From Burkholderiaceae bacterium (GTDB taxonomy: Bacteria > Pseudomonadota > Gammaproteobacteria > Burkholderiales > Burkholderiaceae_C), in NCBI GenBank assembly GCA_016790175.1, contig JAEUPI010000094.1:20967-84966 (forward strand): a DNA stretch of 64,000 bases, given 5' to 3'. Shown one piece after another: positions 1-64,000 of this stretch. Both the position numbers and the translations under genes were made by a program. Positions within the stretch are counted from its first letter, which is position 1. Each line of letters opens with the position of its first letter. The notes below the pieces were generated by a model. The model made no database searches, was not told where the DNA came from, and was given only the letters and a program-made list of their open reading frames with translations.

Positions 1-2
1 AG

Positions 3-1700
3 TTCTTCCCGCTCGAGGAGTTCAACGAGAAGTACCGCGGCGGCGTCACCTACTGGAAGTTCGACCGCAAGGCCGGCCGCATCGACACCAAGGCCTCGTT
101 CTCGCTCGAGCTGCCGCCGTATTCGCAGGACCTGTCGGACTTCGGCAAGGGCCCGTCGGACGGCTGGAGCTTCACCAACAGCTTCTGCTCCGAGCGCTAC
201 GTGGGCGGCATCGAGAAGGGCCGTCCGCCGTATGAAGCCGGCTGCTCGGCCAAGGACACCGACTACCTGCACGTGGTGAACTGGAAGAAGGCCGCCGAGC
301 TGGTGGCCGCCGGCAAGGCCAAGCAGATCAACGGCCACAACGTGCTGATGATGGACACGGCCGTCAAGGAAGGCGTGCTGTTCCTCATTCCCGAGCCGAA
401 GAGCCCGCACGGCGTGGACGTGACGCCCGACGGCAAGTTCATGGTCGTGGCCGGCAAGCTCGACACCCACGTGTCGGTCTACAGCTTCGAGAAGATCCAG
501 GCCGCCATCAAGGCCGGCAAGTTCGAGAGCAAGGACCCGTACGGCATCCCGGTGATCGCGATGAAGGACGCGCTGCACACGCAGGTGTCGCTCGGCCTCG
601 GCCCGCTGCACACGCAGTACGACAGCAAGCCTTGCCTGGCCTACACGTCGCTCTACGTCGACTCGCAGGTCGCGAAGTGGAACTTCTGCGAAGGCAAGGT
701 CGTCGACAAGATCAGCGTGCACTACAACATCGGCCACCTGATGACGATGGAGGGCGACTCCACCAAGCCCGGCGGCAAGTACCTGGTGGCGCTGAACAAG
801 CTGGCGATCGACCGCTTCGTGCCGGTGGGCCCGCTGCACCCGCAGAACCACCAGCTGATCGACATCAGCAACGACAAGATGCAGCTGCTGTACGACATGC
901 CGCTGCCGCTGGGTGAGCCGCACTATGCGGTGTCGATCGCGGCCAACAAGCTCAAGCCGGCCGTTCGCTACAAGGTCGGGACCGACAGCCGGACCGATGA
1001 GCCGCACCCGTTCGCCACCAAGGCGGGCGAGGAGAAGATCGTCAAGAAGGGCAACAAGGTCGACGTCTATGCGACGCTGATCCGCTCGCACATCACGCCC
1101 GAGACGATCGAGGTCGACGTGGGTGACGACGTGGCGATCCACCTGACCAACCTCGAGCGCGCGCAGGACGAGACCCACGGCTTCACCGTGTCGACCTACA
1201 ACACCCATGCGTCGGTCGAACCGGGCAAGACGGTGTCGGTGAAGTTCAAGGCCGACAAGGAAGGCGTCTACCCGTACTACTGCACCGAGTTCTGCAGCGC
1301 GCTGCACCTCGAGATGCAGGGCTACCTGCTCGTCAAGCCCAAGGGCTGGAAGCCGACCAAGACCACGCTCGCGGCGCAGAACTACACCGAGGCCGACTAC
1401 AAGGCCACGGTGAAGAAGATCGTCGACACGCAGGCGGTGATCGACTCGGTGGTGGCCTACATCACGAGCGTGAACTACAAGGACTTCCCCGAGGTCGTGG
1501 CGATGGTCGACGACGCGTTCGACCAGCTCGGCAAGACCAAGGACGCGAAGGCCAAGCACGAAGCCGCCGCCGGCAAGAAGGACTGGGAGCAGGCCAACCT
1601 CTGGGCCGAGCAGGTCTGGCAATACCAGGTCAAGACCGCCGACCTCGGCTTGCGTGCCAAGACCTTCCTCGAGCAGAACGGTGCGAAGAAGGTGAAGTGA
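3..1700 (+). CDS. nosZ: Nitrous-oxide reductase NosZ, 3' ~1.7 kb (5' end lies upstream of the window)
   Basis: Frame 3 is open from base 3 (FFPLEEFNEKYRGGVTYWKF...), so the ORF-track start at 201 is an internal GTG. Cupredoxin CuA signature GVYPYYCTEFCSALHLEMQGYLLVKP. Followed by a full set of nos accessory genes. Confidence 0.93.
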   Translation, partial: FFPLEEFNEKYRGGVTYWKFDRKAGRIDTKASFSLELPPYSQDLSDFGKGPSDGWSFTNSFCSERYVGGIEKGRPPYEAGCSAKDTDYLHVVNWKKAAELVAAGKAKQINGHNVLMMDTAVKEGVLFLIPEPKSPHGVDVTPDGKFMVVAGKLDTHVSVYSFEKIQAAIKAGKFESKDPYGIPVIAMKDALHTQVSLGLGPLHTQYDSKPCLAYTSLYVDSQVAKWNFCEGKVVDKISVHYNIGHLMTMEGDSTKPGGKYLVALNKLAIDRFVPVGPLHPQNHQLIDISNDKMQLLYDMPLPLGEPHYAVSIAANKLKPAVRYKVGTDSRTDEPHPFATKAGEEKIVKKGNKVDVYATLIRSHITPETIEVDVGDDVAIHLTNLERAQDETHGFTVSTYNTHASVEPGKTVSVKFKADKEGVYPYYCTEFCSALHLEMQGYLLVKPKGWKPTKTTLAAQNYTEADYKATVKKIVDTQAVIDSVVAYITSVNYKDFPEVVAMVDDAFDQLGKTKDAKAKHEAAAGKKDWEQANLWAEQVWQYQVKTADLGLRAKTFLEQNGAKKVK

Positions 1701-1722
1701 GGCCTCAGCGCATCTGACCCAA

Positions 1723-1750
1723 GCCGGGGGCCGATTCGTCGACCCCCGGC
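1723..1750 (+). other. GC-rich stem-loop between nosZ and the next gene (possible partial terminator or mRNA-stabilising hairpin)
   Basis: GCCGGGGG (1723-1730) pairs with CCCCCGGC (1743-1750) around a 12-nt loop. No T-tract follows. Confidence 0.35.
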
Positions 1751-1771
1751 CCACTTAGGAGACCCCAAACC

Positions 1772-2089
1772 ATGAAGTCAACGTTGTTTCTCGCCGCTGC
1801 GGCGCTCGCGCTGGCCGGCACGGTGCAGGCGCAGGCGCTCGACGGCGCCAAGCTCTACACCGAGAAGACCTGCGTCGCCTGCCACGGCAAGGACGGCACC
1901 AAGCCGCTGACGCCCGAGTACCCCAAGGTGGCCGGCCAGAACGCCAAGTACGCCGAGCGCCAGATGCTCGACATCAAGAGCGGCGCGCGCGCCAACGGCA
2001 ACACCGCCGCGATGAAGGGCGTGATGCACCTGGTGAGCGACGCCGAGATCAAGGCGCTCGCCGAGTACCTCTCCAAACTGAAGCCCTGA
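1772..2089 (+). CDS. Monohaem class-I cytochrome c (NosC-like electron donor)
   Basis: Signal peptide MKSTLFLAAAALALAGTVQA, a single CVACH haem motif, distal Met region; RBS taggaga upstream; sits inside the nos operon. Confidence 0.85.
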   Translation: MKSTLFLAAAALALAGTVQAQALDGAKLYTEKTCVACHGKDGTKPLTPEYPKVAGQNAKYAERQMLDIKSGARANGNTAAMKGVMHLVSDAEIKALAEYLSKLKP

Positions 2090-2137
2090 AGCACTGAAGC
2101 TCCAGCAGCGCGAACCTCAACCCCGAAAGGATCCATC

Positions 2138-2890
2138 ATGACGAAACATGCCATCTCCCTCGCCGTTGCGGCCGCGCTGGTATCCACGCTCGCCGCCGCA
2201 CAAGATCCACGCCAGGCGCCCAAGGCCGCGGGCATCGAGTCCAAGGGCTACGAATGGGCCAAGATGGAAGGCGAGATGAAGGCGGCGCTCGCCGTCAAGG
2301 GCGACGCCAAGAAAGGCGAAGAAGGCTACGAGGTCTGCGGCGCCTGCCACCTGCCTTCGGGCGCCGGCCGCCCGGACGGCACCTTCCCGCAGCTTGCCGG
2401 CCAGCACAGCACGGTGCTGATCAAGCAGATGGCCGACATCCGCATGGGCCTGCGCGACAACCCGACGATGTATCCGTTCGCCAAGGAGCTGCACGACCCG
2501 ACCGAGCTGGCGCATGTGTCGGCCTACATCCAGAGCCTGTGCATCCCGGTGGACCACGGCAAGTACGAAGGCAAGGACGCCGCCGTACAGATCGCCACCG
2601 GCAAGGGCCTGTACGAAAAGCAATGCCAGGAATGCCACGGCAAGAACGGCGAGGGCCAGAAGGACAAGTTCTACCCCGTCATCGCCGGCCAGCACTACGC
2701 CTACCTGCTGCGCCAGATGACCGAGATCCGCGACGGCAAGCGCCGCAACGCCAACCCCGACATGGTCAAGGTGATCAAGCCCTACACCAACGAGCAGCTG
2801 GTGGCGATCTCGGCCTACCAGTCGAGCCTGGTGATGCCCGGCGCGATGTGCAAGCCCGCCAAGGGCGCGGCGACGGCGAAGAAGAAGTAA
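2138..2890 (+). CDS. Dihaem cytochrome c (c4-like)
   Basis: Signal peptide, two haem motifs CGACH and CQECH, each followed by a ...AGQH... segment. Confidence 0.85.
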   Translation: MTKHAISLAVAAALVSTLAAAQDPRQAPKAAGIESKGYEWAKMEGEMKAALAVKGDAKKGEEGYEVCGACHLPSGAGRPDGTFPQLAGQHSTVLIKQMADIRMGLRDNPTMYPFAKELHDPTELAHVSAYIQSLCIPVDHGKYEGKDAAVQIATGKGLYEKQCQECHGKNGEGQKDKFYPVIAGQHYAYLLRQMTEIRDGKRRNANPDMVKVIKPYTNEQLVAISAYQSSLVMPGAMCKPAKGAATAKKK

Positions 2891-2909
2891 GCACGAGGAC
2901 GGCGCCATC

Positions 2910-3923
2910 ATGAACCCCGCCGCTCGTTCGCGTGGACTCGTCGCCGCGCTCACCATCGCCGCGCTGGTGGCGATGGTGGCGGCCTATTTCGCGCCGATCT
3001 GGTGGGTGGCACTGACGGCGCCCAACTACCCGAAAGACGCCTTCCCCGACGGCATCCGCATCCACTTCCACTTCGACGGCGTGCAAAACGGCTGCACCAC
3101 GCCGGGCGCCGGCTCGCGCATGGGCCAGGAGACCATGCAGGGCGATCTCGGCAAGGACTCCGAGCGCTACAACCCGATCACCGACAAGAACAAGGACATC
3201 AACAAGGGCGCCGCGGGCCTGGACTGCGTGCACGAGATGAACACCATCAACCACTACGTGGGCATGTTCCCGATCGCCACGGGCGCCCCGGTGGAAAAGC
3301 CGCTGGCCAAGTTCTTCTTCGGCTTCTTCGCGGTGATGCTGGTCGGCTTCGCGATCACGCAGAAGAAGGCGCGGCTCGCGGTCCTCGCCATCGGCTTCGC
3401 GGCCGTGGCGGCCTGGGCCGTGGTGGATCAGTACGTGCTGGGCCATCTGGCGCGCCATGTGGCCGACTACGTGAACGAGGCCGGCACCTTCTTCAAGGAG
3501 CCGGCCAAGATCGCCGCCTGGGGCGACAACGTGCGCCTGGCCACGCACGGCGCCATCGCGGGGCTGATCGTCGCGATGGTCGTGGTGGTGTGGGGCGTGG
3601 CGCGGGTGCGCGGTTTCGAGCTGCTGCTGGCACTGGTGCCGGCACTGCTGCCGCTGTACTTCGTGATCACCTATGCCGCGTGGCTGTGGTTCTTCGGGCA
3701 CAACCTGCATCCCTGGGGCGCGTTCACCGTCAAGCCCTTCATGCCCACCGTGTTCGGCGAGGGCAAGGTGGCGCAGTTCTCGACCTACTCGTATCCCTAC
3801 TGGGGCTACGCGCTGCTGATCGTGGTGTTCGTCTGCCTGATGCTGGCGCTGCTGCTGCGCCGGCGCGATCTGCGCGAACAAGCGTCCGTGCCGCAGGTCG
3901 CGCAGGCGCCGCAGGCGGCATGA
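2910..3923 (+). CDS. nosB: NosB-like polytopic membrane protein of clade-II nos clusters
   Basis: About 6 hydrophobic helices with a large first periplasmic loop (APNYPKDAFPDGIRIHFHFDG...). Its position between the cytochromes and nosD matches clade-II nos clusters. Assignment rests on context plus topology. Confidence 0.65.
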   Translation: MNPAARSRGLVAALTIAALVAMVAAYFAPIWWVALTAPNYPKDAFPDGIRIHFHFDGVQNGCTTPGAGSRMGQETMQGDLGKDSERYNPITDKNKDINKGAAGLDCVHEMNTINHYVGMFPIATGAPVEKPLAKFFFGFFAVMLVGFAITQKKARLAVLAIGFAAVAAWAVVDQYVLGHLARHVADYVNEAGTFFKEPAKIAAWGDNVRLATHGAIAGLIVAMVVVVWGVARVRGFELLLALVPALLPLYFVITYAAWLWFFGHNLHPWGAFTVKPFMPTVFGEGKVAQFSTYSYPYWGYALLIVVFVCLMLALLLRRRDLREQASVPQVAQAPQAA

Positions 3924-3930
3924 GGGCCAG

Positions 3931-5319
3931 ATGCTGCGGATGCGCCGTTTCGCCTTTGGGCCGCTCGGCCTTGCGCTGCTGCTGGGCTCGTCGCTGCTGG
4001 CTGCCCGCAACAGCGAAACGCTGGACGAAACGCGTGCCCCGCTCGCTGCCACCGAGCGTGCCCACGAAGCCGGCGCACCGCGCGTCGGCGTCGACCGGCC
4101 GAAGCCGACTTTTCCGCTGTATCAGCGCGACAAGCGCATTCACGGGCTGAAGCCGCTGCAGCCGCTGGTCGATGCGGCGCCTGCGGGCTCGGTGCTGAAG
4201 CCGCCGCCGGGCAGCTACGCCGGCCCGGTGGTGCTCGCCAAGCCGCTCACGATCGACGGCGGCGGCCAGGTGACGATCGATGCCGGCGACAAGGGCACGG
4301 TGTTCTCGCTGCAGGCCGACGGTGCCGTGCTGCGCGGCCTGCACCTCACCGGCTCCGGCGATTCGCACGACACCGACGATGCATGCCTCGACGTGCGCGG
4401 CCACCGCAACCACATCGAGCAGCTCGTGATCGACAACTGCCTGTTCGGCATCGACCTGAAGCAGTCGAACGACAACATCCTGCGCGGCAACCGCGTGCGC
4501 TCCAAGCCGCTGGCGATCGGCGTGCGCGGCGACGGGCTGCGCCTCTGGTACAGCCACCGCAACTTGATAGAGGTCAATACGATCGTCGAGTCGCGCGATA
4601 TGGTCGCCTGGTACTCGCACCACAACGTCTATCGCGGCAACGTGGGCGAACGCAGCCGCTATTCGATCCACTTCATGTTCGCCCATCACAACCTCGTCGA
4701 GGACAACCGCTTCGTCGACAACGCGGTCGGCGTGTACTTCATGTACACCGAGGGCGGCACGCTGCGGCGCAACCTGATCTCGCATGCCACCGGCGCCACC
4801 GGCATGGCGGTGGGCTTCAAGGAGGCGAGCAACACCGTCGTCGAGGACAACGAGTTCGTCTACAACGCCATCGGCATCGGCTCGGACCTCTCGCCGTTCC
4901 AGCCCGACAGCAAGATCTGGATCCGCCGCAACCGTTTCGCCTACAACGGCATCGCGGTGCAGCTCACCAGCGAGCTCGGCGGCAACGTGGTGAGCGACAA
5001 CCTGTTCGAAGGCAACCTCACCCACGTGGTGCAGGCCGGCCGCGGCAAGGCCGGCCTGAACGAGTGGCGCGGCAACTACTGGGACGATTTCGCCGGCTTC
5101 GACCGCGACGCCGACGGCCGTGGCGACACGCCCTACGAGGCGTATGCCTATGCCGACCGCATCTGGATCGAGCAGCCGCCCGCGCGATTCTTCAAGACCG
5201 CCCCGGTGATGGAGCTGCTCGACTTTCTCGAGCGTCTGGCACCGTTCACGTCGCCCGAGCTGACGCTGAAGGACGACGCCCCTCGGTTCGCGAAGCCCTC
5301 GACAAGGAGCCCCGCGTGA
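3931..5319 (+). CDS. nosD: NosD, periplasmic right-handed beta-helix copper/sulfur-delivery protein
   Basis: Signal peptide; repeated beta-helix rungs (NxIxxNxI...GIxL pattern); C-terminal ...GRGDTPYEAYAYADRIWIEQPPARFF...LLDFLERLAPF. Confidence 0.9.
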   Translation: MLRMRRFAFGPLGLALLLGSSLLAARNSETLDETRAPLAATERAHEAGAPRVGVDRPKPTFPLYQRDKRIHGLKPLQPLVDAAPAGSVLKPPPGSYAGPVVLAKPLTIDGGGQVTIDAGDKGTVFSLQADGAVLRGLHLTGSGDSHDTDDACLDVRGHRNHIEQLVIDNCLFGIDLKQSNDNILRGNRVRSKPLAIGVRGDGLRLWYSHRNLIEVNTIVESRDMVAWYSHHNVYRGNVGERSRYSIHFMFAHHNLVEDNRFVDNAVGVYFMYTEGGTLRRNLISHATGATGMAVGFKEASNTVVEDNEFVYNAIGIGSDLSPFQPDSKIWIRRNRFAYNGIAVQLTSELGGNVVSDNLFEGNLTHVVQAGRGKAGLNEWRGNYWDDFAGFDRDADGRGDTPYEAYAYADRIWIEQPPARFFKTAPVMELLDFLERLAPFTSPELTLKDDAPRFAKPSTRSPA

Positions 5320-5330
5320 ACCGAAAGCCG

Positions 5331-6128
5331 ATGACGCGCCAGGAGCGCCGCCGCTGGCTGCGCACCGTGCTGCTCGCCGGCGGCGTGCTCGGCGCGGCCC
5401 TTTCGGGCTGGCTGCCGGTGGCCTACGGCCAGAAGAAGCGGCTGCGCCCGCCCGGTGCGCTCGACGAGAAGGACTTTCTCGCTTCGTGCATCAAGTGCGG
5501 GCAATGCGTGCAGGTGTGCCCGGTGCAGGCGATCAAGCTCGCCGATCTGGTCGACGGCTTCGGCGTCGGTGTGCCCTTCATCGACGCGCGCGACCAGGCC
5601 TGCGACTTCTCGTGCGACGCGGTGCAGTGCATCCTCGCCTGCCCCACCGGTGCGCTGGTCTACCAGAAGCCCGGCTTCCTCGGCACGCGCAGCGGCGCGC
5701 CGTTGGCCGCCAAGCCGGTGCTCAAGGCCAAGGCCAAGGACCCGGAGCCGACGCTGAACCTCAAGGAGCGCATCGGCGTGGCCCGCCTCAACCGGCCCGA
5801 GGCCTGCCTCGCCGTGCAGGGCAAGGGCTTCAAGGGCCAGGCACGCGGCGCGGGCTTCACCGGCAAGCTGCGCTACATGGAGGTCGACCGCTGGAAGCCG
5901 ATCCGCGTGAGCGAGCACCCGTACGACCTGAAGGAATGCGACCTGTGCGTGCGCGAGTGCCCGGTCGAAAAGGCGATTTCGATCGAGACCTTCACGCTGC
6001 CCGACGGCCGCACGCGCCGCCAGCCGGTGGTGCATGAGCCCTGCGTGGGCTGCGGCGTATGCGAGATGGTGTGCCCGGTCGAACCGACCTGCATCACCGT
6101 CGAGTCGCGCGGGGTCTTCAGCACATGA
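5331..6128 (+). CDS. nosG: NosG, Tat-exported NapG-like poly-[4Fe-4S] ferredoxin
   Basis: Twin-arginine leader MTRQERRRWLRTVLLAGG; Cys clusters CIKCGQCVQVCP, CILACP, CDLCVRECP, CVGCGVCEMVCP. An alternative GTG start at 5316 overlaps the nosD stop. Confidence 0.85.
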   Translation: MTRQERRRWLRTVLLAGGVLGAALSGWLPVAYGQKKRLRPPGALDEKDFLASCIKCGQCVQVCPVQAIKLADLVDGFGVGVPFIDARDQACDFSCDAVQCILACPTGALVYQKPGFLGTRSGAPLAAKPVLKAKAKDPEPTLNLKERIGVARLNRPEACLAVQGKGFKGQARGAGFTGKLRYMEVDRWKPIRVSEHPYDLKECDLCVRECPVEKAISIETFTLPDGRTRRQPVVHEPCVGCGVCEMVCPVEPTCITVESRGVFST

Positions 6129-7114
6129 GCACGCACGCGCAGGTGCACCGCGCGCGCTGGCGCGAGCAGATCGCCGTGCTGCTCGGCCGCGAACCCAAGA
6201 AGCCGGCGCATGTGACCGAGGTGGCGATCAAGCTGCACGAGATCAAGCGCGCGCGGCCCAAGGCCGAGGTGAAGGCGGCGATCGAGGCCGCGCACGCCAC
6301 GCCGCGCGGCCACAAATGGCGCAACCGGCGTTGGGCGGTGCTGATCGCGGCCAACCTGCTGTTCACGGTGTCGTATCTGCTCGACATCCAGGTGCTCGAA
6401 GGCGCGTTGACGGCGTCGCGCTTCATCGGCTTTCACCTGATCGACCTGAACTCGGCGCTGCAGGTGATGCTGGCGCACAAGCACGTGATCACGAACCTGG
6501 TGATCGGCACGCTCACGGTGGCCACCGGCTGGATGCTGCTCGGCGGCCGCACGTTCTGCTCGTGGGTGTGCCCGTACCACCTGCTGTCGGAATGGGCCGA
6601 GAAGCTGCACCTGTGGCTGGCCAGGAAGAAACTGGTGAGCGACCAGCACATGGACCGGCGTCTGCGCGTCGCATTCTGGGTCGCCTTCGCGCTGGCGGCA
6701 CTGGCCACCGGGTACACGGTGTTCGAGGCGATCTCGCCGACCGGTATCGTCTCGCGCGCGCTGATCTACGGCCCCGGCCTCGCGCTGCTGTGGGTCGCGG
6801 CGCTGCTGCTGTTCGAGGTGGTGATCAGCCGCCGCGCCTGGTGCCGCTACGCCTGCCCGATCGGGCTGACCTACGGTGTGGTGGGCATCTTCGCGCCGCT
6901 GCGCGTGAAGTACAACCTGCAGAACTGCCTGCACGAGGGCGACTGCCGCAAGGTCTGCCTGGTGCCGCATGTGCTCGAGACGGTGATCAAGAGTCGCGCC
7001 GCCGATGTCGACGTACCGCTCGGCCCCGACTGCACGCGCTGCGGGCTGTGCGTCGACCAGTGCCCCACCGGCTCGCTGACGTTCGACGTCAAGGGCCTGA
7101 GCAAGCTGCTGTAG
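6125..7114 (+). CDS. nosH: NosH, NapH-like membrane-bound iron-sulfur quinol dehydrogenase subunit
   Basis: ATGA overlap with the nosG stop; TM helices with CSWVCPYHLL and CRYACPIGL motifs plus C-terminal CxxCxxCxxxCP (CTRCGLCVDQCP). Confidence 0.85.
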   Translation: MSTHAQVHRARWREQIAVLLGREPKKPAHVTEVAIKLHEIKRARPKAEVKAAIEAAHATPRGHKWRNRRWAVLIAANLLFTVSYLLDIQVLEGALTASRFIGFHLIDLNSALQVMLAHKHVITNLVIGTLTVATGWMLLGGRTFCSWVCPYHLLSEWAEKLHLWLARKKLVSDQHMDRRLRVAFWVAFALAALATGYTVFEAISPTGIVSRALIYGPGLALLWVAALLLFEVVISRRAWCRYACPIGLTYGVVGIFAPLRVKYNLQNCLHEGDCRKVCLVPHVLETVIKSRAADVDVPLGPDCTRCGLCVDQCPTGSLTFDVKGLSKLL

Positions 7115-7123
7115 GCGCAGGCC

Positions 7124-7986
<863 letters not shown>

Positions 7987-7990
<4 letters not shown>

Positions 7991-8511
7991 AGCGCCGCGC
8001 CGTGCTCGCCTGCGGTTCGCTGCTCACGCCGGTGGCGAGCCTGCTGCTCGCCGCCTGCGCCGACGACTCCGGCCCCTGGCCCGAGGGCATGGCGCCGATC
8101 AAATGGGATCGCGACACCTGCGCGCGCTGCGCGATGGTGATCTCGGATCGCCGCTTCGCGGCCGAGGTGCGTGGAACCGGCGCGAACCAGGTCGCCAAGT
8201 TCGACGACATCGGCTGCGCCGTCACCTGGTGCGCCGAGAAGACGAAGCAGCATGTCTGGCTCACCGACCCGGCCACGCGTCTCTGGGTCGCCGAGTTCGC
8301 CGGCCAGGGCAAGCGCTGGCTCGATGCCAAGACCGCCCATTTCGCGCCCGGCCCACGCTCGCCGATGGGCTACGACCTCGCGGCGCATGCGCAAGCTGCG
8401 GCCGGCAGCACCGACTTCGACACCATGGCGCGCAAGGCCGCCTCCACCTGGCCGGCGCAGTGTCTGCCGGGCAAGCACGCCGGTGCAGCGAACAGCATAG
8501 GCGCGTCATGA
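7987..8511 (+). CDS. nosL: NosL copper-chaperone lipoprotein
   Basis: ATGA overlap with nosF; lipobox LLLAAC; DTCARCAMVISDRRFAAEV...KFDDIGC motif typical of NosL. Confidence 0.85.
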
Positions 8512-9335
8512 AAAGTCTCTGGCTCGCTGCACGACTGGACCTTGCGGAGACACTTCGCGCACGCTGGTTCGCGATCTACACGCTGGTGTTCGGCGGCATC
8601 GTGGCGCTGCTGTTCCTGTTCGGCCTCACCGAGTCGCGCGTGCTCGGCTTCATCGGCCTGTCGCGGCTGCTGGTCACCTACATCCAGCTCACGATGGCGA
8701 TCCTGCCGATCTTCGTGCTGCTGACCACCGTGCGCTCGGTGGCCGGCGACCGCGAGGCCGGCGTCTACGAGTACCTGCTGTCGCTGCCGGTGTCGCTGGC
8801 GGGCTGGTTCTGGGGCCGCACGATCGGCCGCTACCTGGCGATCTTTGCGCCGGTGTTCGGCGCGATGCTGCTCGCGGTGGCGATCGCGCTGGTGCGCGGC
8901 ATCGAGGTGCCCTGGGCCGTCTTCGGCTTCTACACCGCGCTGCTGGCGGTGATGTGCGCCTGCTTCCTGGGCCTGGGCATGCTGATCACCGCCCTCGCCC
9001 GCTCGACCGACATGGCGCAGGGCGCCGCGTTCCTGCTGTGGCTGGTGCTGCTGCTGTTTCTCGACCTGATCCTGCTCGGCGTGATGATCCAGGGCAAGGT
9101 CGCGCCCGAGACCGCGGTGACGATCGCGCTGGCCAACCCGCTGCAGGTGTTCCGCACCGCGGCGCTGGCCCTCTTCGATCCGCAGCTGATCGTGCTCGGG
9201 CCCTCGGCCTACGTGATCCTCGATCTGTTCGGCGCCGCGGGCTACAAGGCCTTCGCGCTCGCCTACCCCACCGCGCTAGGCCTTGGCGCCGCCGCGCTCG
9301 GCTACTGGCGCTTCCGGCGCGGGGATCTGCCATGA
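8508..9335 (+). CDS. nosY: NosY, ABC-2 type permease
   Basis: ATGA overlap with nosL; six hydrophobic segments; operon context with nosD/nosF. Confidence 0.85.
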   Translation: MKSLWLAARLDLAETLRARWFAIYTLVFGGIVALLFLFGLTESRVLGFIGLSRLLVTYIQLTMAILPIFVLLTTVRSVAGDREAGVYEYLLSLPVSLAGWFWGRTIGRYLAIFAPVFGAMLLAVAIALVRGIEVPWAVFGFYTALLAVMCACFLGLGMLITALARSTDMAQGAAFLLWLVLLLFLDLILLGVMIQGKVAPETAVTIALANPLQVFRTAALALFDPQLIVLGPSAYVILDLFGAAGYKAFALAYPTALGLGAAALGYWRFRRGDLP

Positions 9336-9901
9336 AGCGGCGCTCGCTCGCGGGCGCGCTCGGACTGCTGCTCGGCGCACCGTCGTTCGTGCGCGCCCAG
9401 GCGAATACGCCAGTGCCGGCGCCAGCGCCGGTGCCCCCGACCGCGGGCCTGACCTTGATCGAGCCCGGCCGCATGGGCAGCGAAGCGCTGTTCGCCGCGA
9501 AGCTGATCGGCCTCGATGACCGCCCCACACAAGCCACGCTGCCCAAGGGCCGCGCGCTGGTGGTGAACTTCTGGGCCCGCTGGTGCGGCCCGTGCAAGGT
9601 CGAGATTCCGGAGCTGATCGCGCTGCGCAAGCGCGTGCCGGAGGTCGAGGTGCTGGGCATCGCCATCGAGACCGATGCCGCGGCCGTGCGCGACTTCGCG
9701 CGGGCCTACGAGATGGACTACCCGCTGCTGCTCGCCCGCGACGGCGGCCTCGAGCTGATGCGCGCGCTCGGCAACGCCAAGGCCGGCCTGCCCTTCACGC
9801 TGGTGCTCGACCGGCGCGGGGCGCCGGTGGCGATGCGCCTCGGGCTGGCCAGCCGCGAGCAGCTCGACGCCGCCGTGCAGCTCGCGCTGCGCCGGGGCTG
9901 A
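9332..9901 (+). CDS. TlpA/ResA-like periplasmic thiol:disulfide oxidoreductase
   Basis: ATGA overlap with nosY; signal peptide; thioredoxin active site NFWARWCGPCKVEIPEL. Confidence 0.85.
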   Translation: MKRRSLAGALGLLLGAPSFVRAQANTPVPAPAPVPPTAGLTLIEPGRMGSEALFAAKLIGLDDRPTQATLPKGRALVVNFWARWCGPCKVEIPELIALRKRVPEVEVLGIAIETDAAAVRDFARAYEMDYPLLLARDGGLELMRALGNAKAGLPFTLVLDRRGAPVAMRLGLASREQLDAAVQLALRRG

Positions 9902-9917
9902 CGTCGGAGCGCACGCG

Positions 9918-11171
9918 ATGTCACGCGCCGCGGCCGCGGCCTTCACGCTGGCCGGCCTGTGTGCGGCGGCCGCAGCGATCGCGCCGCCGCCGTCAGCACG
10001 AGCGTTGCAGCCGCTGATCGACGCCACGCCGACCGGTGCCACGTTGAGCCTGCCCGCCGGTGACTACCTCGGCCCGGCCACGATCGGCAAGCCGATGGTG
10101 CTCGACGGTGCCGGCGTCGCCCGCATCGTGGGCGACGGCCACGGCAGCGTGCTCGCGGTGCGCGCCGACGGTGTGACGCTGCGCGGGCTGCGCATCGAAC
10201 GCAGCGGCGATTCGACCGACCGCATCGACGCCGGCATCGTGCTGCAGGGCCGCGGCCATGTGGTCGAGCACAACGCGCTCGACGATGTGCTGTTCGGCAT
10301 CCACCTGCAGGGCACGAACGACTCGCTCGTGCGCAACAACCGCGTGCACGGCAAGGCGCTGGCGCCGGGGCTGCGCGGCGACGCCCTGCGGCTGTGGAAC
10401 GCGCGGCGCAACCGCATCGAGGACAACGCGTTCGAACGGGCGCGCGACCTCACGCTGATCAACTCGCCCGACAACCGGCTCGCCGGCAACCGCTTCCGCG
10501 ACGGCCGCTACGGCCTGCACGTGGTGTTCTCGCCGCGCCTGGCGGCCGAGCGAAACCGGCTCGAACACACCGGCACCGGCATCGTGGTGCTGTACTCGCC
10601 GCAGCTCGTGCTGCGCGGCAACCGCGTGGCCCATGCGCTCACCGACGGCGGCGCCGGCATCGTGCTGAAGGAAAGCGACGACTCCACCGTCGAAGGCAAC
10701 GAGGTACTGCACTGCGCGGTAGGCCTCAAGCTCGACACGCCGGTCGAGGGGCGCGGCAGCCTCGTCGTGCGCGGCAACCATTTCGCGCACAACATCGTGG
10801 GTCTGTTCTTCTATGGCGAGGCCGGCGCCGGGCAGTTCGACGACAACCGCTTCAGCCACAACCTCACCACGGTGGCCATCAGCGCACCGGGTGCCGGCAG
10901 CGCGCACCGCTGGCGCGGCAACCAGTGGGACGAATACCAGGGCCTGGATCTCGACCGCAACGGCATCGGCGACACGCCGCACGAGGTGCTGCTGTGGGCC
11001 GACCGCATCTGGATGGAGCGGCCGATGGCCACCTTCTTCCGCAACTCACCCGCACTCGAGCTGCTCGACCTGCTGGAGCGGCTGGCGCCGTTCACCTCAC
11101 CGGTGCGGGTGCTGCACGACCCCCGGCCGCGCCTGCACGGCGCGGCCACCGAACTGGAGACCTCACCATGA
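9918..11171 (+). CDS. Second NosD-family beta-helix protein (paralogue of 3931-5319)
   Basis: Colinear with NosD, including the C-terminal GIGDTPHEVLLWADRIWMERPMATFF...LLDLLERLAPFTSP. No dedicated nosF/nosY follows it. Confidence 0.85.
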   Translation: MSRAAAAAFTLAGLCAAAAAIAPPPSARALQPLIDATPTGATLSLPAGDYLGPATIGKPMVLDGAGVARIVGDGHGSVLAVRADGVTLRGLRIERSGDSTDRIDAGIVLQGRGHVVEHNALDDVLFGIHLQGTNDSLVRNNRVHGKALAPGLRGDALRLWNARRNRIEDNAFERARDLTLINSPDNRLAGNRFRDGRYGLHVVFSPRLAAERNRLEHTGTGIVVLYSPQLVLRGNRVAHALTDGGAGIVLKESDDSTVEGNEVLHCAVGLKLDTPVEGRGSLVVRGNHFAHNIVGLFFYGEAGAGQFDDNRFSHNLTTVAISAPGAGSAHRWRGNQWDEYQGLDLDRNGIGDTPHEVLLWADRIWMERPMATFFRNSPALELLDLLERLAPFTSPVRVLHDPRPRLHGAATELETSP

Positions 11172-12052
11172 CCCGACGACTGCTCGCACTCGCCGCCATG
11201 CTGACCGGCACCCTCGGCACGCCATCGGCGCTCGCCCAAGCTGAAGACATGGCCTTGCAGGCGGTGGCCGAGCTGGCGCGCCTGAACGGCCAGGCACTGG
11301 CCTGTCGCGACAGCGCAGCGGCGCAGCGCGCGAAGGCATTGATGCTGGAGCTGGCACCGAAGACCGGACGGTTCGGCAACGTGTTCGACGAAGGCACGCA
11401 GAACGCCTTCCTCGCGCAGACGCGCGCTGAGCGCCCCTGCCCGCCGGCTGCCGAGCTGAGTGCACAGCTCGATGCACAGGCGCGGCGCCTGCGCAGCGCA
11501 ACGGCCGGCCTGGCACATGCCCAGATCGCCGACGACAGCGAGCTGCCGCGTCACAGCATGCCTCGTTATCTGCTGCAAGGCCCGCGCGGCGGCGCGGTGA
11601 CGGGCGACGACTTCCGCGGCCGTTTCCAGCTCGTGGCCTTCGGCTTCACCTCGTGCCCCGACGTGTGCCCCACCACGCTGATCGAAGTGAAGCAGACGCT
11701 CGAGGCGCTCGGCGAGCGCGCGGCGAAGCTGCAGCCGGTGTTCATCACCATCGACCCGCAACGCGACACGCCGGTGGTGATCGAGGCCTACACCAAGGCG
11801 TTCGATCCGCGCATTCTCGGCCTCACCGGCAGCGAGGCGCTGGTGCGCCGCGCGGCAGACAGCTTCAAGGTGCGCTATCGCCGGGTGCAGGAGCCCGGTG
11901 CCGCGCCCGACGTCTACACGATGGAGCACAGCGCAGGCATGTTCCTGCTCGGCCCCGACGGGCAGCTGCTCGAACGCATCGTCTACGGCACCACGGTGCG
12001 CGAGATCGTCACGCGCATCGGAACCTGGATGGACACCGCCGCCGCGCGATGA
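11168..12052 (+). CDS. SCO1/SenC-family copper chaperone with a ~110-aa N-terminal extension
   Basis: ATGA overlap with the previous gene; signal peptide; FGFTSCPDVCPTTL (CxxxC) and a downstream His (MEHSAGMFL). Confidence 0.85.
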   Translation: MTRRLLALAAMLTGTLGTPSALAQAEDMALQAVAELARLNGQALACRDSAAAQRAKALMLELAPKTGRFGNVFDEGTQNAFLAQTRAERPCPPAAELSAQLDAQARRLRSATAGLAHAQIADDSELPRHSMPRYLLQGPRGGAVTGDDFRGRFQLVAFGFTSCPDVCPTTLIEVKQTLEALGERAAKLQPVFITIDPQRDTPVVIEAYTKAFDPRILGLTGSEALVRRAADSFKVRYRRVQEPGAAPDVYTMEHSAGMFLLGPDGQLLERIVYGTTVREIVTRIGTWMDTAAAR

Positions 12053-13344
12053 AGCGGCGCGCGCTGCTGCGGCTCGCGGGCGCCGCCGGCGTGTGGGCCG
12101 GGCAGCTGGGCGCCGGGCGCGCGGCCACTGGCGCCAAACCCCGCGTCGTGATCGTCGGTGCCGGCTGGGGCGGCCTGGCGGCGGCCTCTGCGCTGACGCG
12201 CGACAGCGAAACGTTCGACGTGCGGGTGTTCGATCGCGAGCGCGAGTTCCGCTCGCTGCCCCTCGCCAACGCCTGGCTCGTCGGACGCACGCCGCTGCGC
12301 CTGCCACCGCTGGACCTGGCCACGCTGGCGCGCCGCCAGGGCTGGCGCTTCGACGCCGCGCCGGTGCAGGCGATCGACCGCGCAAGGCGCGAGGTGCAGG
12401 CCGGCGGCGAGCGCATCGGCTACGACGCGCTGGTGCTCGCCACCGGCGCCGTCGGCGACCCCGCGGCCTGGTTCGGCGACGACGCGCGCGCCGCGAGTGA
12501 AGCGCGCACGCGATTCCCGGCCGGCTTCGAGGTCGGCGAGCTCGAAACCTGCCGCCAAAGGCTCGAGGCCTTTGCCGAAGTCGGCGGCGGCACGCTGCTG
12601 ATGACCGTGCCGCCGGCGCCCTACCGCTGCCCGCCGGCACCCTATGAACGCGCGGCGCTGATCGGCTGGTGGATCAAGACGCGCCGGCTGAAGGCGAAGT
12701 TGATCGTGCTCGATGCCGGCGGCGGCATGCCGCGCTTCAACCGCTTGTTCGGCGAACGCTACCAGGCGCAGATCGAACATCGCCTGCACACGCCGGTGCG
12801 CCGCGTCGATCCGTTTCGCAAGACGGTGACCACCGACGACGGCGAAGAACGCTTCGACCATGCGCTGCTGCTGCCGACCATGCATGCGGGCGCATTGGTG
12901 CGCGAGGCCGGCCTGCTCGGCCGCGATGCCCAGGGTGCCGCCACGCGCTGGGCCGCGGTGGACGCCGGCACGCTGCGCTCGCCGCACGACGAACGGGTGT
13001 GGATCGTCGGCGATGCGATGGACAACGTGTCGCCGCTCTTCGGCGCCTATCCGAAGACGGCGCACATCGCGGCCGATCTCGGTGCGGCCGCCGCGGCACA
13101 GATCGGCGCCGCGCTGCACGGTGCGCGCGATGCGGCGCCGGCCGCACTGCCGCGCAGCCTGTGTCATGTGTGGCTCGACGCCGAGCCGGCCGAGCAGTTG
13201 ATCCTCGACGCGAGCTTTCGCCGGCGCGGCGACGGCCTGATCGTTCAGAGCGTGCGCCAGACCGACAACCCGCAGCCGCGCGACGAGGACTTGCAGTGGG
13301 CGCGCGAGTTGATGGCACAACGGCTGGGCGTTTCGCTCGGCTAG
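12049..13344 (+). CDS. Tat-exported FAD-dependent oxidoreductase, FccB/SoxF (flavocytochrome c sulfide dehydrogenase flavoprotein)-like
   Basis: ATGA overlap with the sco1 stop; leader MKRRALLRLAGAAG; dinucleotide fold VVIVGAGWGGLAAA; PPAPYRCPPAPYERA motif as in FccB-type enzymes. No cytochrome subunit follows. Confidence 0.7.
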   Translation: MKRRALLRLAGAAGVWAGQLGAGRAATGAKPRVVIVGAGWGGLAAASALTRDSETFDVRVFDREREFRSLPLANAWLVGRTPLRLPPLDLATLARRQGWRFDAAPVQAIDRARREVQAGGERIGYDALVLATGAVGDPAAWFGDDARAASEARTRFPAGFEVGELETCRQRLEAFAEVGGGTLLMTVPPAPYRCPPAPYERAALIGWWIKTRRLKAKLIVLDAGGGMPRFNRLFGERYQAQIEHRLHTPVRRVDPFRKTVTTDDGEERFDHALLLPTMHAGALVREAGLLGRDAQGAATRWAAVDAGTLRSPHDERVWIVGDAMDNVSPLFGAYPKTAHIAADLGAAAAAQIGAALHGARDAAPAALPRSLCHVWLDAEPAEQLILDASFRRRGDGLIVQSVRQTDNPQPRDEDLQWARELMAQRLGVSLG

Positions 13345-13620
13345 GGCTGGCGTAAGGCAGGGCAACCGTTCGCCGTCGTGCCGGGCGAATGCGCGCAGCC
13401 GTGTGACCGAGCTTCATTTCAAGCCCGCGCAGCGCCCTCGCAACTCGGTCCGCTGGTTCGGTCCAACCGGCCGCTCTTGTTCGCCATTGCGATCGACGGG
13501 CCACTTCGCGGCAATTGCATAACTCAGAATGCCTGCGGTTGGATGTCCATTGATGTCGGGCGACTGCTCACGGCCACATCCTGCCGCTGACCACGGGCAG
13601 CTCTGGCAACGCTCCGTGCG

Positions 13621-13941
13621 TCAGCGGTAGTCGTTCTCGTGCTGGTCTCGCGCGGCGAGCAACAGGACATCGGCATCGCGAATCGCAAACAGAATGACGC
13701 ACCCGCCCTGTCCAAACGGGACGATCAGCTCGCGAAATTCCCTTTCCTCTTCGGCTCGGCGACAAGTGTGCGGCGCAAACGAGAGAATCCCCATCGCACG
13801 CTCGACCGCGTCGCGGAACCGAAAAAGACACGCCTCATCCGGCGTGTTGCTGGCGAGTTCGCGCTCGACGATGTGATCCTCGAGGCGCTTGACATCGTCT
13901 TGGAAAGTGGCGGTCGCAACAACGCGATACCGCTCACTCAC
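13621..13941 (-). CDS. ParE/RelE-superfamily type II toxin
   Basis: 106 aa; YRVV..A..D...L.. start and C-terminal ...ILFAIRDADVLLLAARDQHENDY pattern; 4-nt overlap with the upstream antitoxin gene. Confidence 0.75.
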   Translation of the reverse strand: MSERYRVVATATFQDDVKRLEDHIVERELASNTPDEACLFRFRDAVERAMGILSFAPHTCRRAEEEREFRELIVPFGQGGCVILFAIRDADVLLLAARDQHENDYR

Positions 13942-14246
13942 CGTGTTGCCCGCGTTTTCTTCGTCGCGACCGCATCACGAATGCGCTGCTGTGCCGCCCG
14001 GGCACGCTGCTCCATGCCCACCAGGAAGTCCTCGACCGTCAACAGGCCGACGCCCCTGTCAGCGCTGCGCAATGCCTTCTTCGCGCGTGCAACTGCGGCG
14101 TTCTGCTCAGCGCGAAACTCGGCCTCGCGGCGAACGGCGCTCTCGATGAACTGCGTCAACGATTCGCCTTCTCGCAGCACAGCCTCGAGGCTGGCCTTCG
14201 TTTCGGGTTCGACGCGGATGGGCGGCAAGGTGGCGGAGCGGGTCAT
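13938..14246 (-). CDS. Type II antitoxin (ribbon-helix-helix-like N-terminus) paired with the ParE-like toxin
   Basis: 102 aa starting at the ATG at 14246 (the ORF-track 300-aa ORF is an over-extension). PPIRVEPETKASLEAVL... beta-strand/helix start, then a helical charged tail; stop overlaps the toxin start. Confidence 0.7.
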   Translation of the reverse strand: MTRSATLPPIRVEPETKASLEAVLREGESLTQFIESAVRREAEFRAEQNAAVARAKKALRSADRGVGLLTVEDFLVGMEQRARAAQQRIRDAVATKKTRATR

Positions 14247-14256
14247 GAGGCATGAG

Positions 14257-14276
14257 TGTATAGCATTTCGTATACA
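14257..14276 (-). promoter_or_regulatory. AT-rich inverted repeat TGTATA-N8-TATACA just upstream of the antitoxin start (candidate TA operator / -10 region)
   Basis: Perfect 6-bp arms at 14257-14262 and 14271-14276, 11 nt from the ATG; locally AT-rich within a GC-rich background. Confidence 0.5.
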
Positions 14277-14449
14277 GATTCGAGCCGGGAGATTCGCTGC
14301 TGTCCGACCGAGCGACCGCTCTCTGGACGCGCACTCGGGGCCGCGGATGTCGCTGATGGGTCGAAAACAGCCCGTCGCCCCACCCGGCCGGGCGCCTGAA
14401 CCCAGTCCGCAGCACCCAGCGCCGAGCAGGGCTTGAAGTAGCCAACAGT

Positions 14450-15283
14450 TCATGCGACGTCTGTGTCTGGCAAGCCTGCGGCACGAAAGGCCATCGCGCG
14501 CTCGATGGCGCGCAGTTGCGGCTCGTGGACCGGTGCGGCGATCCGGACTTCCTGGATGGGCACCGCGTCCAGCACTTCGATGCCATGCAGACGGAAGATC
14601 TGACGGCCGGCGCGGCTGCGCGCAAGCTTGTGCACCTGGCGGATCAGCGCACCCAGTCGCTCGCGCTCGTTGGGCTGTCGCAGCACGCGGCGAATCGCCT
14701 CGCGCGCCACGTCGACAGCCCAGATTGCCTGGGTGACGACGTGTGGGCCTTTCGATTCCAGCAGGCCCACGGCGTTCTGCACCCTGGAATCCAGCACATG
14801 TAGCGGGTGCATGACGCGGATGATGTGCCCCGGCTTCCATTCGATTTCGACGCTTTCGCGCCAGACCGCCTGCGTGAACTCGCGAGACTTGCGCAGCCCG
14901 CCCACGGTGAACAGCAAGTGCAACACGTCGATGTTGCGCACCTTCCCCGCCGAGCCCGTGGGGATGCGGATCTGCGAAACCAGCGGGGTGAGGGTGGCGG
15001 CCTGTGGGGTGAGCATCGCCGCGCGCAAGTGCACGGCGATGCGCCGGGCGCGCTCCAGATTTCCGAGCACGTCGCCGTCGTTGGAGATGCTGGCCGTCGT
15101 TGTCGTGACGCCGTAACGGTCCATCCAGAAGGCAAGCGCTTGCCCGCCAACCAGGACCATGTCGGTGCCCACGCCCTCCAGAAACGCATCGAGCGTGGCC
15201 GCGTCCAGCGGCGCCTCGTCTTCCGGCAGCAAAGGCCGGGTTGCTGGCTCGGGCGAGCGTTGGCGGCGCTTGCTCATCACCAT
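14450..15283 (-). CDS. Uncharacterised protein with a polymerase-beta-type nucleotidyltransferase motif pattern (candidate toxin partner of the ParD-like gene)
   Basis: VLVGGQALAFW...(20 aa)...SNDGDVLG...RNIDVLH fits hG[GS]-x-D.D-x-D. Starts 19 nt after the ParD-like stop. Start taken at MVMSKRR (15283); 15277 is also possible. Confidence 0.5.
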   Translation of the reverse strand: MVMSKRRQRSPEPATRPLLPEDEAPLDAATLDAFLEGVGTDMVLVGGQALAFWMDRYGVTTTTASISNDGDVLGNLERARRIAVHLRAAMLTPQAATLTPLVSQIRIPTGSAGKVRNIDVLHLLFTVGGLRKSREFTQAVWRESVEIEWKPGHIIRVMHPLHVLDSRVQNAVGLLESKGPHVVTQAIWAVDVAREAIRRVLRQPNERERLGALIRQVHKLARSRAGRQIFRLHGIEVLDAVPIQEVRIAAPVHEPQLRAIERAMAFRAAGLPDTDVA

Positions 15284-15302
15284 GCCCGGCCGTAGGCCGG
15301 GC

Positions 15303-15641
15303 CTACAGCGGCGACTTGATCGCCTTGGCGCGCCGCGCACGGCCGCCCGAGAACCAGCTCATCGACTCGTTGCTCGCCCGGCCTGACTCGATGGCTGCGA
15401 TGTCGCGCGCCTGCTGGGCGCGCTTGGCAGCCCACAACGTGCTTTCAGGCGGATTGCGCGTCGCCTTGTCACCATGCAGCAATTCAACGAGTTCGCCAAC
15501 CGACAGACCGCTCTGCTCCAGCGCAGCGCCCAACCGCGCCCAGTGCTCAAGCTGCTGGGCAGCCGATCGCGACAGAACCTCGCCGTGGCGCTGGGCGTGC
15601 TCGAACAGCTCGGCGGAGATGCGGATGGAGTTGCTGCTCAT
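15303..15641 (-). CDS. ParD-like (PF11903-type) antitoxin family protein
   Basis: IRISAELFEHAQRHGEVLSRSAAQQLEHWARLGAALE matches the ParD-like RS..QQ(I/L)EHWA(R)LG signature as I remember it. ATG at 15641 preferred over the GTG at 15662. Confidence 0.65.
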   Translation of the reverse strand: MSSNSIRISAELFEHAQRHGEVLSRSAAQQLEHWARLGAALEQSGLSVGELVELLHGDKATRNPPESTLWAAKRAQQARDIAAIESGRASNESMSWFSGGRARRAKAIKSPL

Positions 15642-15758
15642 GCTGCTGTGGCAGATTACCACAATTCCGTCCGCGCGGCCTCAGCACTCGCGCACGAGAT
15701 GCGCTCGCGCCTTCGGCAGCCGAAGCGTCGTCCGCAGTGGACGCCGCTTCGCGCGGCC

Positions 15759-16595
15759 TCAGCGCCGGTCGCGCACCACGAACGGCTCGATCAGCGCCTC
15801 CTGCACCGACGGCGGCCGGTTGCGCGCCTTGTCGAAGTTGGCGTTCCAGACATCGGCGTTCGAAAGCTCGGCGTCGCGCATGTCGGCATCCTCGAACACG
15901 GCATGGCGAAGCGTGGCGCCGAGCAGCTTGGTACCCACGAGCTGGGACCGCGAGAAGTCCACCTTCTCCAACGCCGCGCCGGTGAGGTCGGCCCCGCTCA
16001 GGTTCGCGCCGACAAACCTGGCGCCGGAGAACACGCCGCGCAACGCATAGCAGCCCTGGATCGAGCCGCCGCTCAGGTCGATGCCCTCCATCAGCACGTC
16101 TTTCAGGTAGGCACCGCCGAAATCGGCACGCGGCGCCTTGGTGCCGATCAGGTTGGCGCCGAACAGGTTGGCACCGCCGAACATCCCATCGGAGACGTCG
16201 GCGTCGTCGAAGGTGGCGTGAAACAGGTCGGCCTTGCGAAAGTCGGCCTTCGCGAGCTGTGCGCCGGTGAAGTTGGCCCACTTGGCGTTGCTGCCGCCAA
16301 AGTCAGCGCCCTCCAGACGCGCCCGCCGCAGGTCGGCGCTTTCGAGCTTGGCACCGGCCAGGCGCACGCCGCGCAGATCGCGACCCGACAGCCGCGCGCG
16401 CGTGAAGTCGCACGCCGAGAGATCGGTCTGCGGCCTCGGGTCGGTGCAGTTGCCGCGCGGCAGGTCGGCGGCCTGCGCCACACCGACCAGCACGACCGCC
16501 ACGCGCGCCCAAGCGGACGCCGCGGATCCGGCTTCGCCGGTCCGCCAGCGGCGCCCCCTGGGGGGAGGCGCCGAAGGCGCTTCGGGGGGGGTCAC
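15759..16595 (-). CDS. Pentapeptide-repeat protein (exported?)
   Basis: About 40 consecutive A(D/N)LxG-type pentapeptides (ADLSGADLTGAALEKVDFSRSQLVGTKLLGATLRHAVFEDADMRDAELSNADV...); N-terminal hydrophobic stretch VAVVLVGVAQA. Confidence 0.85.
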   Translation of the reverse strand: MTPPEAPSAPPPRGRRWRTGEAGSAASAWARVAVVLVGVAQAADLPRGNCTDPRPQTDLSACDFTRARLSGRDLRGVRLAGAKLESADLRRARLEGADFGGSNAKWANFTGAQLAKADFRKADLFHATFDDADVSDGMFGGANLFGANLIGTKAPRADFGGAYLKDVLMEGIDLSGGSIQGCYALRGVFSGARFVGANLSGADLTGAALEKVDFSRSQLVGTKLLGATLRHAVFEDADMRDAELSNADVWNANFDKARNRPPSVQEALIEPFVVRDRR

Positions 16596-16596
16596 A

Positions 16597-17139
16597 TCAA
16601 TGCCGCGCGTAGATGCTCGTCTTGCCGTCTGGGGACACCAGCAGCGTCACGAATGCCTCGCGGCGGATCTCGTTCTCGCGACCGGCGTTGTCGAGGATCG
16701 TGCACGCCGTCTCGCAATACGGGTTGTAGTTCTCTCGCCCCGGCGCACCGCGCGGCAGCCCCGGCACCGCGAGGCCGCGCGCCTTGGGCCGCTCCTTAAG
16801 CAACGTGAGGATGTCGGTGGCCGGCACATGGCCCTCGATGAAGTAGCCCGCCACGCGCGCGGTGTGCACCGATTCGAGCTGCGACGGCACGTTGAGCCAG
16901 CGCTTGATGCGCGGCATCTCGGCGCTCGGCTTGTCTTCGATGGTCACCGCGAAGCCGTGCTTGCGCAGGTGTTCGGCCCAGTCGATGCACGCGAGGCACG
17001 GGCTGGGCGCGTAGACCACCACGGGCGGCAGCCCGGTGCGGTCGTTCGCCGCCGCTGGCGCAATGAGGGCAGCGCTCAATACGGCAACGGCCGCGAGCCT
17101 CAGCACGGCTTTTCCTTCGAGCAGCCTTTGAGGATCCAC
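16597..17139 (-). CDS. DUF411 (CopG-like) periplasmic metal-binding protein
   Basis: Signal peptide; SPCLACIDW; hallmark ESVHTARVAGYFIEGHVPATDI. An alternative GTG start at 17106 would reduce the overlap with the upstream gene. Confidence 0.8.
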   Translation of the reverse strand: MDPQRLLEGKAVLRLAAVAVLSAALIAPAAANDRTGLPPVVVYAPSPCLACIDWAEHLRKHGFAVTIEDKPSAEMPRIKRWLNVPSQLESVHTARVAGYFIEGHVPATDILTLLKERPKARGLAVPGLPRGAPGRENYNPYCETACTILDNAGRENEIRREAFVTLLVSPDGKTSIYARH

Positions 17140-17591
17140 AGCGAGATCTCGCCGGCCACCTCGTCGGCGCGCACCTTGCGCGCCATGCTCAGCACATCGC
17201 GCCCGGCCTCGGTCTTGGCGTGCGGGTCGGCCCCGGCGCGCAGCAGCAGCTTGGTATTGGCCGTGCGCGTGGCAAAGGCCGCCATGTGCAGCGGCGTGCG
17301 GCCTTCGGCGTCGCGCGCGTTGGGGTTGGCGCCGGCGGCCAGCAGCGCCTGCGTGGGGCCGGGGTCGAGGTTCATCGCCGCATAGTGCAGCGGCGTGGCG
17401 CCCTGCGTGGTGCGCACGTCGCGCTGCGAGGCGTCGGCCTTCAACAAGCCCTCGACGGTTGCGCGCGTGCCCTGGCGCGCGGCGTCGTGGATCGGGCGTT
17501 CGTTCTGGCCCTGCGCGAAGGCATCTGCCGCCGCAAGCACCAGCGCACCGGCGAGCATCGCCCCAAGGGCTACACGCACGGCGCCCCTCAT
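17100..17591 (-). CDS. Exported ankyrin-repeat protein
   Basis: Start at MRGAVRVALGAMLAGALVLAAADAFA (ATGA overlap with the cytochrome gene stop); ANK repeats GATPLHYAA...LLAAGANPNARDAEGRTPLHMAA...LLLRAGADP. Confidence 0.85.
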   Translation of the reverse strand: MRGAVRVALGAMLAGALVLAAADAFAQGQNERPIHDAARQGTRATVEGLLKADASQRDVRTTQGATPLHYAAMNLDPGPTQALLAAGANPNARDAEGRTPLHMAAFATRTANTKLLLRAGADPHAKTEAGRDVLSMARKVRADEVAGEISLWILKGCSKEKPC

Positions 17592-18283
17592 GGCTTGCCC
17601 CCGGCGGTCGTGGCCGTGCCGGCCGGGCCGGACTGGATCAAGGTGAGGTAGGCCAGCACGTCCAGCAGCTCCTGTTCCTTCATCTCGTTGAGGATGCCTT
17701 TGACCTCGACCTCGTCGTGCGGCCGATCGCCCTTGACGAAGGCGTCGATCTGCTTCTTCAGATAGGCCGTGTACTGCCCCACCAGCCGCGGGAACTTGCC
17801 CTTGCCCATGCCGTCTTTCGCGTGGCAGGCCGCGCATTCCTTCTGGTAGAGCTTGCCGCCCTGCTCGGTGTCGCCCGGCGATCGCGGGATGATCATCACC
17901 TTCTCCATCGCCGTCAATCGCGTGAGCGCATCGTCGCCCGGCTTGAACTCGGGCCACTGCGTGGGCAGCTCCACCTGCGCCAGATAGGCCGACACGTCCT
18001 CGATATCGGCGTCGGACAGCTCGCGCTCCTGCGTGTACGGGTACATCGGGATGTTGATGCGCGTGCGTTTGCGAAAGGCGCGCAGCTGGTCCACCAGGTG
18101 TGCCATTCGCTGGCCGGCCAGCCGCGGATACTCGCCGCGCTTGCCGCCCTGGCCGAATTCGCCGTGGCAGCCGGCGCAGGTGGCGTTGATCTCCTTGCCG
18201 CGCTCGAGGTTCTGCGCCGGCGCGGCCAGCGCCAGGCTCAGCAACAGTGCCCCTACGCACGGCGACAGCCGGTTCGTCTTCAT
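17588..18283 (-). CDS. Dihaem cytochrome c (c4 family)
   Basis: Signal peptide MKTNRLSPCVGALLLSLALAAPA; CAGCH and CAACH motifs. The upstream ATG at 18355 falls inside the FNR-type box, so 18283 is preferred. Confidence 0.85.
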   Translation of the reverse strand: MKTNRLSPCVGALLLSLALAAPAQNLERGKEINATCAGCHGEFGQGGKRGEYPRLAGQRMAHLVDQLRAFRKRTRINIPMYPYTQERELSDADIEDVSAYLAQVELPTQWPEFKPGDDALTRLTAMEKVMIIPRSPGDTEQGGKLYQKECAACHAKDGMGKGKFPRLVGQYTAYLKKQIDAFVKGDRPHDEVEVKGILNEMKEQELLDVLAYLTLIQSGPAGTATTAGGKP

Positions 18284-18348
18284 GACCTTCTTGGCGCGGG
18301 CCGCGCCCGCGACGACAGCGAGCATCGCGCCGGGCCGGGACGCGGTCC

Positions 18349-18362
18349 TTGACATTGTTCAA
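18349..18362 (-). promoter_or_regulatory. FNR/Dnr/NnrR-type box TTGAC-ATTG-TTCAA
   Basis: TTGA-N6-TCAA palindrome centred ~72 nt upstream of the cytochrome c ATG (18283), in the 93-nt gap after the SPASM remnant. Confidence 0.6.
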
Positions 18363-18376
18363 GGAAGCGCGCGCGC

Positions 18377-18796
18377 TCAGGGTATCACTTCGACGGACTC
18401 GTAGACCTCGCAATCGGTGAGCTGCCGCCGCAGCGGCGGCGACAGCCGCGCGAACCAGTCCTGCGGGCGCTGGCGGTCAACCTCGCGGCCGATGAAGCGC
18501 AGCAGCTCGCAGATCGGTTCGACCACATTGGTGCGGTAGCGCAGATCGTTCTTCACGTGGCCGAGGTAGAGGTTCTTCATGCAGTTGCCGCGGCACCAGG
18601 CGTAGGCCTCGCAGCCGTGGCACGGCATCGCGGGCGTCTGCTGCAATGGGCTCGGCTTCAGCCAGTTGCCCTGGACGCTGCCCATCCGCATCGCCGGCAC
18701 GTACATCATGTCGGGGCAGGGGTAGATGCTGCCGTCGGGCATCACGTTGATCATGTGCGACGACACGCGGCACTGCGTGCGGCCGGCGTACAGCAA
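18377..18796 (-). pseudogene. 5'-truncated radical-SAM/SPASM maturase remnant (SPASM domain only)
   Basis: GRTQCRVSSHMINVMPDGSIYPCPD...MPCHGCEAYAWCRGNCMKN is a SPASM Cys pattern, but no CxxxCxxC radical-SAM core. The frame is closed by a stop at ~18863, only a TTG start is available, and luxR begins 170 nt away. Confidence 0.7.
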
Positions 18797-18968
18797 CTGG
18801 GCGCGGCCGGCGGAGTCATTCGGGCTAATACCGACGCGCGGATCGCTCGACCTTGCGGGCGATCAAACCCGGCGGCGTCCGTGGCGCACACCTTGACATC
18901 TCGATGGGGAGGTTGGGCGCGATGTCGATGCTACTCGTCCGCGAGAATGCGCTTGCGCTTCTCATGGC

Positions 18969-20171
18969 ATGCGCCGACGGGCGGCACCCCGCATGACGAA
19001 CACGCGGGCCAACGTCGTCGAGGCGGCGGACACACTGATCGCCGATTTGTACCGGGCGGCGACGGGGGAACTGCCATGGGGCGAACCGCTCGCGGCGCTG
19101 CGAGCGCTGTTCAGCGCGTGGGGTGTGCACCTGCACGCCGTGCGCCTCGCGACCGGCACGGTCGCCTTCAGCTACGAAGTCGGCGGTTTTCCGCCCGAAG
19201 GGGTGCTGGCCTACGTTCGCGAGTATCACCGGATCGATCCGCGCGCCGCGCTGGTGGCGCGCCTGGGCCTCGGCGAATGGATCAGCTGCCACCAGCACTT
19301 CGACGACGCCTTCGTCGCGCGAGATCGTTTCTACCAGGACTTCCTGATCCCCTACGGCGGGCGCTACGTGTCCGCCGCCAAGGTCCACGAAGACGCCGAG
19401 ATCGTGGCCATCCTCGGCATTCACCGTGGGCGCGGCATGCAACCCTTGACCGGCGACGAGGTGGCGCTCGCCGCACGAATGGGCCGACATGTCTCGACGG
19501 CGCTGGGAATGTGGCGGCGCCAGCGTCGACTGCTCGAGGAGCGTCTGCTCGGCAATGCGGCGCTCGATCAACTGCCGCACCCGGTCATGCTGATCGACGA
19601 GCAGCAGCGGCTGCATCACGCGAACGCGGCTGCGCGGCGGCTGCTGCAGGCGAACCGCGCGCTGCGCCTGCACGAGGGCGCCCTGCAGCTCGCCTCGCCG
19701 CCGTGCCATCACGAACTGCTGCTGGCATTGCGCCGACTGCGGATCGGCGGCGGGCAGTCGTACCGCGACGACACGCCGCCCGTCGGGCGCGCGATCGTGC
19801 GCCTGGGTGCGCCCAGGTGCGACCACTTCATGGCGCTCGTGATCAGTCGGCTACGCCCCGACGAGACGATGGGCGCCTTCGGGCAGCGCGATCTCGCCAT
19901 GGTGCTTGTGCACGACCTACGCCGTCGCGCACCGGTCGACCGCTTCGTGGCAGCGTCGATCTTCGGCTTCACGCCGGCCGAAGCCGCGGTGGCGGTGGCG
20001 GTGGCTGAAGGGCGCACGCCCGCCGACATCGCTGCCGAGCACGGCGTGGCCAGATCGACGATCCGCGCGCAGCTCAACTCGGTGTTCGCCAAGATGGGCG
20101 TGAGTCGGCAGGCCGAGGTGGCCGGGGCGCTGGCGTCGCTGCCCTCGGCCGAACGGCCGATGATCGACTGA
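18969..20171 (+). CDS. LuxR/GerE-family transcriptional regulator with an uncharacterised N-terminal sensor region
   Basis: C-terminal HTH FGFTPAEAAVAVAVAEGRTPADIAAEHGVARSTIRAQLNSVFAKMGVSRQAEV. Alternative start at 18993. Confidence 0.8.
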   Translation: MRRRAAPRMTNTRANVVEAADTLIADLYRAATGELPWGEPLAALRALFSAWGVHLHAVRLATGTVAFSYEVGGFPPEGVLAYVREYHRIDPRAALVARLGLGEWISCHQHFDDAFVARDRFYQDFLIPYGGRYVSAAKVHEDAEIVAILGIHRGRGMQPLTGDEVALAARMGRHVSTALGMWRRQRRLLEERLLGNAALDQLPHPVMLIDEQQRLHHANAAARRLLQANRALRLHEGALQLASPPCHHELLLALRRLRIGGGQSYRDDTPPVGRAIVRLGAPRCDHFMALVISRLRPDETMGAFGQRDLAMVLVHDLRRRAPVDRFVAASIFGFTPAEAAVAVAVAEGRTPADIAAEHGVARSTIRAQLNSVFAKMGVSRQAEVAGALASLPSAERPMID

Positions 20172-20387
20172 AGTGGCGGACCGGGGGCCGGCGAGAGCCC
20201 CGTTGACGGTGACCCCGCGTCGGCCGTGAGACCCCCGAGTCGCGGGGGGTGGCATCCATCGTTCGATGAATGCGGCGGATACGCGACGCGGCTTAGCGTT
20301 GCGCCATCTCGACGGCCTTGTCGTTTGCCAAACCTGCGGGCACCGAGGTTTTCGGTCCCCAGCATGAGCATCAACATCGGAGGTTCC

Positions 20388-21314
20388 ATGAAAACTCGCA
20401 TGCCCTTGTTCTTGGCCTGCGCCGCCGGCCTGTTCGGTTCCACGAACTCGGCCGCACAAGTGACGGCCGCACCTTGGGAGTTGGTCACCCAACAAGCGGT
20501 GATCGGCGGCTCTTCGGGTGTGACTGAAGTCTCCCGCTGCAACAACGCGAGTGGCGTGGCAAGTGGTTCGTCATGCAGCGGCTACGTCGACATCGGCACC
20601 TCGACGATACTCAGCGACAGCCTGAGCGGAACCCTGACCACCTCGTCGGGAAACGCAAACCTCGCGACCGGCGAGGTCAAGATCGGCGCCACAGGTCCGA
20701 CCTACAGCGACGCACGCTCTGGGGCCGGTCTGCGCGACAGCATCGCGCTGTCGATCCCAGGGCTCGATGCGGGCGAAACCACGACGATCGGCATTCGGTT
20801 CACCATTGACGGATCGTTCGCCGACGGTGCGCAGCTATCGGGCATTTTCTCCGCGATCTCGGCGTTCGACAGCCTGATCGGAACGCCGATCTGGCGCGGT
20901 ACCTTCCTCGGCGGCAACACCGAGTCCATGTCGTCGACGATCTACTCGATCGACGCGGCGCCCGGATACCAATGGAACAGCGCTTCAGGTGACTGGTCGC
21001 AGACCGGTGCATCGGTCTTCGAGGGCCAGGTCGACATCTGGGGTTCCGACCCGCTGCTCAACATCAACATGTGGCTCACCGGCTCGAACAACTTCGATCT
21101 GCTGTCCACGGCGACGATCGACCTGATCCTCCCGACGGGATCGAGCTTCACCTCGGATTCCGGCGTCTTTCTTTCGGCGCGCGGCGGTGGAGGCGGCGGT
21201 GGCACCGTGCCGACGCCGGGCAGCCTGCCGTTGGTGATCGCTGCGCTGAGCGTCGCCACCCCCCTGCTCGTGCGGATGCGATCACGCAAGATCGCATCTC
21301 ATGTGTACAGCTGA
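20388..21314 (+). CDS. PEP-CTERM-type sorting-signal exported protein
   Basis: RBS ggagg + MKTRMPLFLACAAGLFG signal peptide; C-terminus GGGGGGGTVPTPGSLPLVIAALSVATPLLVRMRSRK (PEP-like motif, TM helix, basic tail). Confidence 0.7.
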   Translation: MKTRMPLFLACAAGLFGSTNSAAQVTAAPWELVTQQAVIGGSSGVTEVSRCNNASGVASGSSCSGYVDIGTSTILSDSLSGTLTTSSGNANLATGEVKIGATGPTYSDARSGAGLRDSIALSIPGLDAGETTTIGIRFTIDGSFADGAQLSGIFSAISAFDSLIGTPIWRGTFLGGNTESMSSTIYSIDAAPGYQWNSASGDWSQTGASVFEGQVDIWGSDPLLNINMWLTGSNNFDLLSTATIDLILPTGSSFTSDSGVFLSARGGGGGGGTVPTPGSLPLVIAALSVATPLLVRMRSRKIASHVYS

Positions 21315-21325
21315 AGGCCGGCGTC

Positions 21326-22321
21326 TTGATCGCGCGCGCAATCGCGTGGCTCTTGCTTGCCTTCGAGCTCGCGGCGTGCGGCGGCGGCGGATCGGCGACC
21401 GCCCCTGCACCGGCATCGGGCACGACGACGTTCTACGTAGCGATCGATGGCAACGACGGCTGGAGCGGCACCACGACCGCGGTAACTGGCAATGATGGCC
21501 CGTTCCGGAGCATCGCCCGCGCCCAGGCTGCCGTGCGAGCTGCGATCGGCGGCGGCATGCGAGAGGACGTCACGGTGTTCATCCGGGCGGGAGCCCACTA
21601 TCTGGGCGACGAGATTCGATTTCGTGCGGAGGACTCGGGGCGAGACGGCTTTCAGGTCATCTATCGCAACTACCCGGGCGAGCAACCGCTCGTTCATCGC
21701 GCGCGACGCTTGACCGGGTGGCAGCCGGACTCGGGTCAGATCTACAAGGCTCGGGTCGACTGGTCGTTCGACATGCTGTTCGAGAACGGCGTTCGCGCCA
21801 TCAACGCCCGGCACCCGAATGCCCCGGCCGGCAGCCGCTTCGCCTACAGCAGGACCTGGGCGACTGTCGCAGGGGCGGAAACGAAACGCTTCGGCTTCAC
21901 GGTCGCCGACATTCCGGCCGTTGCGCAGCCCGGTGCGCTCGCAATCGTGTTGTGGCCGGGAGGGCCTGACGGCGAGTTCAGCTGGAACCAGCAGATCTTC
22001 GTCGGCAACACGGTGGACCATGCGGCTGGAATCGCCACGCTCGGCCGGGAAGCCGGACGCAATGCCACCACCGCGGTCTTGCCGATCGGCGCCAACTCGC
22101 GCTACTTCGTGCAGGGCGCGCGCGAACTGCTCGACCAACCAGGCGAGTACTGGGTCGGGGGCGGCTTTGTCTACTATTGGCCGCGCCAGGCACCGATTGA
22201 GCAACAAGCCATCCTTGCCCCGCGAGCGTCGCAGTTTCCCGGCGTCTTCTCGTGCCGCGGCGCCACAGCGGACCTTCCGGTGCGCGGTATCCGGCTGGAG
22301 GGGCTATTGACGTTCCGGTAA
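21326..22321 (+). pseudogene. Lipoprotein with the N-terminal part of a right-handed beta-helix (pectate-lyase-fold) protein, 3'-truncated at the IS630 junction
   Basis: Lipobox LAFELAAC (start probably TTG 21326); TFYVAIDGNDGWSG...GPFRSIARAQAAV is the typical head of such proteins. The reading frame ends in the TA(A) formed at the IS end, before any helix rungs. Confidence 0.6.
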
Positions 22322-23393
22322 ATGAGTGACGCTCTACAGCGCCAGTTCGGCTTGTTGCCAGAAGGCGGTGATGAGCGCCGGCCGGCGCTGCATCGACTTC
22401 AAGCGCCGGCGCGCGTAGTCGCTGACCCGATCGATGCTGCTGGCGCAGAAGTTGGCGATCTCGTGCTTCTTCAGGTACGCCCAGATCGCCTCGACCGGAT
22501 TGAGTTCGGGTGCATACGGGGGCAACGCCGCCAGTGCGAAGTGCCTGTGCTGCTTCTCGAGCCAGTTGCGCAGCACGCGGCTGCGATGCGTGGCCGCACC
22601 ATCCCAGATGATGAGCAGGCGCTGCTTGATCTGCTGCTTGAGCGCGGCGAGGAACTCGATGACCTGCTCGGACTTGATGGAGCCGTCGAAGAAGCGGAAG
22701 TAGAAGCGCCACCAGCTCAGCCCGGCAATGGCCGACATCTGGTTCCAGCTGAAGCTCTGCTGGATCACCGGCGTGCACCCGCGCTTGGCCCAGGTGCGCG
22801 TGACGGGGCACTTCTCCGACAGACCCGACTCGTCTACGAAGACGATCGTTCGGCGCTCGCGGCGCGCTTTTTCTTGAGCGCAGGCCAGGTCTTGCGCTTC
22901 CACTGGACGAAGGCCTGCTCGTCGCGCTGAGTGGCGCGCTTCTCGGGCATCTGCGGCGAGAAGCCCAGGCTGCGCAACAGCTCCCAGCAGCCGGTCTGGC
23001 TGTACTCGAGACTGAACTCGCGCTTGATGACAGCACGCACGCGCTTGACGGTCCACAGCTCGGTGGCGAAGCCCGCCTGCAGTGCGCCGGCCACCAGCGC
23101 GCGCGACAGCAGTTCGCACTGCGCAGCATCGAGCCGCTTCGGTCGTCCCAAGGGCCTGCCCTTGAGCTTGCCCACCGCGCCGTTGACCTCGGCAAGCTGT
23201 CGCGCCCACACGCTGACCGCCACGCCCAGCTCGCGCGCCACCTCGGCCTGCGGCACCTTGCGCTTGAGCATGCGCGCACCTGCAATGCGGCGCGCTGCGA
23301 TGGCTTCCATGTCCCGCTTCGTGCTCACTCGTGGTCTCCGGCATCAACGATACCGGCGCAGCGTTCGAGGTGCACGGGCGGTTGTCAACCATT
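22321..23393 (-). mobile_element. IS630-family insertion sequence (~1.07 kb)
   Basis: Flanked by TA at 22319-22320 and 23394-23395. Imperfect terminal inverted repeats AATGAGTGAC / AATGGTTGAC (8 of 10). Carries a two-frame DDE transposase. Confidence 0.85.
22334..23328 (-). CDS. IS630-family transposase, two overlapping frames (orfA 23328-22834, orfB to 22334) joined by a probable -1 frameshift
   Basis: N-terminal HTH part (...VPQAEVARELGVAVSVW...) and DDE part (TIVFVDESG...LIIWDGAATHRS...LPPYAPELNPVE). The frames overlap at AAGAAAAAG (plus strand 22867-22875). Confidence 0.85.
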
Positions 23394-23581
23394 TAGTGGT
23401 TCCTCAATAGCGCCGCGCCGGCTTCAGGCATCAGGCCGAGCACGCCGCCGCCGCCGGGCAGGGCGAATGCGGTCATGCCCGGCACGTTCAGCCGCGGCGC
23501 CCGGACCAGCGCCGCTTCGTAGAACGCGGTGCCGTGCGCCTGGTCGGCGACGCAGAGGATGAAGTGGGAGGCCAAGCGCAT
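23393..23581 (-). pseudogene. VOC/glyoxalase-family gene, N-terminal half only, 3'-truncated at the IS630 junction
   Basis: MRLASHFILCVADQAHGTAFYEAAL...FALPGGGGVLGLMPEAG is the first beta-alpha-beta-beta-beta module. The stop codon is created at the IS end. Confidence 0.6.
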
Positions 23582-23661
23582 GCAGCGATGCTCGCATGCG
23601 ACGCAAGCGCTTGTGTCGCGTCAAAATCCTGCCGGCCGTGAACGGGCCCACTGTGGGCTTG

Positions 23662-24111
23662 ATGAACATGAAGCACGCGCAAGCGCCGAACGAGCAGCCC
23701 GCGCCAAGCGAGCTGCCGCTGGTCTATGCCTGCTCGGGCTGCTCCAGCGCGGCGCAGCTCGCCAATCACCTGGCGGTGCGCCTGGACCGCGAAGGCGTGG
23801 CCGAGATGTCGTGCATAGCCGGCGTCGGCGGCAACGTGCGCAGCCTGGTGCGCAAGGCGCAGGCGGCGGCGGCAGCGGGGCGCCGCATCGTCGCCATCGA
23901 CGGCTGCGCACTGGCCTGCTGCGCCTGTGCACTGGCCTTGCGCGGCGTGACGGCCGACTGGCATCTGCAGCTCGCGCAGCACGGCGTGCGCAAGCGCTAC
24001 CGCACCGATTTCGATCCGAGCGAGGCGGCGCGCCTGCTGGCCGAGTTGCGCGACGCGCTTCCGAGTGCGGCATATCTGACGATGAGCGGCAGCACCCGGG
24101 CGCGTCGATGA
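23662..24111 (+). CDS. DGC-domain putative zinc-binding protein
   Basis: LVYACSGCSSAAQLAN...CIAGVGG...IVAIDGCALAC pattern. Confidence 0.7.
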   Translation: MNMKHAQAPNEQPAPSELPLVYACSGCSSAAQLANHLAVRLDREGVAEMSCIAGVGGNVRSLVRKAQAAAAAGRRIVAIDGCALACCACALALRGVTADWHLQLAQHGVRKRYRTDFDPSEAARLLAELRDALPSAAYLTMSGSTRARR

Positions 24112-26336
24112 CGCTCCCGGACCAGTTCGGCAAGTACGAGATCCGCCGCGTCATCGGCCGCGGTGCGATGGGTGTCGTCTACGAGGGTTTCGACCCGGTG
24201 ATCCGGCGCGCGGTCGCGATCAAGGCCGTTCGGCTCGATTCGAGCAGCGCCGAACTGGTGGCCGAGACGCTGGCGCGCGCGCGGCGCGAGGCGCAGGCGG
24301 CCGGGCGGCTCAACCATGTCGGCATCGTCGCCGTCTACGACTACGGCGAGGAGGTCGGCGAGCAGGGCGAACGCCGGCCCTTCATCGCGATGGAGCTGGT
24401 CGACGGGCGCGACCTGAGGTCGCTGCTCGAATCGGGCCACCGCTTCGACCCCGCGCAGGCCGCCGCGCTGATGACGGCCGTCCTGGCGGCACTGCAGCAC
24501 GCGCACGAACGCGGTGTCGTACACCGTGACATCAAGCCCGGCAACCTGCTGCTGCTCGGCGATGGCAGCGTCAAGATCACCGACTTCGGCGTCGCCCACC
24601 TCGAAGGCTCGGACCTGACGATGACCGGCGCGATGATCGGCACGCCGCAGTACATGGCGCCCGAACAACTGCTCGGCCAGACCATCGACGGCCGCGCCGA
24701 CCTGTTCGCCTGCGGCGCCATCCTCTACGAGCTGCTCGCCGGCCGCAAGGCGTTCAGCGGCAGCTACGCCAGCGTGGTCCAGAAGCTGCTCAACGAAGAC
24801 CCCGAGCCGCCTTCGCGGATCATGCCCGGGCTGGCGCCCGGCTGGGATTCGGTGTTGCGGCGCGCGCTCGCCAAGGACCGGGCCGAACGCTTCCAGAGCG
24901 CGGCCGAGTTCGCGGCTGCGATCCGGCAAGTGCCGCTGCCCACCACAGCCTTGCCCGACGACGACGCGACGGTGATTCTGCCGCGGCGGCACGCCGGGCC
25001 CACCGACCCGCGCACCGCGAAGACGTTGCCGGCCGCGCTGGCGGCGACGGTGCCGCCGGTGTCACTGGCGCATCCGGGCAAACCGCGCCGCTGGCCCGGG
25101 CTCGCCGCCGGGCTGGCCGTGGCCGCCGTTGTCGCGGCCGGCGGCTACGCCCTCTGGCCGCGTGAGCGGGCCGGACCGCCCGTGGTGACCAAGCCGCTGG
25201 GCGATCCGGCCCATGCCGAGCCGCAAACACCGCCACCGGTTGCGGCGCCGCCCGCGCCGGTCGCGGAGTCCATCGCGCCGCCGCCGCCACACCCCCCGAC
25301 TCCGCTCGACGAATGGCAGCGTCGCTGGGCCGAGCTCGACCCGCCGGGCGCCGCGAACGGCCTTGCCGACGGCCTGACGCTGCTGCTCGACCTGCGCGCA
25401 GCGAAGGACAAGGCGCTGGTGGCCGAGTTCGAACAGCTCTCGCGGCCGGCCGGCAACCCGGGCGCATTGGCGTTCGGCACCGCCGACGGCCGCGTCCGTT
25501 GGGCCTGGAGCTTGGCCACTGGCGGCGATGCGACCGCCGAGCGCAGCGCCTGCGCGAAGCTCGCGCTCGCACCATGCAGCGTCGTGATGAGCGACGGGCG
25601 TTTCCAGCCACCGGCCTTCCGGAAGTGGTCGCGGTCGCTCGGCAGCCGCAGCGTCGCCGAGGTCCGGGCTGCGCTGCTGCGCGCGCTGAACGCCGAACTG
25701 CCGGCGATGCGAACACGCTTGGCCGAAGCGAAGGCCCCGGCCCCGCCACCACCCGCCGCGCCGCCGGTGGCGACGCCGGTGCCCGCAACGCCGGTGCCGG
25801 AGGCGCCACGCGCGGCGTCGACACCGCCGGCGGCAGCGCCTGCACCGCCGGCATCACGCGCCGCGGCGACACCGCCGCCGGCATCGCGTGCCGCGCCATC
25901 GCCACCGTCAGCGCCACCGCGCTGGACCGACGAGCCGGTGCAGGCGCTGCGCGGCGAGTTCAGCCCGCAGACGTTGCGCGGCGCGCTCGCCGTGCTGCTC
26001 GACGCCCGCAGCGCCGACGACCTGGACACGCTCGAACACTTCGAGACCGCGATGAAGCGGCTGCCCTACCACAGCGCGCTCGCATTCGGCGAGCGCGGCG
26101 GGCAGATCTTTTATGCCTATGTTCGCCAGCGCAGGAGTGTCGACTGGGCCGGCGAGGAGGCGCTCGACCTCTGCCGCAACGTCACCGGCAGCTACTGCAA
26201 CCTGGTGATGGCCAGCGGCAGTTTTCGGGCCGACTCCTTCGTGTCGTTCGCCAACCGGCTCGGCCAGGCACCGCAGGGCAGCGTCCGCCAGGCCCTGCTC
26301 GGCACTATGCGCAGAAACCTCGAGCGCGGCATCTGA
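24108..26336 (+). CDS. Membrane Ser/Thr protein kinase with two tandem Cys-containing extracytoplasmic repeats
   Basis: ATGA overlap with the DGC gene. Hanks kinase motifs GRGAMGVVY, AIK, HRDIKPGN, DFG, APE; Pro-rich linker; TM WPGLAAGLAVAAVVAAGGYALW. Two ~130-aa repeats follow (ALAFGTADGRVRWAWS...CAKLALAPCSVVM and ALAFGERGGQIFYAYV...CRNVTGSYCNLVM), DUF4189-like by pattern. Confidence 0.85.
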   Translation: MTLPDQFGKYEIRRVIGRGAMGVVYEGFDPVIRRAVAIKAVRLDSSSAELVAETLARARREAQAAGRLNHVGIVAVYDYGEEVGEQGERRPFIAMELVDGRDLRSLLESGHRFDPAQAAALMTAVLAALQHAHERGVVHRDIKPGNLLLLGDGSVKITDFGVAHLEGSDLTMTGAMIGTPQYMAPEQLLGQTIDGRADLFACGAILYELLAGRKAFSGSYASVVQKLLNEDPEPPSRIMPGLAPGWDSVLRRALAKDRAERFQSAAEFAAAIRQVPLPTTALPDDDATVILPRRHAGPTDPRTAKTLPAALAATVPPVSLAHPGKPRRWPGLAAGLAVAAVVAAGGYALWPRERAGPPVVTKPLGDPAHAEPQTPPPVAAPPAPVAESIAPPPPHPPTPLDEWQRRWAELDPPGAANGLADGLTLLLDLRAAKDKALVAEFEQLSRPAGNPGALAFGTADGRVRWAWSLATGGDATAERSACAKLALAPCSVVMSDGRFQPPAFRKWSRSLGSRSVAEVRAALLRALNAELPAMRTRLAEAKAPAPPPPAAPPVATPVPATPVPEAPRAASTPPAAAPAPPASRAAATPPPASRAAPSPPSAPPRWTDEPVQALRGEFSPQTLRGALAVLLDARSADDLDTLEHFETAMKRLPYHSALAFGERGGQIFYAYVRQRRSVDWAGEEALDLCRNVTGSYCNLVMASGSFRADSFVSFANRLGQAPQGSVRQALLGTMRRNLERGI

Positions 26337-26601
26337 CTCCATCCTGGAACGGCGGCCGCCGCGCCCGCCGGCGCCGCATCAGGTGCCGCCGCCGCAGCAC
26401 GAACCCGATCATCAGTCGGCTTTGCATCCAGGTCAGGCGGACGACGGCCTCGGTGCCGAAGTCGAAGCGGCGCATCCAGCGCTGGCAGCGCATCAGCGCG
26501 TCCAGCGGTGCGATCGGGTAGACGCGAAAGCCGCAGAGCGAATCGCCGACGCCGGCGAACGGCGTCTCGAGGTTGGTCCAGGTGTTGCCGACCGGCGGCC
26601 G
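26305..26601 (-). pseudogene. Remnant of a family-2 glycosyltransferase gene (C-terminal piece)
   Basis: The open frame reads ...PFAGVGDSLCGFRVYPIAPLDALMRCQRWMRRFDFGTEAVVRLTW..., resembling the GT2 D-x-x-CGFR-x-YP / FDF-x-TE region. No N-terminal half; it abuts the IS91 remnant at ~26601. Confidence 0.4.
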
Positions 26602-26872
26602 TCACGTATCGCATCGCTTTCGGGCCCCGCGCCGGGCAGAAGCTGCCGACCCTGAGAGGCGCGATGCCGTGCGAGGACTGGGCTCGCCGGCCGCTGTGTG
26701 CCGACATCGACGGCAACAGAGCAGCACGCTGCTGTGCGGGCCGAAGCTCACGATCGCCGGCGACTGGAGGAACTGTGCCGCTACATCACGCGGCCGGCAC
26801 TGTCGGACGAACGGGTGCAAGTCCACTCCGCGGGACAGGTGAAGTTGAAGCTCAGGATGCCCTGGTGCGACG
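26601..26872 (+). pseudogene. Degraded IS91/ISCR-family transposase fragment (frameshifted, both ends missing)
   Basis: VTYRIAFGPRAGQKLPTL...ADIDG in one frame, then HAAVRAEAHDRRRLEELCRYITRPALSDERVQVHSAGQVKLKLR.PW in another. This matches the conserved C-terminal block of IS91-type transposases as I remember it. Confidence 0.6.
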
Positions 26873-26891
26873 TCTCCCGCTCAGCGGGAGA
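26873..26891. repeat. REP-like hairpin TCTCCCGC-TCA-GCGGGAGA
   Basis: 8-bp perfect stem directly at the end of the IS91 remnant; same style as the hairpin at 49697-49717. Confidence 0.5.
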
Positions 26892-26991
26892 GGGAACGAA
26901 GCGTTCTCGCGGTCGATCACCCTTGGTTGTTCGGGGCCGCGCGCCGAACTCTTGCGGCTGATCAATCAGCGTCTGCCGCGGCTTCCTACTA

Positions 26992-27014
26992 TAGATGTAT
27001 CTGAAATGCATCTT
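26992..27014 (+). promoter_or_regulatory. NsrR operator (11-1-11 inverted repeat)
   Basis: TAGATGTATCT-G-AAATGCATCTT fits the AAGATGCATTT-N-AAATGCATCTT NsrR consensus. It lies 20 nt upstream of the DUF2249 ATG in an AT-rich patch, and nsrR is the next gene but one. Confidence 0.8.
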
Positions 27015-27034
27015 ATAGTCAAAGGACGCTGCCC

Positions 27035-27361
27035 ATGACCGCTGCCACTGCCCCCGCCGCCACAGCCCTCGCCGCGATTGCCACCACCGTCGACGTGCGC
27101 GAACTCGCCCCGCGCGAGCGCCACCCGTTGATCCTCTCGACCTTCCAGCGCCTGGCGCGCGGGCAGGCGATGGAGCTGGTCAACGACCACGACCCGAAAC
27201 CGCTCTATTACCAGTTCCAGGCCGAGATGCCGGGCGACTTCGACTGGCGCTATCTCGAAGCCGGACCCGACGTCTGGCGCGTCGCGATCACGCGCACCGG
27301 CAATGCCGGCGCTTCGCGCGCGGTCGGCGGTTGCTGCGGCGGCGGTTGCTCGGGCACCTGA
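27035..27361 (+). CDS. DUF2249-domain protein (NO-stress regulon member)
   Basis: VDVRELAPRERHPLILSTFQRLARGQAMELVNDHDPKPLYYQFQAE..DFDWRYLEAGPDVWRVAITR; Cys/Gly-rich tail. Confidence 0.8.
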   Translation: MTAATAPAATALAAIATTVDVRELAPRERHPLILSTFQRLARGQAMELVNDHDPKPLYYQFQAEMPGDFDWRYLEAGPDVWRVAITRTGNAGASRAVGGCCGGGCSGT

Positions 27362-27408
27362 TCCACGCGCGACACGTCGACCCGGCGCGGCGGCGACACT
27401 GATCGGCC

Positions 27409-27900
27409 ATGCGACTGACCAGCTTCACCGACTACAGCTTGCGGGTGCTGATCTTCCTGGCGGCCGAGCCCGGGCGGCGCGCCACGATCGCCGAGATCAG
27501 CACCGCCTTCGGCGTCTCGGAGAACCACCTGACCAAGGTGGTTCATTTTCTGGGGCGCGAGGGCTGGCTCGCCACCGTGCGCGGCAAGGGCGGTGGAGTG
27601 GAGCTGGCGCTGCCGCCCGAGGCCATCGTCGTCGGCGCGGTCGTGCGTGCCGCCGAGGGCGGCGCGGTGCCGGCCGAGTGCTTCGGCGCCGATCGCGACG
27701 CGCTCGCCTGCTCGATCGTGCGGGTGTGCCGGCTGCGCGGCGTGCTGGCCGAGGCGGTGCAGGCCTTCGAAGCGGTGCTGGAACGCTACACGCTGGCCGA
27801 CCTGGTGCAGCACCAGCGCGCCACGCTGAGGCGGGTGCTCATGATCGCCCCCGGGGCCGGGGCAGGCCCGGCCCGCGCCGGCGCCGGAGGAACCCGCTGA
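27409..27900 (+). CDS. nsrR: NsrR, Rrf2-family nitric-oxide-sensing repressor
   Basis: MRLTSFTDYSLRVLIFLA...ATIAEISTAFGVSENHLTKVVHFL plus three Cys (ECF...ACSIVRVC) for the Fe-S cluster. Confidence 0.88.
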   Translation: MRLTSFTDYSLRVLIFLAAEPGRRATIAEISTAFGVSENHLTKVVHFLGREGWLATVRGKGGGVELALPPEAIVVGAVVRAAEGGAVPAECFGADRDALACSIVRVCRLRGVLAEAVQAFEAVLERYTLADLVQHQRATLRRVLMIAPGAGAGPARAGAGGTR

Positions 27901-29087
27901 TGGCCGGCTTCATCCCGATCGAGGAACCGCACCGCGCGCCGCCGCGCGGCTTCGCGTTGTGGCAGCTCGGCTTCCGGCCGTTCTATCTGCTGGCGAGCGT
28001 GTTCGCGTCGTTGTCGATCGCGCTCTGGGCGGCGCAGACCGCCGGCTGGATCCGGCCGCTGCTGCCCTCGCCGCTGCGGCACGCCCACGAGATGGTGTTC
28101 GGCTATACGCTTGCGGTGATCGTGGGTTTCCTGTTCACCGCCGGGCGCAACTGGACCAATCGGCCGACGCCCACCGGCGCCGCGCTCGCCGCGCTGGCCG
28201 GCTGGTGGCTGGCCGGCCGCGTGCTGGTGCTGACGCCCTACGCCAGCGCGGCGGCGATCGTCAACGCGACCTTCCCGCTCGCGGCGGCGGTGGCGCTGGC
28301 GATTCCGTTCTGGGCCGCGCGCAACCGGCGCAACTACTTCTTCGTCGCGCTGCTGGTGCTGCTGGCGCTGGCCAACGCGGCGATCCACGCCGCGAATGCC
28401 GGCGTGCTCACGCTGCCGGGCGCGCTCGGCGTGCAGGTCGCGCTCGACGTCGTCATCTTCGTGATGGCGGTGATGGGCGGCCGCGTGATTCCGATGTTCA
28501 CCAACAACGGCGTGCCCGGTGCCGGCGCGCTGCGCGACGTGCGGGTCGAGCGCGCCGCGCTCGGCTCGGTGCTGGTGCTGCTGGCGGCCGACGCGCTGCA
28601 GGTGCGGGCCGCTGCGATGGCCGCGGTGCTGGCCTTCGCCGCGCTGGCCCACGGCGCGCGGCTGGCGCTGTGGCATCCCTGGCGCACGCGTCGCACGCCG
28701 CTGGTGTGGTCGCTGCACGTGGCCTACGCCTGGATCGTGGTGCACCTCTTGCTGCGCGCACTCGCGGAGTTCGGTCTCGTCGTGCCGACGCTCGCTACCC
28801 ACGCGCTGACCGTTGGCGCGATCGGCGGCCTCACGATGGCGATGATGACGCGCACCGCGCGCGGTCACACCGCGCGGCCGCTGCGCGCCGACCGCGCCGA
28901 CGTGGCCTGCTACACACTCGTGCTGCTCGCCGCGCTGGTGCGCGTGGTGGTGCCGCTGGTCGCGCCGGGCGCCTGGCTGGCGGCCGTGGTGGCCTCTGCC
29001 GCCGCGTGGTCGGCCGCCTTCGGCCTGTACGCGCTGCACTACGGGCCGTGGCTGATCCGCCCGCGGCTCGACGGTGCGCCGGGCTGA
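27900..29087 (+). CDS. nnrS: NnrS haem-copper membrane protein
   Basis: Start overlaps the nsrR stop (TGATG); FRPFYLLASVFA..., about 12 TM helices, conserved His residues (RHAHEMVFGY). Confidence 0.85.
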   Translation: MAGFIPIEEPHRAPPRGFALWQLGFRPFYLLASVFASLSIALWAAQTAGWIRPLLPSPLRHAHEMVFGYTLAVIVGFLFTAGRNWTNRPTPTGAALAALAGWWLAGRVLVLTPYASAAAIVNATFPLAAAVALAIPFWAARNRRNYFFVALLVLLALANAAIHAANAGVLTLPGALGVQVALDVVIFVMAVMGGRVIPMFTNNGVPGAGALRDVRVERAALGSVLVLLAADALQVRAAAMAAVLAFAALAHGARLALWHPWRTRRTPLVWSLHVAYAWIVVHLLLRALAEFGLVVPTLATHALTVGAIGGLTMAMMTRTARGHTARPLRADRADVACYTLVLLAALVRVVVPLVAPGAWLAAVVASAAAWSAAFGLYALHYGPWLIRPRLDGAPG

Positions 29088-29369
29088 CTCACACCCTCGC
29101 CCGCTTGCGGGGCGGTCACGGCAGCGGTGGCCTTGCTCCCGCCTTTCGACTCCCAGCCTCAAGAAAGGACCTCTTGACGCTTCATAGCTGGTGTGCTGCA
29201 TGGCAAGGCATTCACCTTGGTTGTCGAGAGCAGCCTCCACTTGCCGCGGGCCCGGGCAGCGGCTACCACCCTCGGGCTACCAGTCTGGGGTATTGAGCGC
29301 TCTCCTCAGAGCCGCCACGATCCATTTCCGAAAGAGCGGATTCCTTCCGCGATGCATGGGGAAACGACG

Positions 29370-29963
29370 ATGAACGGAATCGCTCGCTGGCACAAGGCGC
29401 CGCTGGCACTATCCGCCGTGTTGCTGGCATCGTGCGCGACGACAACTGCGCCGCCGCGGGCACAGCTGGACGAGGCCCGCGCGATCGCCGCGCGCGTCCC
29501 GGCCAACCTGCTGACGGTGTTGAGCACCGAACTGCAGAGCAAAGGCCCGTCCGGAGCGATCGAGGTCTGCCAGGTCAAGGCGCCTGAAATGGCGCGCAAC
29601 GCTTCGGCGCAGACCGGCTGGCAGATCCGCCGCGCCAGCCTGCGCAACCGCAATCCCAAGGGCGTGCCGGATGCCTGGGAGCGCGCAACGCTGGAAGAAT
29701 TCGACGCCAAGCAAGCAGCAGGCGCCGACGCTGCGACGCTTGAGCGCGCCGAGGTGGTGAACGACGGCGGCATGCAATGGGTGCGCTACGCGAAGGCGCT
29801 GCCCACGCAGCCGCTGTGCGTGCAGTGCCACGGGCCGGTCGATCAGCTGGGTCCAGGCGTGCAGGCAAAACTGGCGGCGCTGTACCCGGACGACCGCGGC
29901 ACCGGTTATGCCCCCGGACAAATCCGAGGCGGCCTGTTTCTGAAAAGGCCGGTGCAGCGCTAG
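29370..29963 (+). CDS. DUF3365 (Tll0287-like) c-type haem lipoprotein
   Basis: Lipobox LLASC; C-terminal CVQCHGP followed by YPDDRGTGYAPGQIRGGLFL. Confidence 0.7.
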   Translation: MNGIARWHKAPLALSAVLLASCATTTAPPRAQLDEARAIAARVPANLLTVLSTELQSKGPSGAIEVCQVKAPEMARNASAQTGWQIRRASLRNRNPKGVPDAWERATLEEFDAKQAAGADAATLERAEVVNDGGMQWVRYAKALPTQPLCVQCHGPVDQLGPGVQAKLAALYPDDRGTGYAPGQIRGGLFLKRPVQR

Positions 29964-30014
29964 GCGCCGCAAGCGGGGCGCGCGCCGGCAGGTCCGGCGC
30001 CGACTACCCCGCGC

Positions 30015-30467
30015 TCAACGATTGGCGAGCCGGATCACCGTAAAGCCTGCGGACAGGCGCTCCGACGAATAGGACGCCTTGGCGGTGAACATCTTCGACC
30101 CGATCCAGGTGCCCGCCGTGCCGGAGGTCGTGATCGTGAACGTCGCCTGGTCCCTGCCCGCCGGCACGGTGACGAACTGCGGCACGATGACACCGTCGAG
30201 CGCGAAGCCGACGCCCTCGATGGCCGTGCCGCCGGTCAGAGAGAGGTCTACCCGCAGGTCGCTGGCCGCGCGCCTGGCCAGCTTCACCGTCCCGGTGAAC
30301 TTCGTGCCTGCGGTGGCGGACGCCGGGCTCACGGCCATGCTGCTGAGCCAGCGGATCGTCAGATTGGGCGCGCTCTTGGGCAGCGGTGTCTGCGCGGGCA
30401 CAGCGATGGACAGTGTCACGCCCAGCAGCGCGATGGCCGTGGAAATCGCTCGCCTATGGATGCTCAT
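30015..30467 (-). CDS. Small exported beta-sandwich-like protein (150 aa), last gene of the secretin locus
   Basis: ATG at 30467 with RBS aggagc; signal peptide MSIHRRAISTAIALLGVTLSIAVPAQT; LSLTGGTAIEGVGF...VTVPAGRDQATFTITT resembles a Calx-beta/Ig-like strand pattern (weak). Confidence 0.65.
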   Translation of the reverse strand: MSIHRRAISTAIALLGVTLSIAVPAQTPLPKSAPNLTIRWLSSMAVSPASATAGTKFTGTVKLARRAASDLRVDLSLTGGTAIEGVGFALDGVIVPQFVTVPAGRDQATFTITTSGTAGTWIGSKMFTAKASYSSERLSAGFTVIRLANR

Positions 30468-30544
30468 GGTTGCTCCTTTCGAGAGAAAGCGCACCCGCGC
30501 CGGATCGGCCGTGGTGCAGGAATTCCGGACGCATCGCGACCCGA

Positions 30545-32362
30545 TCAGCGCAGGCGCGCCAGGGTGTCGCTGATCGCCTGCCGGGCAAGCCCCGCGTCCG
30601 TGGCCGCAGGCAGGTGCAGGTCGCTGGGCTGCGGCCTGAAATGCCAGGCGATCTTGTCGCGGATCTTGTCGGTCAACGCGTCCAGGTTGGCCAGCGGATC
30701 GACCAGATCCTTCCACACCGACAGCAGCCGTGTCAGCGTCTCGGCACGGAATGCGCGTGTGCCGGTGTCCAGGGTACCGGCCAAGCGCGGCGTGACGAGC
30801 ACGATCGCGGCGTCGCGGCTCTGGGTCTTCTGGCGTTCGTTGAACAGCAGGTTGCCGATGGGAATGTCGCCGACCACGGGCACCTTCGACGTCCAGCCCA
30901 CGTTCACCGCCTCGTAAAGGCCCGACAGGATCAGCGTCTTGCCGAACTCGACCTCTGCCGTGGCGCCGACGGTCTGCTTAAAGGTCGTCACCGACTCGGT
31001 GAACGTGCCGCTCGACGTGGGTACGAAGAACGAGCGCACGGTGTCGACGCGGAACTTCGTGCGTTCGCCGCTGATCTCGAGCGGCGTCAGCTTCACCGAC
31101 GTGCCGACGTCGATCGTCTGCAGTGCGCCGGTGTTGATGCCGCTGACCGCGACGCTCAAGGTGCGGCCGATGAAGAACTCGGACTGCTGGCCGAGCATGG
31201 CCACCAGCGACGGGCGTACGACGACGTCGTAGAAGTCGTCGTGGGTGTTGAACAGGTTCAGGCTGTAGGTGATCTGCGGCACCGTCAGCGCGGTGGTGAT
31301 CACCCGGCTGAAGGCATCGGCCGATCCCGTGCCGCGGCGCCGCTCGGTCTTGTTGTCGCCGCCGAACTGCAGCTTCAGGCCGTCCAGCAGGTTGATGCCG
31401 ACGCTGTGCTTCGTGGTGTCCTGACTCAGCAGCAGCGTGACCTCGACCATGACCTGCTGCGGCGAGTCGCCCGGCGCCCCGGCGTTGGCGGCCGGCGCTC
31501 GAGGCTGCGGTGCCGGGGTGTCCTGGGCCGGTGGGGCCGGTTGAGGGGTTTGGGCAAGTTGACCCGAATCGTCTGCGGCCGCCTCCGCTGCGATTCGCGT
31601 CGGCCGATCATCCGCCGCCGCCAGCACGGCAGTTCGCAGCAGCTGCGCGAAACGCGGCGTGTGGGCAGACAGCCCGCTCGACGGCAGCGCATTGGCGCGC
31701 TCGATCACCGCGGCCAGCCGCTGGCGGTCGCCCTGAGCCGCCGCCACAAAGGCCGACGCCCTAAGCATCAGCGGATCCTGCGGCGCCAGCGCGAGGGCCT
31801 TATCGGTGGCCACCCGCGCCACGCCGAGATCGCCGGCGTAGTAGGCCGAGGCGGCCAGCCCTGCGAACGCCTGCGGCGCGTCGGGTCTGTCCAGGATCGC
31901 CCACGCGAACTCCTCGGCTGCAGCTGGGTAGTTTTTCTGATCGAACCGCGCCAGCCCTGCGTAATAGTGCGACCAGAAGTAGCCCGGCGCGAACTTCACC
32001 GCCGCGTCGTAGCCCACCTGCGCCAGCTCCGCCGATTGCTGCGAGGCGTCGGCCAGCTGATAGTTGAGACCATTGAGCAGATGCAGGTACCCGTTCTGCG
32101 GCTCGGCCCTCAGCGCTGCCGTCAGCAGCGGGCGCGCGGCCTCCGGCTTGCCGTCGCGCAGCGCCGCGGCGATGTCGTCGCGCTGCGCGTGCCCGTGAGC
32201 CTGCGCCGCGCCTTGTGCGGCCGGCTGCGTCGCACAGCCTCCCAGGGCGAGCGGCAGGCTCAGCGCGACGATCGCCGCAACCGACAACGGCGTCAACCGC
32301 CAGCGGGTGTGCGTCGGCGCGCGAGGCGATGACGAGCGCGCGTCGTGCATGACAGTCTTCAT
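30545..32362 (-). CDS. Lipoprotein with N-terminal TPR domain fused to a secretin (T2SS/T3SS/T4P-type) C-domain
   Basis: Start MKTVMHD with RBS ggagga; lipobox LALGGC; ~200 aa of TPR-like repeats; Pro-rich linker. Secretin core runs QVMVEVTLLLSQD...GINLL... to the hallmark SKVPVVGDIPIGNLLFNERQ...IVLVTPRL. No N0/N1-type domains are recognisable. Confidence 0.8.
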   Translation of the reverse strand: MKTVMHDARSSSPRAPTHTRWRLTPLSVAAIVALSLPLALGGCATQPAAQGAAQAHGHAQRDDIAAALRDGKPEAARPLLTAALRAEPQNGYLHLLNGLNYQLADASQQSAELAQVGYDAAVKFAPGYFWSHYYAGLARFDQKNYPAAAEEFAWAILDRPDAPQAFAGLAASAYYAGDLGVARVATDKALALAPQDPLMLRASAFVAAAQGDRQRLAAVIERANALPSSGLSAHTPRFAQLLRTAVLAAADDRPTRIAAEAAADDSGQLAQTPQPAPPAQDTPAPQPRAPAANAGAPGDSPQQVMVEVTLLLSQDTTKHSVGINLLDGLKLQFGGDNKTERRRGTGSADAFSRVITTALTVPQITYSLNLFNTHDDFYDVVVRPSLVAMLGQQSEFFIGRTLSVAVSGINTGALQTIDVGTSVKLTPLEISGERTKFRVDTVRSFFVPTSSGTFTESVTTFKQTVGATAEVEFGKTLILSGLYEAVNVGWTSKVPVVGDIPIGNLLFNERQKTQSRDAAIVLVTPRLAGTLDTGTRAFRAETLTRLLSVWKDLVDPLANLDALTDKIRDKIAWHFRPQPSDLHLPAATDAGLARQAISDTLARLR

Positions 32363-32442
32363 GGGTTCCTCCGACGTTCGAGCGCAGACGGAAATCGGGC
32401 GTGGCCGCCTGACCGCAGGGCACCCGCCCGGGTGTGGGTCTG

Positions 32443-33753
32443 CTATGGAATACGTATCCGGATCTGGCACTGCGTGAAGGCGGGCCCCGACTCCGCGCCG
32501 CGCGCGCCGACCCAGAACTTCAGCGTGTGCGCCACCGGCGACGTTCGGCTGGCGCACGCAGTGCCCGCCGAGGTGTTGCCGCCCACTGCGCGAAATGGGA
32601 TCTGATGGAAGGTGCCGGTGGCCGGCGCCGTGAAGTTGCCCAGCCCGCTTGCGCTGCTGTAGATGACACTGGGCGAGCCGGAGGCCACGCACAGACGATC
32701 CTGCACCTCGAACTCGATGCGTTGCCCACCCGCCGGTGGCTGCTGCGACAGCCGGAGCTCGCACTGGAAGTTGTCGTTCGCGTTGACCGTGTCGCCGGTC
32801 GTCTGGTTGCGGCAGACGCAGGCCTGCGTGAACGCGTTCGCGGCCGGCGGCGGGTTGATCACCAGCGTCAGCGTGTCGGACCGGTTCGGGTTGGGCGTGG
32901 CGACGGTCAGCGTCGATGTGCGCGTGGCCCTCGTGCCGCGGATATTGGCGACGTCGCCGGTGAAGCGCATCACCATGTCTTGCCACGGCGGAACTCGCCG
33001 GATGTTGCCGCCGCTGACGAGCCTCACGTGCGCCGGCGACGTGACGGTGTAGCCGAACTCGCCCCAGATATCGATCTCACGCGGAAGCTTGCCAGCGACA
33101 CGCGTTCGAAACTCCAGCTCGCAATTGCTCGTGTCGCTGTTGGCGCCCGGTGGCAGCGTGATGGTCATGCGCGTGTTGTTGAGGTCCTGCACCACCGTGC
33201 CGATGTTTTTCGTCAGGCACTGCGACGGCCTCTGCACCAGTCCCGAACTTTCGAACGTCCACACCGGCGTGGAGAACGGCACCGCACGCATCTGCAGGCG
33301 CGACTCGTCGCCGAGGGGCATGCGGAATCGCAGCGAGCGCTGGCGCGTCGTCCCCGCCTCGGCGGGCGAGTCGACCTCGACCTCCACAGAGCCCTTGAGG
33401 ATCCTGCAGCCGCGCATCAGGTTCTCGGCCCCGTTGTGGGCCCGGATGATCCGCGCCGTGACGAGCGAATCGACGTTGCTGTCGTCAACTGTGACGCGGA
33501 CCGCCGGGCTGACGTCGATACCGTCGCCCCAGACTTCGAAGCGCATGTTGTTGCCGGCCTGCACCCGCAGGTCCTTGCCGTCGCCGATCGTGTCGACCTT
33601 GTCGCAAGTGCCGACCGGGGTGACGAATTCGACCGCCGCCCGGCTCGTAGCCGGCAACAGCGCGGCCGAGGCCGCCAGCCCGGCGACGATCATGGCGACG
33701 CGCGGCGACCATGACGAACGGCTCGCGGCGGATGGATGACGACACGCAGTCAT
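32443..33753 (-). CDS. Exported Cys-rich protein of unknown function (436 aa), first structural gene of the secretin locus
   Basis: ATG at 33753 with RBS aggaga; signal peptide ...VAMIVAGLAASAALLPATSRA; more than 10 Cys; no motif I recognise. Confidence 0.7.
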   Translation of the reverse strand: MTACRHPSAASRSSWSPRVAMIVAGLAASAALLPATSRAAVEFVTPVGTCDKVDTIGDGKDLRVQAGNNMRFEVWGDGIDVSPAVRVTVDDSNVDSLVTARIIRAHNGAENLMRGCRILKGSVEVEVDSPAEAGTTRQRSLRFRMPLGDESRLQMRAVPFSTPVWTFESSGLVQRPSQCLTKNIGTVVQDLNNTRMTITLPPGANSDTSNCELEFRTRVAGKLPREIDIWGEFGYTVTSPAHVRLVSGGNIRRVPPWQDMVMRFTGDVANIRGTRATRTSTLTVATPNPNRSDTLTLVINPPPAANAFTQACVCRNQTTGDTVNANDNFQCELRLSQQPPAGGQRIEFEVQDRLCVASGSPSVIYSSASGLGNFTAPATGTFHQIPFRAVGGNTSAGTACASRTSPVAHTLKFWVGARGAESGPAFTQCQIRIRIP

Positions 33754-33839
33754 GATCAGTCTCCTTCTATGTGAACGATGGGTGTTGCACGACGGGCCCT
33801 GCGACGCGGCCACCCGCTGTGGGCCAGTGCCGAGCCTGC

Positions 33840-33874
33840 ACGCTATCGGTGAGGCGTTTGTCGAGCGTTTGCCG
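33840..33874 (-). promoter_or_regulatory. Promoter with tandem 11-bp direct repeats (site 1): CGGCAAACGCT-CGACAAACGCC-N7-TAGCGT
   Basis: Repeats at 33853-33874, -10-like hexamer at 33840-33845, 87 nt upstream of the ATG at 33753. The same architecture occurs at 34163-34198 and 60796-60830. Confidence 0.6.
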
Positions 33875-33915
33875 GCGGCGGCACACGCGTGCGCACGTGA
33901 TCGGCCGAGCGCGAT

Positions 33916-34134
33916 TCAGCATGACTCCGGCCTCGTCGAAGGCGGCGCCGCAGGTTGCGGCGCGTCGTCGGCGGCGGGCGGCGGCGCCTCTGCGCTGGCC
34001 TCGCGCAGGAACTCGCCGAGCTGCGCCGGCTCGTCGAACAGCCGCGGCTCGTCCTGGTCCACGCTGCGCACGGCAGCTCGGAACTGGCTCAGGTGCTGCC
34101 ACACCCGCACGAGAAACAGCCGAGGTTCGCTCAT
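33916..34134 (-). CDS. Small cytoplasmic protein (72 aa), LFLVRVW...FRAAVRSVD type
   Basis: RBS ggag + ATG at 34134; no signal peptide; own repeat-type promoter. Colinear weak similarity to the 81-aa ORF at 43340-43585. Confidence 0.6.
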   Translation of the reverse strand: MSEPRLFLVRVWQHLSQFRAAVRSVDQDEPRLFDEPAQLGEFLREASAEAPPPAADDAPQPAAPPSTRPESC

Positions 34135-34162
34135 GGCCCGCTCCGCAATCGCGTTGCGGCGG

Positions 34163-34198
34163 ACCTTAGTGCAGGGGGCGTTTGCTCAGCGTTTGTCG
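34163..34198 (-). promoter_or_regulatory. Promoter with tandem 11-bp direct repeats (site 2): CGACAAACGCT-GAGCAAACGCC-N7/8-CTAAGGT
   Basis: Repeats at 34177-34198; -10-like TAAGGT at 34163-34168; ~30 nt upstream of the ATG at 34134. Lies in the divergent region shared with the hemolysin-III gene. Confidence 0.55.
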
Positions 34199-34329
34199 GC
34201 AGGCGACGGCTCGGCGACGGCCCGGGCGAACGCCAGCCGATCCATCACGGCGGTCAGTGTGAGCGGCTCGTGCCCGCCCCGGGCGTGCAACGCCCGCCAC
34301 AGCGTGTGCGGCACGGATAGACTGCCATC

Positions 34330-34968
34330 GTGATGCGAGAGCAATCCGTCGGCGAGGAGATCGCCAACGCCCTGAGCCACGGCATCGGCTGCTTGCTGGC
34401 CATTGCGTCGCTGCCGATCCTCGTCCACCAGGCGGCCACACGCGGCAGTGCAGCCGCCGTCGTCGGTGCCAGCCTGTTCGCCGGCACGGGAATCGTCCTG
34501 TACTTCGTCTCGGCGCTGTACCACGCGCTGCCGGCGGGTGCGGCCAAGCGCTGGCTGAACCGGCTGGACCACGCGGTCATCTTCCTGTTCATCGCGGGCA
34601 GCTACATGCCGTTCGTGCTGGGGGTGCTGATCGGTGCCTGGGGCTGGGCGCTGTTCGGCGTCGTCTGGGGCGCCGCTTCATTGGGCGTCGTCGCGAAGCT
34701 GTTCGACCGCCTGCGCCATCCGCTGTGGTCGACCGCGTTGTACGTCGCGATGGGCTGGGTCGCGCTCGTCGCCGCAGTGCCGCTGGTCGAGCGCATGTCG
34801 TGGTCGGGGCTGGCCTGGCTGGTGGCCGGCGGCGTGTCGTATACGGTCGGCGCGATCGTGTTCCTGTTCGATTCGAAGCTGCGCTACGCGCACTTCGCGT
34901 GGCATGTCCTCGTGATCGGCGGAAGCACCTGCCACTTCTTCGCCGCCCTGTGGCACGCCGGCGGCTGA
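34330..34968 (+). CDS. Hemolysin III / PAQR-family channel protein
   Basis: EEIANALSHGIG..., seven TM helices, conserved HFAWHVLVIGGSTCHF. Confidence 0.85.
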   Translation: MMREQSVGEEIANALSHGIGCLLAIASLPILVHQAATRGSAAAVVGASLFAGTGIVLYFVSALYHALPAGAAKRWLNRLDHAVIFLFIAGSYMPFVLGVLIGAWGWALFGVVWGAASLGVVAKLFDRLRHPLWSTALYVAMGWVALVAAVPLVERMSWSGLAWLVAGGVSYTVGAIVFLFDSKLRYAHFAWHVLVIGGSTCHFFAALWHAGG

Positions 34969-35103
34969 CGCGGCCTCGAGCAGCGAGCCGCGCAGAGATA
35001 GACATTCCAAAGCCGCAGCCCTTGCAACGCCGCATCGTCCGGAGCGGCACTGCTCGCTGGCGCCCTGCTCGGTCACGAGGCCGTCGCGGTGGCGCGCCGG
35101 CGA

Positions 35104-35406
35104 TCAACGCCACAGCAACGTGTACACCGTGACCGGTTCGCTGATGCCCTTCAGAGCGACCGTGCGTGGATCGGCGCCTCCCCCCCGGCGCTGGGTGGCC
35201 CTGATCGTCTGCTCGCTGACGGTGATTTCTCCGCCGGCGGCCAGAGCCCCGATTCGTGCCGCCTCATGGACGCCCTTGCCTGTGTACTTGCGCCTTTGGG
35301 TATCGCAGTACTCGCGTGCAGTTCGCATCACGTCATCACCAGCACTATGCGATGCGCACCACGCTCGACCTCGACGACGACGTGCCGTACTGGCACCGAA
35401 CGCCAA
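35104..35406 (-). pseudogene. C-terminal fragment of a class III adenylate/guanylate cyclase domain
   Basis: ...YTGKGVHEAARIGALAAGGEITVSEQT......VALKGISEPVTVYTLLW is the last third of a cyclase homology domain. No upstream catalytic part or start context. Confidence 0.55.
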
Positions 35407-35653
35407 GCTGCGCTCGCTGGTCCAAGCACTTCAGGCCACTGCAGCACCGTCACAGGCTCCGCCACACGTCGACCGGGGGGCGTTTGAAACTACCATGCGC
35501 GAGCGCCTGATGAGCCGCGAAGCCGTGGTCGGCGGCGGCGTCAGCGCGTCTCCGGCGCGCTGCTGAAACGGTTCTCGGGCGGGAACTTCGGCAAGCTGGT
35601 GTTGAGGATCGTCGACGATTGGCGGCCGTTGGTCGCCTTAGCAGGAGCGCGTG

Positions 35654-36712
35654 ATGGACAAGGCGAAGTCGCAGCAGTTCATGCTCAAGGTGGTCGGCGA
35701 CGTCGGCACGGTGCTGGCGGCTGGCGCGGCACTCGTCGGTGACCGCTCGGGTCTGTTCCGCGCGATGGCCGGCGCCGGTGCGTTGAGCGCACAGGTCATC
35801 GCCGAGCGCAGCGACGTGCAGCCGCGCTACGTCGAAGAATGGCTCGCGGTGATGACCGGTGCCGGTTACGTCGAGCACGACGCCGCCCATGACACCTACA
35901 CGCTGCCCGACGAACACGCCCTCTTCCTCACCAACCCGGCGACCGAGTACTACCTCGGTGGGCTGTTCCACGGCTTGCCGGGGTTGATGTCGTCGCTGCC
36001 GCGCGTGGCGCAGGCCTACCAGACCGGCGAAGGCGTGCACTTCGCCGACTTTGGCGCCGAGATGCCACTCGCGCTCGAGGCGATGAACCGGCCGGTCTAC
36101 GAGACCCGCCTGGTACGCGACTGGCTGCCCGCGCTGCCTGCCGCGCTCGAGCGCCTGCGCGCCGGCGGCCGCGCGCTCGATGTCGGCTGCGGCACCGGCG
36201 TCGTGCCGATCACGCTGGCCAAGGCCTTCGAGCGCGCGACGATCGCCGGGCTCGACCTCGATGCTCGCTCGATCGCCATCGCGCGCGAGCGCGCCCGCGA
36301 AGCCGGCGTCGGCGAGCGCGTGCAATTCCTGCAGACTCCCGTCGAGCAGTTGCCGCGCGACGAGCGCTGGGATCTGATCACGACCTTCGACGTCATCCAC
36401 GACCTGCCCGATCCGCACGGCACGCTGGTACTCATCCGCGCCGCGCTGGCCGAAGGCGGCACCTACCTGATGGTCGAACCGAAGGTGGCCGACCGGCTCG
36501 AGGACAACGTCGCCAACCCGTTCGCGCGCATGCTGTACGGCATGAGCTGCCTGCACTGCGTGCCGCAGTCGCTGGCGCAGGGTGGCCCCGGGCTCGGCGC
36601 GTGCTGGGGCGAGTCGCGCGCCCGCGCGCTGGCGCGGGCCGCGGGGTTCGCCGAGTTCCGCCGTCTCGAGGTGCGCAGCCCGGCGATGTCGTTCTATGCG
36701 CTGAGCGGGTGA
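35654..36712 (+). CDS. Class I SAM-dependent methyltransferase with N-terminal winged-helix-like domain
   Basis: RBS aggag + ATG at 35654; motif I ALDVGCGTGV; post-I IAGLDLD; motif II/III region WDLITTFDVIHD. Confidence 0.8.
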   Translation: MDKAKSQQFMLKVVGDVGTVLAAGAALVGDRSGLFRAMAGAGALSAQVIAERSDVQPRYVEEWLAVMTGAGYVEHDAAHDTYTLPDEHALFLTNPATEYYLGGLFHGLPGLMSSLPRVAQAYQTGEGVHFADFGAEMPLALEAMNRPVYETRLVRDWLPALPAALERLRAGGRALDVGCGTGVVPITLAKAFERATIAGLDLDARSIAIARERAREAGVGERVQFLQTPVEQLPRDERWDLITTFDVIHDLPDPHGTLVLIRAALAEGGTYLMVEPKVADRLEDNVANPFARMLYGMSCLHCVPQSLAQGGPGLGACWGESRARALARAAGFAEFRRLEVRSPAMSFYALSG

Positions 36713-37057
36713 GGGCCGATCGACGCCTGTAGGCACCCGCGTTTGCGCGGCCCGTACCATCTTCGGGTCTTCTCGCGCGCGGTCGGCGCGGCGCGGCGGG
36801 CGGTACCCGCCTGGGACTCACACTGGGTCGGTCGACGCCTGCGGCGCCGACTACGCTGCGTTGCCCGGTCTTTCGGCCCCGCTGCCGAACTCGCTGCGTG
36901 ATCGGCCGCGGCAGCGGACCGACCGTATTGAGAACTCTCCCCAGGGCACGGCCACAGGTTCTGGCCGCCATGGGTGGGCATCTTCCCCGGGCGCGCCGCG
37001 GCAGGCCCTGCGGCTGCGCGCTGCGAACGACGCCCGGCGCCGATACCGCGGAAACCG

Positions 37058-38602
37058 TCAGCGGCGCAGCTGCAGACGGCACGATTGCACCGCGCGTCGA
37101 ACGTGCCAAGCTTCGCAGCGTCGCACGCCGGACTCGTCGGCGCAGACGAAGTGCAGCGAGCCGCCGCGCGACATGCATCCCACCGCGGCCAGCTCGCGTT
37201 GCACGCCCGCTGGCGACGTCAGCGACTGCGGCGCCGGAGCGGCCACACCGGCCGCCGCGGCAGCGGTGACCGAGCGCTCGCCGGCAACCGGACCGGCCGC
37301 GGTCGGCGAGCGCTGTGGCACGGCCCCCGGCAGCAGATCGACCTTCGACGGTGGCCGCGGATGCGCCGGCTGATTCGCCGCCGAGACGCTGTAGACGCAG
37401 CTTTCGCCGACGCTCGCCATGAACGGCTTGCACGTCGCCATCGCGCTGGCGCTCGGGCAGCCGAGCCCCGGACAGACGCTGCCCACCAGCTTGGCGTCGC
37501 GGAAGGCCTTGACGAAGGCCGCCCTGTTGCCCTGCCAGAACACCTGGTTGCACCAGGTGTAGTTGCCGATCAGCTTCAGCTCGGCCGCCTTGGCCGTGTG
37601 CGCGTTGACCCATCGCGTCACGTGCGAGTAGCCGAGCGTCACGAAGCGCTGGTTGCAGTACAGCGGCACCGACGTGGCAGGCAGCTTCTTGCTGTCGGAT
37701 TGGTAGCGCGCCCAGGCGTTGGCCGCGGCCAGTGCCACCGAGCCGGCGCCGTTGAAGTTGACGCGCTCCTTGGTCAGCTGCGGCAGCACCTGCTGGACCA
37801 CGTGTGCCGACCACTGTGCATCGAGCGCCTTGTCGTACACCTCGACCGCCTTGCCGATCTCGGCATCGGCGTGGCCGCCTGCCTTGGCCTTGGCCTTGAT
37901 CGAATCGACCAGCTTCTGCAGCGCCCACAGGTCCTCCGACTCGATCGCCGTCAGCCCCTCCGGCAGCAGGCGCGGCTTGAAGTACTTCTCGTACACCTGC
38001 TGCGATTTCGGCTTCGGCGGCGGCCCGCTGCTGTCGCAGCCACCGAACAGCTTGCCGGCCGTGGCGCAGTAGCCGTCCTTCGCGACGTTGTAGGCGCCTT
38101 CGCCGAGATCGGCGAAGAACTCCGCCACCGCCTTGCCGCCCGAGTAGACATCCTTGGCGAACTCGATCAGCTCGGCGATCAGCGCGCAGGCGTCGGCGCC
38201 GCCGAGCAGCACCTGCACCACCGCGCAAGTGGCCGCGGCACCGAGGTGATAGGCCACGCCCCAGTAGTCCTTGTCCTTGTAGGCGATGTAGGCATCGACC
38301 GCCTGCCAGAACGACGACGGCACGCCGGCTTCGTTCGACGCCTTCTTGCCGAGCGGCGTGTCGTGGAAGCTGTCGACGCAGACCACCGGATCGGTCTTCC
38401 CCGAGGCGAGGCAATCGAAGAGACCCTTCGACGCCGCGAGATCGGCTGCCGATACCGGCAGCGAATTCGGCGGCGCGGCCTTGTCGATCTTCTGATAGGT
38501 ACTGATGAAGTCGTCGAGCGTGTCGGCGCGTGCCGGGCCGGGTGCGAGCCAGGCCAGCGGCAGCAGCAGGACCAGCGCCACCATCGACCCGAACCGCCGC
38601 AT
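37058..38602 (-). CDS. Exported Cys-rich protein of unknown function (514 aa), last gene of the CsgG-like operon
   Basis: ATG at 38602 with RBS; signal peptide MRRFGSMVALVLLLPLAWLAPGPARA; about 20 Cys; no recognisable domain. Confidence 0.7.
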   Translation of the reverse strand: MRRFGSMVALVLLLPLAWLAPGPARADTLDDFISTYQKIDKAAPPNSLPVSAADLAASKGLFDCLASGKTDPVVCVDSFHDTPLGKKASNEAGVPSSFWQAVDAYIAYKDKDYWGVAYHLGAAATCAVVQVLLGGADACALIAELIEFAKDVYSGGKAVAEFFADLGEGAYNVAKDGYCATAGKLFGGCDSSGPPPKPKSQQVYEKYFKPRLLPEGLTAIESEDLWALQKLVDSIKAKAKAGGHADAEIGKAVEVYDKALDAQWSAHVVQQVLPQLTKERVNFNGAGSVALAAANAWARYQSDSKKLPATSVPLYCNQRFVTLGYSHVTRWVNAHTAKAAELKLIGNYTWCNQVFWQGNRAAFVKAFRDAKLVGSVCPGLGCPSASAMATCKPFMASVGESCVYSVSAANQPAHPRPPSKVDLLPGAVPQRSPTAAGPVAGERSVTAAAAAGVAAPAPQSLTSPAGVQRELAAVGCMSRGGSLHFVCADESGVRRCEAWHVRRAVQSCRLQLRR

Positions 38603-38676
38603 CGTCGTGCCCGGAGGTGCCACGCGGTTCGGTGTGCAACCTCCGGGCTGCGAGCACCGTTCGGAGCGGTCCGTGC

Positions 38677-39333
38677 TCATGGCCGGCTCCCCGCCGGCGT
38701 GGCGCGCTGCCCGGTGGCCGCCGCCAGCTCGCGCTTGATTGCGCCGACCGTGACGCGCCGGCCCGAGGGCGACTCGAGCACGGTGTCGTCGGGCCGTGAC
38801 AGCACCGCGCGCCAGTCGGTGCGGGCGTCGACGCGCAGTACCCGTCCCGCCGCCGGCTGGCCGGGCGCGGTCACGGCGCGGCCGAGCCGGGCTTCGACGC
38901 GCGGCATCACGAAGCGCAACTGCTCGGCCGTCACCGTGCGGCCGGACGGCAGCTGGAACACCTCGGTGCCGGGCCGGCGCAGCGCGTCGTTCAGGTCCTC
39001 GCCGCTGCGCAGCGGCGTGCCGCTGCGCCCCGGCGGCGCGACCAGCCCGGCCGGTGCCGCACGCTCGCCGCCGCGCATGCGGCTCGCGGCGGCGTCCAGG
39101 CGGCGCAGATCGCCGACACGCATGCGACGGTTCGGCGCGAACTCGACGATGTCACTGTCGGCGCGGCCGGCAAGCGAGCGCGCGGTCATGGCCGGCGTGT
39201 AGGGGATGACGGCCCTCGATGCCGCGGTGGCGCGTGCCGGCGCCTCGGCAGCCGCGAGCGCCGGCGCGCCGGGCGCGAGCATCGCCGCGGCCGTAACGGC
39301 CGTCCGGGCCGCGATCAGGAAGCGTGCGTCCAT
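38677..39333 (-). CDS. Exported protein (218 aa) with three short internal repeats
   Basis: Signal peptide MDARFLIAARTAVTAAAMLAPGAPALA. Repeats FAPNRRMRVGDLRRL / QLPSGRTVTAEQLRF / ESPSGRRVTVGAIKREL. Confidence 0.65.
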   Translation of the reverse strand: MDARFLIAARTAVTAAAMLAPGAPALAAAEAPARATAASRAVIPYTPAMTARSLAGRADSDIVEFAPNRRMRVGDLRRLDAAASRMRGGERAAPAGLVAPPGRSGTPLRSGEDLNDALRRPGTEVFQLPSGRTVTAEQLRFVMPRVEARLGRAVTAPGQPAAGRVLRVDARTDWRAVLSRPDDTVLESPSGRRVTVGAIKRELAAATGQRATPAGSRP

Positions 39334-39364
39334 GTCGAGGTCCTCTCTCGAATCCGAATCCTGC

Positions 39365-40609
39365 TCAGCGTGAACCCGAAGGCATGTGCAGCCGACCGGC
39401 GGCTGCCGGCGCGGTGCCGTCCTGCGCCGGGCTGAAGCGCAGGTTGTCGGTGGCTGCGGCCTGCGGCGGCGGCAGCGGCGCACCACCGCACAGTCCCGCG
39501 ACGCTGACCGTCAGCATGAATTCGTTGTTGGCCTTGCTGGCTTCCTTCAGCTGGTTCAGCGGGTCCAGGCGCAGCCGCAGCTTGTTGACGCCCGGCCGCA
39601 GACCGATCGTGTCGACGCGGCTCACCGCGGCCCCGGCGGCGATCGCCGGCGTCTGCGCCACCTGTGCGCCGGGGCTGCCTTCGACCGTCCACTGGCGGTC
39701 CGATGCGGGGCTGCCGGCCGCGCCGAGGTTGCGGACCTCGTGTTCGAACGCGACCTGGCACACGCCGTTGGCGGTCGTGCGCGCGTCGGTGTCGGGCAAT
39801 GCGAGCATGGCGCCCGACGCGGCGCTGTGCTTGCCGGCGACGACGACGCGCGCGCCGCTGGCCAGATCGGGCAGCGCCGCCCCGATCGCAGGCAGGGTCG
39901 CGAGCCGTCCCCTGCCCGGCGCCGTCATGTCCGCACCGGGCTGCGCCGTCGCGTCTGGCGTGCTCTGCCCCGCTGCGCCCGTCTTGCCCCGGGGCAAGGG
40001 CGGCGTCTGGACCTGCTGCGCCGCCATCCGGCCGGACGGTGACACCGGCTTATTCATCGCTGCCAGCTTGTTCGCCTCGGCTCCGGTCGTGGCCCTCGAC
40101 AGCAGCGGGCGATTCTTCTCGGCGGGTACCGAGAATCCCGACCAATCGGTGAGGTTCTTGAATTCGAGCCGCACGCACGGGTCGTCTTGGACGACGGGGT
40201 CACCCGTGCACTTGAACTCCGAGCGCAAGGTGCCCGAATGTTTCTTGCCCGGATCGGTCAACTTCACCAGCTCTTCGAGCCGGCTCGCGCCCGAATGCCA
40301 GGTAACCCGAGCCTCGGCCCACAGCGCCGACTCGCCTGTATTGGGCGCGGCCACGCCTGCCTTGACGTGGTCGACCCAGATCTTGCAGATGCCGTCGAAC
40401 CAGTAGCTGCGCGTGCGGGCGGCGGCATCGTCGGTCACCTGCTTCAGCTTGAAGCTGCCGCAGTCGGCCATGTGCTTGACGAGGTGCGTCTTGTCGACGG
40501 TCGTGGTCGTGCTCGAAAAGCCGAGCGCCGACACCGCCTGCGGCAGGCACAGCGCCGCCGGCAGCAGCGCCGCGCCGGTAACGCGCCGCGACAGAAGAGC
40601 GATCGTCAT
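39365..40609 (-). CDS. Exported protein (414 aa): Cys-containing N-domain, Pro/Ala linker, CARDB-like C-terminal beta-sandwich
   Basis: ATGA overlap with the upstream gene; signal peptide. C-terminal ...CQVAFEHEVRNLGAAGSPAS...GAAVSRVDTIGLRPGVNKLRLRLDPLNQLKEASKANNEF resembles CARDB. Confidence 0.65.
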   Translation of the reverse strand: MTIALLSRRVTGAALLPAALCLPQAVSALGFSSTTTTVDKTHLVKHMADCGSFKLKQVTDDAAARTRSYWFDGICKIWVDHVKAGVAAPNTGESALWAEARVTWHSGASRLEELVKLTDPGKKHSGTLRSEFKCTGDPVVQDDPCVRLEFKNLTDWSGFSVPAEKNRPLLSRATTGAEANKLAAMNKPVSPSGRMAAQQVQTPPLPRGKTGAAGQSTPDATAQPGADMTAPGRGRLATLPAIGAALPDLASGARVVVAGKHSAASGAMLALPDTDARTTANGVCQVAFEHEVRNLGAAGSPASDRQWTVEGSPGAQVAQTPAIAAGAAVSRVDTIGLRPGVNKLRLRLDPLNQLKEASKANNEFMLTVSVAGLCGGAPLPPPQAAATDNLRFSPAQDGTAPAAAGRLHMPSGSR

Positions 40610-41238
40610 GGCAACACCTTCTTGGCGTTCAGCTCGACCTGAGTGGCATATGCCGCGAGCTGCTGGCTCAGAGCCCGGGCCTCGGCGGCGGTGGCCGCCG
40701 CCGTCTTCTGGAACTCCTGCAGCGAGAAGCCGATCTTGGCGTTGCCGGCGCCTGCGTTGGGCAGCCTGACGCCGCCGGCGGAACCTCCGCCCAGACCCAG
40801 AACCGGCAGACTCGTGCTCTGGTAGCTCTGCAGGCAGTGTTTCAGCAGCTTGTCGGAACACTGCGCCACCGTGTCGTTGGCGGTGCAGCCGGCCTTGGTC
40901 TGATCCTGCACGCTGTACGACTTGTTCGCGCATTCCTGCGCCATGCCCGGAACGGCTTTGACCATCGACTCGAAGGCCTTCGCGTCGCCGGAGAACTTGT
41001 TGAAGTCTTTCGCGAGCGTGTCGAGCCCAAGAGCCGGAATGACCAGGCGCGGCACGTTGCCGGGCGACAGGCGCAAGTCGCCTTTCAGCGGGGCCGCCAC
41101 GGCCTGGCGTGCCGGCCCGGCAGGCGCAGGCGTGGGCGTGTTGCGTGCGTTGTCGGCCGCGCTCGCGGCGGCCGAGGCCAACGACGTCACGATGGCGGCG
41201 GCCCGCAGTGCCGCGCAGAAGGGACTGGTGTGCTGCAT
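40606..41238 (-). CDS. Exported protein of unknown function (210 aa), four-Cys helical region
   Basis: Signal peptide MQHTSPFCAALRAAAIVTSLASAAASA; ...AQECANKSY...KAGCTANDTVAQCSDKLLKHC... Confidence 0.6.
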   Translation of the reverse strand: MQHTSPFCAALRAAAIVTSLASAAASAADNARNTPTPAPAGPARQAVAAPLKGDLRLSPGNVPRLVIPALGLDTLAKDFNKFSGDAKAFESMVKAVPGMAQECANKSYSVQDQTKAGCTANDTVAQCSDKLLKHCLQSYQSTSLPVLGLGGGSAGGVRLPNAGAGNAKIGFSLQEFQKTAAATAAEARALSQQLAAYATQVELNAKKVLP

Positions 41239-41250
41239 CGCGTCCTCCGT

Positions 41251-41997
41251 TCAGGGCTCGAACCGTCTGGCCAGCTGCAGCACCGCCTCGTCGATCACCG
41301 CGCGCAGCGCCGAGTCGATGCCTTCGCTATGGCGCTGCTGCGCCTGGACCTCGGGCGTGTAGGGCGACGACTTGCCGCGCTGCGCGAGGATCGTGCCGAT
41401 CAGGCTGCTCGTGCCGCTGACGCCGGCCTCGTCGGAGCGGATCGACCTGCGTACGCTGACCGCATCGACGATGTCGCCGTTGCCGGCGTCGACGATGCGC
41501 ACGTCGATCGCGATCGTGTCGCGGTTGCTGCTGCCGCCGAGCTGCGCACCGGCAACGCCGACGCCGGCCGAGCGCTGCCGCTCACCGGCGTTGGTCTCCG
41601 ACAGCGTGCCCTCGAAGACATACTGCGCGCCGCGCAGCGTCCGCGCCGCCGCCTTGCCCGACGCCAGGCCGCTTAGCTGCAGCTGCTTCTCGCGCATCAC
41701 GCCGTCGTTCAAGCGCGCGCGCTCGACGACGCGGAACTGTCCGCTCTGCACGAGCGCGGTCTTGAACATCTCGGTCGCCGATCGGGCGCTGACACCCGGC
41801 AGCTCGGTGCGGACCTCGTAGAGGGTCACCGCGACGCGCTCGCCGGCCTTGCGCGGCAGCTTCTTCAGCGCCTGTGCGCCGACGGTCGCATCGGCGCGCG
41901 CCGGCTGCGCGGCCAGCGCACCCATTGTCTGACTGCAGGCGGCGAGCACGACGCCGATGGCGGCGGCGAGCGCCAGGCGGAGGCAGGGATGCTTCAT
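41251..41997 (-). CDS. CsgG-family outer-membrane lipoprotein (curli-type secretion channel fold)
   Basis: Lipobox VLAAC; ERVAVTLYEV...SATEMFKTALVQSGQFRVVERARLNDGVMREKQL; GAQYVFEGTLSE...; DTIAIDVRIVDAGNGDIVDAVSV. Colinear with the CsgG family. Confidence 0.8.
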   Translation of the reverse strand: MKHPCLRLALAAAIGVVLAACSQTMGALAAQPARADATVGAQALKKLPRKAGERVAVTLYEVRTELPGVSARSATEMFKTALVQSGQFRVVERARLNDGVMREKQLQLSGLASGKAAARTLRGAQYVFEGTLSETNAGERQRSAGVGVAGAQLGGSSNRDTIAIDVRIVDAGNGDIVDAVSVRRSIRSDEAGVSGTSSLIGTILAQRGKSSPYTPEVQAQQRHSEGIDSALRAVIDEAVLQLARRFEP

Positions 41998-42026
41998 CGT
42001 GGTGACTCCTCGTGGACGACAGTGCC

Positions 42027-42734
42027 TCAGTGCGTGCGCCAGGGCCAGGGCTGACCGAAGACCGATCGGCATGCGGCGTCGAACAGCGCCGGCGCGGCCG
42101 CATCGGCGACGCCCGCGGCCAGCAGCGCCGCGCCGATCAGGCCGAGCACGGCGCCGGCCAGGCGCGTCGTCAGATCCTGCACCGCATGCATCGCGCGCCG
42201 CGCGAGGTCGCCGCGCCGGTCGGCGAAGCCGATCAGCAGCCCCAGCGCGTTCAGCACAAACCACAAGCCGAGCGGAATCAGCGCGAACGCCGGCCGCGCG
42301 AGCAGCGCGTCGTGCAACTGCGCCGGCGTGACGCCGAACACCCACGCCAGCACCAGCGCGAACCCGCACAGCCCGAGCCAGGCGAGCGCGACCCCGAACG
42401 GCACCGCCGCCGCGCCCTCGTAGATGACGAAGCGCGCCTCGCGCCGCATGAAGCTGCGCGCGAAGAACATCAAGCGTCGTTCGGCAACCGCCAGCACGCC
42501 GACGGCGACCGCGATCGCAGCAAACCCGGCCATGCCGAGCGCCAGCCACGCCGGGCGCGCCAGGTGAAACCCGGTCAGCGCGACGGCCGTCGCCGCCAGC
42601 GGCGCGACCAGGTACAGCGCGACGATGCGGCGTTCGACCCGCGCCGCTTCGGCGGCCGACACCGGATACCGGCCGCCGCTGAAGGGCAACGGCGGATCGA
42701 CCGGGCCGGCGTCGGCGAGCGCGTCGCGGTTCAT
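42027..42734 (-). CDS. Polytopic inner-membrane protein of unknown function (~235 aa)
   Basis: Five to six hydrophobic helices. ATG at 42734 preferred over the GTG at 42743. Confidence 0.6.
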   Translation of the reverse strand: MNRDALADAGPVDPPLPFSGGRYPVSAAEAARVERRIVALYLVAPLAATAVALTGFHLARPAWLALGMAGFAAIAVAVGVLAVAERRLMFFARSFMRREARFVIYEGAAAVPFGVALAWLGLCGFALVLAWVFGVTPAQLHDALLARPAFALIPLGLWFVLNALGLLIGFADRRGDLARRAMHAVQDLTTRLAGAVLGLIGAALLAAGVADAAAPALFDAACRSVFGQPWPWRTH

Positions 42735-42750
42735 CGTGGGCACCGGTTGC

Positions 42751-43311
42751 TCAGTACTTGACGTCGTCGCGTTTGACGAAGGCGCCGTCCCTGCCGCTCA
42801 ACGTCACCGACGACATGCCCTTGTCGGTCATGACCGACACCGACCAGAACAGCTGTGGCTTGCCGAGCGCCTGGTTGCCGACCACCAGGCCCAGGCCGAG
42901 GTTCTTCGCCGACTTGTCGAGCTTCAGCCCGGCCTTGGCGGCGGCCGCGACCGCCTGGTCGCTGTCGACGAAATCGCTGCCGATCGCGTCGACCGAGGTG
43001 TTGCGCACATCGGCCTCGACCTCGACCTTGCCGCCGTCGCGCACGGTGACGATGGCGCTCTTCTTCGCGCCCGGCGAATAGAAGGTCACGAGCCAGCTCG
43101 CCGCGCGGCCGTCGCCGCCGCCGCGCAGCGTCGACACGTGGGTCGCCACCGCGTCGCCGCGCCACTTGGTGGCGGCGGGTGCCGCCTGCGCGAGCGCTGC
43201 CCTGGCGGTCTGCGCCAGCGCGGCGGTGGCGGTCAGTGCCAGTGCGATGCCGGCCAGGCCGACCAGCGTGGCCGCGGCGCCGAAGCGTCGATGGATCGTT
43301 GCGAGGGTCAT
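42751..43311 (-). CDS. Exported protein (186 aa), PepSY-like pattern (weak)
   Basis: Signal peptide ...LVGLAGIALALTATAALAQT; ...IGSDFVDSDQAVAAAAKAGL... helix typical of PepSY-type domains. Confidence 0.55.
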   Translation of the reverse strand: MTLATIHRRFGAAATLVGLAGIALALTATAALAQTARAALAQAAPAATKWRGDAVATHVSTLRGGGDGRAASWLVTFYSPGAKKSAIVTVRDGGKVEVEADVRNTSVDAIGSDFVDSDQAVAAAAKAGLKLDKSAKNLGLGLVVGNQALGKPQLFWSVSVMTDKGMSSVTLSGRDGAFVKRDDVKY

Positions 43312-43339
43312 GGCGATGGCTCCTGAACGTGAACAGTTC

Positions 43340-43585
43340 CTAGCGGAGGTCCCGCGGCGGTCGCGGCGAGGGCGCGGCCAGATCGACCAGCCAGCGGATC
43401 AGTTGATGCAGGCTGGCGACTTCGCGCGGCCGGTCGTGACCTTCGATCACGGCCTGCCAGCGCTCGCCGCGCCGCTGCAGCTCGATGTGGAACAGTGCGG
43501 CCTCGCGGCCAGCAGGCGCGGGCATGACGCCGCCATCGCGCCGCGCGAGTTCTCCGTCGTTCATGGCTTGGCCCCCGCGGTGCAC
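43340..43585 (-). CDS. Small cytoplasmic protein (81 aa; possibly 68 aa from 43546), LFHIELQ...WQAVIEGHD type
   Basis: No signal peptide. Colinear with the 72-aa ORF at 33916-34134 (LF-x-[VI]-x-[VL]-x6-[FW]-x-A-x-[VI]-x3-D ... L..[FW]L). Confidence 0.5.
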   Translation of the reverse strand: MHRGGQAMNDGELARRDGGVMPAPAGREAALFHIELQRRGERWQAVIEGHDRPREVASLHQLIRWLVDLAAPSPRPPRDLR

Positions 43586-44295
43586 TGCTGAAGCGCAATG
43601 GCGGGCGCGCCGAGCACCGTGCCGAGCATGAGCGACGCTTTCGGTGCCAGCGGCGCCTGCAGCGTGTGCACACCACCGGGCGGTGTCGGCGCCGCGGTGT
43701 GCGGCTGCACCGACCAGACGATGCGCAACGCCGCCGGCAGCGGCGCGCTGCCGGTATGGGTCGCCGTAAACTCGTACTCGCGCTTCATCGTCGCGAAACT
43801 GCCGCTGCCCACCGCCTTCATGCCCTTGGCCGCGAGGCCGCAGGCGAGCGTCACGTCGGGCAGCGCCTTCGGGACCCTGCCTGCATCCGCCGTCGCACGC
43901 GCTGCGGGCATCGCCTTCGTTGCCGTGCCGTCGCGCCCCGGCGACGCGGTCGAGTCCGGCGCGACGGCCCGCAGGCCGGTGGCCGACGGCGGCGACATCC
44001 TGCGTGCGCCACCGGCGCTGCCTTGCTGCTCATAGGTCTTCATGCACTGCTCGATGTACTGCTGCACCTTCTGCTTGAAGGCGTCGGTGCCGGCGCCGGG
44101 CGAGGTCGGCGGGTATTTCGTGGCCGCCTGGTACGAGCACATCGTGTACGGCGAAGTCGGCGGCTTGACGCAGCCGCCGAGCGCGCCGGGCACCTGTCCC
44201 GGCGGGCAGGCCGCGTACACGGCGGCCCCGGTGCCGGCGAGCACGGCGGCCTGCGCGCGCGGTGCGACCGGTCGGAACGCGAATCGCCTTGGCAT
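43561..44295 (-). CDS. Exported Pro/Cys-containing protein of unknown function (244 aa), first gene after the SARP regulator
   Basis: RBS agagga + ATG at 44295; N-terminal MPRRFAFRPVAPRAQAAVLAGTGAAVYAA leader; 5 Cys. Confidence 0.6.
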   Translation of the reverse strand: MPRRFAFRPVAPRAQAAVLAGTGAAVYAACPPGQVPGALGGCVKPPTSPYTMCSYQAATKYPPTSPGAGTDAFKQKVQQYIEQCMKTYEQQGSAGGARRMSPPSATGLRAVAPDSTASPGRDGTATKAMPAARATADAGRVPKALPDVTLACGLAAKGMKAVGSGSFATMKREYEFTATHTGSAPLPAALRIVWSVQPHTAAPTPPGGVHTLQAPLAPKASLMLGTVLGAPAIALQQCTAGAKP

Positions 44296-44400
44296 GGACG
44301 GGTCCTCTGTCGTTGCCGGGTCGCTTCGGTCATCCGAAGCCTGGACGCGACGATAGGGCGCGCGGCGTTACCGCCGCGTCACAACCGCCCGATGCCGGCG

Positions 44401-47118
44401 TTACGGCGCGGCCTGCGCACGCAGCGCGGCCGCCTCGTCGTGGCGGCCGGCGGCCTGCAGGCGATCGATCAGGAGCTGCTCGAAGGCGCGCCGCAGCGGC
44501 AGACTGCCGATTTCGCGTGCTTCGGCGTGCGCCTGCATCAGGTCGCGAAGGCCGGCCGGCTCGTCGCCGCCGCGAAACGCCAGCTCGGCGCGGACCGAGA
44601 GCGACATCGCGTGGCCTCGCCGATAGCCGGCCGCCGCGGTGGCGACGAGCGAAACTTCGCACAGCTCGCGCGCACGCGCCAGATCGCCACGCTCGATCGC
44701 ACACTGGCACAGCCAGTAGGCGCAGTTGGCGTGCTTGAGCGCCGAGACGCCGCGATAGCGCTCCAGTGCCGTTGACAGCGCCGCCTCGGCCTCGCCGAGC
44801 AGCCCCGCCGCCTTCGACGCGGCGCCGAATTCGAGCAGCAGCGCGGCCTCGTCGACCGGATCGATGCGATCGCGCAGCGCGTCGATGGCGTCCCGCGCGG
44901 TGTGACGCGCCTCGGCGTAGCGGCCGTGCTCGAAGTGGTTCACGGCCTGCTTGACCGCCAGCTCGACGCGCCGGTGCGACTCGTCGGCGCCTTCGGCCAG
45001 CGCGGCAGCCATCGCGTCGATGGCTGCGGCCCGTCGCGTGTCGTCGTCGAGATTGCGCAGCAGTTCGACGCGTGCGCTGTGGATGTCGAAGGCGGTCGCG
45101 AGGTCGACGCCGTCGGCCAGCGCCAGGTCGTACTGCGCCAGTGCTTCCCCTTGCGCAAACACGCGTGCGGCCGCCTGCGCCGCCTGCACGCGGTGCGCCG
45201 CCGCCTCGGCCCCGCGCTGGCCGGCCTCGAGATGCGCGGCAATGTCGGCCGCCGGCGCACCGGCCCGGCGCAGGGCATCGGCGAGGCGGCGATGCAGCAG
45301 CTTGCGCCGCTCGCCGCCCAGCGCCTCATCGAGCGACCGTCGCACCAGGTCGTGCGTGAAGCGCAGGCCGCTGGCCGAGGCCGCGATCAGTTCCGCCTGC
45401 ATCGCACGATCGGTGGCGTCGGCGAGTGCCTGCTCGGGCAGCCCGGTGCAGTCCACCAGCCAGTCCAGCTCGAAGCCGTCGCCCGCCAGGCTGGCCGCCT
45501 CGAGCATCCGGCGCACCGGCTCGCCCAGCCGGTCGATGCGGCGCAAGACCGCGTCGCGCACGCTCGGCGACAGCGGTAGCTCGCGATAGTCCTCGGTCTG
45601 CTCGTCGAACGGCGTGCCCCAGGTGTCTTTCTCGTGCCACAACACGCCGGCTGCGAAGAGGTCGCGCAGTGATTCCAGGATGAACAGCGGGTTGCCTGCC
45701 GTGGCGGCATGCAGCCGGCGCGAGAATGCTGCCGCGGCGCGGCTGCCGGACATCGCGCGCACCAGCGCCAGCACCTGGGTCTCGCTCAGCGGCGACAGCG
45801 TCAGGCGCAGCAGCTCGCCGTCGCGCGCGATCGCCTCGAGCGCCTGCTGCGCGGCCGCGTCGCGCGGCAGTTCGGTGCTGCGTGCGGTGGCCAGCAGCCG
45901 CGCCCGTGGCCGGTGCCGAACCAGATGCGCCATCAGCTCGGCGGTCGTCGCGTCGTACCACTGGATGTCGTCGAAAACGATCGTGCCGGCGCCGGCGGCG
46001 GTCAGCAGCGCCGCGCTCAGCCCTTCGAGAAAGCGGGCCCGGGCCTCGACCAGCGGCCCAGCGGCCGGCGTTCCATCGGCATCGGACAAGGACGGCAGCA
46101 GCCGCGCCACTTCGCGGCGCCAGGCAGGGTCGAGCAGGTCGAACCAGCGGCTGTCGTCCTGGTAGGCGCTCATCAGCGCGTCGGCCACGGGATACAGCGG
46201 CGTCTCCCGCGACACCTCGCGGCCCTTGATGACGAGCAGCGCGGCGCCACGGGCGTGCACGAACTCCAGCGCCAGCCGGCTCTTGCCGACGCCGGCGTCG
46301 CCGTCGATCAGCACCAGCGCCTGCCTCGCTTCGGCGATCTGCTGCCATGCGGCCTCGCGGCCGATCAGCGGCGACTTGAGTTCGACCGATGCAGCGCCGG
46401 CATTTGCTGCCGGGCCGGCGGCCGATGCGCTGCGGACACGCTGCCAGAGCGCCACCGTCTCGCGATCGGGCTGGGCGTCGAGTTCGCTCGCGAGCCGGCT
46501 GCGCAGGCGTTCGAACAGTTCGAGCGCCGCGGCAGGGTCGCCGACCTGATGCGACAGGCGCATCGCCTCGCGGGTCAGCGCCTCGTCGGCCGGCACCGCG
46601 GCCAGTCCGTCGCGCAGCAGATCGAGCGCGCCTTGCGGGTCGCCGGCGGCTTCGCGCGCCGCCGCCGCGCGCCGGATGGCGTCTTGCCGCGACTGCTGCA
46701 TCGCGTCTCGCTCGGCGCGCAGCCAATCCATGAAGCCCTCGCCACCGCGCAGTTCGAAACCCTCCAGCAACTCGGCCGGCACGCCGGCAGGAAACTGCGG
46801 TGAGCCGGCGCCGCCGCGCCAGCCGGGCACGTCGAGCACGAAGCCCTCGCGCAGGCGCAACGTTTCTGCGCCGGCTTCGATCCAGCCGGCCACCGGCGTC
46901 TGCTGCAGGCGGTGGATTTCCTGGCGCAGGTTGCGGCGCGCGGCATCGTCGGGCTTACCGCTCCAGAGCAGCGCGGCCAACACGCTGCGCGGCGTCGGCC
47001 CGGCGAGCGCGAGGTAGGCCAGCAGCGCGACCGACTTGCGGGTGGGCAGGGCGACCTCGGCTCCCGCGACGGTGACACGCGGGCGGCCCAGCAACGCCAG
47101 CTCGAGACGCCGATCCAT
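44401..47118 (-). CDS. SARP-type regulator: OmpR-like winged helix + BTAD + P-loop NTPase + TPR (905 aa)
   Basis: Start MDRRLELALLGRPRVTVAGAEVALPTRKSVALLAYLAL...LWSG...RRNLRQEIHRLQQ; BTAD helices; Walker A LIDGDAGVGKSRLA; TPR-like C-terminus. The ORF-track 1294-aa ORF over-extends antisense into ubiU. Confidence 0.85.
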   Translation of the reverse strand: MDRRLELALLGRPRVTVAGAEVALPTRKSVALLAYLALAGPTPRSVLAALLWSGKPDDAARRNLRQEIHRLQQTPVAGWIEAGAETLRLREGFVLDVPGWRGGAGSPQFPAGVPAELLEGFELRGGEGFMDWLRAERDAMQQSRQDAIRRAAAAREAAGDPQGALDLLRDGLAAVPADEALTREAMRLSHQVGDPAAALELFERLRSRLASELDAQPDRETVALWQRVRSASAAGPAANAGAASVELKSPLIGREAAWQQIAEARQALVLIDGDAGVGKSRLALEFVHARGAALLVIKGREVSRETPLYPVADALMSAYQDDSRWFDLLDPAWRREVARLLPSLSDADGTPAAGPLVEARARFLEGLSAALLTAAGAGTIVFDDIQWYDATTAELMAHLVRHRPRARLLATARSTELPRDAAAQQALEAIARDGELLRLTLSPLSETQVLALVRAMSGSRAAAAFSRRLHAATAGNPLFILESLRDLFAAGVLWHEKDTWGTPFDEQTEDYRELPLSPSVRDAVLRRIDRLGEPVRRMLEAASLAGDGFELDWLVDCTGLPEQALADATDRAMQAELIAASASGLRFTHDLVRRSLDEALGGERRKLLHRRLADALRRAGAPAADIAAHLEAGQRGAEAAAHRVQAAQAAARVFAQGEALAQYDLALADGVDLATAFDIHSARVELLRNLDDDTRRAAAIDAMAAALAEGADESHRRVELAVKQAVNHFEHGRYAEARHTARDAIDALRDRIDPVDEAALLLEFGAASKAAGLLGEAEAALSTALERYRGVSALKHANCAYWLCQCAIERGDLARARELCEVSLVATAAAGYRRGHAMSLSVRAELAFRGGDEPAGLRDLMQAHAEAREIGSLPLRRAFEQLLIDRLQAAGRHDEAAALRAQAAP

Positions 47119-47176
47119 GCGACGCGGACAGTATCGCGACGCCGCTCGGCGACGGGTTGGCGCGGCTGACGGGCGG

Positions 47177-47190
47177 TTGACTGCGATCAG
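47177..47190. promoter_or_regulatory. FNR-like box TTGAC-TGCG-ATCAG in the divergent SARP/ubiU intergenic region
   Basis: 8 of 10 match to TTGAT-N4-ATCAA. Lies 109 nt upstream of the ubiU ATG and 59 nt upstream of the SARP ATG. Confidence 0.45.
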
Positions 47191-47298
47191 AGATTCGTCA
47201 CGGGTGGCGGGCCCCGGCGACACCATCACCAGCCGGTCGCGCGGCTTGACGTGGCGCAGAGCCGGCGGATCGCCCGCCGATAGACTCGCCTGCCGCTC

Positions 47299-48318
47299 AT
47301 GCCCGCCGCCGAGATCCGCGCCCCCGAACTGGTCTGCCCCGCCGGCTCGCTGCGGGCGCTGCAGCTGGCGGTCGACGCCGGTGCCGACGCGGTCTACGTC
47401 GGCCTGAAGAACGCCACCAACGCGCGCAACTTCGCCGGGCTGAACTTCGATGACGCGCAGCTGGCACGGGGCGTGGCCTATGCGCATGCGCGCGGCCGCA
47501 AGGTCTTCATGGCGCTGAACTCGTTCGCGCGCGCCGGCGCCGAGGCGCTGTGGTATCGAGCCGTCGACGCCGCGGCGAGGGCCGGCGCCGACGCGCTGAT
47601 CGTCGCCGACACCGCGGTGATGGCCTATGCGCGCGAGCGCCACCCCGCGTTGCGGCTGCACCTGTCGGTGCAGGCCTCGGCGACCAGCTACGAGGCGATC
47701 GACTTCTATCGCCGCCACTACGGCATCGAGCGCGCGGTGCTGCCGCGCGTGCTGACGCTGTCGCAGGTCGGCCACGTGCTGCGAAATACCACGATCGAGA
47801 TCGAGGTGTTCGCCTTCGGCAGCCTGTGCGTGATGGTCGAGGGACGCTGCACGCTGTCGTCGTATGCCACCGGCCAGTCGCCCAACAACGCGGGGGTGTG
47901 CTCGCCGCCGTCGGCCGTGCGCTGGACCGACACGCCGCAGGGCGTGGAGTCGCGCCTGAACGGCCTGCTGATCGACCGCTACGCGCCCAACGAGCCGCGT
48001 GGCTACCCCACGCTGTGCAAGGGCCGCTTCGAGGTCGACGGCCAGCGCGGTTATGCGCTGGAAGAGCCGACCAGCCTGAATTCGATGAGCATCCTGCCCG
48101 AGCTGATGCGCCTGGGCGTGCGCGGCCTGAAGATCGAGGGCCGCCAGCGCAGCCCCGCCTACGTCGAGCAGGTCACGCGCGTGTGGCGCCAGGCGATCGA
48201 CAGCGCGCACGCGCAGATCGAGCGCTTCGAGCCGCGCACCGAGTGGACCGCGGCGCTCGACCGCCTGGCTGAAGGCCAGCAGCACACGCTGGGCGCGTAT
48301 GACCGGCCCTGGCGCTGA
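47299..48318 (+). CDS. ubiU: UbiU, U32-peptidase-family Fe-S protein of O2-independent ubiquinone hydroxylation
   Basis: PELVCPAGSL..L..AVDAGADAVYVGL...; Cys cluster FGSLCVMVEGRCTLSSY...GVCSPP...TLCKGRF; followed by ubiV and ubiT. Confidence 0.85.
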   Translation: MPAAEIRAPELVCPAGSLRALQLAVDAGADAVYVGLKNATNARNFAGLNFDDAQLARGVAYAHARGRKVFMALNSFARAGAEALWYRAVDAAARAGADALIVADTAVMAYARERHPALRLHLSVQASATSYEAIDFYRRHYGIERAVLPRVLTLSQVGHVLRNTTIEIEVFAFGSLCVMVEGRCTLSSYATGQSPNNAGVCSPPSAVRWTDTPQGVESRLNGLLIDRYAPNEPRGYPTLCKGRFEVDGQRGYALEEPTSLNSMSILPELMRLGVRGLKIEGRQRSPAYVEQVTRVWRQAIDSAHAQIERFEPRTEWTAALDRLAEGQQHTLGAYDRPWR

Positions 48319-48322
48319 CGTC

Positions 48323-49285
48323 GTGAAGGAAGAACGCGCCTTCGCGCTGACCGTCGGCCCGGTGCTCGGCTACTGGTCGCGCCGCGCGCTGCACGACTTC
48401 TATGCCGACGTGGCCGACTCGTGCGTCGAGACGGTCGTGATCGGCGAGGTCGTCTGCGCGCGCCGGCGCGAGATGAAGCTCGACGACTGGCTGGCGCTGG
48501 GCGCCGAGCTGCGCAGCGCCGGCAAGGAGGTGGTGCTCGGCACCCAGGTCCTGATCGAATCGGAGTCCGACCTGCGTTTGCTGCGCCGCCAGGCCGGGCA
48601 GCGCGAGTTCCTGGTCGAGGCCGGCGACGCATCGGCGCTCAATGTGCTGGCCGGTGCCGGCGTGCCGTTCGTGCTGGGGCCCCACATCAACATCTACAGC
48701 GCCGCGGCGCTGCGCGAGCACCGGCGGCTCGGCGCGGTGCGCTGGGTCGCTCCGGCCGAGCTGCCGCTGGCCAGTCTGTCGCGGATCAACCCGCCAGCGC
48801 CCGATGACGGCGTCGCCGCGCACTTGCCGGACGACGGCGCCTGCTCGCCGGTGGCCACCGAAGTGCTCGCCTTCGGGCGGCTGCCGCTGGCGTTCTCGGC
48901 GCGCTGCTTCACGGCGCGGCACCACAAGCTGAGCAAGGACTCGTGCGACTTCCGCTGCGCCGACGATGCCGACGGGCTGCTGCTGTCGACCACCGACGGC
49001 ACGCCGTTCCTGGCGCTCAACGGGATCCAGACGCTGTCGGCGGCGCGTCATTGCCTCATCGGCGAGCGCGCGGCGCTGCAGGCGGCCGGCGTGACGCGGC
49101 TGCGCCTGTCGCCGTCGGCGGCGGGTTTCGCCGAGGTACTCGCCCTGTTCGACGCGGTGATGAACCACGACGCGCCGGCCGACATGGCGCGGCGCCGGCT
49201 CGAGGCGATGGCGTGGCCGGGCGGTCTTGCCAACGGATACGCCGGCGGCGGCGCGGGGCTGCAGTGGACGGGCGCGAGCGCATGA
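48323..49285 (+). CDS. ubiV: UbiV, U32-family partner of UbiU
   Basis: LTVGPVLGYWS...; Cys motif ARCFTARHHKLSKDSCDFRC. GTG at 48323 preferred; the ORF-track ATG at 48299 overlaps the ubiU end. Confidence 0.8.
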   Translation: MKEERAFALTVGPVLGYWSRRALHDFYADVADSCVETVVIGEVVCARRREMKLDDWLALGAELRSAGKEVVLGTQVLIESESDLRLLRRQAGQREFLVEAGDASALNVLAGAGVPFVLGPHINIYSAAALREHRRLGAVRWVAPAELPLASLSRINPPAPDDGVAAHLPDDGACSPVATEVLAFGRLPLAFSARCFTARHHKLSKDSCDFRCADDADGLLLSTTDGTPFLALNGIQTLSAARHCLIGERAALQAAGVTRLRLSPSAAGFAEVLALFDAVMNHDAPADMARRRLEAMAWPGGLANGYAGGGAGLQWTGASA

Positions 49286-49728
49286 GTCTGCTGCAGTGGC
49301 ACCAGCTCGCGGCCGTCTTCACCCGGCCGGTGCTGCAGCGCCTGCCGATGCGGCCACCGTCGCTGCTGCTGGCGCTGGCACTGAACCGCATGCTGCTGCC
49401 GCGGCTGCCGGCCGACGCCAAGGCGGCGCTAGCGGCACGGGCGGTCGAGGTCGCGCTCACCGACATGGGGATGACGCTGCGGCTGCGGTTGCAGCACGGC
49501 GGCTTCACGCCCGCGGCCGCGCACGAAAGCGTCGCCCTGCGCATTGCCGCGTCGCTGCCGACCTTCGTCCGCCTGGCCCGCGGCGACGACGACGCCGACC
49601 GCCTGTTCTTCGAGCGCGCGCTGGTGATGGAAGGTGACACCGAGTTCGCGCTGGTGCTGAAGAACACCCTCGATGCGATCGGGCCCCTCTTCACTCCCTC
49701 TCCCCTCCGGGGAGAGGCGACGGGGTAA
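49282..49728 (+). CDS. ubiT: UbiT, SCP2-domain lipid-binding accessory protein
   Basis: ATGA overlap with ubiV; ...DADRLFFERALVMEGDTEFALVLKNTLDAI SCP2 signature. The last ~12 codons run into a REP-like hairpin. Confidence 0.8.
   Translation: MSLLQWHQLAAVFTRPVLQRLPMRPPSLLLALALNRMLLPRLPADAKAALAARAVEVALTDMGMTLRLRLQHGGFTPAAAHESVALRIAASLPTFVRLARGDDDADRLFFERALVMEGDTEFALVLKNTLDAIGPLFTPSPLRGEATG
49697..49717. repeat. REP-like hairpin CCTCTCCCC-TCC-GGGGAGAGG followed by a G-rich tail
   Basis: 9-bp perfect stem at the ubiT 3' end, followed by GGGGTAAGGGGCGGGGGTCAGGGG. Confidence 0.5.
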
Positions 49729-49773
49729 GGGGCGGGGGTCAGGGGCGGATCTTCGGGGGCCGTGTGCAGCGGC

Positions 49774-50154
49774 TCAGAGCTGCGTCGAGGTCGCGGCAAT
49801 CCGCATCACCAGCGCGCCGCGCGCCCACGGGAACTTCTCGCGCACCAGGTCGAGATACTCGCCGGCGGTCACGATCTCGCCGGTGCCGTCGATCACGCAA
49901 CCCTGGCCGGGGCCGCGGCTGCCGGGCACCTTGCGCGAGGCGGCCATGACCTGGACGCGGCCGTTGGCGCGCAGGTTCTGCTCGGTGCGCTGGAAGCGGC
50001 CGACCGGGAACACCACCACGTCACCCGGATCGACGATGCGCATGTAGTTGCCCCAATGCCCGGCCAGATGCGGGCCGTCGGGCCCCTGAGTCACGATGGT
50101 GACGTACTCGGTGGCATCGCAGACGTCGCGGCACACCCCTTCGATAACGGCCAT
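49774..50154 (-). CDS. Pyridoxamine 5'-phosphate oxidase-fold (flavin-binding split-barrel) protein
   Basis: RBS ggaggag + ATG at 50154; ...VTIVTQGPDGPHLAGHWG...VFPVGRF.RTEQNL..NGRV.V pattern. Confidence 0.65.
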   Translation of the reverse strand: MAVIEGVCRDVCDATEYVTIVTQGPDGPHLAGHWGNYMRIVDPGDVVVFPVGRFQRTEQNLRANGRVQVMAASRKVPGSRGPGQGCVIDGTGEIVTAGEYLDLVREKFPWARGALVMRIAATSTQL

Positions 50155-50305
50155 GAGAGGACTCCTCCGAATACCGCAACGATAACGGCGTCGAGCCAGC
50201 CTCGGCCGGCAGCATCTCTTGCTCCGGGACAAGAAGATCGTGGCGAATCACTCCAGCGTGTGGCCTGCGCGAGGCGCAGCCTCGATCAACGGTCGCAAAT
50301 CGGCC

Positions 50306-50761
50306 TCAGCCCTCGAACACCTGACGTTGCCCGAACCCCTGCGCGTTGTCGATGAAGTACAGCCGCGCCAAGCGCAGCCGATACCAATGCACGCGCGCCA
50401 GCGCCTGGACGATCGCCGGCGCCGCCAGCGCCGGCCGCACGAACGGGAACTTCGCGCCGTACACCTGCTGCACGCGCACGCGTTCGTCGCCGTCGAGTTC
50501 GTCGACCCGTCCCTCGAGCTGAATGCCCTGGATGCTGCGCCAGTCGGCCACCTCCGACTGGATCGTCGCCGCGCAGCGCGCATCGAGCGCCAGGTTGCCG
50601 GCATGCCGGCTCGAAGGTGACGACAGGAAGATCAGATCGTCGCCGTCGCGCGCGAAGAACACCGCCGCCGCCCACGGCCCCTCGGCACCATGCGTGGCCA
50701 GCGTCATCACATGGTGATCGGCCAGGAACTGCGCCACCGGCGGCGGCAGCGCCAGCGTCAC
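50306..50761 (-). CDS. YhbP/UPF0306-like PNPOx-fold protein
   Basis: GTGA overlap with the activator stop; FLADHHVMTLATHGAEGPWAAAVFFA....LIFLSSPSSRHAGNL....CAATIQ.....IQGIQLEG. Confidence 0.65.
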   Translation of the reverse strand: MTLALPPPVAQFLADHHVMTLATHGAEGPWAAAVFFARDGDDLIFLSSPSSRHAGNLALDARCAATIQSEVADWRSIQGIQLEGRVDELDGDERVRVQQVYGAKFPFVRPALAAPAIVQALARVHWYRLRLARLYFIDNAQGFGQRQVFEG

Positions 50762-52485
50762 GGCGCCGGCCCGTCGATGCCGTCGTGCCCCTCGGCGTCG
50801 GCCGGCTCGTGCAGCCGCTTCAACCGGTACGCCAGCTGCGGCCGCCGCAGGCCCAGCATGCGCGATGCGGCCGACAGGTTGCCGTGCGCCTTGTCGACCG
50901 CCGTCTCGATCAGCATCGCCTCGACCTGGTCGAGCGTCATCACGCCGTTGAACACCGCCTCGCACAACTCCTTGCCCGCGGCCCAGCGGTGCAGGTCGAG
51001 GTTGCCGTCGCCGTCGAGGCCGAACTCGGCCGGCTGCACGTCGCCACAGCGCGTGAACAGGTGACTGACTTCGACGCTCGAGCCGTTCGGCGCGAGGATG
51101 ACGCCGCGCTCGACCATGTTCTGCAGCTCGCGGATGTTGCCCGGCCACGGGTAGGTGAGCAGCGCGCGCTTGGCCTTGTCGGTGAAGCCGCGCAGCTTCT
51201 TGCCGTGGATGGCCGAGTGCTTCTCGAGGAAGCGCTTGGCCAGCAGCGAGATGTCTTCCTTGCGCTCGCGCAGCGGCGGGATCTGGATCTGGAACGGGTT
51301 CAACCGGTAGTACAGGTCGGAGCGGAATCGACCCTCCTTCACCAGCCCCAGCAGCTCGGTGTTGCTGGCGGCGACGACGCGCACGTTGACGCGCCGCGTG
51401 CGGTGGTCGCCCAGGCGCTCGATCTCGCCTTCCTGCAGCACGCGCAGCAGCTTGCTCTGCGCCGTGAGCGGCAGGTCGCCGATCTCGTCGAGAAACAGCG
51501 TGCCGCCGTCGGCGCGCTCGAAGCGGCCCGGCCGCGCCGCCTGCGCGCCGGTGTAGGCGCCGCGCTCGACGCCGAACAGCTCCGACTCGACCAGCTCGTT
51601 CGGGATCGCCGCGCAGTTCACCGCAATGAACGGCTTGTCGCGCCGCGTGCCCATCGCGTGCAGCGCGCGCGCGAACAGCTCCTTGCCGGAGCCCGTCTCG
51701 CCCGACAGCAGCACCGTGATCTGGCTGCCGCCGGCCTGCCGCAGCAGCTCGAAGGCCTGCCGGAAGCCCGGTGAGGTGCCGATCATGTCTGCGGGCAGCT
51801 TCTGCTGCTCGCCGATGGTCGAGCGCAGCTGCACCACCTGGGTCTGCAGCTCGATCAGCTGCTCGGCGATCGGCTCGGGCCGGAAGAAGCGCTCGTGCTC
51901 GGCAGCGTCGTCCCACTCCTCGACCGGCTTGCCGATGATGCGGCAGTTGGGATGGCCCATGCCGACGCACTCGACCTCCTTGTAGAGGATCGGCCGCCCC
52001 ATGAAGGCCGAGGTGTACCCGCAGGCGTAGCCGATCTGCGTCCAGCACATCGGCTCGTCGTGCTGACCGTAGTGGCGACGGTGCCACTGGCCCTCCCACG
52101 AGTTCTCCCACAGGAACTCGCCGTAGAAGCGACCGGCCATGCGGTCGAGCTGCAGCTGCACCGGCGTGACGTGCACGATGCCTTCCAGCGTGTGCAGCTG
52201 CGGCCCGGTCATGAAGGCCTCGACGTCGCTGCTGTCCTGCGAGCGCGTGCGCGCCAGTTCGGCGTCGCGCAGCCCCGACGCGTAACCCATGCGCGTGAGG
52301 AGCCCGCGCGCGCGGTCCATACCGAGGGTGTCGATCAGCTCCTTGCGCAGCATCGCCTGCGCTTCGGCGTGCACCAGCAGCATGCGGTGCTCATGCAGCC
52401 AGATCTGGCCGGTCTCGGCGCAGAAGTGCACGCGCGCCCGCAGGTCGTCGCGGGTCGCGCGCGCAATGCTGTGGAGCTTGGCCAT
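50758..52485 (-). CDS. Sigma-54-dependent activator, XylR/DmpR type (XylR_N + V4R sensor, AAA+, Fis HTH)
   Basis: V4R-type CxxxxC region [16 protein letters not shown]...GHPNC; AAA+ [14 protein letters not shown]-like [13 protein letters not shown]; C-terminal [25 protein letters not shown]. Confidence 0.88.
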
Positions 52486-52608
52486 CGTGGCGCCCCTCCT
52501 GCGAAAGGTTGCTTCTAGGACGCGGCGGTCGTCGCCGGCTTGCGCGGCGTCAAGCCGTCCGGCATGAACGCCCGGGGTTGTCCCGGATACGGTGGCGGCG
52601 CACCGTAC

Positions 52609-52660
52609 TTCATCAAATCGTCGAATCGCCGCTTCATCGAGGCGCCGCCCTCATCAAAGC
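52609..52660 (+). promoter_or_regulatory. Candidate upstream activating sequences for the XylR-type activator
   Basis: TTCATCAAATC (52609-52619) and CTCATCAAAGC (52650-52660) resemble the TTGANCAAATC XylR-type half-site as I recall it. They lie 115-165 nt upstream of the -24 element. Confidence 0.35.
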
Positions 52661-52772
52661 ATCAAGTCGCGCGCGGCGCCTTTCGCACGCCCGCAGGGTC
52701 GGCGTGCGAAAGCCGCTTCCCCCTCTTCCACCAATGGGAGCAGGAGTCGCTCGTCGCCGGCGCAACGCAATC

Positions 52773-52787
52773 TGGCACGGCCTTTGC
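52773..52787 (+). promoter_or_regulatory. Sigma-54 (-24/-12) promoter TGGCAC-GGCCT-TTGC
   Basis: Exact TGGCAC-N5-TTGC spacing, ~80 nt upstream of the ATG at 52866, divergent from the sigma-54 activator gene. Confidence 0.8.
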
Positions 52788-52865
52788 GATTGATCCCCCG
52801 ATGCGCAGCGTCGCACGCCCGGCCCCGTTGCACAGCTTCGGTTCCCTCGACAAGGAGATACCCTC

Positions 52866-54701
52866 ATGAAGTTCCCGGTTCCGCACGACGTCAAAGCCCA
52901 GACCATTCCCGGCACCGAAGGCTGGGAGCGCATGTATCCGTACCAGTACCAGTTCGTCACCGACGACCCGGTGAGGAGCGGCTACGAGAAGGAGACCTTC
53001 TGGTTCTACGACGGGCTGCACTACCCCGAGCCGCTGTACCCGTTCGACACCATCTGGGACGAGGCCTGGTACCTGGCCCTCTCGCAGTTCAACAACCGCA
53101 TCTTCATGGTGCCGCCGGTGCGCGGCGTCGACCACCGCATCATCAACGGCTACGTCTACATCTCGCCGGTGCCGGTGAAGGACGGCAACGAGATCGGCAG
53201 CCGGGTCCCGCACTTCATGGAGCGCGCCGGCCACTACTACAAGAACTGGGACGCGCTCGAGGCCAAGTGGAAGGTGAAGATGGAAGCCACCATCCGCGAG
53301 TTGGAGGCGCTGCAGATCCCGCGCCTGGCCGACATGGAAGACCTGTCGGTGGTGACCGGCGCGCTCGGCGAATCGCACGGCTACCACCTGCTGAAGAACT
53401 ACGACGACCTGATCAACCTCGGCATCAAGTGCTGGCAGTACCACTTCGAGTTCCTGAACCTCGGCTACGCGGCCTACGTGTTCTTCCTCGATTTCGCGCA
53501 GAAGCTGTTCCCCAACATCCCGGCGCAGCGCGTGACGCAGATGATCTCGGGCATCGACGTCATCATGTACCAGCCCGACGAGGAGCTGAAGAAGCTGGCG
53601 CGGCTGGCGATCGAGCTGCGCGTCGATGAAGTGATCACCTTCAGCCCACAGTGGAGCGTGGTCGAGGAGGCGCTGAAGAAGCTGCCGCAGGGCGTGAAGT
53701 GGCTGACCTCGCTGAACCTGGCGCGCGAGCCCTGGTTCAACATCTCCACCGGCACCGGCTGGTTCCACCACGACCGCTCGTGGAACGACCAGATGAACGT
53801 GCCGCTGTCGGGCATCGCGACCTACATCCACAAGCTCAAGCAGGGTGTGTCGATCGACCGGCCCACCGACAAGGTGCGCGCCGAGCGCGACCGCATCACC
53901 GCCGAGTACCGCGCGCTGATCGACAAGCCCGAGGACCTGAAGCAGTTCGACGAGCTGCTCGGCTGCGCCAAGACCGTGTTCCCGTACGTCGAGAACCATC
54001 TCTTCTACGTCGAGCACTGGTTCCACTCGGTGTTCTGGAACAAGATGCGCGAGGTCGGCGCGATCATGAAGGAGCATGGCGTCATCGCCGACGTCGAGGA
54101 CGTCTGGCTGCTGCGCCGCGACGAGATCAAGTCGGCGCTGTGGGACATCGTCACCGCCTGGGCCACCGGCGTCACGCCACGCGGCACGCAGACCTGGCCC
54201 AGGGAGATCGAGTGGCGCAAGGGCGTGATGAGCAAGTTCAAGGAGTGGCACGCGCCGCCGGCGATCGGCACCGCGCCGGAAGTGATTCAAGAGCCCTTCA
54301 CGATCGTCTTGTGGGGCGTCACCAACAAGTCGCTCGCCGACTGGGCCTCGGTGCAGGAGGTGGCCGACCCCGAAACCATCACCGAGCTGAAGGGCTTCGC
54401 CGGCAGCCCCGGCATCATCGAAGGCCGCGCGCGGGTGTGCCGCACGGTCGGCGAAGTCGGCGACCTGCGCGAAGGCGAGATCCTGGTCGCGCCGACCACC
54501 TCGCCGTCGTGGGCACCGGCGTTCGCCAAGATCGGCGCCTGCATCACCGACGTCGGCGGCGTGATGAGCCATGCCGCGATCGTCTGCCGCGAGTACGGCA
54601 TGCCCGCGGTGGTGGGCACCGGCCACGCGACCAAGGTGATCCGCACCGGCATGATGCTGCGCGTCGACGGCTCGACCGGGGCGGTCAGCATCGCACGCTA
54701 G
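52866..54701 (+). CDS. Phenylphosphate synthase alpha-subunit-like PEP-utilising enzyme (611 aa)
   Basis: C-terminal swivelling His domain ...GSPGIIEGRARV...GEILVAPTTSPSWAPAF...ITDVGGVMSHAAIVCREYGMPAVVG. The size and the split from the ATP-grasp subunit are as in PpsA. Confidence 0.7.
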   Translation: MKFPVPHDVKAQTIPGTEGWERMYPYQYQFVTDDPVRSGYEKETFWFYDGLHYPEPLYPFDTIWDEAWYLALSQFNNRIFMVPPVRGVDHRIINGYVYISPVPVKDGNEIGSRVPHFMERAGHYYKNWDALEAKWKVKMEATIRELEALQIPRLADMEDLSVVTGALGESHGYHLLKNYDDLINLGIKCWQYHFEFLNLGYAAYVFFLDFAQKLFPNIPAQRVTQMISGIDVIMYQPDEELKKLARLAIELRVDEVITFSPQWSVVEEALKKLPQGVKWLTSLNLAREPWFNISTGTGWFHHDRSWNDQMNVPLSGIATYIHKLKQGVSIDRPTDKVRAERDRITAEYRALIDKPEDLKQFDELLGCAKTVFPYVENHLFYVEHWFHSVFWNKMREVGAIMKEHGVIADVEDVWLLRRDEIKSALWDIVTAWATGVTPRGTQTWPREIEWRKGVMSKFKEWHAPPAIGTAPEVIQEPFTIVLWGVTNKSLADWASVQEVADPETITELKGFAGSPGIIEGRARVCRTVGEVGDLREGEILVAPTTSPSWAPAFAKIGACITDVGGVMSHAAIVCREYGMPAVVGTGHATKVIRTGMMLRVDGSTGAVSIAR

Positions 54702-54716
54702 CCGAGGCCGGCGGCG

Positions 54717-55856
54717 ATGAGCAGCGTGCTGCAGCCGATGACCGGCCGCGTTGCGGCGGCGGCGTCCACCTGGGCGACGCCGCCGGCGGTGTGCTGGTTC
54801 GAGGATTGCCGCAAGGACTCGGTGCCGCTGGTCGGCGGCAAGTGCGCGTCGCTCGGCGAGCTGATCAATGCCGGCGTGCGCGTGCCGCCCGGCTTCGCGT
54901 TCACCACCGAGGGCTACCGGCGCTTCGTCGCCGACGCCGGGGTCGGCGCCGAGCTGCGCTCGCTGCTGCAGGGTATCGACCTGCGCGACCTCGACGCGCT
55001 GGAGGCGGCCAGCGCACGCATCCGCACGCTGATCGAGGCGCATTCCTTCAGCGCCGAGATCGAGGACGAGGTCGCCGAGTGCTACCGCAAGCTGTCGCTG
55101 CGCTGCGGGCTGCCGGCGGCACCCGTGGCAGTTCGCTCCAGCGCCACCGCCGAAGACCTGGCCGACGCCAGCTTCGCCGGCCAGCAGGACACCTACCTGT
55201 GGATCCGCGGCGTCGACGAGGTGCTGCACCACATACGCCGCTGCATCTCGAGCCTCTACACCGGCCGCGCGATCGCGTACCGCGCCAACAAGGGTTTCGC
55301 GGACACCGGTCTCGGCATCAGCGTCGGCGTGCAGAAGATGGCCAACGCCTACACCGCCGGCGTGATGTTCACCGTGCACCCGGCCAGCGGCGACCGCTCG
55401 GTGATCGTGATCGACTCGAATTTCGGCTTCGGCGAGTCGGTGGTGTCGGGCGAGGTCACGCCTGACCAGTTCGTCGTCAACAAGGTCACGCTCGACATCA
55501 TCGAACGCACGATTTCGCAGAAGCTGGTCTGCGTCACGGTCGACCCGAAGGCGCAGGCGGCGCGCACGATCGAGGTGCCGTTCGAGCGCCAGCGCGTGCA
55601 GTCGCTGATCGACGACGAGATCACCGAGCTGGCCTGGATGGGCAAGAAGATCGAGCAGCACTACGGCCGCGCGATGGACATCGAGTGGGCGGTCGACAAG
55701 GACCTGCCCGCCGGCGGCAACATCTTCATCCTGCAGGCGCGCCCCGAGACCGTGTGGAGCGCGCGCCAGCAAGCGGCCGCCGGCACCACGCCGCCCGCGC
55801 GCTCGGCAATGGACTACATCCTCTCGGCGATGCTCACCGGCAAGAAGGTCGGCTGA
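54717..55856 (+). CDS. Phenylphosphate synthase beta-subunit-like ATP-grasp (PEP synthase N-terminal) protein (379 aa)
   Basis: ...LVGGKCASLGELINAGVRVPPGFAFT...VAVRSSATAEDLADASFAGQQDTYL...MDIEWAVDKD...IFILQARPET. Confidence 0.7.
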   Translation: MSSVLQPMTGRVAAAASTWATPPAVCWFEDCRKDSVPLVGGKCASLGELINAGVRVPPGFAFTTEGYRRFVADAGVGAELRSLLQGIDLRDLDALEAASARIRTLIEAHSFSAEIEDEVAECYRKLSLRCGLPAAPVAVRSSATAEDLADASFAGQQDTYLWIRGVDEVLHHIRRCISSLYTGRAIAYRANKGFADTGLGISVGVQKMANAYTAGVMFTVHPASGDRSVIVIDSNFGFGESVVSGEVTPDQFVVNKVTLDIIERTISQKLVCVTVDPKAQAARTIEVPFERQRVQSLIDDEITELAWMGKKIEQHYGRAMDIEWAVDKDLPAGGNIFILQARPETVWSARQQAAAGTTPPARSAMDYILSAMLTGKKVG

Positions 55857-55914
55857 CGCCCGCCATTCCTCCCACCCCTCTTCCGAAACCAGCCTCAACC
55901 ACGGAGTGACATCT

Positions 55915-57429
55915 ATGAACGCCCGCAACGAAGTCCGCCCGATCGACGACCTGCGCAGCTACATCGCGGCGCTCGAGGCGCACGGACAACTGCACCGCGT
56001 GAAGACCGAGGTCGACTGGAAGTTCGAGCTGTGCCACGTGTCCAAGGTCAACGAGGAGCAGAAGGGCCCGGCGCTGATGTACGAGAACGTGAAGGGCTAC
56101 GACATCCCGGTGTTCACCAGCGCCTTCACCACGCCGCAGCGCCTGGCGATCGCGCTCGAGCAGGACGCGTCGCTGTCGATGAGCCAGCTGTCGAAGAAGT
56201 GGATGCAGCTGACCACCGCCAAACTGATCAAGCCGACCATCGTGAAGGACCCGCCGGTGATGGACAACCAGATCACAGGCGACGCGATCGACATCGAGAA
56301 GTTTCCGTCGCCGTGGTTCTACCCCGACGACGGCGGGCGCTTCTTCGTCACCGCGGGCTACCTGGTGACCCAGGACCCCGACACCGGCTGGACCAATCTC
56401 GGCACCTACCGCTCGCAGGTACTGGGCAAGAACATCCTCGGCTCGCAGATCATCAAGGGCAAGCACGGCGACATGCACATGAAGAAGTACGCCGAGCGCG
56501 GCGAGCTGATGCCCGCGGCGGCGGTGGTCGGCTGCGACCCGGTGCTGTTCCTCGCCGGCTCGACGCTGGTGAGCGCCGGCGTCGACGAATACGACATCGC
56601 CGGCTCGCTGCGCGGCCGCCCGGTGCCGGTGTTCAAGTCCGAGGTCACCGGGCTCACGCTGCCGGCCAACGCCGAGATCATCGCCGAGGGCTTCATCGAC
56701 CCGAACGAGCTGATGGATGAAGGCCCGTTCGGCGAATACACCGGCTACTACTCGGGCAACAAGGGCAAGGACTATCCGAAGCCGGTGCTGCGCATCAAGC
56801 GCATCCTGCATCGCCACAAGCCGGTGATGTGGGCGACCACGGTCGGCAAGCCGATCAACGACATCCACATGATCCAGTCGCTGAACCGCACCGCCACGCT
56901 GTGGTACGACCTCGAGACGATGAAGGTGCCGGGCATCCAGAGCGTGTACATACCGCCCGAGGCCTGCGGCCGCTTCTGGGTGGTGGTGTCGGTGAAGCAG
57001 ATGTACCCGGGGCACTCAAGCCACGTCGGCAATGCCGTGATCGCAAGCACCACCGGACACTACGGCGTCAAGGGCGTGATCACCGTCGACCACGACATCG
57101 AGGCCGACGACTGGGACCGCGTCTGGTGGGCGCTGGCCACGCGCTTCGATCCCAAGCGCTCGGCGCAGATCATCGACCGCGGCCGCTCGACGCCGCTCGA
57201 CCCCGGGCTGCCGATCGAGGCGCGCGAGATCACCAGCCGCATCATCCTCGACGCCTGCACGCCGTTCGAGTGGAAGAACAAGCCCAACGAGATCTTCATG
57301 GACCGCGCGGTGCTGCAGAAGGTGTCGGACCGGTGGAACGACTATGGCTTCGCCGGCGCCAGCCCGGTGGCGGGGATGATCAATCGCCTGACGAAGCCCG
57401 AGGCGCCCAAGAAGGCCAAATCACAGTAG
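55915..57429 (+). CDS. UbiD-family (prenyl-FMN-dependent) reversible decarboxylase/carboxylase
   Basis: RBS ggag + ATG at 55915; IDDLRSYIAALEAHGQLHRVKTEVDW.FEL..V...; GPFGEYTGYY motif; about 505 aa. Confidence 0.85.
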   Translation: MNARNEVRPIDDLRSYIAALEAHGQLHRVKTEVDWKFELCHVSKVNEEQKGPALMYENVKGYDIPVFTSAFTTPQRLAIALEQDASLSMSQLSKKWMQLTTAKLIKPTIVKDPPVMDNQITGDAIDIEKFPSPWFYPDDGGRFFVTAGYLVTQDPDTGWTNLGTYRSQVLGKNILGSQIIKGKHGDMHMKKYAERGELMPAAAVVGCDPVLFLAGSTLVSAGVDEYDIAGSLRGRPVPVFKSEVTGLTLPANAEIIAEGFIDPNELMDEGPFGEYTGYYSGNKGKDYPKPVLRIKRILHRHKPVMWATTVGKPINDIHMIQSLNRTATLWYDLETMKVPGIQSVYIPPEACGRFWVVVSVKQMYPGHSSHVGNAVIASTTGHYGVKGVITVDHDIEADDWDRVWWALATRFDPKRSAQIIDRGRSTPLDPGLPIEAREITSRIILDACTPFEWKNKPNEIFMDRAVLQKVSDRWNDYGFAGASPVAGMINRLTKPEAPKKAKSQ

Positions 57430-57457
57430 CCGCAGCACCTCGACGGGCGCGACGACC

Positions 57458-58702
57458 ATGGCACGCAAGGGCATCGTCATCATCTGCAACCTCGACACGC
57501 GCGGGGAGGACATCGTCTTCGTCAAGGAGCTGATCGCCGCGCGTGGCCACGAGCCGATCCTGCTCGACTTCAGCATGGAGGAGCCGCCGCCCTTTGCCGG
57601 CGACATCACGACCGAACAGGTGGCCGCGCGCGGCGGCATGACGATCGCAACCGTGCGCGAGAAGTACCGCAGCGACCGCGACGCCGCCTCGCAGAACCAG
57701 ATCCGCGGTGCGGCAGCCATCGTCGGCGAGCTGCACAAGGCCGGCCGCGTGCATGGTGTGATCGGCATCGGCGGCGGCACCTGCACACTGGTGGCGACCT
57801 CGGTGATGAAGCAGCTGCCGTTCGGGCTGCCCAAGCTGATGGCCTCGCCGATGGCGGCGCATCCGGCCTACATCGACGGCTACGTCGGCACGCGCGACAT
57901 CACGATGCACCACACGGTGCTCGACATCGTCAAGATGAACCCGCTGCTGCGCGCGCAGATCACCAACGCGGTCGGCGCCATCTGTGGCATGGTCGAGATG
58001 ACGCTCGGCACCGACTTCCGCTTCGACAAGCCATGCGTCGCGATCTCGTCGTTCAGCTTCGGCGAGATGGCGGTGCAGGCGGCGCTGCCGATGCTCGAGG
58101 AAGCCGGCTTCACGCCGATCGTCTGTCACGCGCAGGGCAAGGGCGACCGCGCGATGGAAGAGATGATCCGCGACGGCGCCTTCCAGGGCGTGATCGACCT
58201 CTGCATCGGCGGCGTGATGGAGAACCTGTACAAGGGCAACCGCGATCCGGGCCCGGACCGGCTGAAGGCCGCCGCCGCGGCCGGCATCCCGGCCGTGCTG
58301 GCACCGTGCGGGCTCGACATCCTGTCGTACGGCGGCCGTGCCGACATGCTGGAGAAGACCAAGGACCGGCCGCAGTTCGTGCAGGACGCGCTGCGCGTGC
58401 AGGTGCGCACCAGCGCCGACGAGCTGCGCGCCGCAGCCGACGTGATCGCCGAGCGGCTGAACGCGGCGCGCGGGCCGTGGACCTTCCTCGTGCCGCGCAA
58501 GGGCTGGTCGTCGCTCGACCGTGAGGGCCGGCCGATCTTCGATCCGCAGGCCGACGCGGCCTTCGTCACGCGGCTGCAGGAGCGACTCGACGATCCGTCG
58601 CACGTGCAGGAAGTCGACCTGCACCTGTACACGCCCGAGTTCGCCGGCGCTGCGGTCGCCGAGTTCGTGCGGCTGTTCGGCGCTACGCCCGCGCGGGCCT
58701 GA
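57458..58702 (+). CDS. UPF0261 / Tm-1-like ATP-binding family protein
   Basis: GIVIICNLDTRGEDIVFVKELIAARGHEPILLDFS... and ...VIGIGGGTCTLVATSVMKQLPFGLPKLM... Confidence 0.7.
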   Translation: MARKGIVIICNLDTRGEDIVFVKELIAARGHEPILLDFSMEEPPPFAGDITTEQVAARGGMTIATVREKYRSDRDAASQNQIRGAAAIVGELHKAGRVHGVIGIGGGTCTLVATSVMKQLPFGLPKLMASPMAAHPAYIDGYVGTRDITMHHTVLDIVKMNPLLRAQITNAVGAICGMVEMTLGTDFRFDKPCVAISSFSFGEMAVQAALPMLEEAGFTPIVCHAQGKGDRAMEEMIRDGAFQGVIDLCIGGVMENLYKGNRDPGPDRLKAAAAAGIPAVLAPCGLDILSYGGRADMLEKTKDRPQFVQDALRVQVRTSADELRAAADVIAERLNAARGPWTFLVPRKGWSSLDREGRPIFDPQADAAFVTRLQERLDDPSHVQEVDLHLYTPEFAGAAVAEFVRLFGATPARA

Positions 58703-58719
58703 CGGCAAGGGAGCGGACC

Positions 58720-59424
58720 ATGCTGGTGCGCGACTGGATGCAGGCCGACCCGATCACGATTGCCAGCGACACGCTGGTGTCGCAGGCCAAGCGTCTGCTC
58801 GCCGACCACAACCTGCACGCGCTGCCGGTGGTCGACGACGGGCGGTTGCGCGGCCTGGTCACGCGCGCCAACCTGCTGCGCATGGGCGCCTTCGTGCTGC
58901 GCACGCAGGACCCCGACGAGTTCAACTACTTCGTGACGCGGCTGCGGGTGCGCGATGTGATGGTGCGCCGGCCGGCGACGATCCAGGCCGGCGACACGAT
59001 GCAGCAGTGCCTGCGCCGCGGCCGCGAACTCGGCGTCGCGCAGTTTCCGGTGCTCGACGGCGAGCGTGTCGTCGGCGTGATCTCGGCCAACGAGATCTTC
59101 CAGATCGCCGCGCACTGCCTCGGCGCCTGGGAGCGCCGCAACGGGCTGACGATCGGGCCGGTGCGCCTCGAACCCGGCGTGATCGGACGCGTGGCCGAGG
59201 TCGCTGAGCGCGCGGGCGCGGTGCTGCAGGCGCTGTTTCCGGTGCTGGGTCGGCGCGACGCGCCGTGCAGCGACGGTTCATCGCCGTGCCGGCTCATCGT
59301 GTGCTTCGACGCGGGCGACGTCGGCGCGGTCGCGGCGGCGCTCGCCGCCGACGGCTTTCCGGTGATCGAGTCGATCGCCCCGGTGCCACCGGTCGCGGCG
59401 GCACGGATACCCCATCCGGCCTGA
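58720..59424 (+). CDS. Tandem-CBS-domain protein (PpsC-like stimulatory subunit?)
   Basis: Two CBS motifs (VRDWMQADPITIASDT...LHALPVVDDGRLRGLVT; VRDVMVRRPATIQAGD...QFPVLDGERVVGVISANEIF) plus a C-terminal ACT-like region. Confidence 0.7.
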   Translation: MLVRDWMQADPITIASDTLVSQAKRLLADHNLHALPVVDDGRLRGLVTRANLLRMGAFVLRTQDPDEFNYFVTRLRVRDVMVRRPATIQAGDTMQQCLRRGRELGVAQFPVLDGERVVGVISANEIFQIAAHCLGAWERRNGLTIGPVRLEPGVIGRVAEVAERAGAVLQALFPVLGRRDAPCSDGSSPCRLIVCFDAGDVGAVAAALAADGFPVIESIAPVPPVAAARIPHPA

Positions 59425-59434
59425 GGAACCGCTC

Positions 59435-60028
59435 ATGACCCTGCCCCTGATCGTCGCGATCACCGGCGCCACCGGCGTCATCTACGGCGTCGAGCTGCTG
59501 CGCGTGCTGAAGCAGCTCGGCCAGCCGACTCACCTGATCCTGAGCGAGGCCGCGGGGCTGAACCTGTCGATCGAGACCGACTACACGCTGGAGGACGTGC
59601 GCGCGCTGGCCGACGTGGTGTATCCGAACAAGGACGTCGGCGCCGCGCCGGCCAGCGGCTCGTTCCGCACCCGCGGCATGATCGTCGCGCCGTGCACGGT
59701 GAAGACGCTCTCCGCCATCGCCAACTCGTTCACCTACAACCTGGTGGTGCGCGCCGCCGACGTGCAGCTGAAAGAGGGCCGCAAGCTGGTGCTCCTCGTG
59801 CGCGAAACGCCGCTGCACAAGGGCCATCTGGAGCTGATGGCGCGCGCCGCCGACTGCGGCGCGACGCTGTTGCCGCCGATGCCGGCGTTCTACCACCGCC
59901 CGCAGACGATCATGGACCTGGTGCACCAGACGATCGGCAAAGCGCTCGATCAGGTCGGCATCGAGCATGACCTGTTCCGCCGCTGGAGCGGGCACGGCGG
60001 CGACGACAAGAAGGCGGCACCGCGCTGA
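59435..60028 (+). CDS. ubiX: UbiX-family flavin prenyltransferase
   Basis: LIVAITGATGVIYGVELLRVL..., ...GMIVAPCTVKTLSAIANSF..NL..RAADV.LKE.RKLVL..RETPL.... Confidence 0.88.
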   Translation: MTLPLIVAITGATGVIYGVELLRVLKQLGQPTHLILSEAAGLNLSIETDYTLEDVRALADVVYPNKDVGAAPASGSFRTRGMIVAPCTVKTLSAIANSFTYNLVVRAADVQLKEGRKLVLLVRETPLHKGHLELMARAADCGATLLPPMPAFYHRPQTIMDLVHQTIGKALDQVGIEHDLFRRWSGHGGDDKKAAPR

Positions 60029-60243
60029 CGCGCTTACCGTCGCGCACCAATGCAGACGGGCGATGCGACGGCCGCCGTGCTGGCGCCGAACGCCAAGCGG
60101 CGTTCGCTGGTTCGACTAACCGGTGAACGTGCTGCGCGGCGGTGACCTCACTGGCCTGACCGTCACGCACCGCTGAGCCGCCGTCGCCGCGTGCTGCGGC
60201 CGGCGCCCCGACTGAACGAGGACACGAGCCGGGCCTGCAAATT

Positions 60244-60729
60244 CTATCTGGGAGTTGACGTGCACGACCGCCCGGAAGAGGTGCTTCGAGTGTTCTTGAC
60301 GGCTTTCGACGACGTGGATGACGACGTGCAGGGTGCACCCGAGCTGCTGGTCGAGGACTGCGACGAGGACGAGCCCGATGTGCTGCGGCTGCCGCCTTGC
60401 GACGTTCCGGTTCCGGTGCGCGAACTGCTCGACGACGTCTTCTTGGTCACCAGGGGTTCGATGCGCGGCAACCCGCTGCGCGTCTCGTACGTGTCGGTGT
60501 AGGGGTTGTAGTACTCGAAGTCGCCATTGCTCTGCCCGCTTCGACACGATGCCTGGAACGGCCGCACGGCGCTGTCGGTGCTGCCGTCCTCTTTGGTCGT
60601 ATAGACGGTGACCGTGCATGTTGACCCACTGCCGGAAGTGGCACCAGCGGCGAGAAGCGGCACCGGCGCAGTCCACAGCGCCATGGCGACACCGAGCGTC
60701 CCTGCAGATGAGTGCGATGCGATCTTCAT
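60244..60729 (-). CDS. Small exported protein with Ser/Thr-rich C-terminal tail (161 aa; 3' half uncertain)
   Basis: Strong RBS aaggaga + ATG at 60729; signal peptide MKIASHSSAGTLGVAMALWTAPVPLLAAG; preceded by repeat-type promoter site 3. The C-terminal 70 aa are low-complexity S/T and an acidic ORF lies antisense. Confidence 0.5.
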   Translation of the reverse strand: MKIASHSSAGTLGVAMALWTAPVPLLAAGATSGSGSTCTVTVYTTKEDGSTDSAVRPFQASCRSGQSNGDFEYYNPYTDTYETRSGLPRIEPLVTKKTSSSSSRTGTGTSQGGSRSTSGSSSSQSSTSSSGAPCTSSSTSSKAVKNTRSTSSGRSCTSTPR

Positions 60730-60795
60730 CGAGACTTCTCCTTTTCAGCGAATCGGCTGCTGCTTCCGGCTCGCGGCGACGGCCACCGAAATTCG

Positions 60796-60830
60796 ATGCT
60801 AGGCCGTAGGCGTTTGTCGAGCGTTTGTCG
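60796..60830 (-). promoter_or_regulatory. Promoter with tandem 11-bp direct repeats (site 3): CGACAAACGCT-CGACAAACGCC-N7-TAGCAT
   Basis: Repeats at 60809-60830 (units identical except for one base); -10-like TAGCAT at 60796-60801; 67 nt upstream of the ATG at 60729. Confidence 0.6.
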
Positions 60831-61051
60831 CAGGGGCACGCCCTGCAGGACTGCGGCATCGACCACCTGGGTGACGACCGCGAGCGCCTGCGCCAGCGCT
60901 ATGCGCCGGCGGCGCATCCGATGGCCGTCGAGGTCGTGCGTTGGCTGGAGGGCGCCGACGCCGTGGACAGCTGGGTCGAGGAGGCGTGATCGACTCACCG
61001 ACCCTTCGTCGATGCTCGCGCCGGGCCGCGGCCCGGGTGTGCGTCAGTCAG

Positions 61052-61654
61052 TCAGCGGTCGGCGTTGGCCCGCGCCCATTCGAGCGCATCCTCCAGGCGA
61101 TCGTCGCCCCAGAACGGCTCGGTGCCGAAGACGAAGGTCGGTGATCCGAACAGGCCCAGCTCGCGTGCGCGTGCGGTGCGCGATCGATAGGCGTCGCGCA
61201 CCGCATCGGACGACGCCTGCGCGAGGCAGCGATCCGCCGGCCGACCCAAGCCCTCCAGGATCGAGCGCAGGACCTCGGGCCGACCGGGATCCTGCTTGCC
61301 CAGGAACCATGTCCTGCAGGCCGCTTGCACGAACTCGGGGCACCAGCCTTCGAGCGCCGCCAACGTCGCCAAGTGATTGGCGAGTTCATCCGCGTCGATC
61401 GGGTACGGCGGGATGCCGTCGAACGGGATGCCGAAACGCAGCGCCCGGCGTTCGAGGTCGCGCCACATGTAGCGCATCTTCACGGGCTTGCCGACGAACG
61501 GGCTGTTGTTCTGCTCGCGCATCAGGGTCCGGACGCTGAACGGTCGCCACACCAGGTCCACCCCGGCGGCGTGCGCGGCCGCCTCGGCGCGCATCACCGA
61601 CAGGTAGCTGTAGGTGCTGCCGATGAAGAAGAAGAACTCGAGGCGGACAGGCAT
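61052..61654 (-). CDS. 2-hydroxychromene-2-carboxylate isomerase / DsbA-like thioredoxin-fold protein
   Basis: Start MPVRLEFFFFIGSTYSYL...; C-terminal ...LGLFGSPTFVFGTEPFWGDDRLEDALEWA, typical of the HCCA isomerase family. Confidence 0.75.
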   Translation of the reverse strand: MPVRLEFFFFIGSTYSYLSVMRAEAAAHAAGVDLVWRPFSVRTLMREQNNSPFVGKPVKMRYMWRDLERRALRFGIPFDGIPPYPIDADELANHLATLAALEGWCPEFVQAACRTWFLGKQDPGRPEVLRSILEGLGRPADRCLAQASSDAVRDAYRSRTARARELGLFGSPTFVFGTEPFWGDDRLEDALEWARANADR

Positions 61655-61761
61655 GGCTGCTCCCGAAAGGCTTTGGGCCGGCGCTCGATGCGTCCATCGC
61701 ATGCGGCCAAGGGGTCGGCGAAATCACGGTCGGGCACCTGACGCTGGCCCGGGTTTCTCAG

Positions 61762-63972
61762 TCATTCATCATCGAAATCAAACCCCACCAGGTCGGTTTC
61801 GAACACCACGCCGCCGCCGGGCTCCGCCAGCACGAGATGAACGTTGCCCGCGCACCCCGTCCCGGAGCCCGCCGGCGACCAGGCGATCGTGAACGCCCCC
61901 TGCGCGTTGGTCTGGCTGCTCGCGGTGGGGGCGATGCAGGCATCCCCGGTCACGCTCACCGACAGGCCGGGCACAGGATCTAGGGCACCGGGGAAGTCTG
62001 CGTGGGCCGTCACGGCCGCCAGATTGACCCACCACCGGCCGCAAGGATTGCCGGGGTCCAACAAGCAACCCCTCTCGGGCGTGTCCGCCAGCCAGATCGA
62101 GCGCGGCTGGGCCACCTCCAGCGCGAGCAACTCCGCCGGCATCAGCGAGGTCACGACGAAGGCGGAGAACTCGCTGGCCGAGCCGGAGACGGTGGCGGTG
62201 AAGGGGATCGTGAACTCCGTCTGCCCCGCGCTGGCCGCGGCGCTGGCAACGACGGTCGCCTCGAGGCCGTTCCTGCGCACCAGCAGCACACGCTGGATGT
62301 TGTACGGGCCGACGTTGGAGAAGAAGTCCTTGTGTGCCGGATCGAACTGCACGGTGAAGCGCACCGTGTCGCCGGCCGCGAACGAGGACCGGTCCACCAT
62401 CACCGTGCCCACGGGCGAACGGGCCAGATCGGTGCTGATCGTGCGCTCGAGCATCGAACTCAGGCTCTCCAGGCCGAGGAGCCCGAGCACGTCGCCCAGA
62501 TCCAGCCCCACGCCCGCCCTGGCCTCCAGCGAGACCTTGTAGTCGGACTTGTAGCCGGTATCGGTGATCTGGCTGATCTTGGGCGCGAAGCTGCCGGCCA
62601 GCTTGCCGCCGGCCCGGGCCTTGAAGGCATCGAAGCGGATCTGGCGCAGGAACGGGTTTCCGATCTCGGCGCCGAAGTAGCCGAAGGCCATCAGCGTCGG
62701 CTCGACCCGCAGGTCGCCCAGGCTGGGCAGGTCCAGCGTCGGCGCGTACTGCAGCGACGTGTCGCTCAGCTCGCCGACGAAGCCACAGCCTCCGCCGCCG
62801 GGGCAGGTCAGGCCGATCTGCGCCTTGGCCTTGGCCTCGACCCTGGCGCCGATGGCCAGCGTCGCCACCGTGACCTTGCCGCCGGCCTCGATGCCCACGC
62901 CCACCGGCACCAGGCCGCCGACGACCAGCGACAGCGCACCGCCCACCGGGATGCGGATCGCGAACAACTCCACCTTGCACTCGATCTTGCCTTCGAAAGC
63001 GGCCGTCACGTTCAGGCCCGCCTGCACGCGCACGACGGGCTCGGCGCGCACGATCAGGCGCTCGACGCCGTTGGCCGCAGTGAACAACACATCGAGCGCC
63101 GGGTCGATCGTCAGGTTGAACAGCGGCGGGCCGTCCAGTGCGATCGGCAGCGCGTTCAGCGTGGACTCGCACGAGGTGAACGGCGGCAGCGCATGGGTGC
63201 CCTGCGCGGCCAGCGCGCGCGCCCGCGGGCTCGCGCTGCCCGACGCCTTGGGCTTGGGCGTGAAGGTGTAGGTATGGCCGCTGCGGACGATGTCGTAGGC
63301 CGCGGCGATGTCGGGCGCGAACTCCACTGCCGCGCGCGACAGGTCGATGGTCTCGTTCAGGTTCAGGCCGGGCAGCAGCACGCGCGCCGGCACCAGCTTG
63401 AGCGTCACGGTGTGCGTGGCGCCGGAGGACGCGACGGCGACGACCTCGCCCGCCACCACCTTCGACTCGGTGTTGACCAGCCGCTGGCCGATGGCGGGGG
63501 CGGCCACGCCGCTGAGCACCACGCGATAGGTATTGGCAAAGCTCGGCGCCGCGCTCGGATCGCTGGCCACCGGGTCGCCGACGATCTGCGCGTCGGTGAG
63601 CAGCACGACGCCGGGCGCCGGTGTCGTCACTGCCACCAGCAGCGGCGCGGACGGCACGCCCTGAGCCTGCGCGGTGATCTGCGCCGAGCCGGTGGCGGCG
63701 TTGGCCGTCACGCGGCCGTTGCTGTCGACGCCCACGGCCGCGGCGTTGGTCGAACTCCAGCTCACGCCAACGTCCACCACCTGGCCCTGCTCATCGGTGA
63801 CCACCGCGGTCAGCTGCCGGCTCGCGCCCACTGCCGTCAGCAGCAAGCCCGTCTCGCGGATCTCGACCCTGGCCACGGTGGGCGGGGCCGCAGCCGTCTC
63901 GCTGCCACCTCCGCCGCATGCGGCCAGCATGGCCACCGTGCAGGCCACCAGCAGTGCATTGATGCGCTTCAT
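61762..63972 (-). CDS. Large lipoprotein (736 aa) with N-terminal Big_2-type Ig-like domain
   Basis: Lipobox MLAAC; VARVEIRETGLLLTAVGASRQLTAVVTDEQGQVV.VGVSWSSTNAAAVGVDSNGRVTA..TGSAQITA is a Big_2 pattern. The rest is beta-rich and unassigned. Confidence 0.7.
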   Translation of the reverse strand: MKRINALLVACTVAMLAACGGGGSETAAAPPTVARVEIRETGLLLTAVGASRQLTAVVTDEQGQVVDVGVSWSSTNAAAVGVDSNGRVTANAATGSAQITAQAQGVPSAPLLVAVTTPAPGVVLLTDAQIVGDPVASDPSAAPSFANTYRVVLSGVAAPAIGQRLVNTESKVVAGEVVAVASSGATHTVTLKLVPARVLLPGLNLNETIDLSRAAVEFAPDIAAAYDIVRSGHTYTFTPKPKASGSASPRARALAAQGTHALPPFTSCESTLNALPIALDGPPLFNLTIDPALDVLFTAANGVERLIVRAEPVVRVQAGLNVTAAFEGKIECKVELFAIRIPVGGALSLVVGGLVPVGVGIEAGGKVTVATLAIGARVEAKAKAQIGLTCPGGGGCGFVGELSDTSLQYAPTLDLPSLGDLRVEPTLMAFGYFGAEIGNPFLRQIRFDAFKARAGGKLAGSFAPKISQITDTGYKSDYKVSLEARAGVGLDLGDVLGLLGLESLSSMLERTISTDLARSPVGTVMVDRSSFAAGDTVRFTVQFDPAHKDFFSNVGPYNIQRVLLVRRNGLEATVVASAAASAGQTEFTIPFTATVSGSASEFSAFVVTSLMPAELLALEVAQPRSIWLADTPERGCLLDPGNPCGRWWVNLAAVTAHADFPGALDPVPGLSVSVTGDACIAPTASSQTNAQGAFTIAWSPAGSGTGCAGNVHLVLAEPGGGVVFETDLVGFDFDDE

Positions 63973-64000
63973 GTTCGTGCCTTTCCGCCTCTGATGGAGC

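Follow-up and report, generated by a model that had tools for sequence, protein, structure and literature searches.

Gene content and layout of the cluster

Within the 64-kb window (the whole stretch of DNA analysed), translations and start sites place nine minus-strand genes, G1 to G9, downstream of the gene for a 905-aa regulator, REG. The features assigned to the region are listed below.

44401–47118, minus strand: REG, predicted 905-aa SARP-like STAND regulator, N-terminal wHTH-like, BTAD, AAA_16 and C-terminal TPR-like regions (Pfam)
44350–44404, minus strand: candidate REG operator-promoter (GTRACG repeats and −10-like TATCGT)
44323–44340, minus strand: hairpin GCTTCGG-ATGA-CCGAAGC (sequence)
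43561–44295, minus strand: G1, predicted 244-aa exported protein, 6 Cys, no family assigned (translation, Pfam/NCBIfam)
43340–43564, minus strand: G2, 74–81 aa, no signal peptide; start codon (ATG) shared in part with the G1 stop, alternative GTG at 43585
42751–43311, minus strand: G3, predicted 186-aa exported protein of family F20 (translation, homologues)
42027–42743, minus strand: G4, predicted 238-aa polytopic protein of the inner membrane with some five hydrophobic segments (sequence)
41251–41997, minus strand: G5, 248-aa CsgG/HfaB-family outer-membrane lipoprotein, lipobox LAAC-S (Pfam CsgG)
40606–41238, minus strand: G6, predicted 210-aa exported protein, 5 Cys (translation, synteny)
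39365–40609, minus strand: G7, predicted 414-aa exported protein with a C-terminal CARDB-like Ig domain (CARDB match); its ATG overlaps the G6 stop
38677–39333, minus strand: G8, predicted 218-aa exported Arg/Ala-rich protein, three motif copies (translation, repeat comparison)
37058–38602, minus strand: G9, predicted 514-aa exported protein with 16 Cys, all-helical, family uncharacterised (translation, AF2); 540 aa if read from the ATG at 38680

Minus-strand coding is unbroken from 44295 to 37058 according to the GC3 frame bias, and the intergenic gaps from G1 to G9 measure −4, 28, 7, 29, 12, −4, 31 and 74 nt. Frame bias, starts and gaps thus bear out the tight packing of nine ORFs behind the regulator that an earlier note on this DNA had described, and the ATGA overlap that it had placed at 40606–40609 is present, between G6 and G7. 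A second such overlap joins G1 and G2 (43561–43564), and a third would join G8 and G9 (38677–38680) if G9 starts 26 codons earlier. The latter start, the ATG at 38680, has a Shine-Dalgarno-like GGGGAG and agrees with the 540-aa protein called by NCBI.

Signal peptides, called by eye from the sequences rather than by a predictor, suggest that G2 alone stays in the cytoplasm. Two of them, the 514-aa and 210-aa partners, had been singled out as Cys-rich, and they indeed contain 16 (G9) and 5 (G6) Cys, with 7 in G7. In Pfam and NCBIfam, no family was found for G1–G4, G6 and G8, and neither an ATPase nor a pilin occurs among the nine products; the curlin repeat (Curlin_rpt), CsgE and CsgF gave no Pfam match at E<=0.1. 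Both databases therefore agree with the initial reading, in which CsgA/CsgB-type repeat proteins, CsgE/CsgF look-alikes, ATPases and pilins were all missing. Searches of Pfam, NCBIfam, PADLOC, PDB sequences and Foldseek likewise left the partners outside characterised machinery, as expected from the earlier statement that the set matches no known system, and no description of the cluster was found in the libraries and literature searched.

The regulator and a candidate operator

REG is predicted to combine a SARP-like BTAD region with a STAND NTPase. The domain order first proposed (winged helix, BTAD, Walker A, TPR) holds for BTAD (49.7 bits) and AAA_16 (60.2 bits), which both exceed the Pfam cut-offs, and for the Walker A motif GDAGVGKS. 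The winged helix is weakly seen, as a likeness of the N-terminus to EmbR residues 8–107 (E 0.038), and the TPR matches stay under the cut-off (TPR_19, 19.7 bits). Homologues of REG with 53–64% identity head related clusters at six loci (L001, L004, L005, L092, L095 and L106).

The significant DNA feature of the 105-nt spacer between REG and G1, unmentioned in the earlier note, is a triple GTRACG direct repeat: GTAACG at 44404–44399, GTGACG at 44382–44377 and GTAACG at 44371–44366, spaced by 22 and 11 nt, with a −10-like TATCGT (44355–44350) 10 nt past the last copy. The core motif, TTGTGACG-N5-GTAACG-N10-TAnnnT, has a single site in the window, even at 3 mismatches, and none of 100 shuffled sequences matched; with the third repeat, 22 nt further upstream, it spans 44350–44404, directly after REG. 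SARP family regulators such as DnrI and AfsR bind 11-nt phased direct repeats that overlap the −35 region. Architecture and spacing of the operator are identical in L001 (two copies), L004, L005 (three copies), L006, L031 and L037, whereas L013 and L043 have the GTRACG repeats but no TAnnnT hexamer at the 10-nt spacing. In the relatives, the operator follows REG or lies upstream of sub-operons, including one with the CsgG-like gene as its last member, and in a metagenome scan that used the motif alone, 6 of 30 matches fell inside homologous clusters. A simple scan of the region revealed no consensus −35/−10 promoter, which is expected because the promoter would be activator-dependent, and which does not count as positive evidence. 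The conserved candidate operator, the tight spacing, the ATGA overlaps and the recurrence of the block from REG to G9 in differing flanks make it well supported that G1–G9 are one regulated unit, in which REG would bind the operator and the genes would be co-transcribed.

The earlier note had pointed instead to a short hairpin in this spacer. The hairpin exists, with a stem of 7 bp rather than 6 bp (minus strand, 44340–44323), but its significance did not survive: the window contains 47 perfect hairpins with 6-bp stems and 4-nt loops and 16 with 7-bp stems, and the structure is not kept in the closest related locus, L004. No T-run follows it in the sequence, and the lone terminator-like site on the minus strand of the region lies away from it, at 42282–42267. 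If the −10 assignment is right, the hairpin would be situated near the 5' end of the transcript.

The CsgG-like lipoprotein and its partners

The assignment of G5 to the CsgG family was confirmed by Pfam (73.5 bits versus a cut-off of 20.8), by profile comparison with CsgG in the PDB (E 2e-12) and by Foldseek; the lipobox reads LAAC followed by S. The PDB alignment is gapped by 11 residues at the constriction loop, and this loop comprises 11 residues in 57 of the 60 subfamily members that could be scored versus 22 in E. coli CsgG. Where CsgG carries its Tyr/Asn/Phe constriction loop, the G5 subfamily has a truncated loop; both membrane hairpins are retained in G5. By sequence, G5 is a genuine CsgG/HfaB-family member, in a distinct subfamily devoid of the narrow channel gate. 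Its AF2 model, of moderate confidence (pLDDT 67), most resembles the membrane form of CsgG (top Foldseek match, E 1e-12, TM 0.52), ahead of the pre-pore form and far ahead of the hairpin-less PelC, HpaA and GNA1162; PelC reaches a TMq of 0.27–0.40. The hairpin regions are of CsgG-like length, about 70 residues longer than in PelC and LpoB-type proteins. Of the "CsgG-type pore" proposed earlier, the family therefore stands, and pore formation is something we infer. Because the subfamily lacks 11 constriction-loop residues, G5 cannot work exactly like CsgG.

Among the eight other products, a recognisable domain appears only in G7, which consists of an N-terminal Cys-containing domain, a Pro/Ala/Gly/Thr-rich linker and a C-terminal CARDB-like Ig domain. 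The CARDB-like sandwich had been suspected from the sequence; the score of G7 itself is just below the cut-off (21.0 versus 22.7 bits), and PF07705 is found in 8 of 14 homologues among the matches listed. The same C-terminal stretch has weak PDB matches, one to a chain named 'cell surface protein'. A likeness between this domain and the C-terminal half of G1 is non-significant. The three-repeat protein of the earlier description is G8, with three copies of P-[SN]-[GR]-R-x-[VR]-[TV] about 60 residues apart; two of three pairwise comparisons exceed all 300 shuffles. G9 is modelled as all-helical, with pLDDT mostly >90 at residues 200–400 and a hydrophobic helical stretch at about residues 113–150, and the model has no fold match in the PDB (best Foldseek E 1.9). 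Its family counts 134 representatives at E<=1e-30 among 1.84 billion proteins, and most relatives are ~870 aa long with a C-terminal CARDB domain. A Mut7-C match of G9 (E 0.074, 13.6 bits) is far under the cut-off and was treated as noise.

G1 homologues occur only in L004 and L106, both times directly after REG and the operator. G2 has homologues in L004, L052 and L106, and an 88-aa look-alike stands behind REG in L001; its supposed kinship with the leader gene of a secretin locus was not upheld (BLASTP E = 43, only a loose motif in common). G3 has two homologous copies in L001 and no Pfam or PDB match, and a PepSY assignment found no support. Homologues of G4 adjoin those of G3 in L001, L004 and L092. 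In L001, L005, L006, L090, L103 and L112, as in this cluster, G6 comes after the CsgG gene.

Recurrence of the cluster and its possible function

Most partners recur in L001, L004, L005, L006 and metagenome contigs, always in different flanks; in several genomes, seven or eight of the nine co-occur with REG at 35–83% identity. The full gene set was found in no cultured strain, and the cluster recurs in other uncultured bacteria. The neighbourhood of the CsgG-like gene is thus conserved in other genomes, but the earlier view of an operon built around this gene has to be revised toward a modular cluster: G6 is missing in L004, the same genes are spread over two or three transcription units in relatives, and G8–G9, neighbours in about 17 CsgG loci and in L084 and L085, also occur as a pair with no CsgG within 10 kb. 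Nor is the arrangement a one-off, as had been implied, since the CsgG subfamily is widespread and its typical regulator wiring recurs. It usually adjoins either a BTAD-STAND regulator or a pair of ECF sigma factor and Ser-Thr kinase (a Hanks kinase that contains TPR repeats and a TM segment), and its exported partners vary. In 84 loci surveyed, every partner family seen begins with a signal-peptide-like N-terminus; the families are mostly unrelated to one another, and several contain Ig-like domains, either CARDB (G7, G9 relatives) or IPT/TIG (family F2).

We give a probability of about 0.5 to a signal-inducible envelope cluster that is switched by REG and in which the G5 barrel is a conduit or anchor for exported partners. 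Through its NTPase/TPR part, REG would perceive a cue in the cytoplasm; it would then bind the three GTRACG repeats overlapping the −35 region of the spacer promoter and turn on G1–G9 as a single, translationally coupled transcript. G5 would then oligomerise into an outer-membrane barrel that exports or anchors the Sec-exported, Cys-rich or Ig-like proteins G1, G7 and G8–G9, and the periplasmic and inner-membrane pair G3–G4 as well as G6 may be accessory factors. However, disulfide-rich cargo or folded Ig domains would not pass a CsgG-type 0.9-nm constriction, mostly unrelated partner families fit a common cargo signal poorly, and the G8–G9 pair exists apart from CsgG.

Alternatively, G5 would be no protein conduit but a structural or signalling ring of outer-membrane lipoproteins resembling PelC or LpoB, and the cluster an envelope-stress or defence regulon whose products act in the periplasm or outer membrane and not at the cell surface. 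We regard this as a possible but less probable reading. The truncated loop, the heterogeneous partners and the significant Foldseek matches to PelC, HpaA and GNA1162 point to it, as does Pfam LpoB, which passes its cut-off on G5 residues 69–137. So does the consistent wiring of the subfamily to signal transduction; pairs of this ECF/kinase type govern defence responses in Xanthomonas and Vibrio (PMC13147305). Yet the extra hairpin residues and the better fit to membrane-form CsgG than to PelC speak for a barrel, G5 stays well below the NCBIfam LpoB cut-off (23.6 versus 110 bits), and neither pel nor PBP genes are adjacent. The cluster could also be an inducible antagonism or toxin-delivery module, with G9 and its relatives as effectors passing through G5 and small neighbours as chaperones or immunity proteins. 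The hydrophobic helical stretch and unfamiliar fold of G9, the 'polymorphic'-style variation of partners around a conserved channel gene and the anti-predator systems under related ECF43/kinase pairs lend this idea some appeal, but we consider it improbable: Pfam, NCBIfam and PADLOC contain no toxin, immunity or defence family matching the cluster, the N-terminal domain of G9 is conserved rather than polymorphic, and CARDB and IPT domains suggest adhesion or a surface structure.

A divergent curli (type VIII) or holdfast-anchor system, with an amyloid subunit too diverged to recognise and G8 as its candidate, would accommodate the family of G5 and the internal repeats of G8. It is largely refuted, as curlin and its accessory proteins are missing from the Pfam results, the NCBIfam CsgG equivalog (24 versus 505 bits) and HfaB (14.9 versus 300) fall far short on G5, G8 is not Gln/Asn/Gly-rich and its repeats are not tandem, and G5 lacks the full constriction loop used in transport of unfolded curlin. 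Least probable of all is a chance juxtaposition of nine unrelated hypothetical genes beside a regulator. Variable content, including the loss of G6 in L004 and the rarity of G1, and the rearranged gene order of L001 and L005 could be taken that way, but the co-occurrence of most partners with REG in differing flanks and the common operator ahead of sub-operons contradict it, and the two or three ATGA couplings also argue against it.

For a REG-switched envelope cluster with G5 as conduit or anchor, the HfaB-dependent display of HfaA and HfaD, which need HfaB for surface targeting (PMC6707917), may be a closer analogy than the secretion of curli amyloid; the transport mode is not transferable from CsgG because the gating loop is truncated. 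The cluster is an undescribed variant of the CsgG/HfaB-type envelope module, in which G5 would provide the channel and its exported neighbours the cargo.

Extent and conservation of the cluster

In the following list, G1 to G9 denote the nine genes that follow the regulator gene REG.

47299-49285, plus strand: two U32-family peptidase genes (215 and 29 bits), side by side and divergent from REG
44401-47118, minus strand: REG, gene of the 905-aa regulator that heads the cluster
44404-44350, minus strand: candidate REG operator-promoter, with GTRACG repeats at 22 and 11 nt and 10 nt to a TAnnnT hexamer
44323-44340, minus strand: hairpin in the REG-G1 spacer
43561-44295, minus strand: G1
43340-43564, minus strand: G2, small protein
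42751-43311, minus strand: G3
42027-42743, minus strand: G4, membrane protein
41251-41997, minus strand: G5, CsgG-like lipoprotein
40606-41238, minus strand: G6
39365-40609, minus strand: G7
38677-39333, minus strand: G8, protein with short repeats
37058-38602, minus strand: G9, Cys-rich protein
35651-36712, convergent with G9: methyltransferase gene, the next gene downstream of G9

The window has a G+C content of about 70%, and its stretch from 34 to 50 kb is overlapped by 109 ORFs with a length of 60 aa or more. Because a bare ORF list is unreliable in such GC-rich DNA, the third-position GC content (GC3) was used to delimit genes. From 44295 down to 37058, GC3 stays at 0.8-0.98 in one minus-strand frame at a time, and the frame switches exactly at the proposed gene borders. 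Translations and start contexts, with AGGAG-like ribosome-binding sites in most cases, yielded the same nine genes, so that the minus-strand array described in the earlier note is confirmed, including its ATGA overlap at 40606-40609. The intergenic distances from G1 to G9 are -4, 28, 7, 29, 12, -4, 31, and 74 nt. A second ATGA (43561-43564) lies between G1 and G2, and a third combines the stop of G8 with an alternative start of G9 at 38680. The start of G9 is ambiguous: the ATG at 38680 is preceded by a Shine-Dalgarno-like GGGGAG, corresponds to the 540-aa NCBI call and places 26 further residues in front of the signal peptide, whereas the ATG at 38602 agrees with the start position of homologues. 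The G5 product is identical to a hypothetical protein with the locus tag JNJ42_06665 in a Burkholderiaceae MAG. The block is bounded by the convergent methyltransferase gene 3' of G9 and the divergent U32 pair upstream of REG, the latter presumably resembling ubiU/ubiV of O2-independent ubiquinone synthesis. Farther away, genes for DUF2249, NnrS, and Tll0287-like proteins (27035-29963, plus strand) and a XylR-type sigma-54 activator with XylR_N, V4R, and Sigma54_activat domains (50758-52485, minus strand) seem to be housekeeping or regulatory genes with no connection to the cluster. A Ser/Thr protein kinase of 935 aa (23529-26336, plus strand; Pkinase 159 bits) beside a winged-helix transposase-like ORF (22834-23328) has no obvious link to the cluster; kinases of similar size accompany the CsgG subfamily elsewhere.

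For comparison, 80 genome loci were collected with the help of an alignment of G5 relatives and three more were found by exact protein look-up; loci from other genomes and metagenomes carry L numbers below. In a Piscinibacter MAG (L004), REG and all genes of the cluster except G6 were detected by tblastn, and three further loci (L001, L005, and L006) contain REG and most of the set in shuffled order and with some genes duplicated (tblastn). Subsets occur in L011, L013, L031, L037, and L052. Hence, the recurrence of the same neighbours with the CsgG-like gene in other genomes, on which the proposal of a coherent system depended, is borne out. None of the flanking genes of the window stands next to the related clusters, which means that the block has been inherited or transferred as one piece. 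All carriers of the full cluster that were found are uncultured. A pair of G8-like and G9-like genes with a 4-nt overlap also occurs without any CsgG gene within 10 kb (L084 9333-12547 and L085 9285-12637; in L085 it ends a long run of hypothetical genes), and the G9 relatives at these two loci have about 850-880 aa and a C-terminal CARDB domain. Thus, the cluster is modular and not strictly built around G5.

The regulator REG and its candidate operator

The domain matches of REG bear out its earlier classification as a SARP/STAND regulator. The BTAD domain (PF03704, residues 130-229) scored 49.7 bits against a Pfam cut-off of 22.1, and AAA_16 scored 60.2 bits against 32.6, accompanied by the Walker A motif GDAGVGKS; NACHT (22.2 bits) and the TPR_19 and TPR_16 matches stayed below their cut-offs. 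We count REG as having the STAND NTPase followed by TPRs that distinguishes large AfsR-like SARPs, and its predicted SARP-like STAND architecture is correct on these grounds. The winged helix is weakly evidenced: Pfam Trans_reg_C gave no match at E ≤ 0.1, the best PDB match of residues 2-99 is the winged helix-turn-helix of EmbR, in register and weak (E 0.038), and full-length REG had no PDB match at E ≤ 0.001. The combination of BTAD, AAA_16, and TPR-like regions is common to REG and the large SARP/AfsR-type STAND regulators (AfsR, EmbR-like). However, SARPs in the classical sense belong to actinobacteria and have antibiotic biosynthesis under their control, whereas REG is encoded in a Burkholderiaceae MAG and has envelope genes as its predicted targets.

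Small proteins (70-90 aa) without a signal peptide or Pfam match recur directly after BTAD-STAND regulators (L001 1232-1498, L004 8369-8611, 43340-43564 in the window, and immediately behind the REG-type gene in L007 and L022). Those of the G2 type end in ...PRGLR or ...PRDLR, and those of L007 and L022 start with M(D/E)TFIVRIYRR. They may represent a regulator-associated small-protein family. The window also contains a second envelope locus (30545-34185, minus strand) with a TPR-containing secretin (Pfam Secretin 64.9 bits), a protein of about 490 aa without a Pfam family (32443-33915), and a small leader ORF (33916-34134). The earlier note had regarded G2 as a relative of this leader. This view is not supported statistically: the BLASTP E-value is 43, and the two products share only a loose motif consisting of a beta-strand-like hydrophobic run followed by a conserved L-x-x-x-L helix.

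When the sequences 3' of all REG-type genes were compared, a common architecture emerged. It consists of GTAACGCC, after 22 nt TTGTGACG, and after a further 11 nt GTAACG, which a fixed distance of 10 nt separates from a TAnnnT hexamer. A search for the 17-base core pattern gave one site in 64 kb even when three mismatches were allowed, and none in 100 shuffled sequences. The arrangement is conserved at no fewer than 10 sites in relatives. Exact copies follow REG in L001, L004, and L031. In L001 and L006, further copies are found upstream of internal sub-operons, among them the sub-operon that ends in the CsgG-like gene, and L005 has near-exact copies at the corresponding places. As a blind test, metagenomes were scanned with the motif only. 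Six of the 30 matches fell inside homologous clusters: the motif stands between REG and G1-G2 in L106, after REG in L095, before a G7-like gene in L092, and about 550-630 nt upstream of G5-G6 in L090, L103, and L112. The other 24, mostly in DNA of much lower GC content and with no homologue of any window protein, were treated as chance matches. Other regulator clades show the same 11-nt phasing with different words, namely CGTTAG twice in L007 and L022 and GGTAAG twice in L042; in L009, a single CGTTAG lies downstream of the REG-type gene. The GTRACG word is specific to the clade of REG, as would be expected if each regulator clade has its own operator.

The promoters bound by SARPs, for example DnrI and AfsR, are recognised through direct repeats that are spaced by one helical turn and abut the -10 element. 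The predicted target site of REG resembles those of large SARPs in having direct repeats with 11-nt phasing beside a -10-like hexamer, and in silico the repeats extend over the -35 region. Owing to the conservation of the operator and this SARP-type phasing, it is well supported in silico that REG controls G1-G9 and, in relatives, the CsgG-like gene, with binding predicted from sequence. A sigma-70 consensus scan of the region gave no promoter-like match, and the two terminator-like sites in the region, neither of which lies in the REG-G1 spacer, are fewer than expected from shuffled DNA. The spacer hairpin had been singled out as a notable feature between regulator and operon. In an alignment with the L004 counterpart the GTAACG/GTGACG words are kept and the hairpin is not, and 47 such hairpins, common in GC-rich DNA, exist in the window. 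It would be situated roughly where the transcript begins and has no T-run, and a role as terminator or attenuator was rejected.

A CsgG-family lipoprotein with a shortened loop and its partners

G5 matches Pfam CsgG (PF03783) over residues 67-240 with 73.5 bits against a cut-off of 20.8, and its N-terminus, MKHPCLRLALAAAIGVVLAAC-SQ, displays by eye an LAAC lipobox with Ser at position +2. A profile of 18 relatives retrieved CsgG from the PDB with an E-value of 2e-12. The alignment contains an 11-residue deletion exactly at the constriction loop of E. coli CsgG (DETGQFKPYPAS), whose constriction residues we take to be Y51, N55, and F56. Between two conserved anchor motifs, 57 of the 60 scorable subfamily members have 11 residues, compared with 22 in E. 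coli; the short loop has the signature Y-E-F-R-S-x-x-x-E-I-P-A-R. The G5 subfamily thus lacks the loop with Tyr, Asn, and Phe, a gate of about 0.9 nm, that characterises curli CsgG, and therefore the transport mode of G5 cannot be that of CsgG. With the loop shortened, the channel might be wider, or G5 might not work as a channel. The earlier note had placed a CsgG-like pore at the centre of the operon; the CsgG-family lipoprotein stands, but a cluster built around a pore is not supported, given the shortened loop and the modularity of the cluster.

The main rival to an export channel is that G5 would form a PelC/LpoB-like ring, belong to a stress regulon, and have no channel function. The AF2 model of G5 (pLDDT 67) has long strands at residues 126-148, 151-170, and 176-194, which form long beta-hairpins. 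Its best Foldseek matches are the membrane form of CsgG (4UV3, 6L7A; E 1e-12, TM 0.52); similarity to pre-pore CsgG is lower (TM 0.34-0.40), and the model is much further from the hairpin-less PelC, HpaA, and GNA1162. The hairpin segments have about the length of those in CsgG and alternate in part, but they are rich in Gly and Ala and devoid of aromatic residues. The Pfam LpoB match in G5 is limited to residues 69-137, and no chain named LpoB is among the 50 Foldseek matches listed for the model. By NCBIfam, G5 is not an equivalog of LpoB (23.6 bits against 110), CsgG (24.2 against 505), or HfaB (14.9 against 300).

Family searches with Pfam, NCBIfam, and PADLOC on all ten proteins revealed nothing beyond CsgG, a borderline CARDB, and BTAD/AAA_16. 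Curlin (CsgA/CsgB), CsgE, and CsgF gave no match in the nine products at E ≤ 0.1 in Pfam and NCBIfam, and these products include no ATPase or pilin, in agreement with what had been read from the sequence; they also lack any PADLOC defence family. By eye, signal-peptide-like N-termini are present in G1, G3, G6, G7, G8, and G9 and absent from G2; a clear lipobox is found in G5 only, and G4 is polytopic. The proposed CARDB-like C-terminus of G7 holds in part: PF07705 is carried by 8 of the 14 G7 homologues listed in a precomputed table, but G7 itself remains just under the cut-off (21.0 against 22.7 bits), and its C-terminus has weak PDB matches (2KL6, 3IDU, and 2L0D; E 0.03-0.4). A CARDB-like kinship of the G1 C-terminus with this domain was rejected as unproven (hhalign probability 0.3, E 0.22), although the expected regions aligned. 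An interpretation of G3 as a tandem PepSY protein is not supported, since of eight members a single one matched PepSY, with an E-value of 0.28, and the PDB gave no meaningful match. G8 contains three copies of P-[SN]-[GR]-R-x-[VR]-[TV], and for two of the three possible pairs the similarity is above that of every shuffle. G9, with 16 Cys, is predicted to be all-helical with an AF2 pLDDT mostly above 90 at residues 200-400. A Foldseek search of this model against the PDB gave no match (best E 1.9), and the only match of the G9 profile to PDB sequences, of 40 residues, was dismissed as spurious. In a set of 1.84 billion proteins, 134 representatives of the G9 family were counted at E ≤ 1e-30; they are mostly about 870 aa long and have a CARDB-like end domain.

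To our knowledge, nearly all that is understood of CsgG-family channels comes from curli and, to a smaller degree, from holdfast anchoring. G5 resembles the type VIII curli channel CsgG (E. coli csgDEFG/csgBAC) as a predicted outer-membrane lipoprotein whose model has a similar fold and whose two hairpin regions have a comparable length. However, the cluster has no CsgA/B curlin, CsgE, or CsgF, its regulator is of the SARP-STAND type instead of CsgD, and 11 loop residues are missing. Caulobacter HfaB with HfaA and HfaD (and HfaE) is functionally the closest parallel to a CsgG relative whose partners resemble adhesins, as the surface placement of the co-encoded, non-curli HfaA and HfaD depends on HfaB (PMC6707917). 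In contrast to that system, no partner of G5 could be placed with HfaA or HfaD by Pfam or NCBIfam, no holdfast polysaccharide genes lie nearby, and the regulation differs. A "curli-like" cluster of Acinetobacter consists of three genes, for a CsgG/HfaB-family protein and two small lipoproteins, and is repressed by H-NS (bioRxiv 10.1101/2021.05.19.444899). Like the cluster studied here, it is a widely distributed, little-studied CsgG-family module without curlin; the present cluster differs in having nine genes, G5 as the one product with a clear lipobox, and partners without a Pfam family.

Signalling modules of the CsgG subfamily and a proposed role

The ORFs around 84 loci of the CsgG subfamily were clustered, and family representatives were searched against Pfam. 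A gene with kinase, transmembrane, and TPR regions lies within 9 kb of the CsgG-like gene in 32 of the 84 loci, in 27 of these together with an ECF sigma gene (PF07638), and a REG-type regulator is nearby in 16-18 loci. With L001 and L005 included in the counts, either the ECF sigma/kinase genes or a REG-type regulator are present in 47 of the 84 loci, and in 35 of the 51 that have at least 6 kb on both sides. The kinase-TM-TPR architecture is as described for PknS, the partner of an ECF43 sigma factor (PMC13147305). At these loci the sigma/kinase pair, comparable to the known pairs of ECF43-type sigma factors and Hanks-type kinases (EcfK/PknS, EcfP/PknT), occupies the place that REG holds in the present cluster, which itself contains none. 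Upstream of the CsgG-like gene, where it is divergent from the ECF sigma/kinase pair, an ECF-like promoter word, GATGTCCG-N17-CCTCGTRAT, occurs in L002, L019, and, twice, L023; it suggests that this CsgG subfamily may be under direct ECF control.

The partner proteins vary among loci and include the families F2, F6, F7, F10, and F12, DUF3617, OmpA-like and DUF3558-like proteins, and the G8-G9 pair; nearly all families have signal-peptide-like N-termini. The commonest partner in loci with an ECF sigma/kinase pair is F2, encoded by the gene after the CsgG-like gene (L030, L044-L060, and others). F2 proteins are exported, have about 450 aa and no Pfam family, and contain an Ig domain of the IPT/TIG type, as the F2 profile matches the IPT/TIG-like domain D of cyclodextrin glycosyltransferases (E 6e-8); the F6 profile had no PDB match. 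A common cargo domain was considered and rejected, the profiles of 25 partner families being mostly unrelated in an all-against-all hhalign comparison, with only F2 and F35 and F27 and F36 related to each other. The subfamily occurs in Burkholderiales, Lysobacteraceae, Nevskiales, and delta-proteobacterial lineages; its cultured carriers include Roseateles puraquae CCUG 52769, Ideonella lacteola DXS29W, and Pelomonas sp. V22 (L035, L056, and L061). What is new is this widespread CsgG subfamily that has lost the hallmark constriction loop and is consistently coupled to dedicated signal-transduction modules and exported proteins with no recognised fold. Among the papers retrieved in a literature search not specific to SARPs, none links CsgG-family genes to ECF sigma/kinase pairs or describes this cluster, and in this literature the association of the loop-shortened subfamily with dedicated signalling modules is undescribed.

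The best-supported reading is that the cluster is an inducible envelope module. REG would act as sensor and activator and drive one polycistronic G1-G9 mRNA, a regulatory part to which we assign a probability of about 0.8. The products would be exported by Sec, and G5 would receive its lipid, reach the outer membrane, and form a CsgG-like oligomer by which the Cys-rich and Ig-domain proteins of the cluster are exported or anchored. For this channel and cargo part, which finds its closest functional precedent in the HfaB dependence of HfaA and HfaD surface targeting, the chances are somewhat short of even. A bolder extension, which we consider rather doubtful, is that the subfamily with the shortened loop forms a separate, signal-gated branch of type VIII-like export. 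Such a branch would use a wide-lumen or differently gated barrel for folded or disulfide-bonded Ig-domain surface proteins instead of unfolded amyloid. Its cargo sets would differ between lineages, and its expression would be wired to SARP-STAND regulators and the GTRACG operator in some lineages and to ECF43-like sigma/Hanks-kinase pairs in others.

Because its candidate operator is defined, SARP-type STAND regulation in a bacterium other than an actinobacterium can be tested cleanly on this cluster. CsgG is in use as a sequencing nanopore. If G5 is a channel, the range of type VIII-like cargo would be broader, and the subfamily would provide a natural wide-pore variant of CsgG.

Follow-up and report, generated by a model that had tools for sequence, protein, structure and literature searches.

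How does a single PpcB-type UbiD protein carboxylate phenylphosphate? The anaerobic breakdown of phenol is textbook material, and to our knowledge its carboxylation step is understood only for the four-subunit carboxylase of Thauera. The question dates from studies of Geobacter (2009) and Desulfatiglans (2018), and it is raised again by an operon in the stretch of DNA analyzed here (the window, 64 kb), which belongs to the MAG (82% complete) of a facultative Burkholderiales bacterium from wastewater/sludge. The single-UbiD form is widespread among Burkholderiales of wastewater and fresh water, and a conserved UPF0261 gene accompanies the single UbiD across phyla. The first activity of the UPF0261 family, phosphorylation of phenolics, was reported only in 2025. 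Settling the relation between UPF0261 and UbiD would improve the annotation of both genes; at present they are named "Tm-1-like ATP-binding domain-containing protein" and "phenylphosphate carboxylase subunit beta," respectively, names without a link between them.

We identified 6 genes on the forward strand, spaced 10–49 nt apart, with a regulator gene divergent from them (Table 1). All 7 ORFs of the earlier note lay at the coordinates it gave, each had a strong family match in the Pfam/NCBIfam profile search, and these matches bore out the layout it described, with UPF0261 between the UbiD and CBS genes, the UbiX gene last in the operon, and a divergent XylR-type sigma-54 activator. Of the 80 PpsA loci closest to that of the window, 44 had the same gene order, so the arrangement is not due to chance. 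Loci were classed as type A (n = 44), near relatives in which UPF0261 directly follows UbiD (44/44); type B (n = 8), from Rhodoferax and Polaromonas; and type C (n = 14), the canonical loci with the PpcB/PpcD/PpcA set. Judged from its sequence, the locus is probably an operon for the oxygen-independent activation of phenol, inducible by phenol and of the Geobacter "single-carboxylase" type.

Table 1. Features of the phenol-activation locus, with positions counted from the first nucleotide of the window
Feature	Position	Strand	Size and family match or motif
PNPOx-like FMN-binding protein	50306-50761	-	151 aa; PF01243, 46.6 bits (cut-off 28.1)
XylR/DmpR-type sigma-54 activator	50758-52485	-	575 aa; XylR_N and V4R sensor, Sigma54_activat (AAA+), HTH_8 (Fis-type HTH)
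Predicted sigma-54 (-24/-12) promoter	52773-52787	+	TGGCAC-N5-TTGC, 79 nt upstream of the ppsA ATG
ppsA, phenylphosphate synthase alpha	52866-54701	+	611 aa; PEP-utilizers mobile domain PF00391 (phospho-histidine); NF006152, 1218 bits (cut-off 723)
ppsB, phenylphosphate synthase beta	54717-55856	+	379 aa; ATP-binding domain PPDK_N, PF01326, 383 bits
UbiD-family carboxylase, PpcB-like	55906-57429	+	507 aa; UbiD N, core, and C domains; TIGR02724 phenyl_P_beta, 576 bits (cut-off 469)
UPF0261 (Tm-1-like ATP-binding; MarK family)	57458-58702	+	414 aa; PF06792, 169 bits (N domain); PF23189, 220 bits (C domain)
ppsC, CBS-pair stimulatory subunit	58720-59424	+	234 aa; PF00571, two stretches
ubiX, flavin prenyltransferase (prFMN for UbiD)	59435-60028	+	197 aa; NF004685, 239 bits (cut-off 188); TIGR00421, 234 bits

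The likeness of the PpsA, PpsB, and CBS trio to phenylphosphate synthase, which had been proposed earlier, held at the level of individual genes. PpsA, with the His motif ...GGVMSHAAIVCREYG..., was 87% identical over all 611 residues to PpsA of loci with the full canonical PpcB/PpcD/PpcA set, and the canonical-type protein (1237 bits) and that of the window both scored above the cut-off of the NF006152 equivalog. PpsB was 69–89% identical across related loci and about 70% identical to canonical loci, and the CBS protein, which aligned over 220 residues at 55% identity with PpsC from a canonical-type locus, is on this alignment a full-length PpsC orthologue. By orthology to the Thauera enzyme, PpsA, PpsB, and PpsC would together convert phenol plus ATP into phenylphosphate, with release of AMP and Pi.

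The same comparisons bear on the substrate. The suggestion in the earlier note of a different phenolic or heteroaromatic substrate was not supported, given the 87% identity of PpsA within one equivalog, a regulator (sensor included) 70–77% identical to that of canonical loci, a UbiD that passes the PpcB model, and a host genome encoding 4-hydroxybenzoyl-CoA reductase (HcrA, 1258 bits) and class I benzoyl-CoA reductase (BcrB, 776 bits). It is accordingly very improbable that another aromatic (cresol, catechol, hydroquinone, or aniline) takes the place of phenol, even though aniline in Desulfatiglans anilini is handled by Pps-like and UbiD pairs. In distant UPF0261-linked loci, PpsA is only about 40% identical and does not reach the NF006152 cut-off; substrates may therefore vary within the wider family. 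The 4-hydroxybenzoate formed from phenol would feed the pathway of 4-hydroxybenzoyl-CoA reductase and benzoyl-CoA reductase, whose genes lie at other sites in the genome; in Ramlibacter lithotrophicus, the HcrA and BcrB genes flank the operon on the same contig.

The regulator scored 613 bits on a MobR-type phenol-regulator model, below the model's 999-bit cut-off, and was 70–93% identical across related loci, canonical ones included. The promoter motif was the single match in the window, with 0.2 expected, and the same motif was found 78–123 nt upstream of ppsA in 28 of the 44 type A and 11 of the 14 type C loci. We infer that the phenol-bound activator would switch on this sigma-54 promoter. 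The PNPOx-like ORF is an eighth conserved gene, overlooked by the earlier note and outside the stretch it covered. Its start codon GTG and the xylR stop codon TGA overlap (GTGA), coupling it to the regulator gene, and a homologue adjoins the regulator gene in 39 of 44 type A, 7 of 8 type B, and 13 of 14 type C loci. The encoded protein may serve flavin or prFMN supply.

The UbiD protein was placed within the PpcB family (PpcB clade, 99% SH-aLRT), in a 100%-supported clade with type A, type B, and Georgfuchsia sequences, and scored 194 bits on the alpha-subunit model against a cut-off of 565. It aligned over its full length with PhdA (7PDA; E 8e-82), and its NLGTYR, GKHGD, DEYD, and EGPFGEYTGY motifs aligned with those of PhdA and Escherichia coli UbiD (2IDB/5M1B), matching the patterns NxGxYR, H, EY, and EGPFGE. 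In Fdc1 and UbiD, an Asn/His/Glu set provides the ligands for the metal and the prFMN phosphate, and Glu-Arg-Glu is the catalytic motif. The window protein retained the Asn/His/Glu ligands and the Glu-Arg-Glu motif, in common with PhdA and with residues that would correspond to those of Fdc1, whereas canonical PpcB has lost 2 of the ligands, with His and Glu replaced by Arg and Asp. None of the metal-ligand or catalytic residues known from proven prFMN enzymes is missing from the lone UbiD, which looks like a normal member of that group. It would act as a homo-oligomer loaded with prFMN made by UbiX and would carboxylate the ring at the para position, yielding 4-hydroxybenzoate.

The absence of a second UbiD subunit and of a delta phosphatase, claimed earlier for the operon, extended to the genome in profile searches of the 82% complete MAG. 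Only 2 UbiD genes were identified, the operon copy and 1 on another contig, and no second catabolic UbiD or PpcA was found in the host genome. No PpcD (delta, TIGR02726, HAD-type phosphatase) was found above the cut-off in the same genome, the best match being a KdsC-like protein on another contig with 103 bits against 282. The gamma subunit model (TIGR02725) had no match in the host genome, but this carries little weight because the model matched in no control genome either. In 4 of 5 related genomes, including that of the isolate R. lithotrophicus RBP-1, no UbiD was found beyond the housekeeping and operon copies, while the fifth had 2 further UbiD-family genes; no PpcD above the cut-off was found in any of the 5.

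The sole unexplained part of the operon is its conserved kinase-like UPF0261 gene, which may let the lone carboxylase function without the usual partner subunits. The gene has no TIM-barrel partner alongside, and its product aligned over the full length with MarK (Saro_1862; PDB 9MPY; E 6.5e-49), a UPF0261 "multiple aromatic kinase" of Novosphingobium aromaticivorans whose ATP-dependent phosphorylation of phenolic OH groups is the only known activity of the family (PMC12624787). Similarity to MarK was no higher than to generic UPF0261 proteins (30–41% identical). In the nucleotide motif D13-T14-R15, D13 and T14 were invariant, and R15, an Arg replacing the MarK Lys, was present in 77 of 79 operon-linked homologues. 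MarK H219 corresponds to H224 of the window protein and was invariant in the 79 homologues. The aromatic-site set G195/H219/H304, conserved in over 90% of MarK homologues (PMC12624787), is not fully kept in the window protein, which retains H219 only: Ser stands in the place of Gly195 (76 of the 79 clade members have Gly), and nothing aligns with His304. MarK His348 is replaced by Leu.

Beyond the near relatives, UPF0261 directly followed UbiD in about 25 distant metagenome loci, and it did so in every such locus with enough upstream DNA. These loci had PpsA 35–66% and UbiD 49–66% identical to those of the window and a GC content of 39 to 66% (six loci measured), and in distant loci a gene for a small PAC_bac protein separates UPF0261 from UbiX. 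Among the loci examined, UPF0261 was found only in Pps-type operons. It was absent from all 14 canonical loci and never occurred together with PpcA/PpcD, an exclusion that may reflect a single evolutionary event since the canonical loci come from one lineage. In place of UPF0261, type B loci, with a UbiD 88–91% identical to that of the window, invariably have genes for a metallophosphoesterase and an aryl-CoA-ligase-like protein, and such a UPF0261 was found nowhere in their genomes; this UbiD can therefore do without UPF0261.

The mechanistic variant relying on UPF0261 that the earlier note raised may apply here, and we tentatively favor phosphoryl handling by UPF0261 at the carboxylation step. 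As a phosphotransferase, the protein would work on the phenolic oxygen of a pathway intermediate, partner the lone UbiD, and take off or otherwise handle the phosphoryl group in place of the contribution of PpcA, gamma, and delta in Thauera. A more specific and somewhat less likely form of this proposal is that the operon-linked UPF0261 clade supplies the missing component of the single-PpcB carboxylase in Geobacter, Desulfatiglans-like anaerobes, and these Burkholderiales. An ATP/ADP-binding phosphotransferase might then strip the phosphoryl group from phenylphosphate and pass phenolate to a homomeric prFMN-UbiD, replacing PpcA/gamma/delta, and the type B metallophosphoesterase might solve the same step in a third, independent way.

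MarK phosphorylates phenolic OH groups with formation of ADP, and MarK-like and two-subunit kinases occur together in many genomes; UPF0261, with its conserved nucleotide-site and His residues, could thus be a second phenol kinase, ADP-forming and costing one ATP equivalent, that works in parallel with the AMP-forming PpsABC and is not directly tied to the carboxylase. We regard this as rather doubtful. UPF0261-linked loci that reach far enough upstream contain PpsA and PpsB, so UPF0261 is no replacement for them, and the gene always adjoins UbiD and not ppsAB. It is also absent from canonical clusters, where a cheaper kinase would be an equal gain, and MarK reportedly favors substrates whose side chain is an aldehyde or a ketone, phenol being among the compounds tested.

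The neighborhood of the gene, between UbiD and UbiX, raises cofactor supply as another role, in which UPF0261 would work with UbiX and the PNPOx-like protein by making dimethylallyl monophosphate or FMN, or by aiding oxygen-free prFMN loading or maturation. The riboflavin-kinase-like, Nudix, and PPOX-class genes after ubiX in canonical loci, which have no UPF0261, and the position of the PAC_bac protein in distant loci are in line with such a role. It is nonetheless unlikely, as the sole activity known for UPF0261 is directed at phenolic OH groups, the phenol-oxygen-binding His is invariant in the clade, type B loci have the same UbiD and UbiX without UPF0261, and the gene is confined to Pps-type operons among the loci examined. 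Phosphoryl handling at the carboxylation step remains our preferred reading.

Compared with known systems, the locus resembles PpsABC/PpcABCD of Thauera aromatica in its PpsA, PpsB, and PpsC orthologues, PpcB-family UbiD, UbiX, and XylR-type sigma-54 regulator and promoter. It differs in that the UPF0261 gene is present, PpcA and delta were not found, and both an ORF7-type extra UbiD and the riboflavin-kinase-like, Nudix, and PPOX-class genes after ubiX are lacking. The UbiX partner and motifs are shared with the proven prFMN UbiD decarboxylases (PhdA, E. coli UbiD, and Fdc1), although here the reaction would be expected to run toward carboxylation, with an aryl phosphate in place of a free acid as its substrate. 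MarK is alike in its two-domain family, the lack of a TIM-barrel partner, the D-T-K/R motif, the phenolic-oxygen His, and an aromatic-catabolic operon; its operon partners are a biotin-dependent carboxylase and a phosphatase (acetovanillone pathway), whereas those in the window are PpsABC, UbiD, and UbiX.

Single-PpcB clusters have been tied to phenol growth in G. metallireducens and D. anilini (PMC6114531). The D. anilini "phe" cluster has one PpcB-type UbiD, ppsA/ppsB, and UbiX, with no gamma homologue found in the genome (PMC6114531, PMC7500099). Its ppcB is adjoined by a DHB-AMP-ligase-like gene, a resemblance to type B loci and not to the window, second UbiD-like proteins encoded elsewhere are recruited, and UPF0261 is not mentioned for the phenol cluster in these 2 papers. 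The closest likeness is to G. metallireducens GS-15, reported to have a PpcB homologue only, without alpha, gamma, and delta (Schleinitz et al. 2009, as cited in PMC6114531). Additional file 1 of Butler et al. 2007 (PMC1924859) gives the order of Gmet_2099-2105 as a Fis/sigma-54 regulator, ppsA-like, ppsB-like, ppcB-like (514 aa), a 418-aa "hypothetical," CBS, and UbiX-like. Gene order and sizes match those of the window, so the architecture is known and not new; the label "non-canonical" given to the locus earlier stands against Thauera but not against this operon, published in 2007–2009. Gmet_2103 (418 aa) occupies the UPF0261 position and is likened to UPF0261 by size and position only. The CBS protein has 146 aa in Geobacter and 234 aa, full length, in the window, and Geobacter is a strict iron reducer, whereas the host of the window is a facultative Burkholderiales bacterium from sludge.

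All 7 ORFs that the earlier note had named in this part of the window, from the sigma-54 activator to UbiX, were found in place with unambiguous family matches, along with 1 gene that it had not named, a PNPOx-like FMN-binding ORF. The 6 plus-strand genes are separated by intergenic gaps of 10-49 nt, and the GTG of the PNPOx-like ORF overlaps the stop codon of the regulator (GTGA), a case of translational coupling.

Features of the phenol locus, with examples from other loci. Positions are those of the window unless prefixed by a related locus (L) or by a contig (C) of the window's own genome (G000).
Feature	Position	Strand	Family, match or remark
ORFs flanking the locus	47299-49728
PNPOx-like ORF	50306-50761	-	FMN-binding, 151 aa
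Regulator	50758-52485	-	XylR_N/V4R/sigma-54/HTH activator
TGGCAC-N5-TTGC element	52773-52787
ppsA-like	52866-54701	+	PEP-utilizer mobile domain; NF006152, 1218 bits (cut-off 723)
ppsB-like	54717-55856	+	PPDK_N
UbiD	55906-57429	+	PpcB equivalog passed; TIGR02724, 576 bits (cut-off 469)
UPF0261	57458-58702	+	Two-domain protein
CBS	58720-59424	+	CBS-pair protein
UbiX	59435-60028	+	Family match
Further UPF0261 paralogue	G000:C167:20681-21208	-
Further UPF0261 paralogue	G000:C12:1185-3234
Type B, stretch with ligase-like gene in UPF0261 slot and phosphoesterase after ubiX	L069:13034-18155		Example
Type C, PpcB and PpcA	L060:13832-17371		Example
Type A, gene after ubiX	L010:17017-17565		Example
Type A, gene after ubiX	L029:17531-18187		Example
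Type A, gene after ubiX	L011:13873 onward		Example
PAC_bac	L095:9230-9640		PF21758, example
PAC_bac	L125:9295-9705		PF21758, example

A scan of 1 genome per species identified 569 species with a PpsA relative, and the 80 closest loci (85-97% identity) were compared. Type A, with the regulator divergent from ppsA-ppsB-ubiD-UPF0261-CBS-ubiX, was identified in 44 of these, including the window's genome, Ramlibacter, Rubrivivax, Ideonella, and others. Type B comprised 8 loci from Rhodoferax and Polaromonas (L069, L047, L052, L053, L059, L062, L064, and L070) that encode a window-type UbiD (88-91% identity), with an aryl-CoA or DHB-AMP-ligase-like gene occupying the UPF0261 slot after UbiD and a calcineurin-like phosphoesterase after ubiX in all 8. 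The canonical Thauera layout, type C, was found in 14 loci, mostly labelled Rhodocyclaceae or Rhodocyclales, with PpcB, PpcD, and PpcA each far above the equivalog cut-off and with a further UbiD, UbiX, and riboflavin-kinase-like, Nudix, and PPOX-class genes. The other 14 loci were incomplete. Evenly sampling 400 genomes of the same taxonomic order yielded 3 more single-type UbiDs (PpcB-like, without other Ppc subunits) and 1 canonical, too few for statistics. Some type A loci carry DUF2390 (16 loci), metallophosphoesterase (9), or HAD_2 hydrolase (6) genes directly after ubiX; none of these was present in the window or detectable in its 82%-complete genome, and the window therefore carries the minimal form of type A.

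The TGGCAC-N5-TTGC element occurs once within the window, 79 nt upstream of ppsA, and 28 of the 44 type A and 11 of the 14 canonical loci have the motif 78-123 nt upstream of ppsA. A homologue of the PNPOx-like gene adjoins the regulator in 39/44 type A, 7/8 type B, and 13/14 type C loci, and its product may serve in the supply or maturation of flavin or prFMN under anoxic conditions; we know of no described role for it. None of the 80 related loci had a counterpart of the flanking ORFs, which lie at a distance of about 0.6 kb from the PNPOx-like ORF; the adjacency of these ORFs to the phenol locus thus looks accidental, and a functional tie to the operon was rejected.

The source MAG (3.93 Mb, 283 contigs, 82% complete) carries the window, with a G+C content of about 70%, on contig C190. 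The nearest relatives of the locus were Burkholderiaceae and Ramlibacter MAGs, and at least 8 studies of activated-sludge, wastewater, and river metagenomes yielded DNA near-identical to the window. Contigs from 3 activated-sludge RNA libraries (at least 2 studies) matched the operon without differences (window 50500-61000) and spanned every gene junction, including ubiD/UPF0261, UPF0261/CBS, and CBS/ubiX. Because these contigs also span the intergenic promoter and flanking DNA, the libraries demonstrate neither transcription nor induction.

The earlier note had suggested a different phenolic or heteroaromatic substrate for the locus, and this found no support. Across all 611 residues, the window PpsA shares 87% identity with its counterpart in 1 type C locus, the 2 proteins belonging to a single NCBIfam equivalog (1218 and 1237 bits). 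The PpsC of that locus is colinear with the window CBS protein (55% identity), and the window and type C regulators are 70-77% identical. The window's own genome encodes the 4-hydroxybenzoyl-CoA reductase alpha subunit (1258 bits), class I benzoyl-CoA reductase subunit B (776 bits), and PobA, and in the isolate Ramlibacter lithotrophicus RBP-1, the operon is flanked by bcr and hcr on 1 contig. Given the identity of PpsA, PpsC, and the regulator to canonical counterparts and the Hcr/Bcr genes in the genome, conversion of phenol via phenylphosphate and 4-hydroxybenzoate to benzoyl-CoA appears by far the best reading of the predicted pathway, and we consider the locus probably a phenol-activation operon.

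The carboxylase subunits that the earlier note had reported missing beside the single UbiD were not found elsewhere in the 82%-complete genome either. Only 2 UbiD genes were identified there, that of the window and 1 on contig C222; 4 of 5 related genomes had no UbiD beyond 2 copies, and the fifth had 2 further UbiD-family genes. No PpcD above the cut-off, only KdsC-like matches, was found in the window's own or the 5 related genomes, and the gamma-subunit model, an uninformative probe, had no match in the window's own genome. In a quick ML tree with SH-aLRT support (the intended housekeeping UbiD outgroup was a wrong ORF and was disregarded), all PpcB-like proteins formed 1 clade (99%) apart from PpcA and ORF7-type UbiD. 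The window UbiD clustered with type A, type B, Georgfuchsia toluolica, and Rhodoplanes sequences (100%), and canonical PpcB, on a long branch, fell among the single-type sequences from deltaproteobacteria and Syntrophorhabdaceae.

The window UbiD aligned with PhdA (7PDA, E 8e-82) and with E. coli UbiD, and in this alignment, all single-type UbiDs keep NxGxYR, the His, the Glu of EY, and EGPFGE, positions that in Fdc1/UbiD serve as ligands of the metal and the prFMN phosphate and as the catalytic Glu-Arg-Glu motif. In canonical PpcB of type C loci, Arg replaces the His and Asp-Phe replaces Glu-Tyr, and PpcA lacks the His. From these residues, we infer the lone UbiD to be an ordinary prFMN enzyme that is complete in itself, and the Thauera heteromer may be the derived form.

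The first activity for UPF0261 was described in 2025, when MarK was found to phosphorylate phenolic OH groups with ATP, forming ADP (PMC12624787). MarK aligned over its full length with the window UPF0261 (E 6.5e-49), with D14-T15-K16 corresponding to D13-T14-R15 and the phenol-oxygen-binding H219 to H224; G195 is replaced by Ser and H348 by Leu, and nothing aligns with H304. Across 79 operon-linked homologues, the Asp, Thr, and His were invariant, Arg replaced Lys in 77, and Gly195 was kept in 76. The window's own genome has 3 UPF0261 paralogues, and the operon copy lacks a PF09370 TIM-barrel partner. Of the other 2 paralogues, 1 lies beside the classical PF09370 partner, and the other shares its contig with pobA and a CoA-ligase-like gene.

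When 50%-identity representatives were searched, the 2 closest UPF0261 proteins outside the clade were 51% and 44% identical, with others at 41% or less. Metagenomes were scanned with the 51% relative (P0241) as the seed, which returned 46 loci (GC 39-66% in the 6 measured), and all those with enough upstream DNA had, in this order, ppsA-like (35-66%), ppsB-like, UbiD (49-66%), UPF0261, PAC_bac or CBS, and UbiX genes, a conserved arrangement which argues that the UbiD-UPF0261 pairing is ancient and extends across phyla. Low-GC versions of the operon, in 26 of the 46 loci, have PAC_bac ("proteasome assembly chaperone-like") between UPF0261 and UbiX, with an IclR regulator, a PaaK-type ligase, and a HAD hydrolase nearby. 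UPF0261 was found in none of the 14 canonical loci, and its clade was absent from 5 type B genomes, 3 of which had a 30-31% paralogue and 2 nothing. No paper in the literature searched linked UPF0261 to UbiD or phenylphosphate.

Under control of the sigma-54/XylR-type regulator, a PpsABC-type synthase would most probably activate phenol, and 1 catalytically complete UbiD would act with UbiX, followed by the downstream Hcr/Bcr enzymes. More tentatively, UPF0261 could act during the carboxylation step on the intermediate's phenolic oxygen, supplying the phosphoryl handling done by PpcD in Thauera. This role, to which we give less than even chances, is suggested by the fixed slot after UbiD, the absence of UPF0261 from loci with PpcA/PpcD, and the phosphoesterase that every type B locus carries. 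However, type B shows that the UbiD can work without UPF0261, and the canonical loci represent 1 lineage; UPF0261 might instead be a parallel cheap kinase or serve in cofactor supply. Regeneration of ATP from phenylphosphate by UPF0261 during carboxylation was down-weighted on rough energetic reasoning, since the energy of phenylphosphate would probably not suffice for ATP synthesis and carboxylation together.

The type A architecture is already known, and the locus belongs to the Geobacter-type single-PpcB phenol operons. In the Geobacter metallireducens gene list of Butler et al. 2007 (additional file 1, PMC1924859), Gmet_2099 is a Fis-family regulator, Gmet_2100 and the carboxylyase-related Gmet_2102 have Thauera PpsA and PpcB as best hits, Gmet_2101 is a dikinase, Gmet_2103 a hypothetical protein (1257 bp), Gmet_2104 a CBS protein, and Gmet_2105 a UbiX-like gene. 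This order is identical to type A, with Gmet_2103 assigned to the UPF0261 slot by position and size only; it was named in no main text among the literature searched, and the homologue lists obtained held no named Geobacter protein. The G. metallireducens phenol cluster has a PpcB homologue only (PMC6114531). The phe cluster of Desulfatiglans anilini resembles type B, with a phenol-induced DHB-AMP ligase of unknown role adjoining ppcB, and its lack of gamma was read as "indicating a different catalytic mechanism" (PMC6114531). The mode of phenylphosphate carboxylation by a lone PpcB, a 15-year-old gap, becomes directly testable with the present locus.
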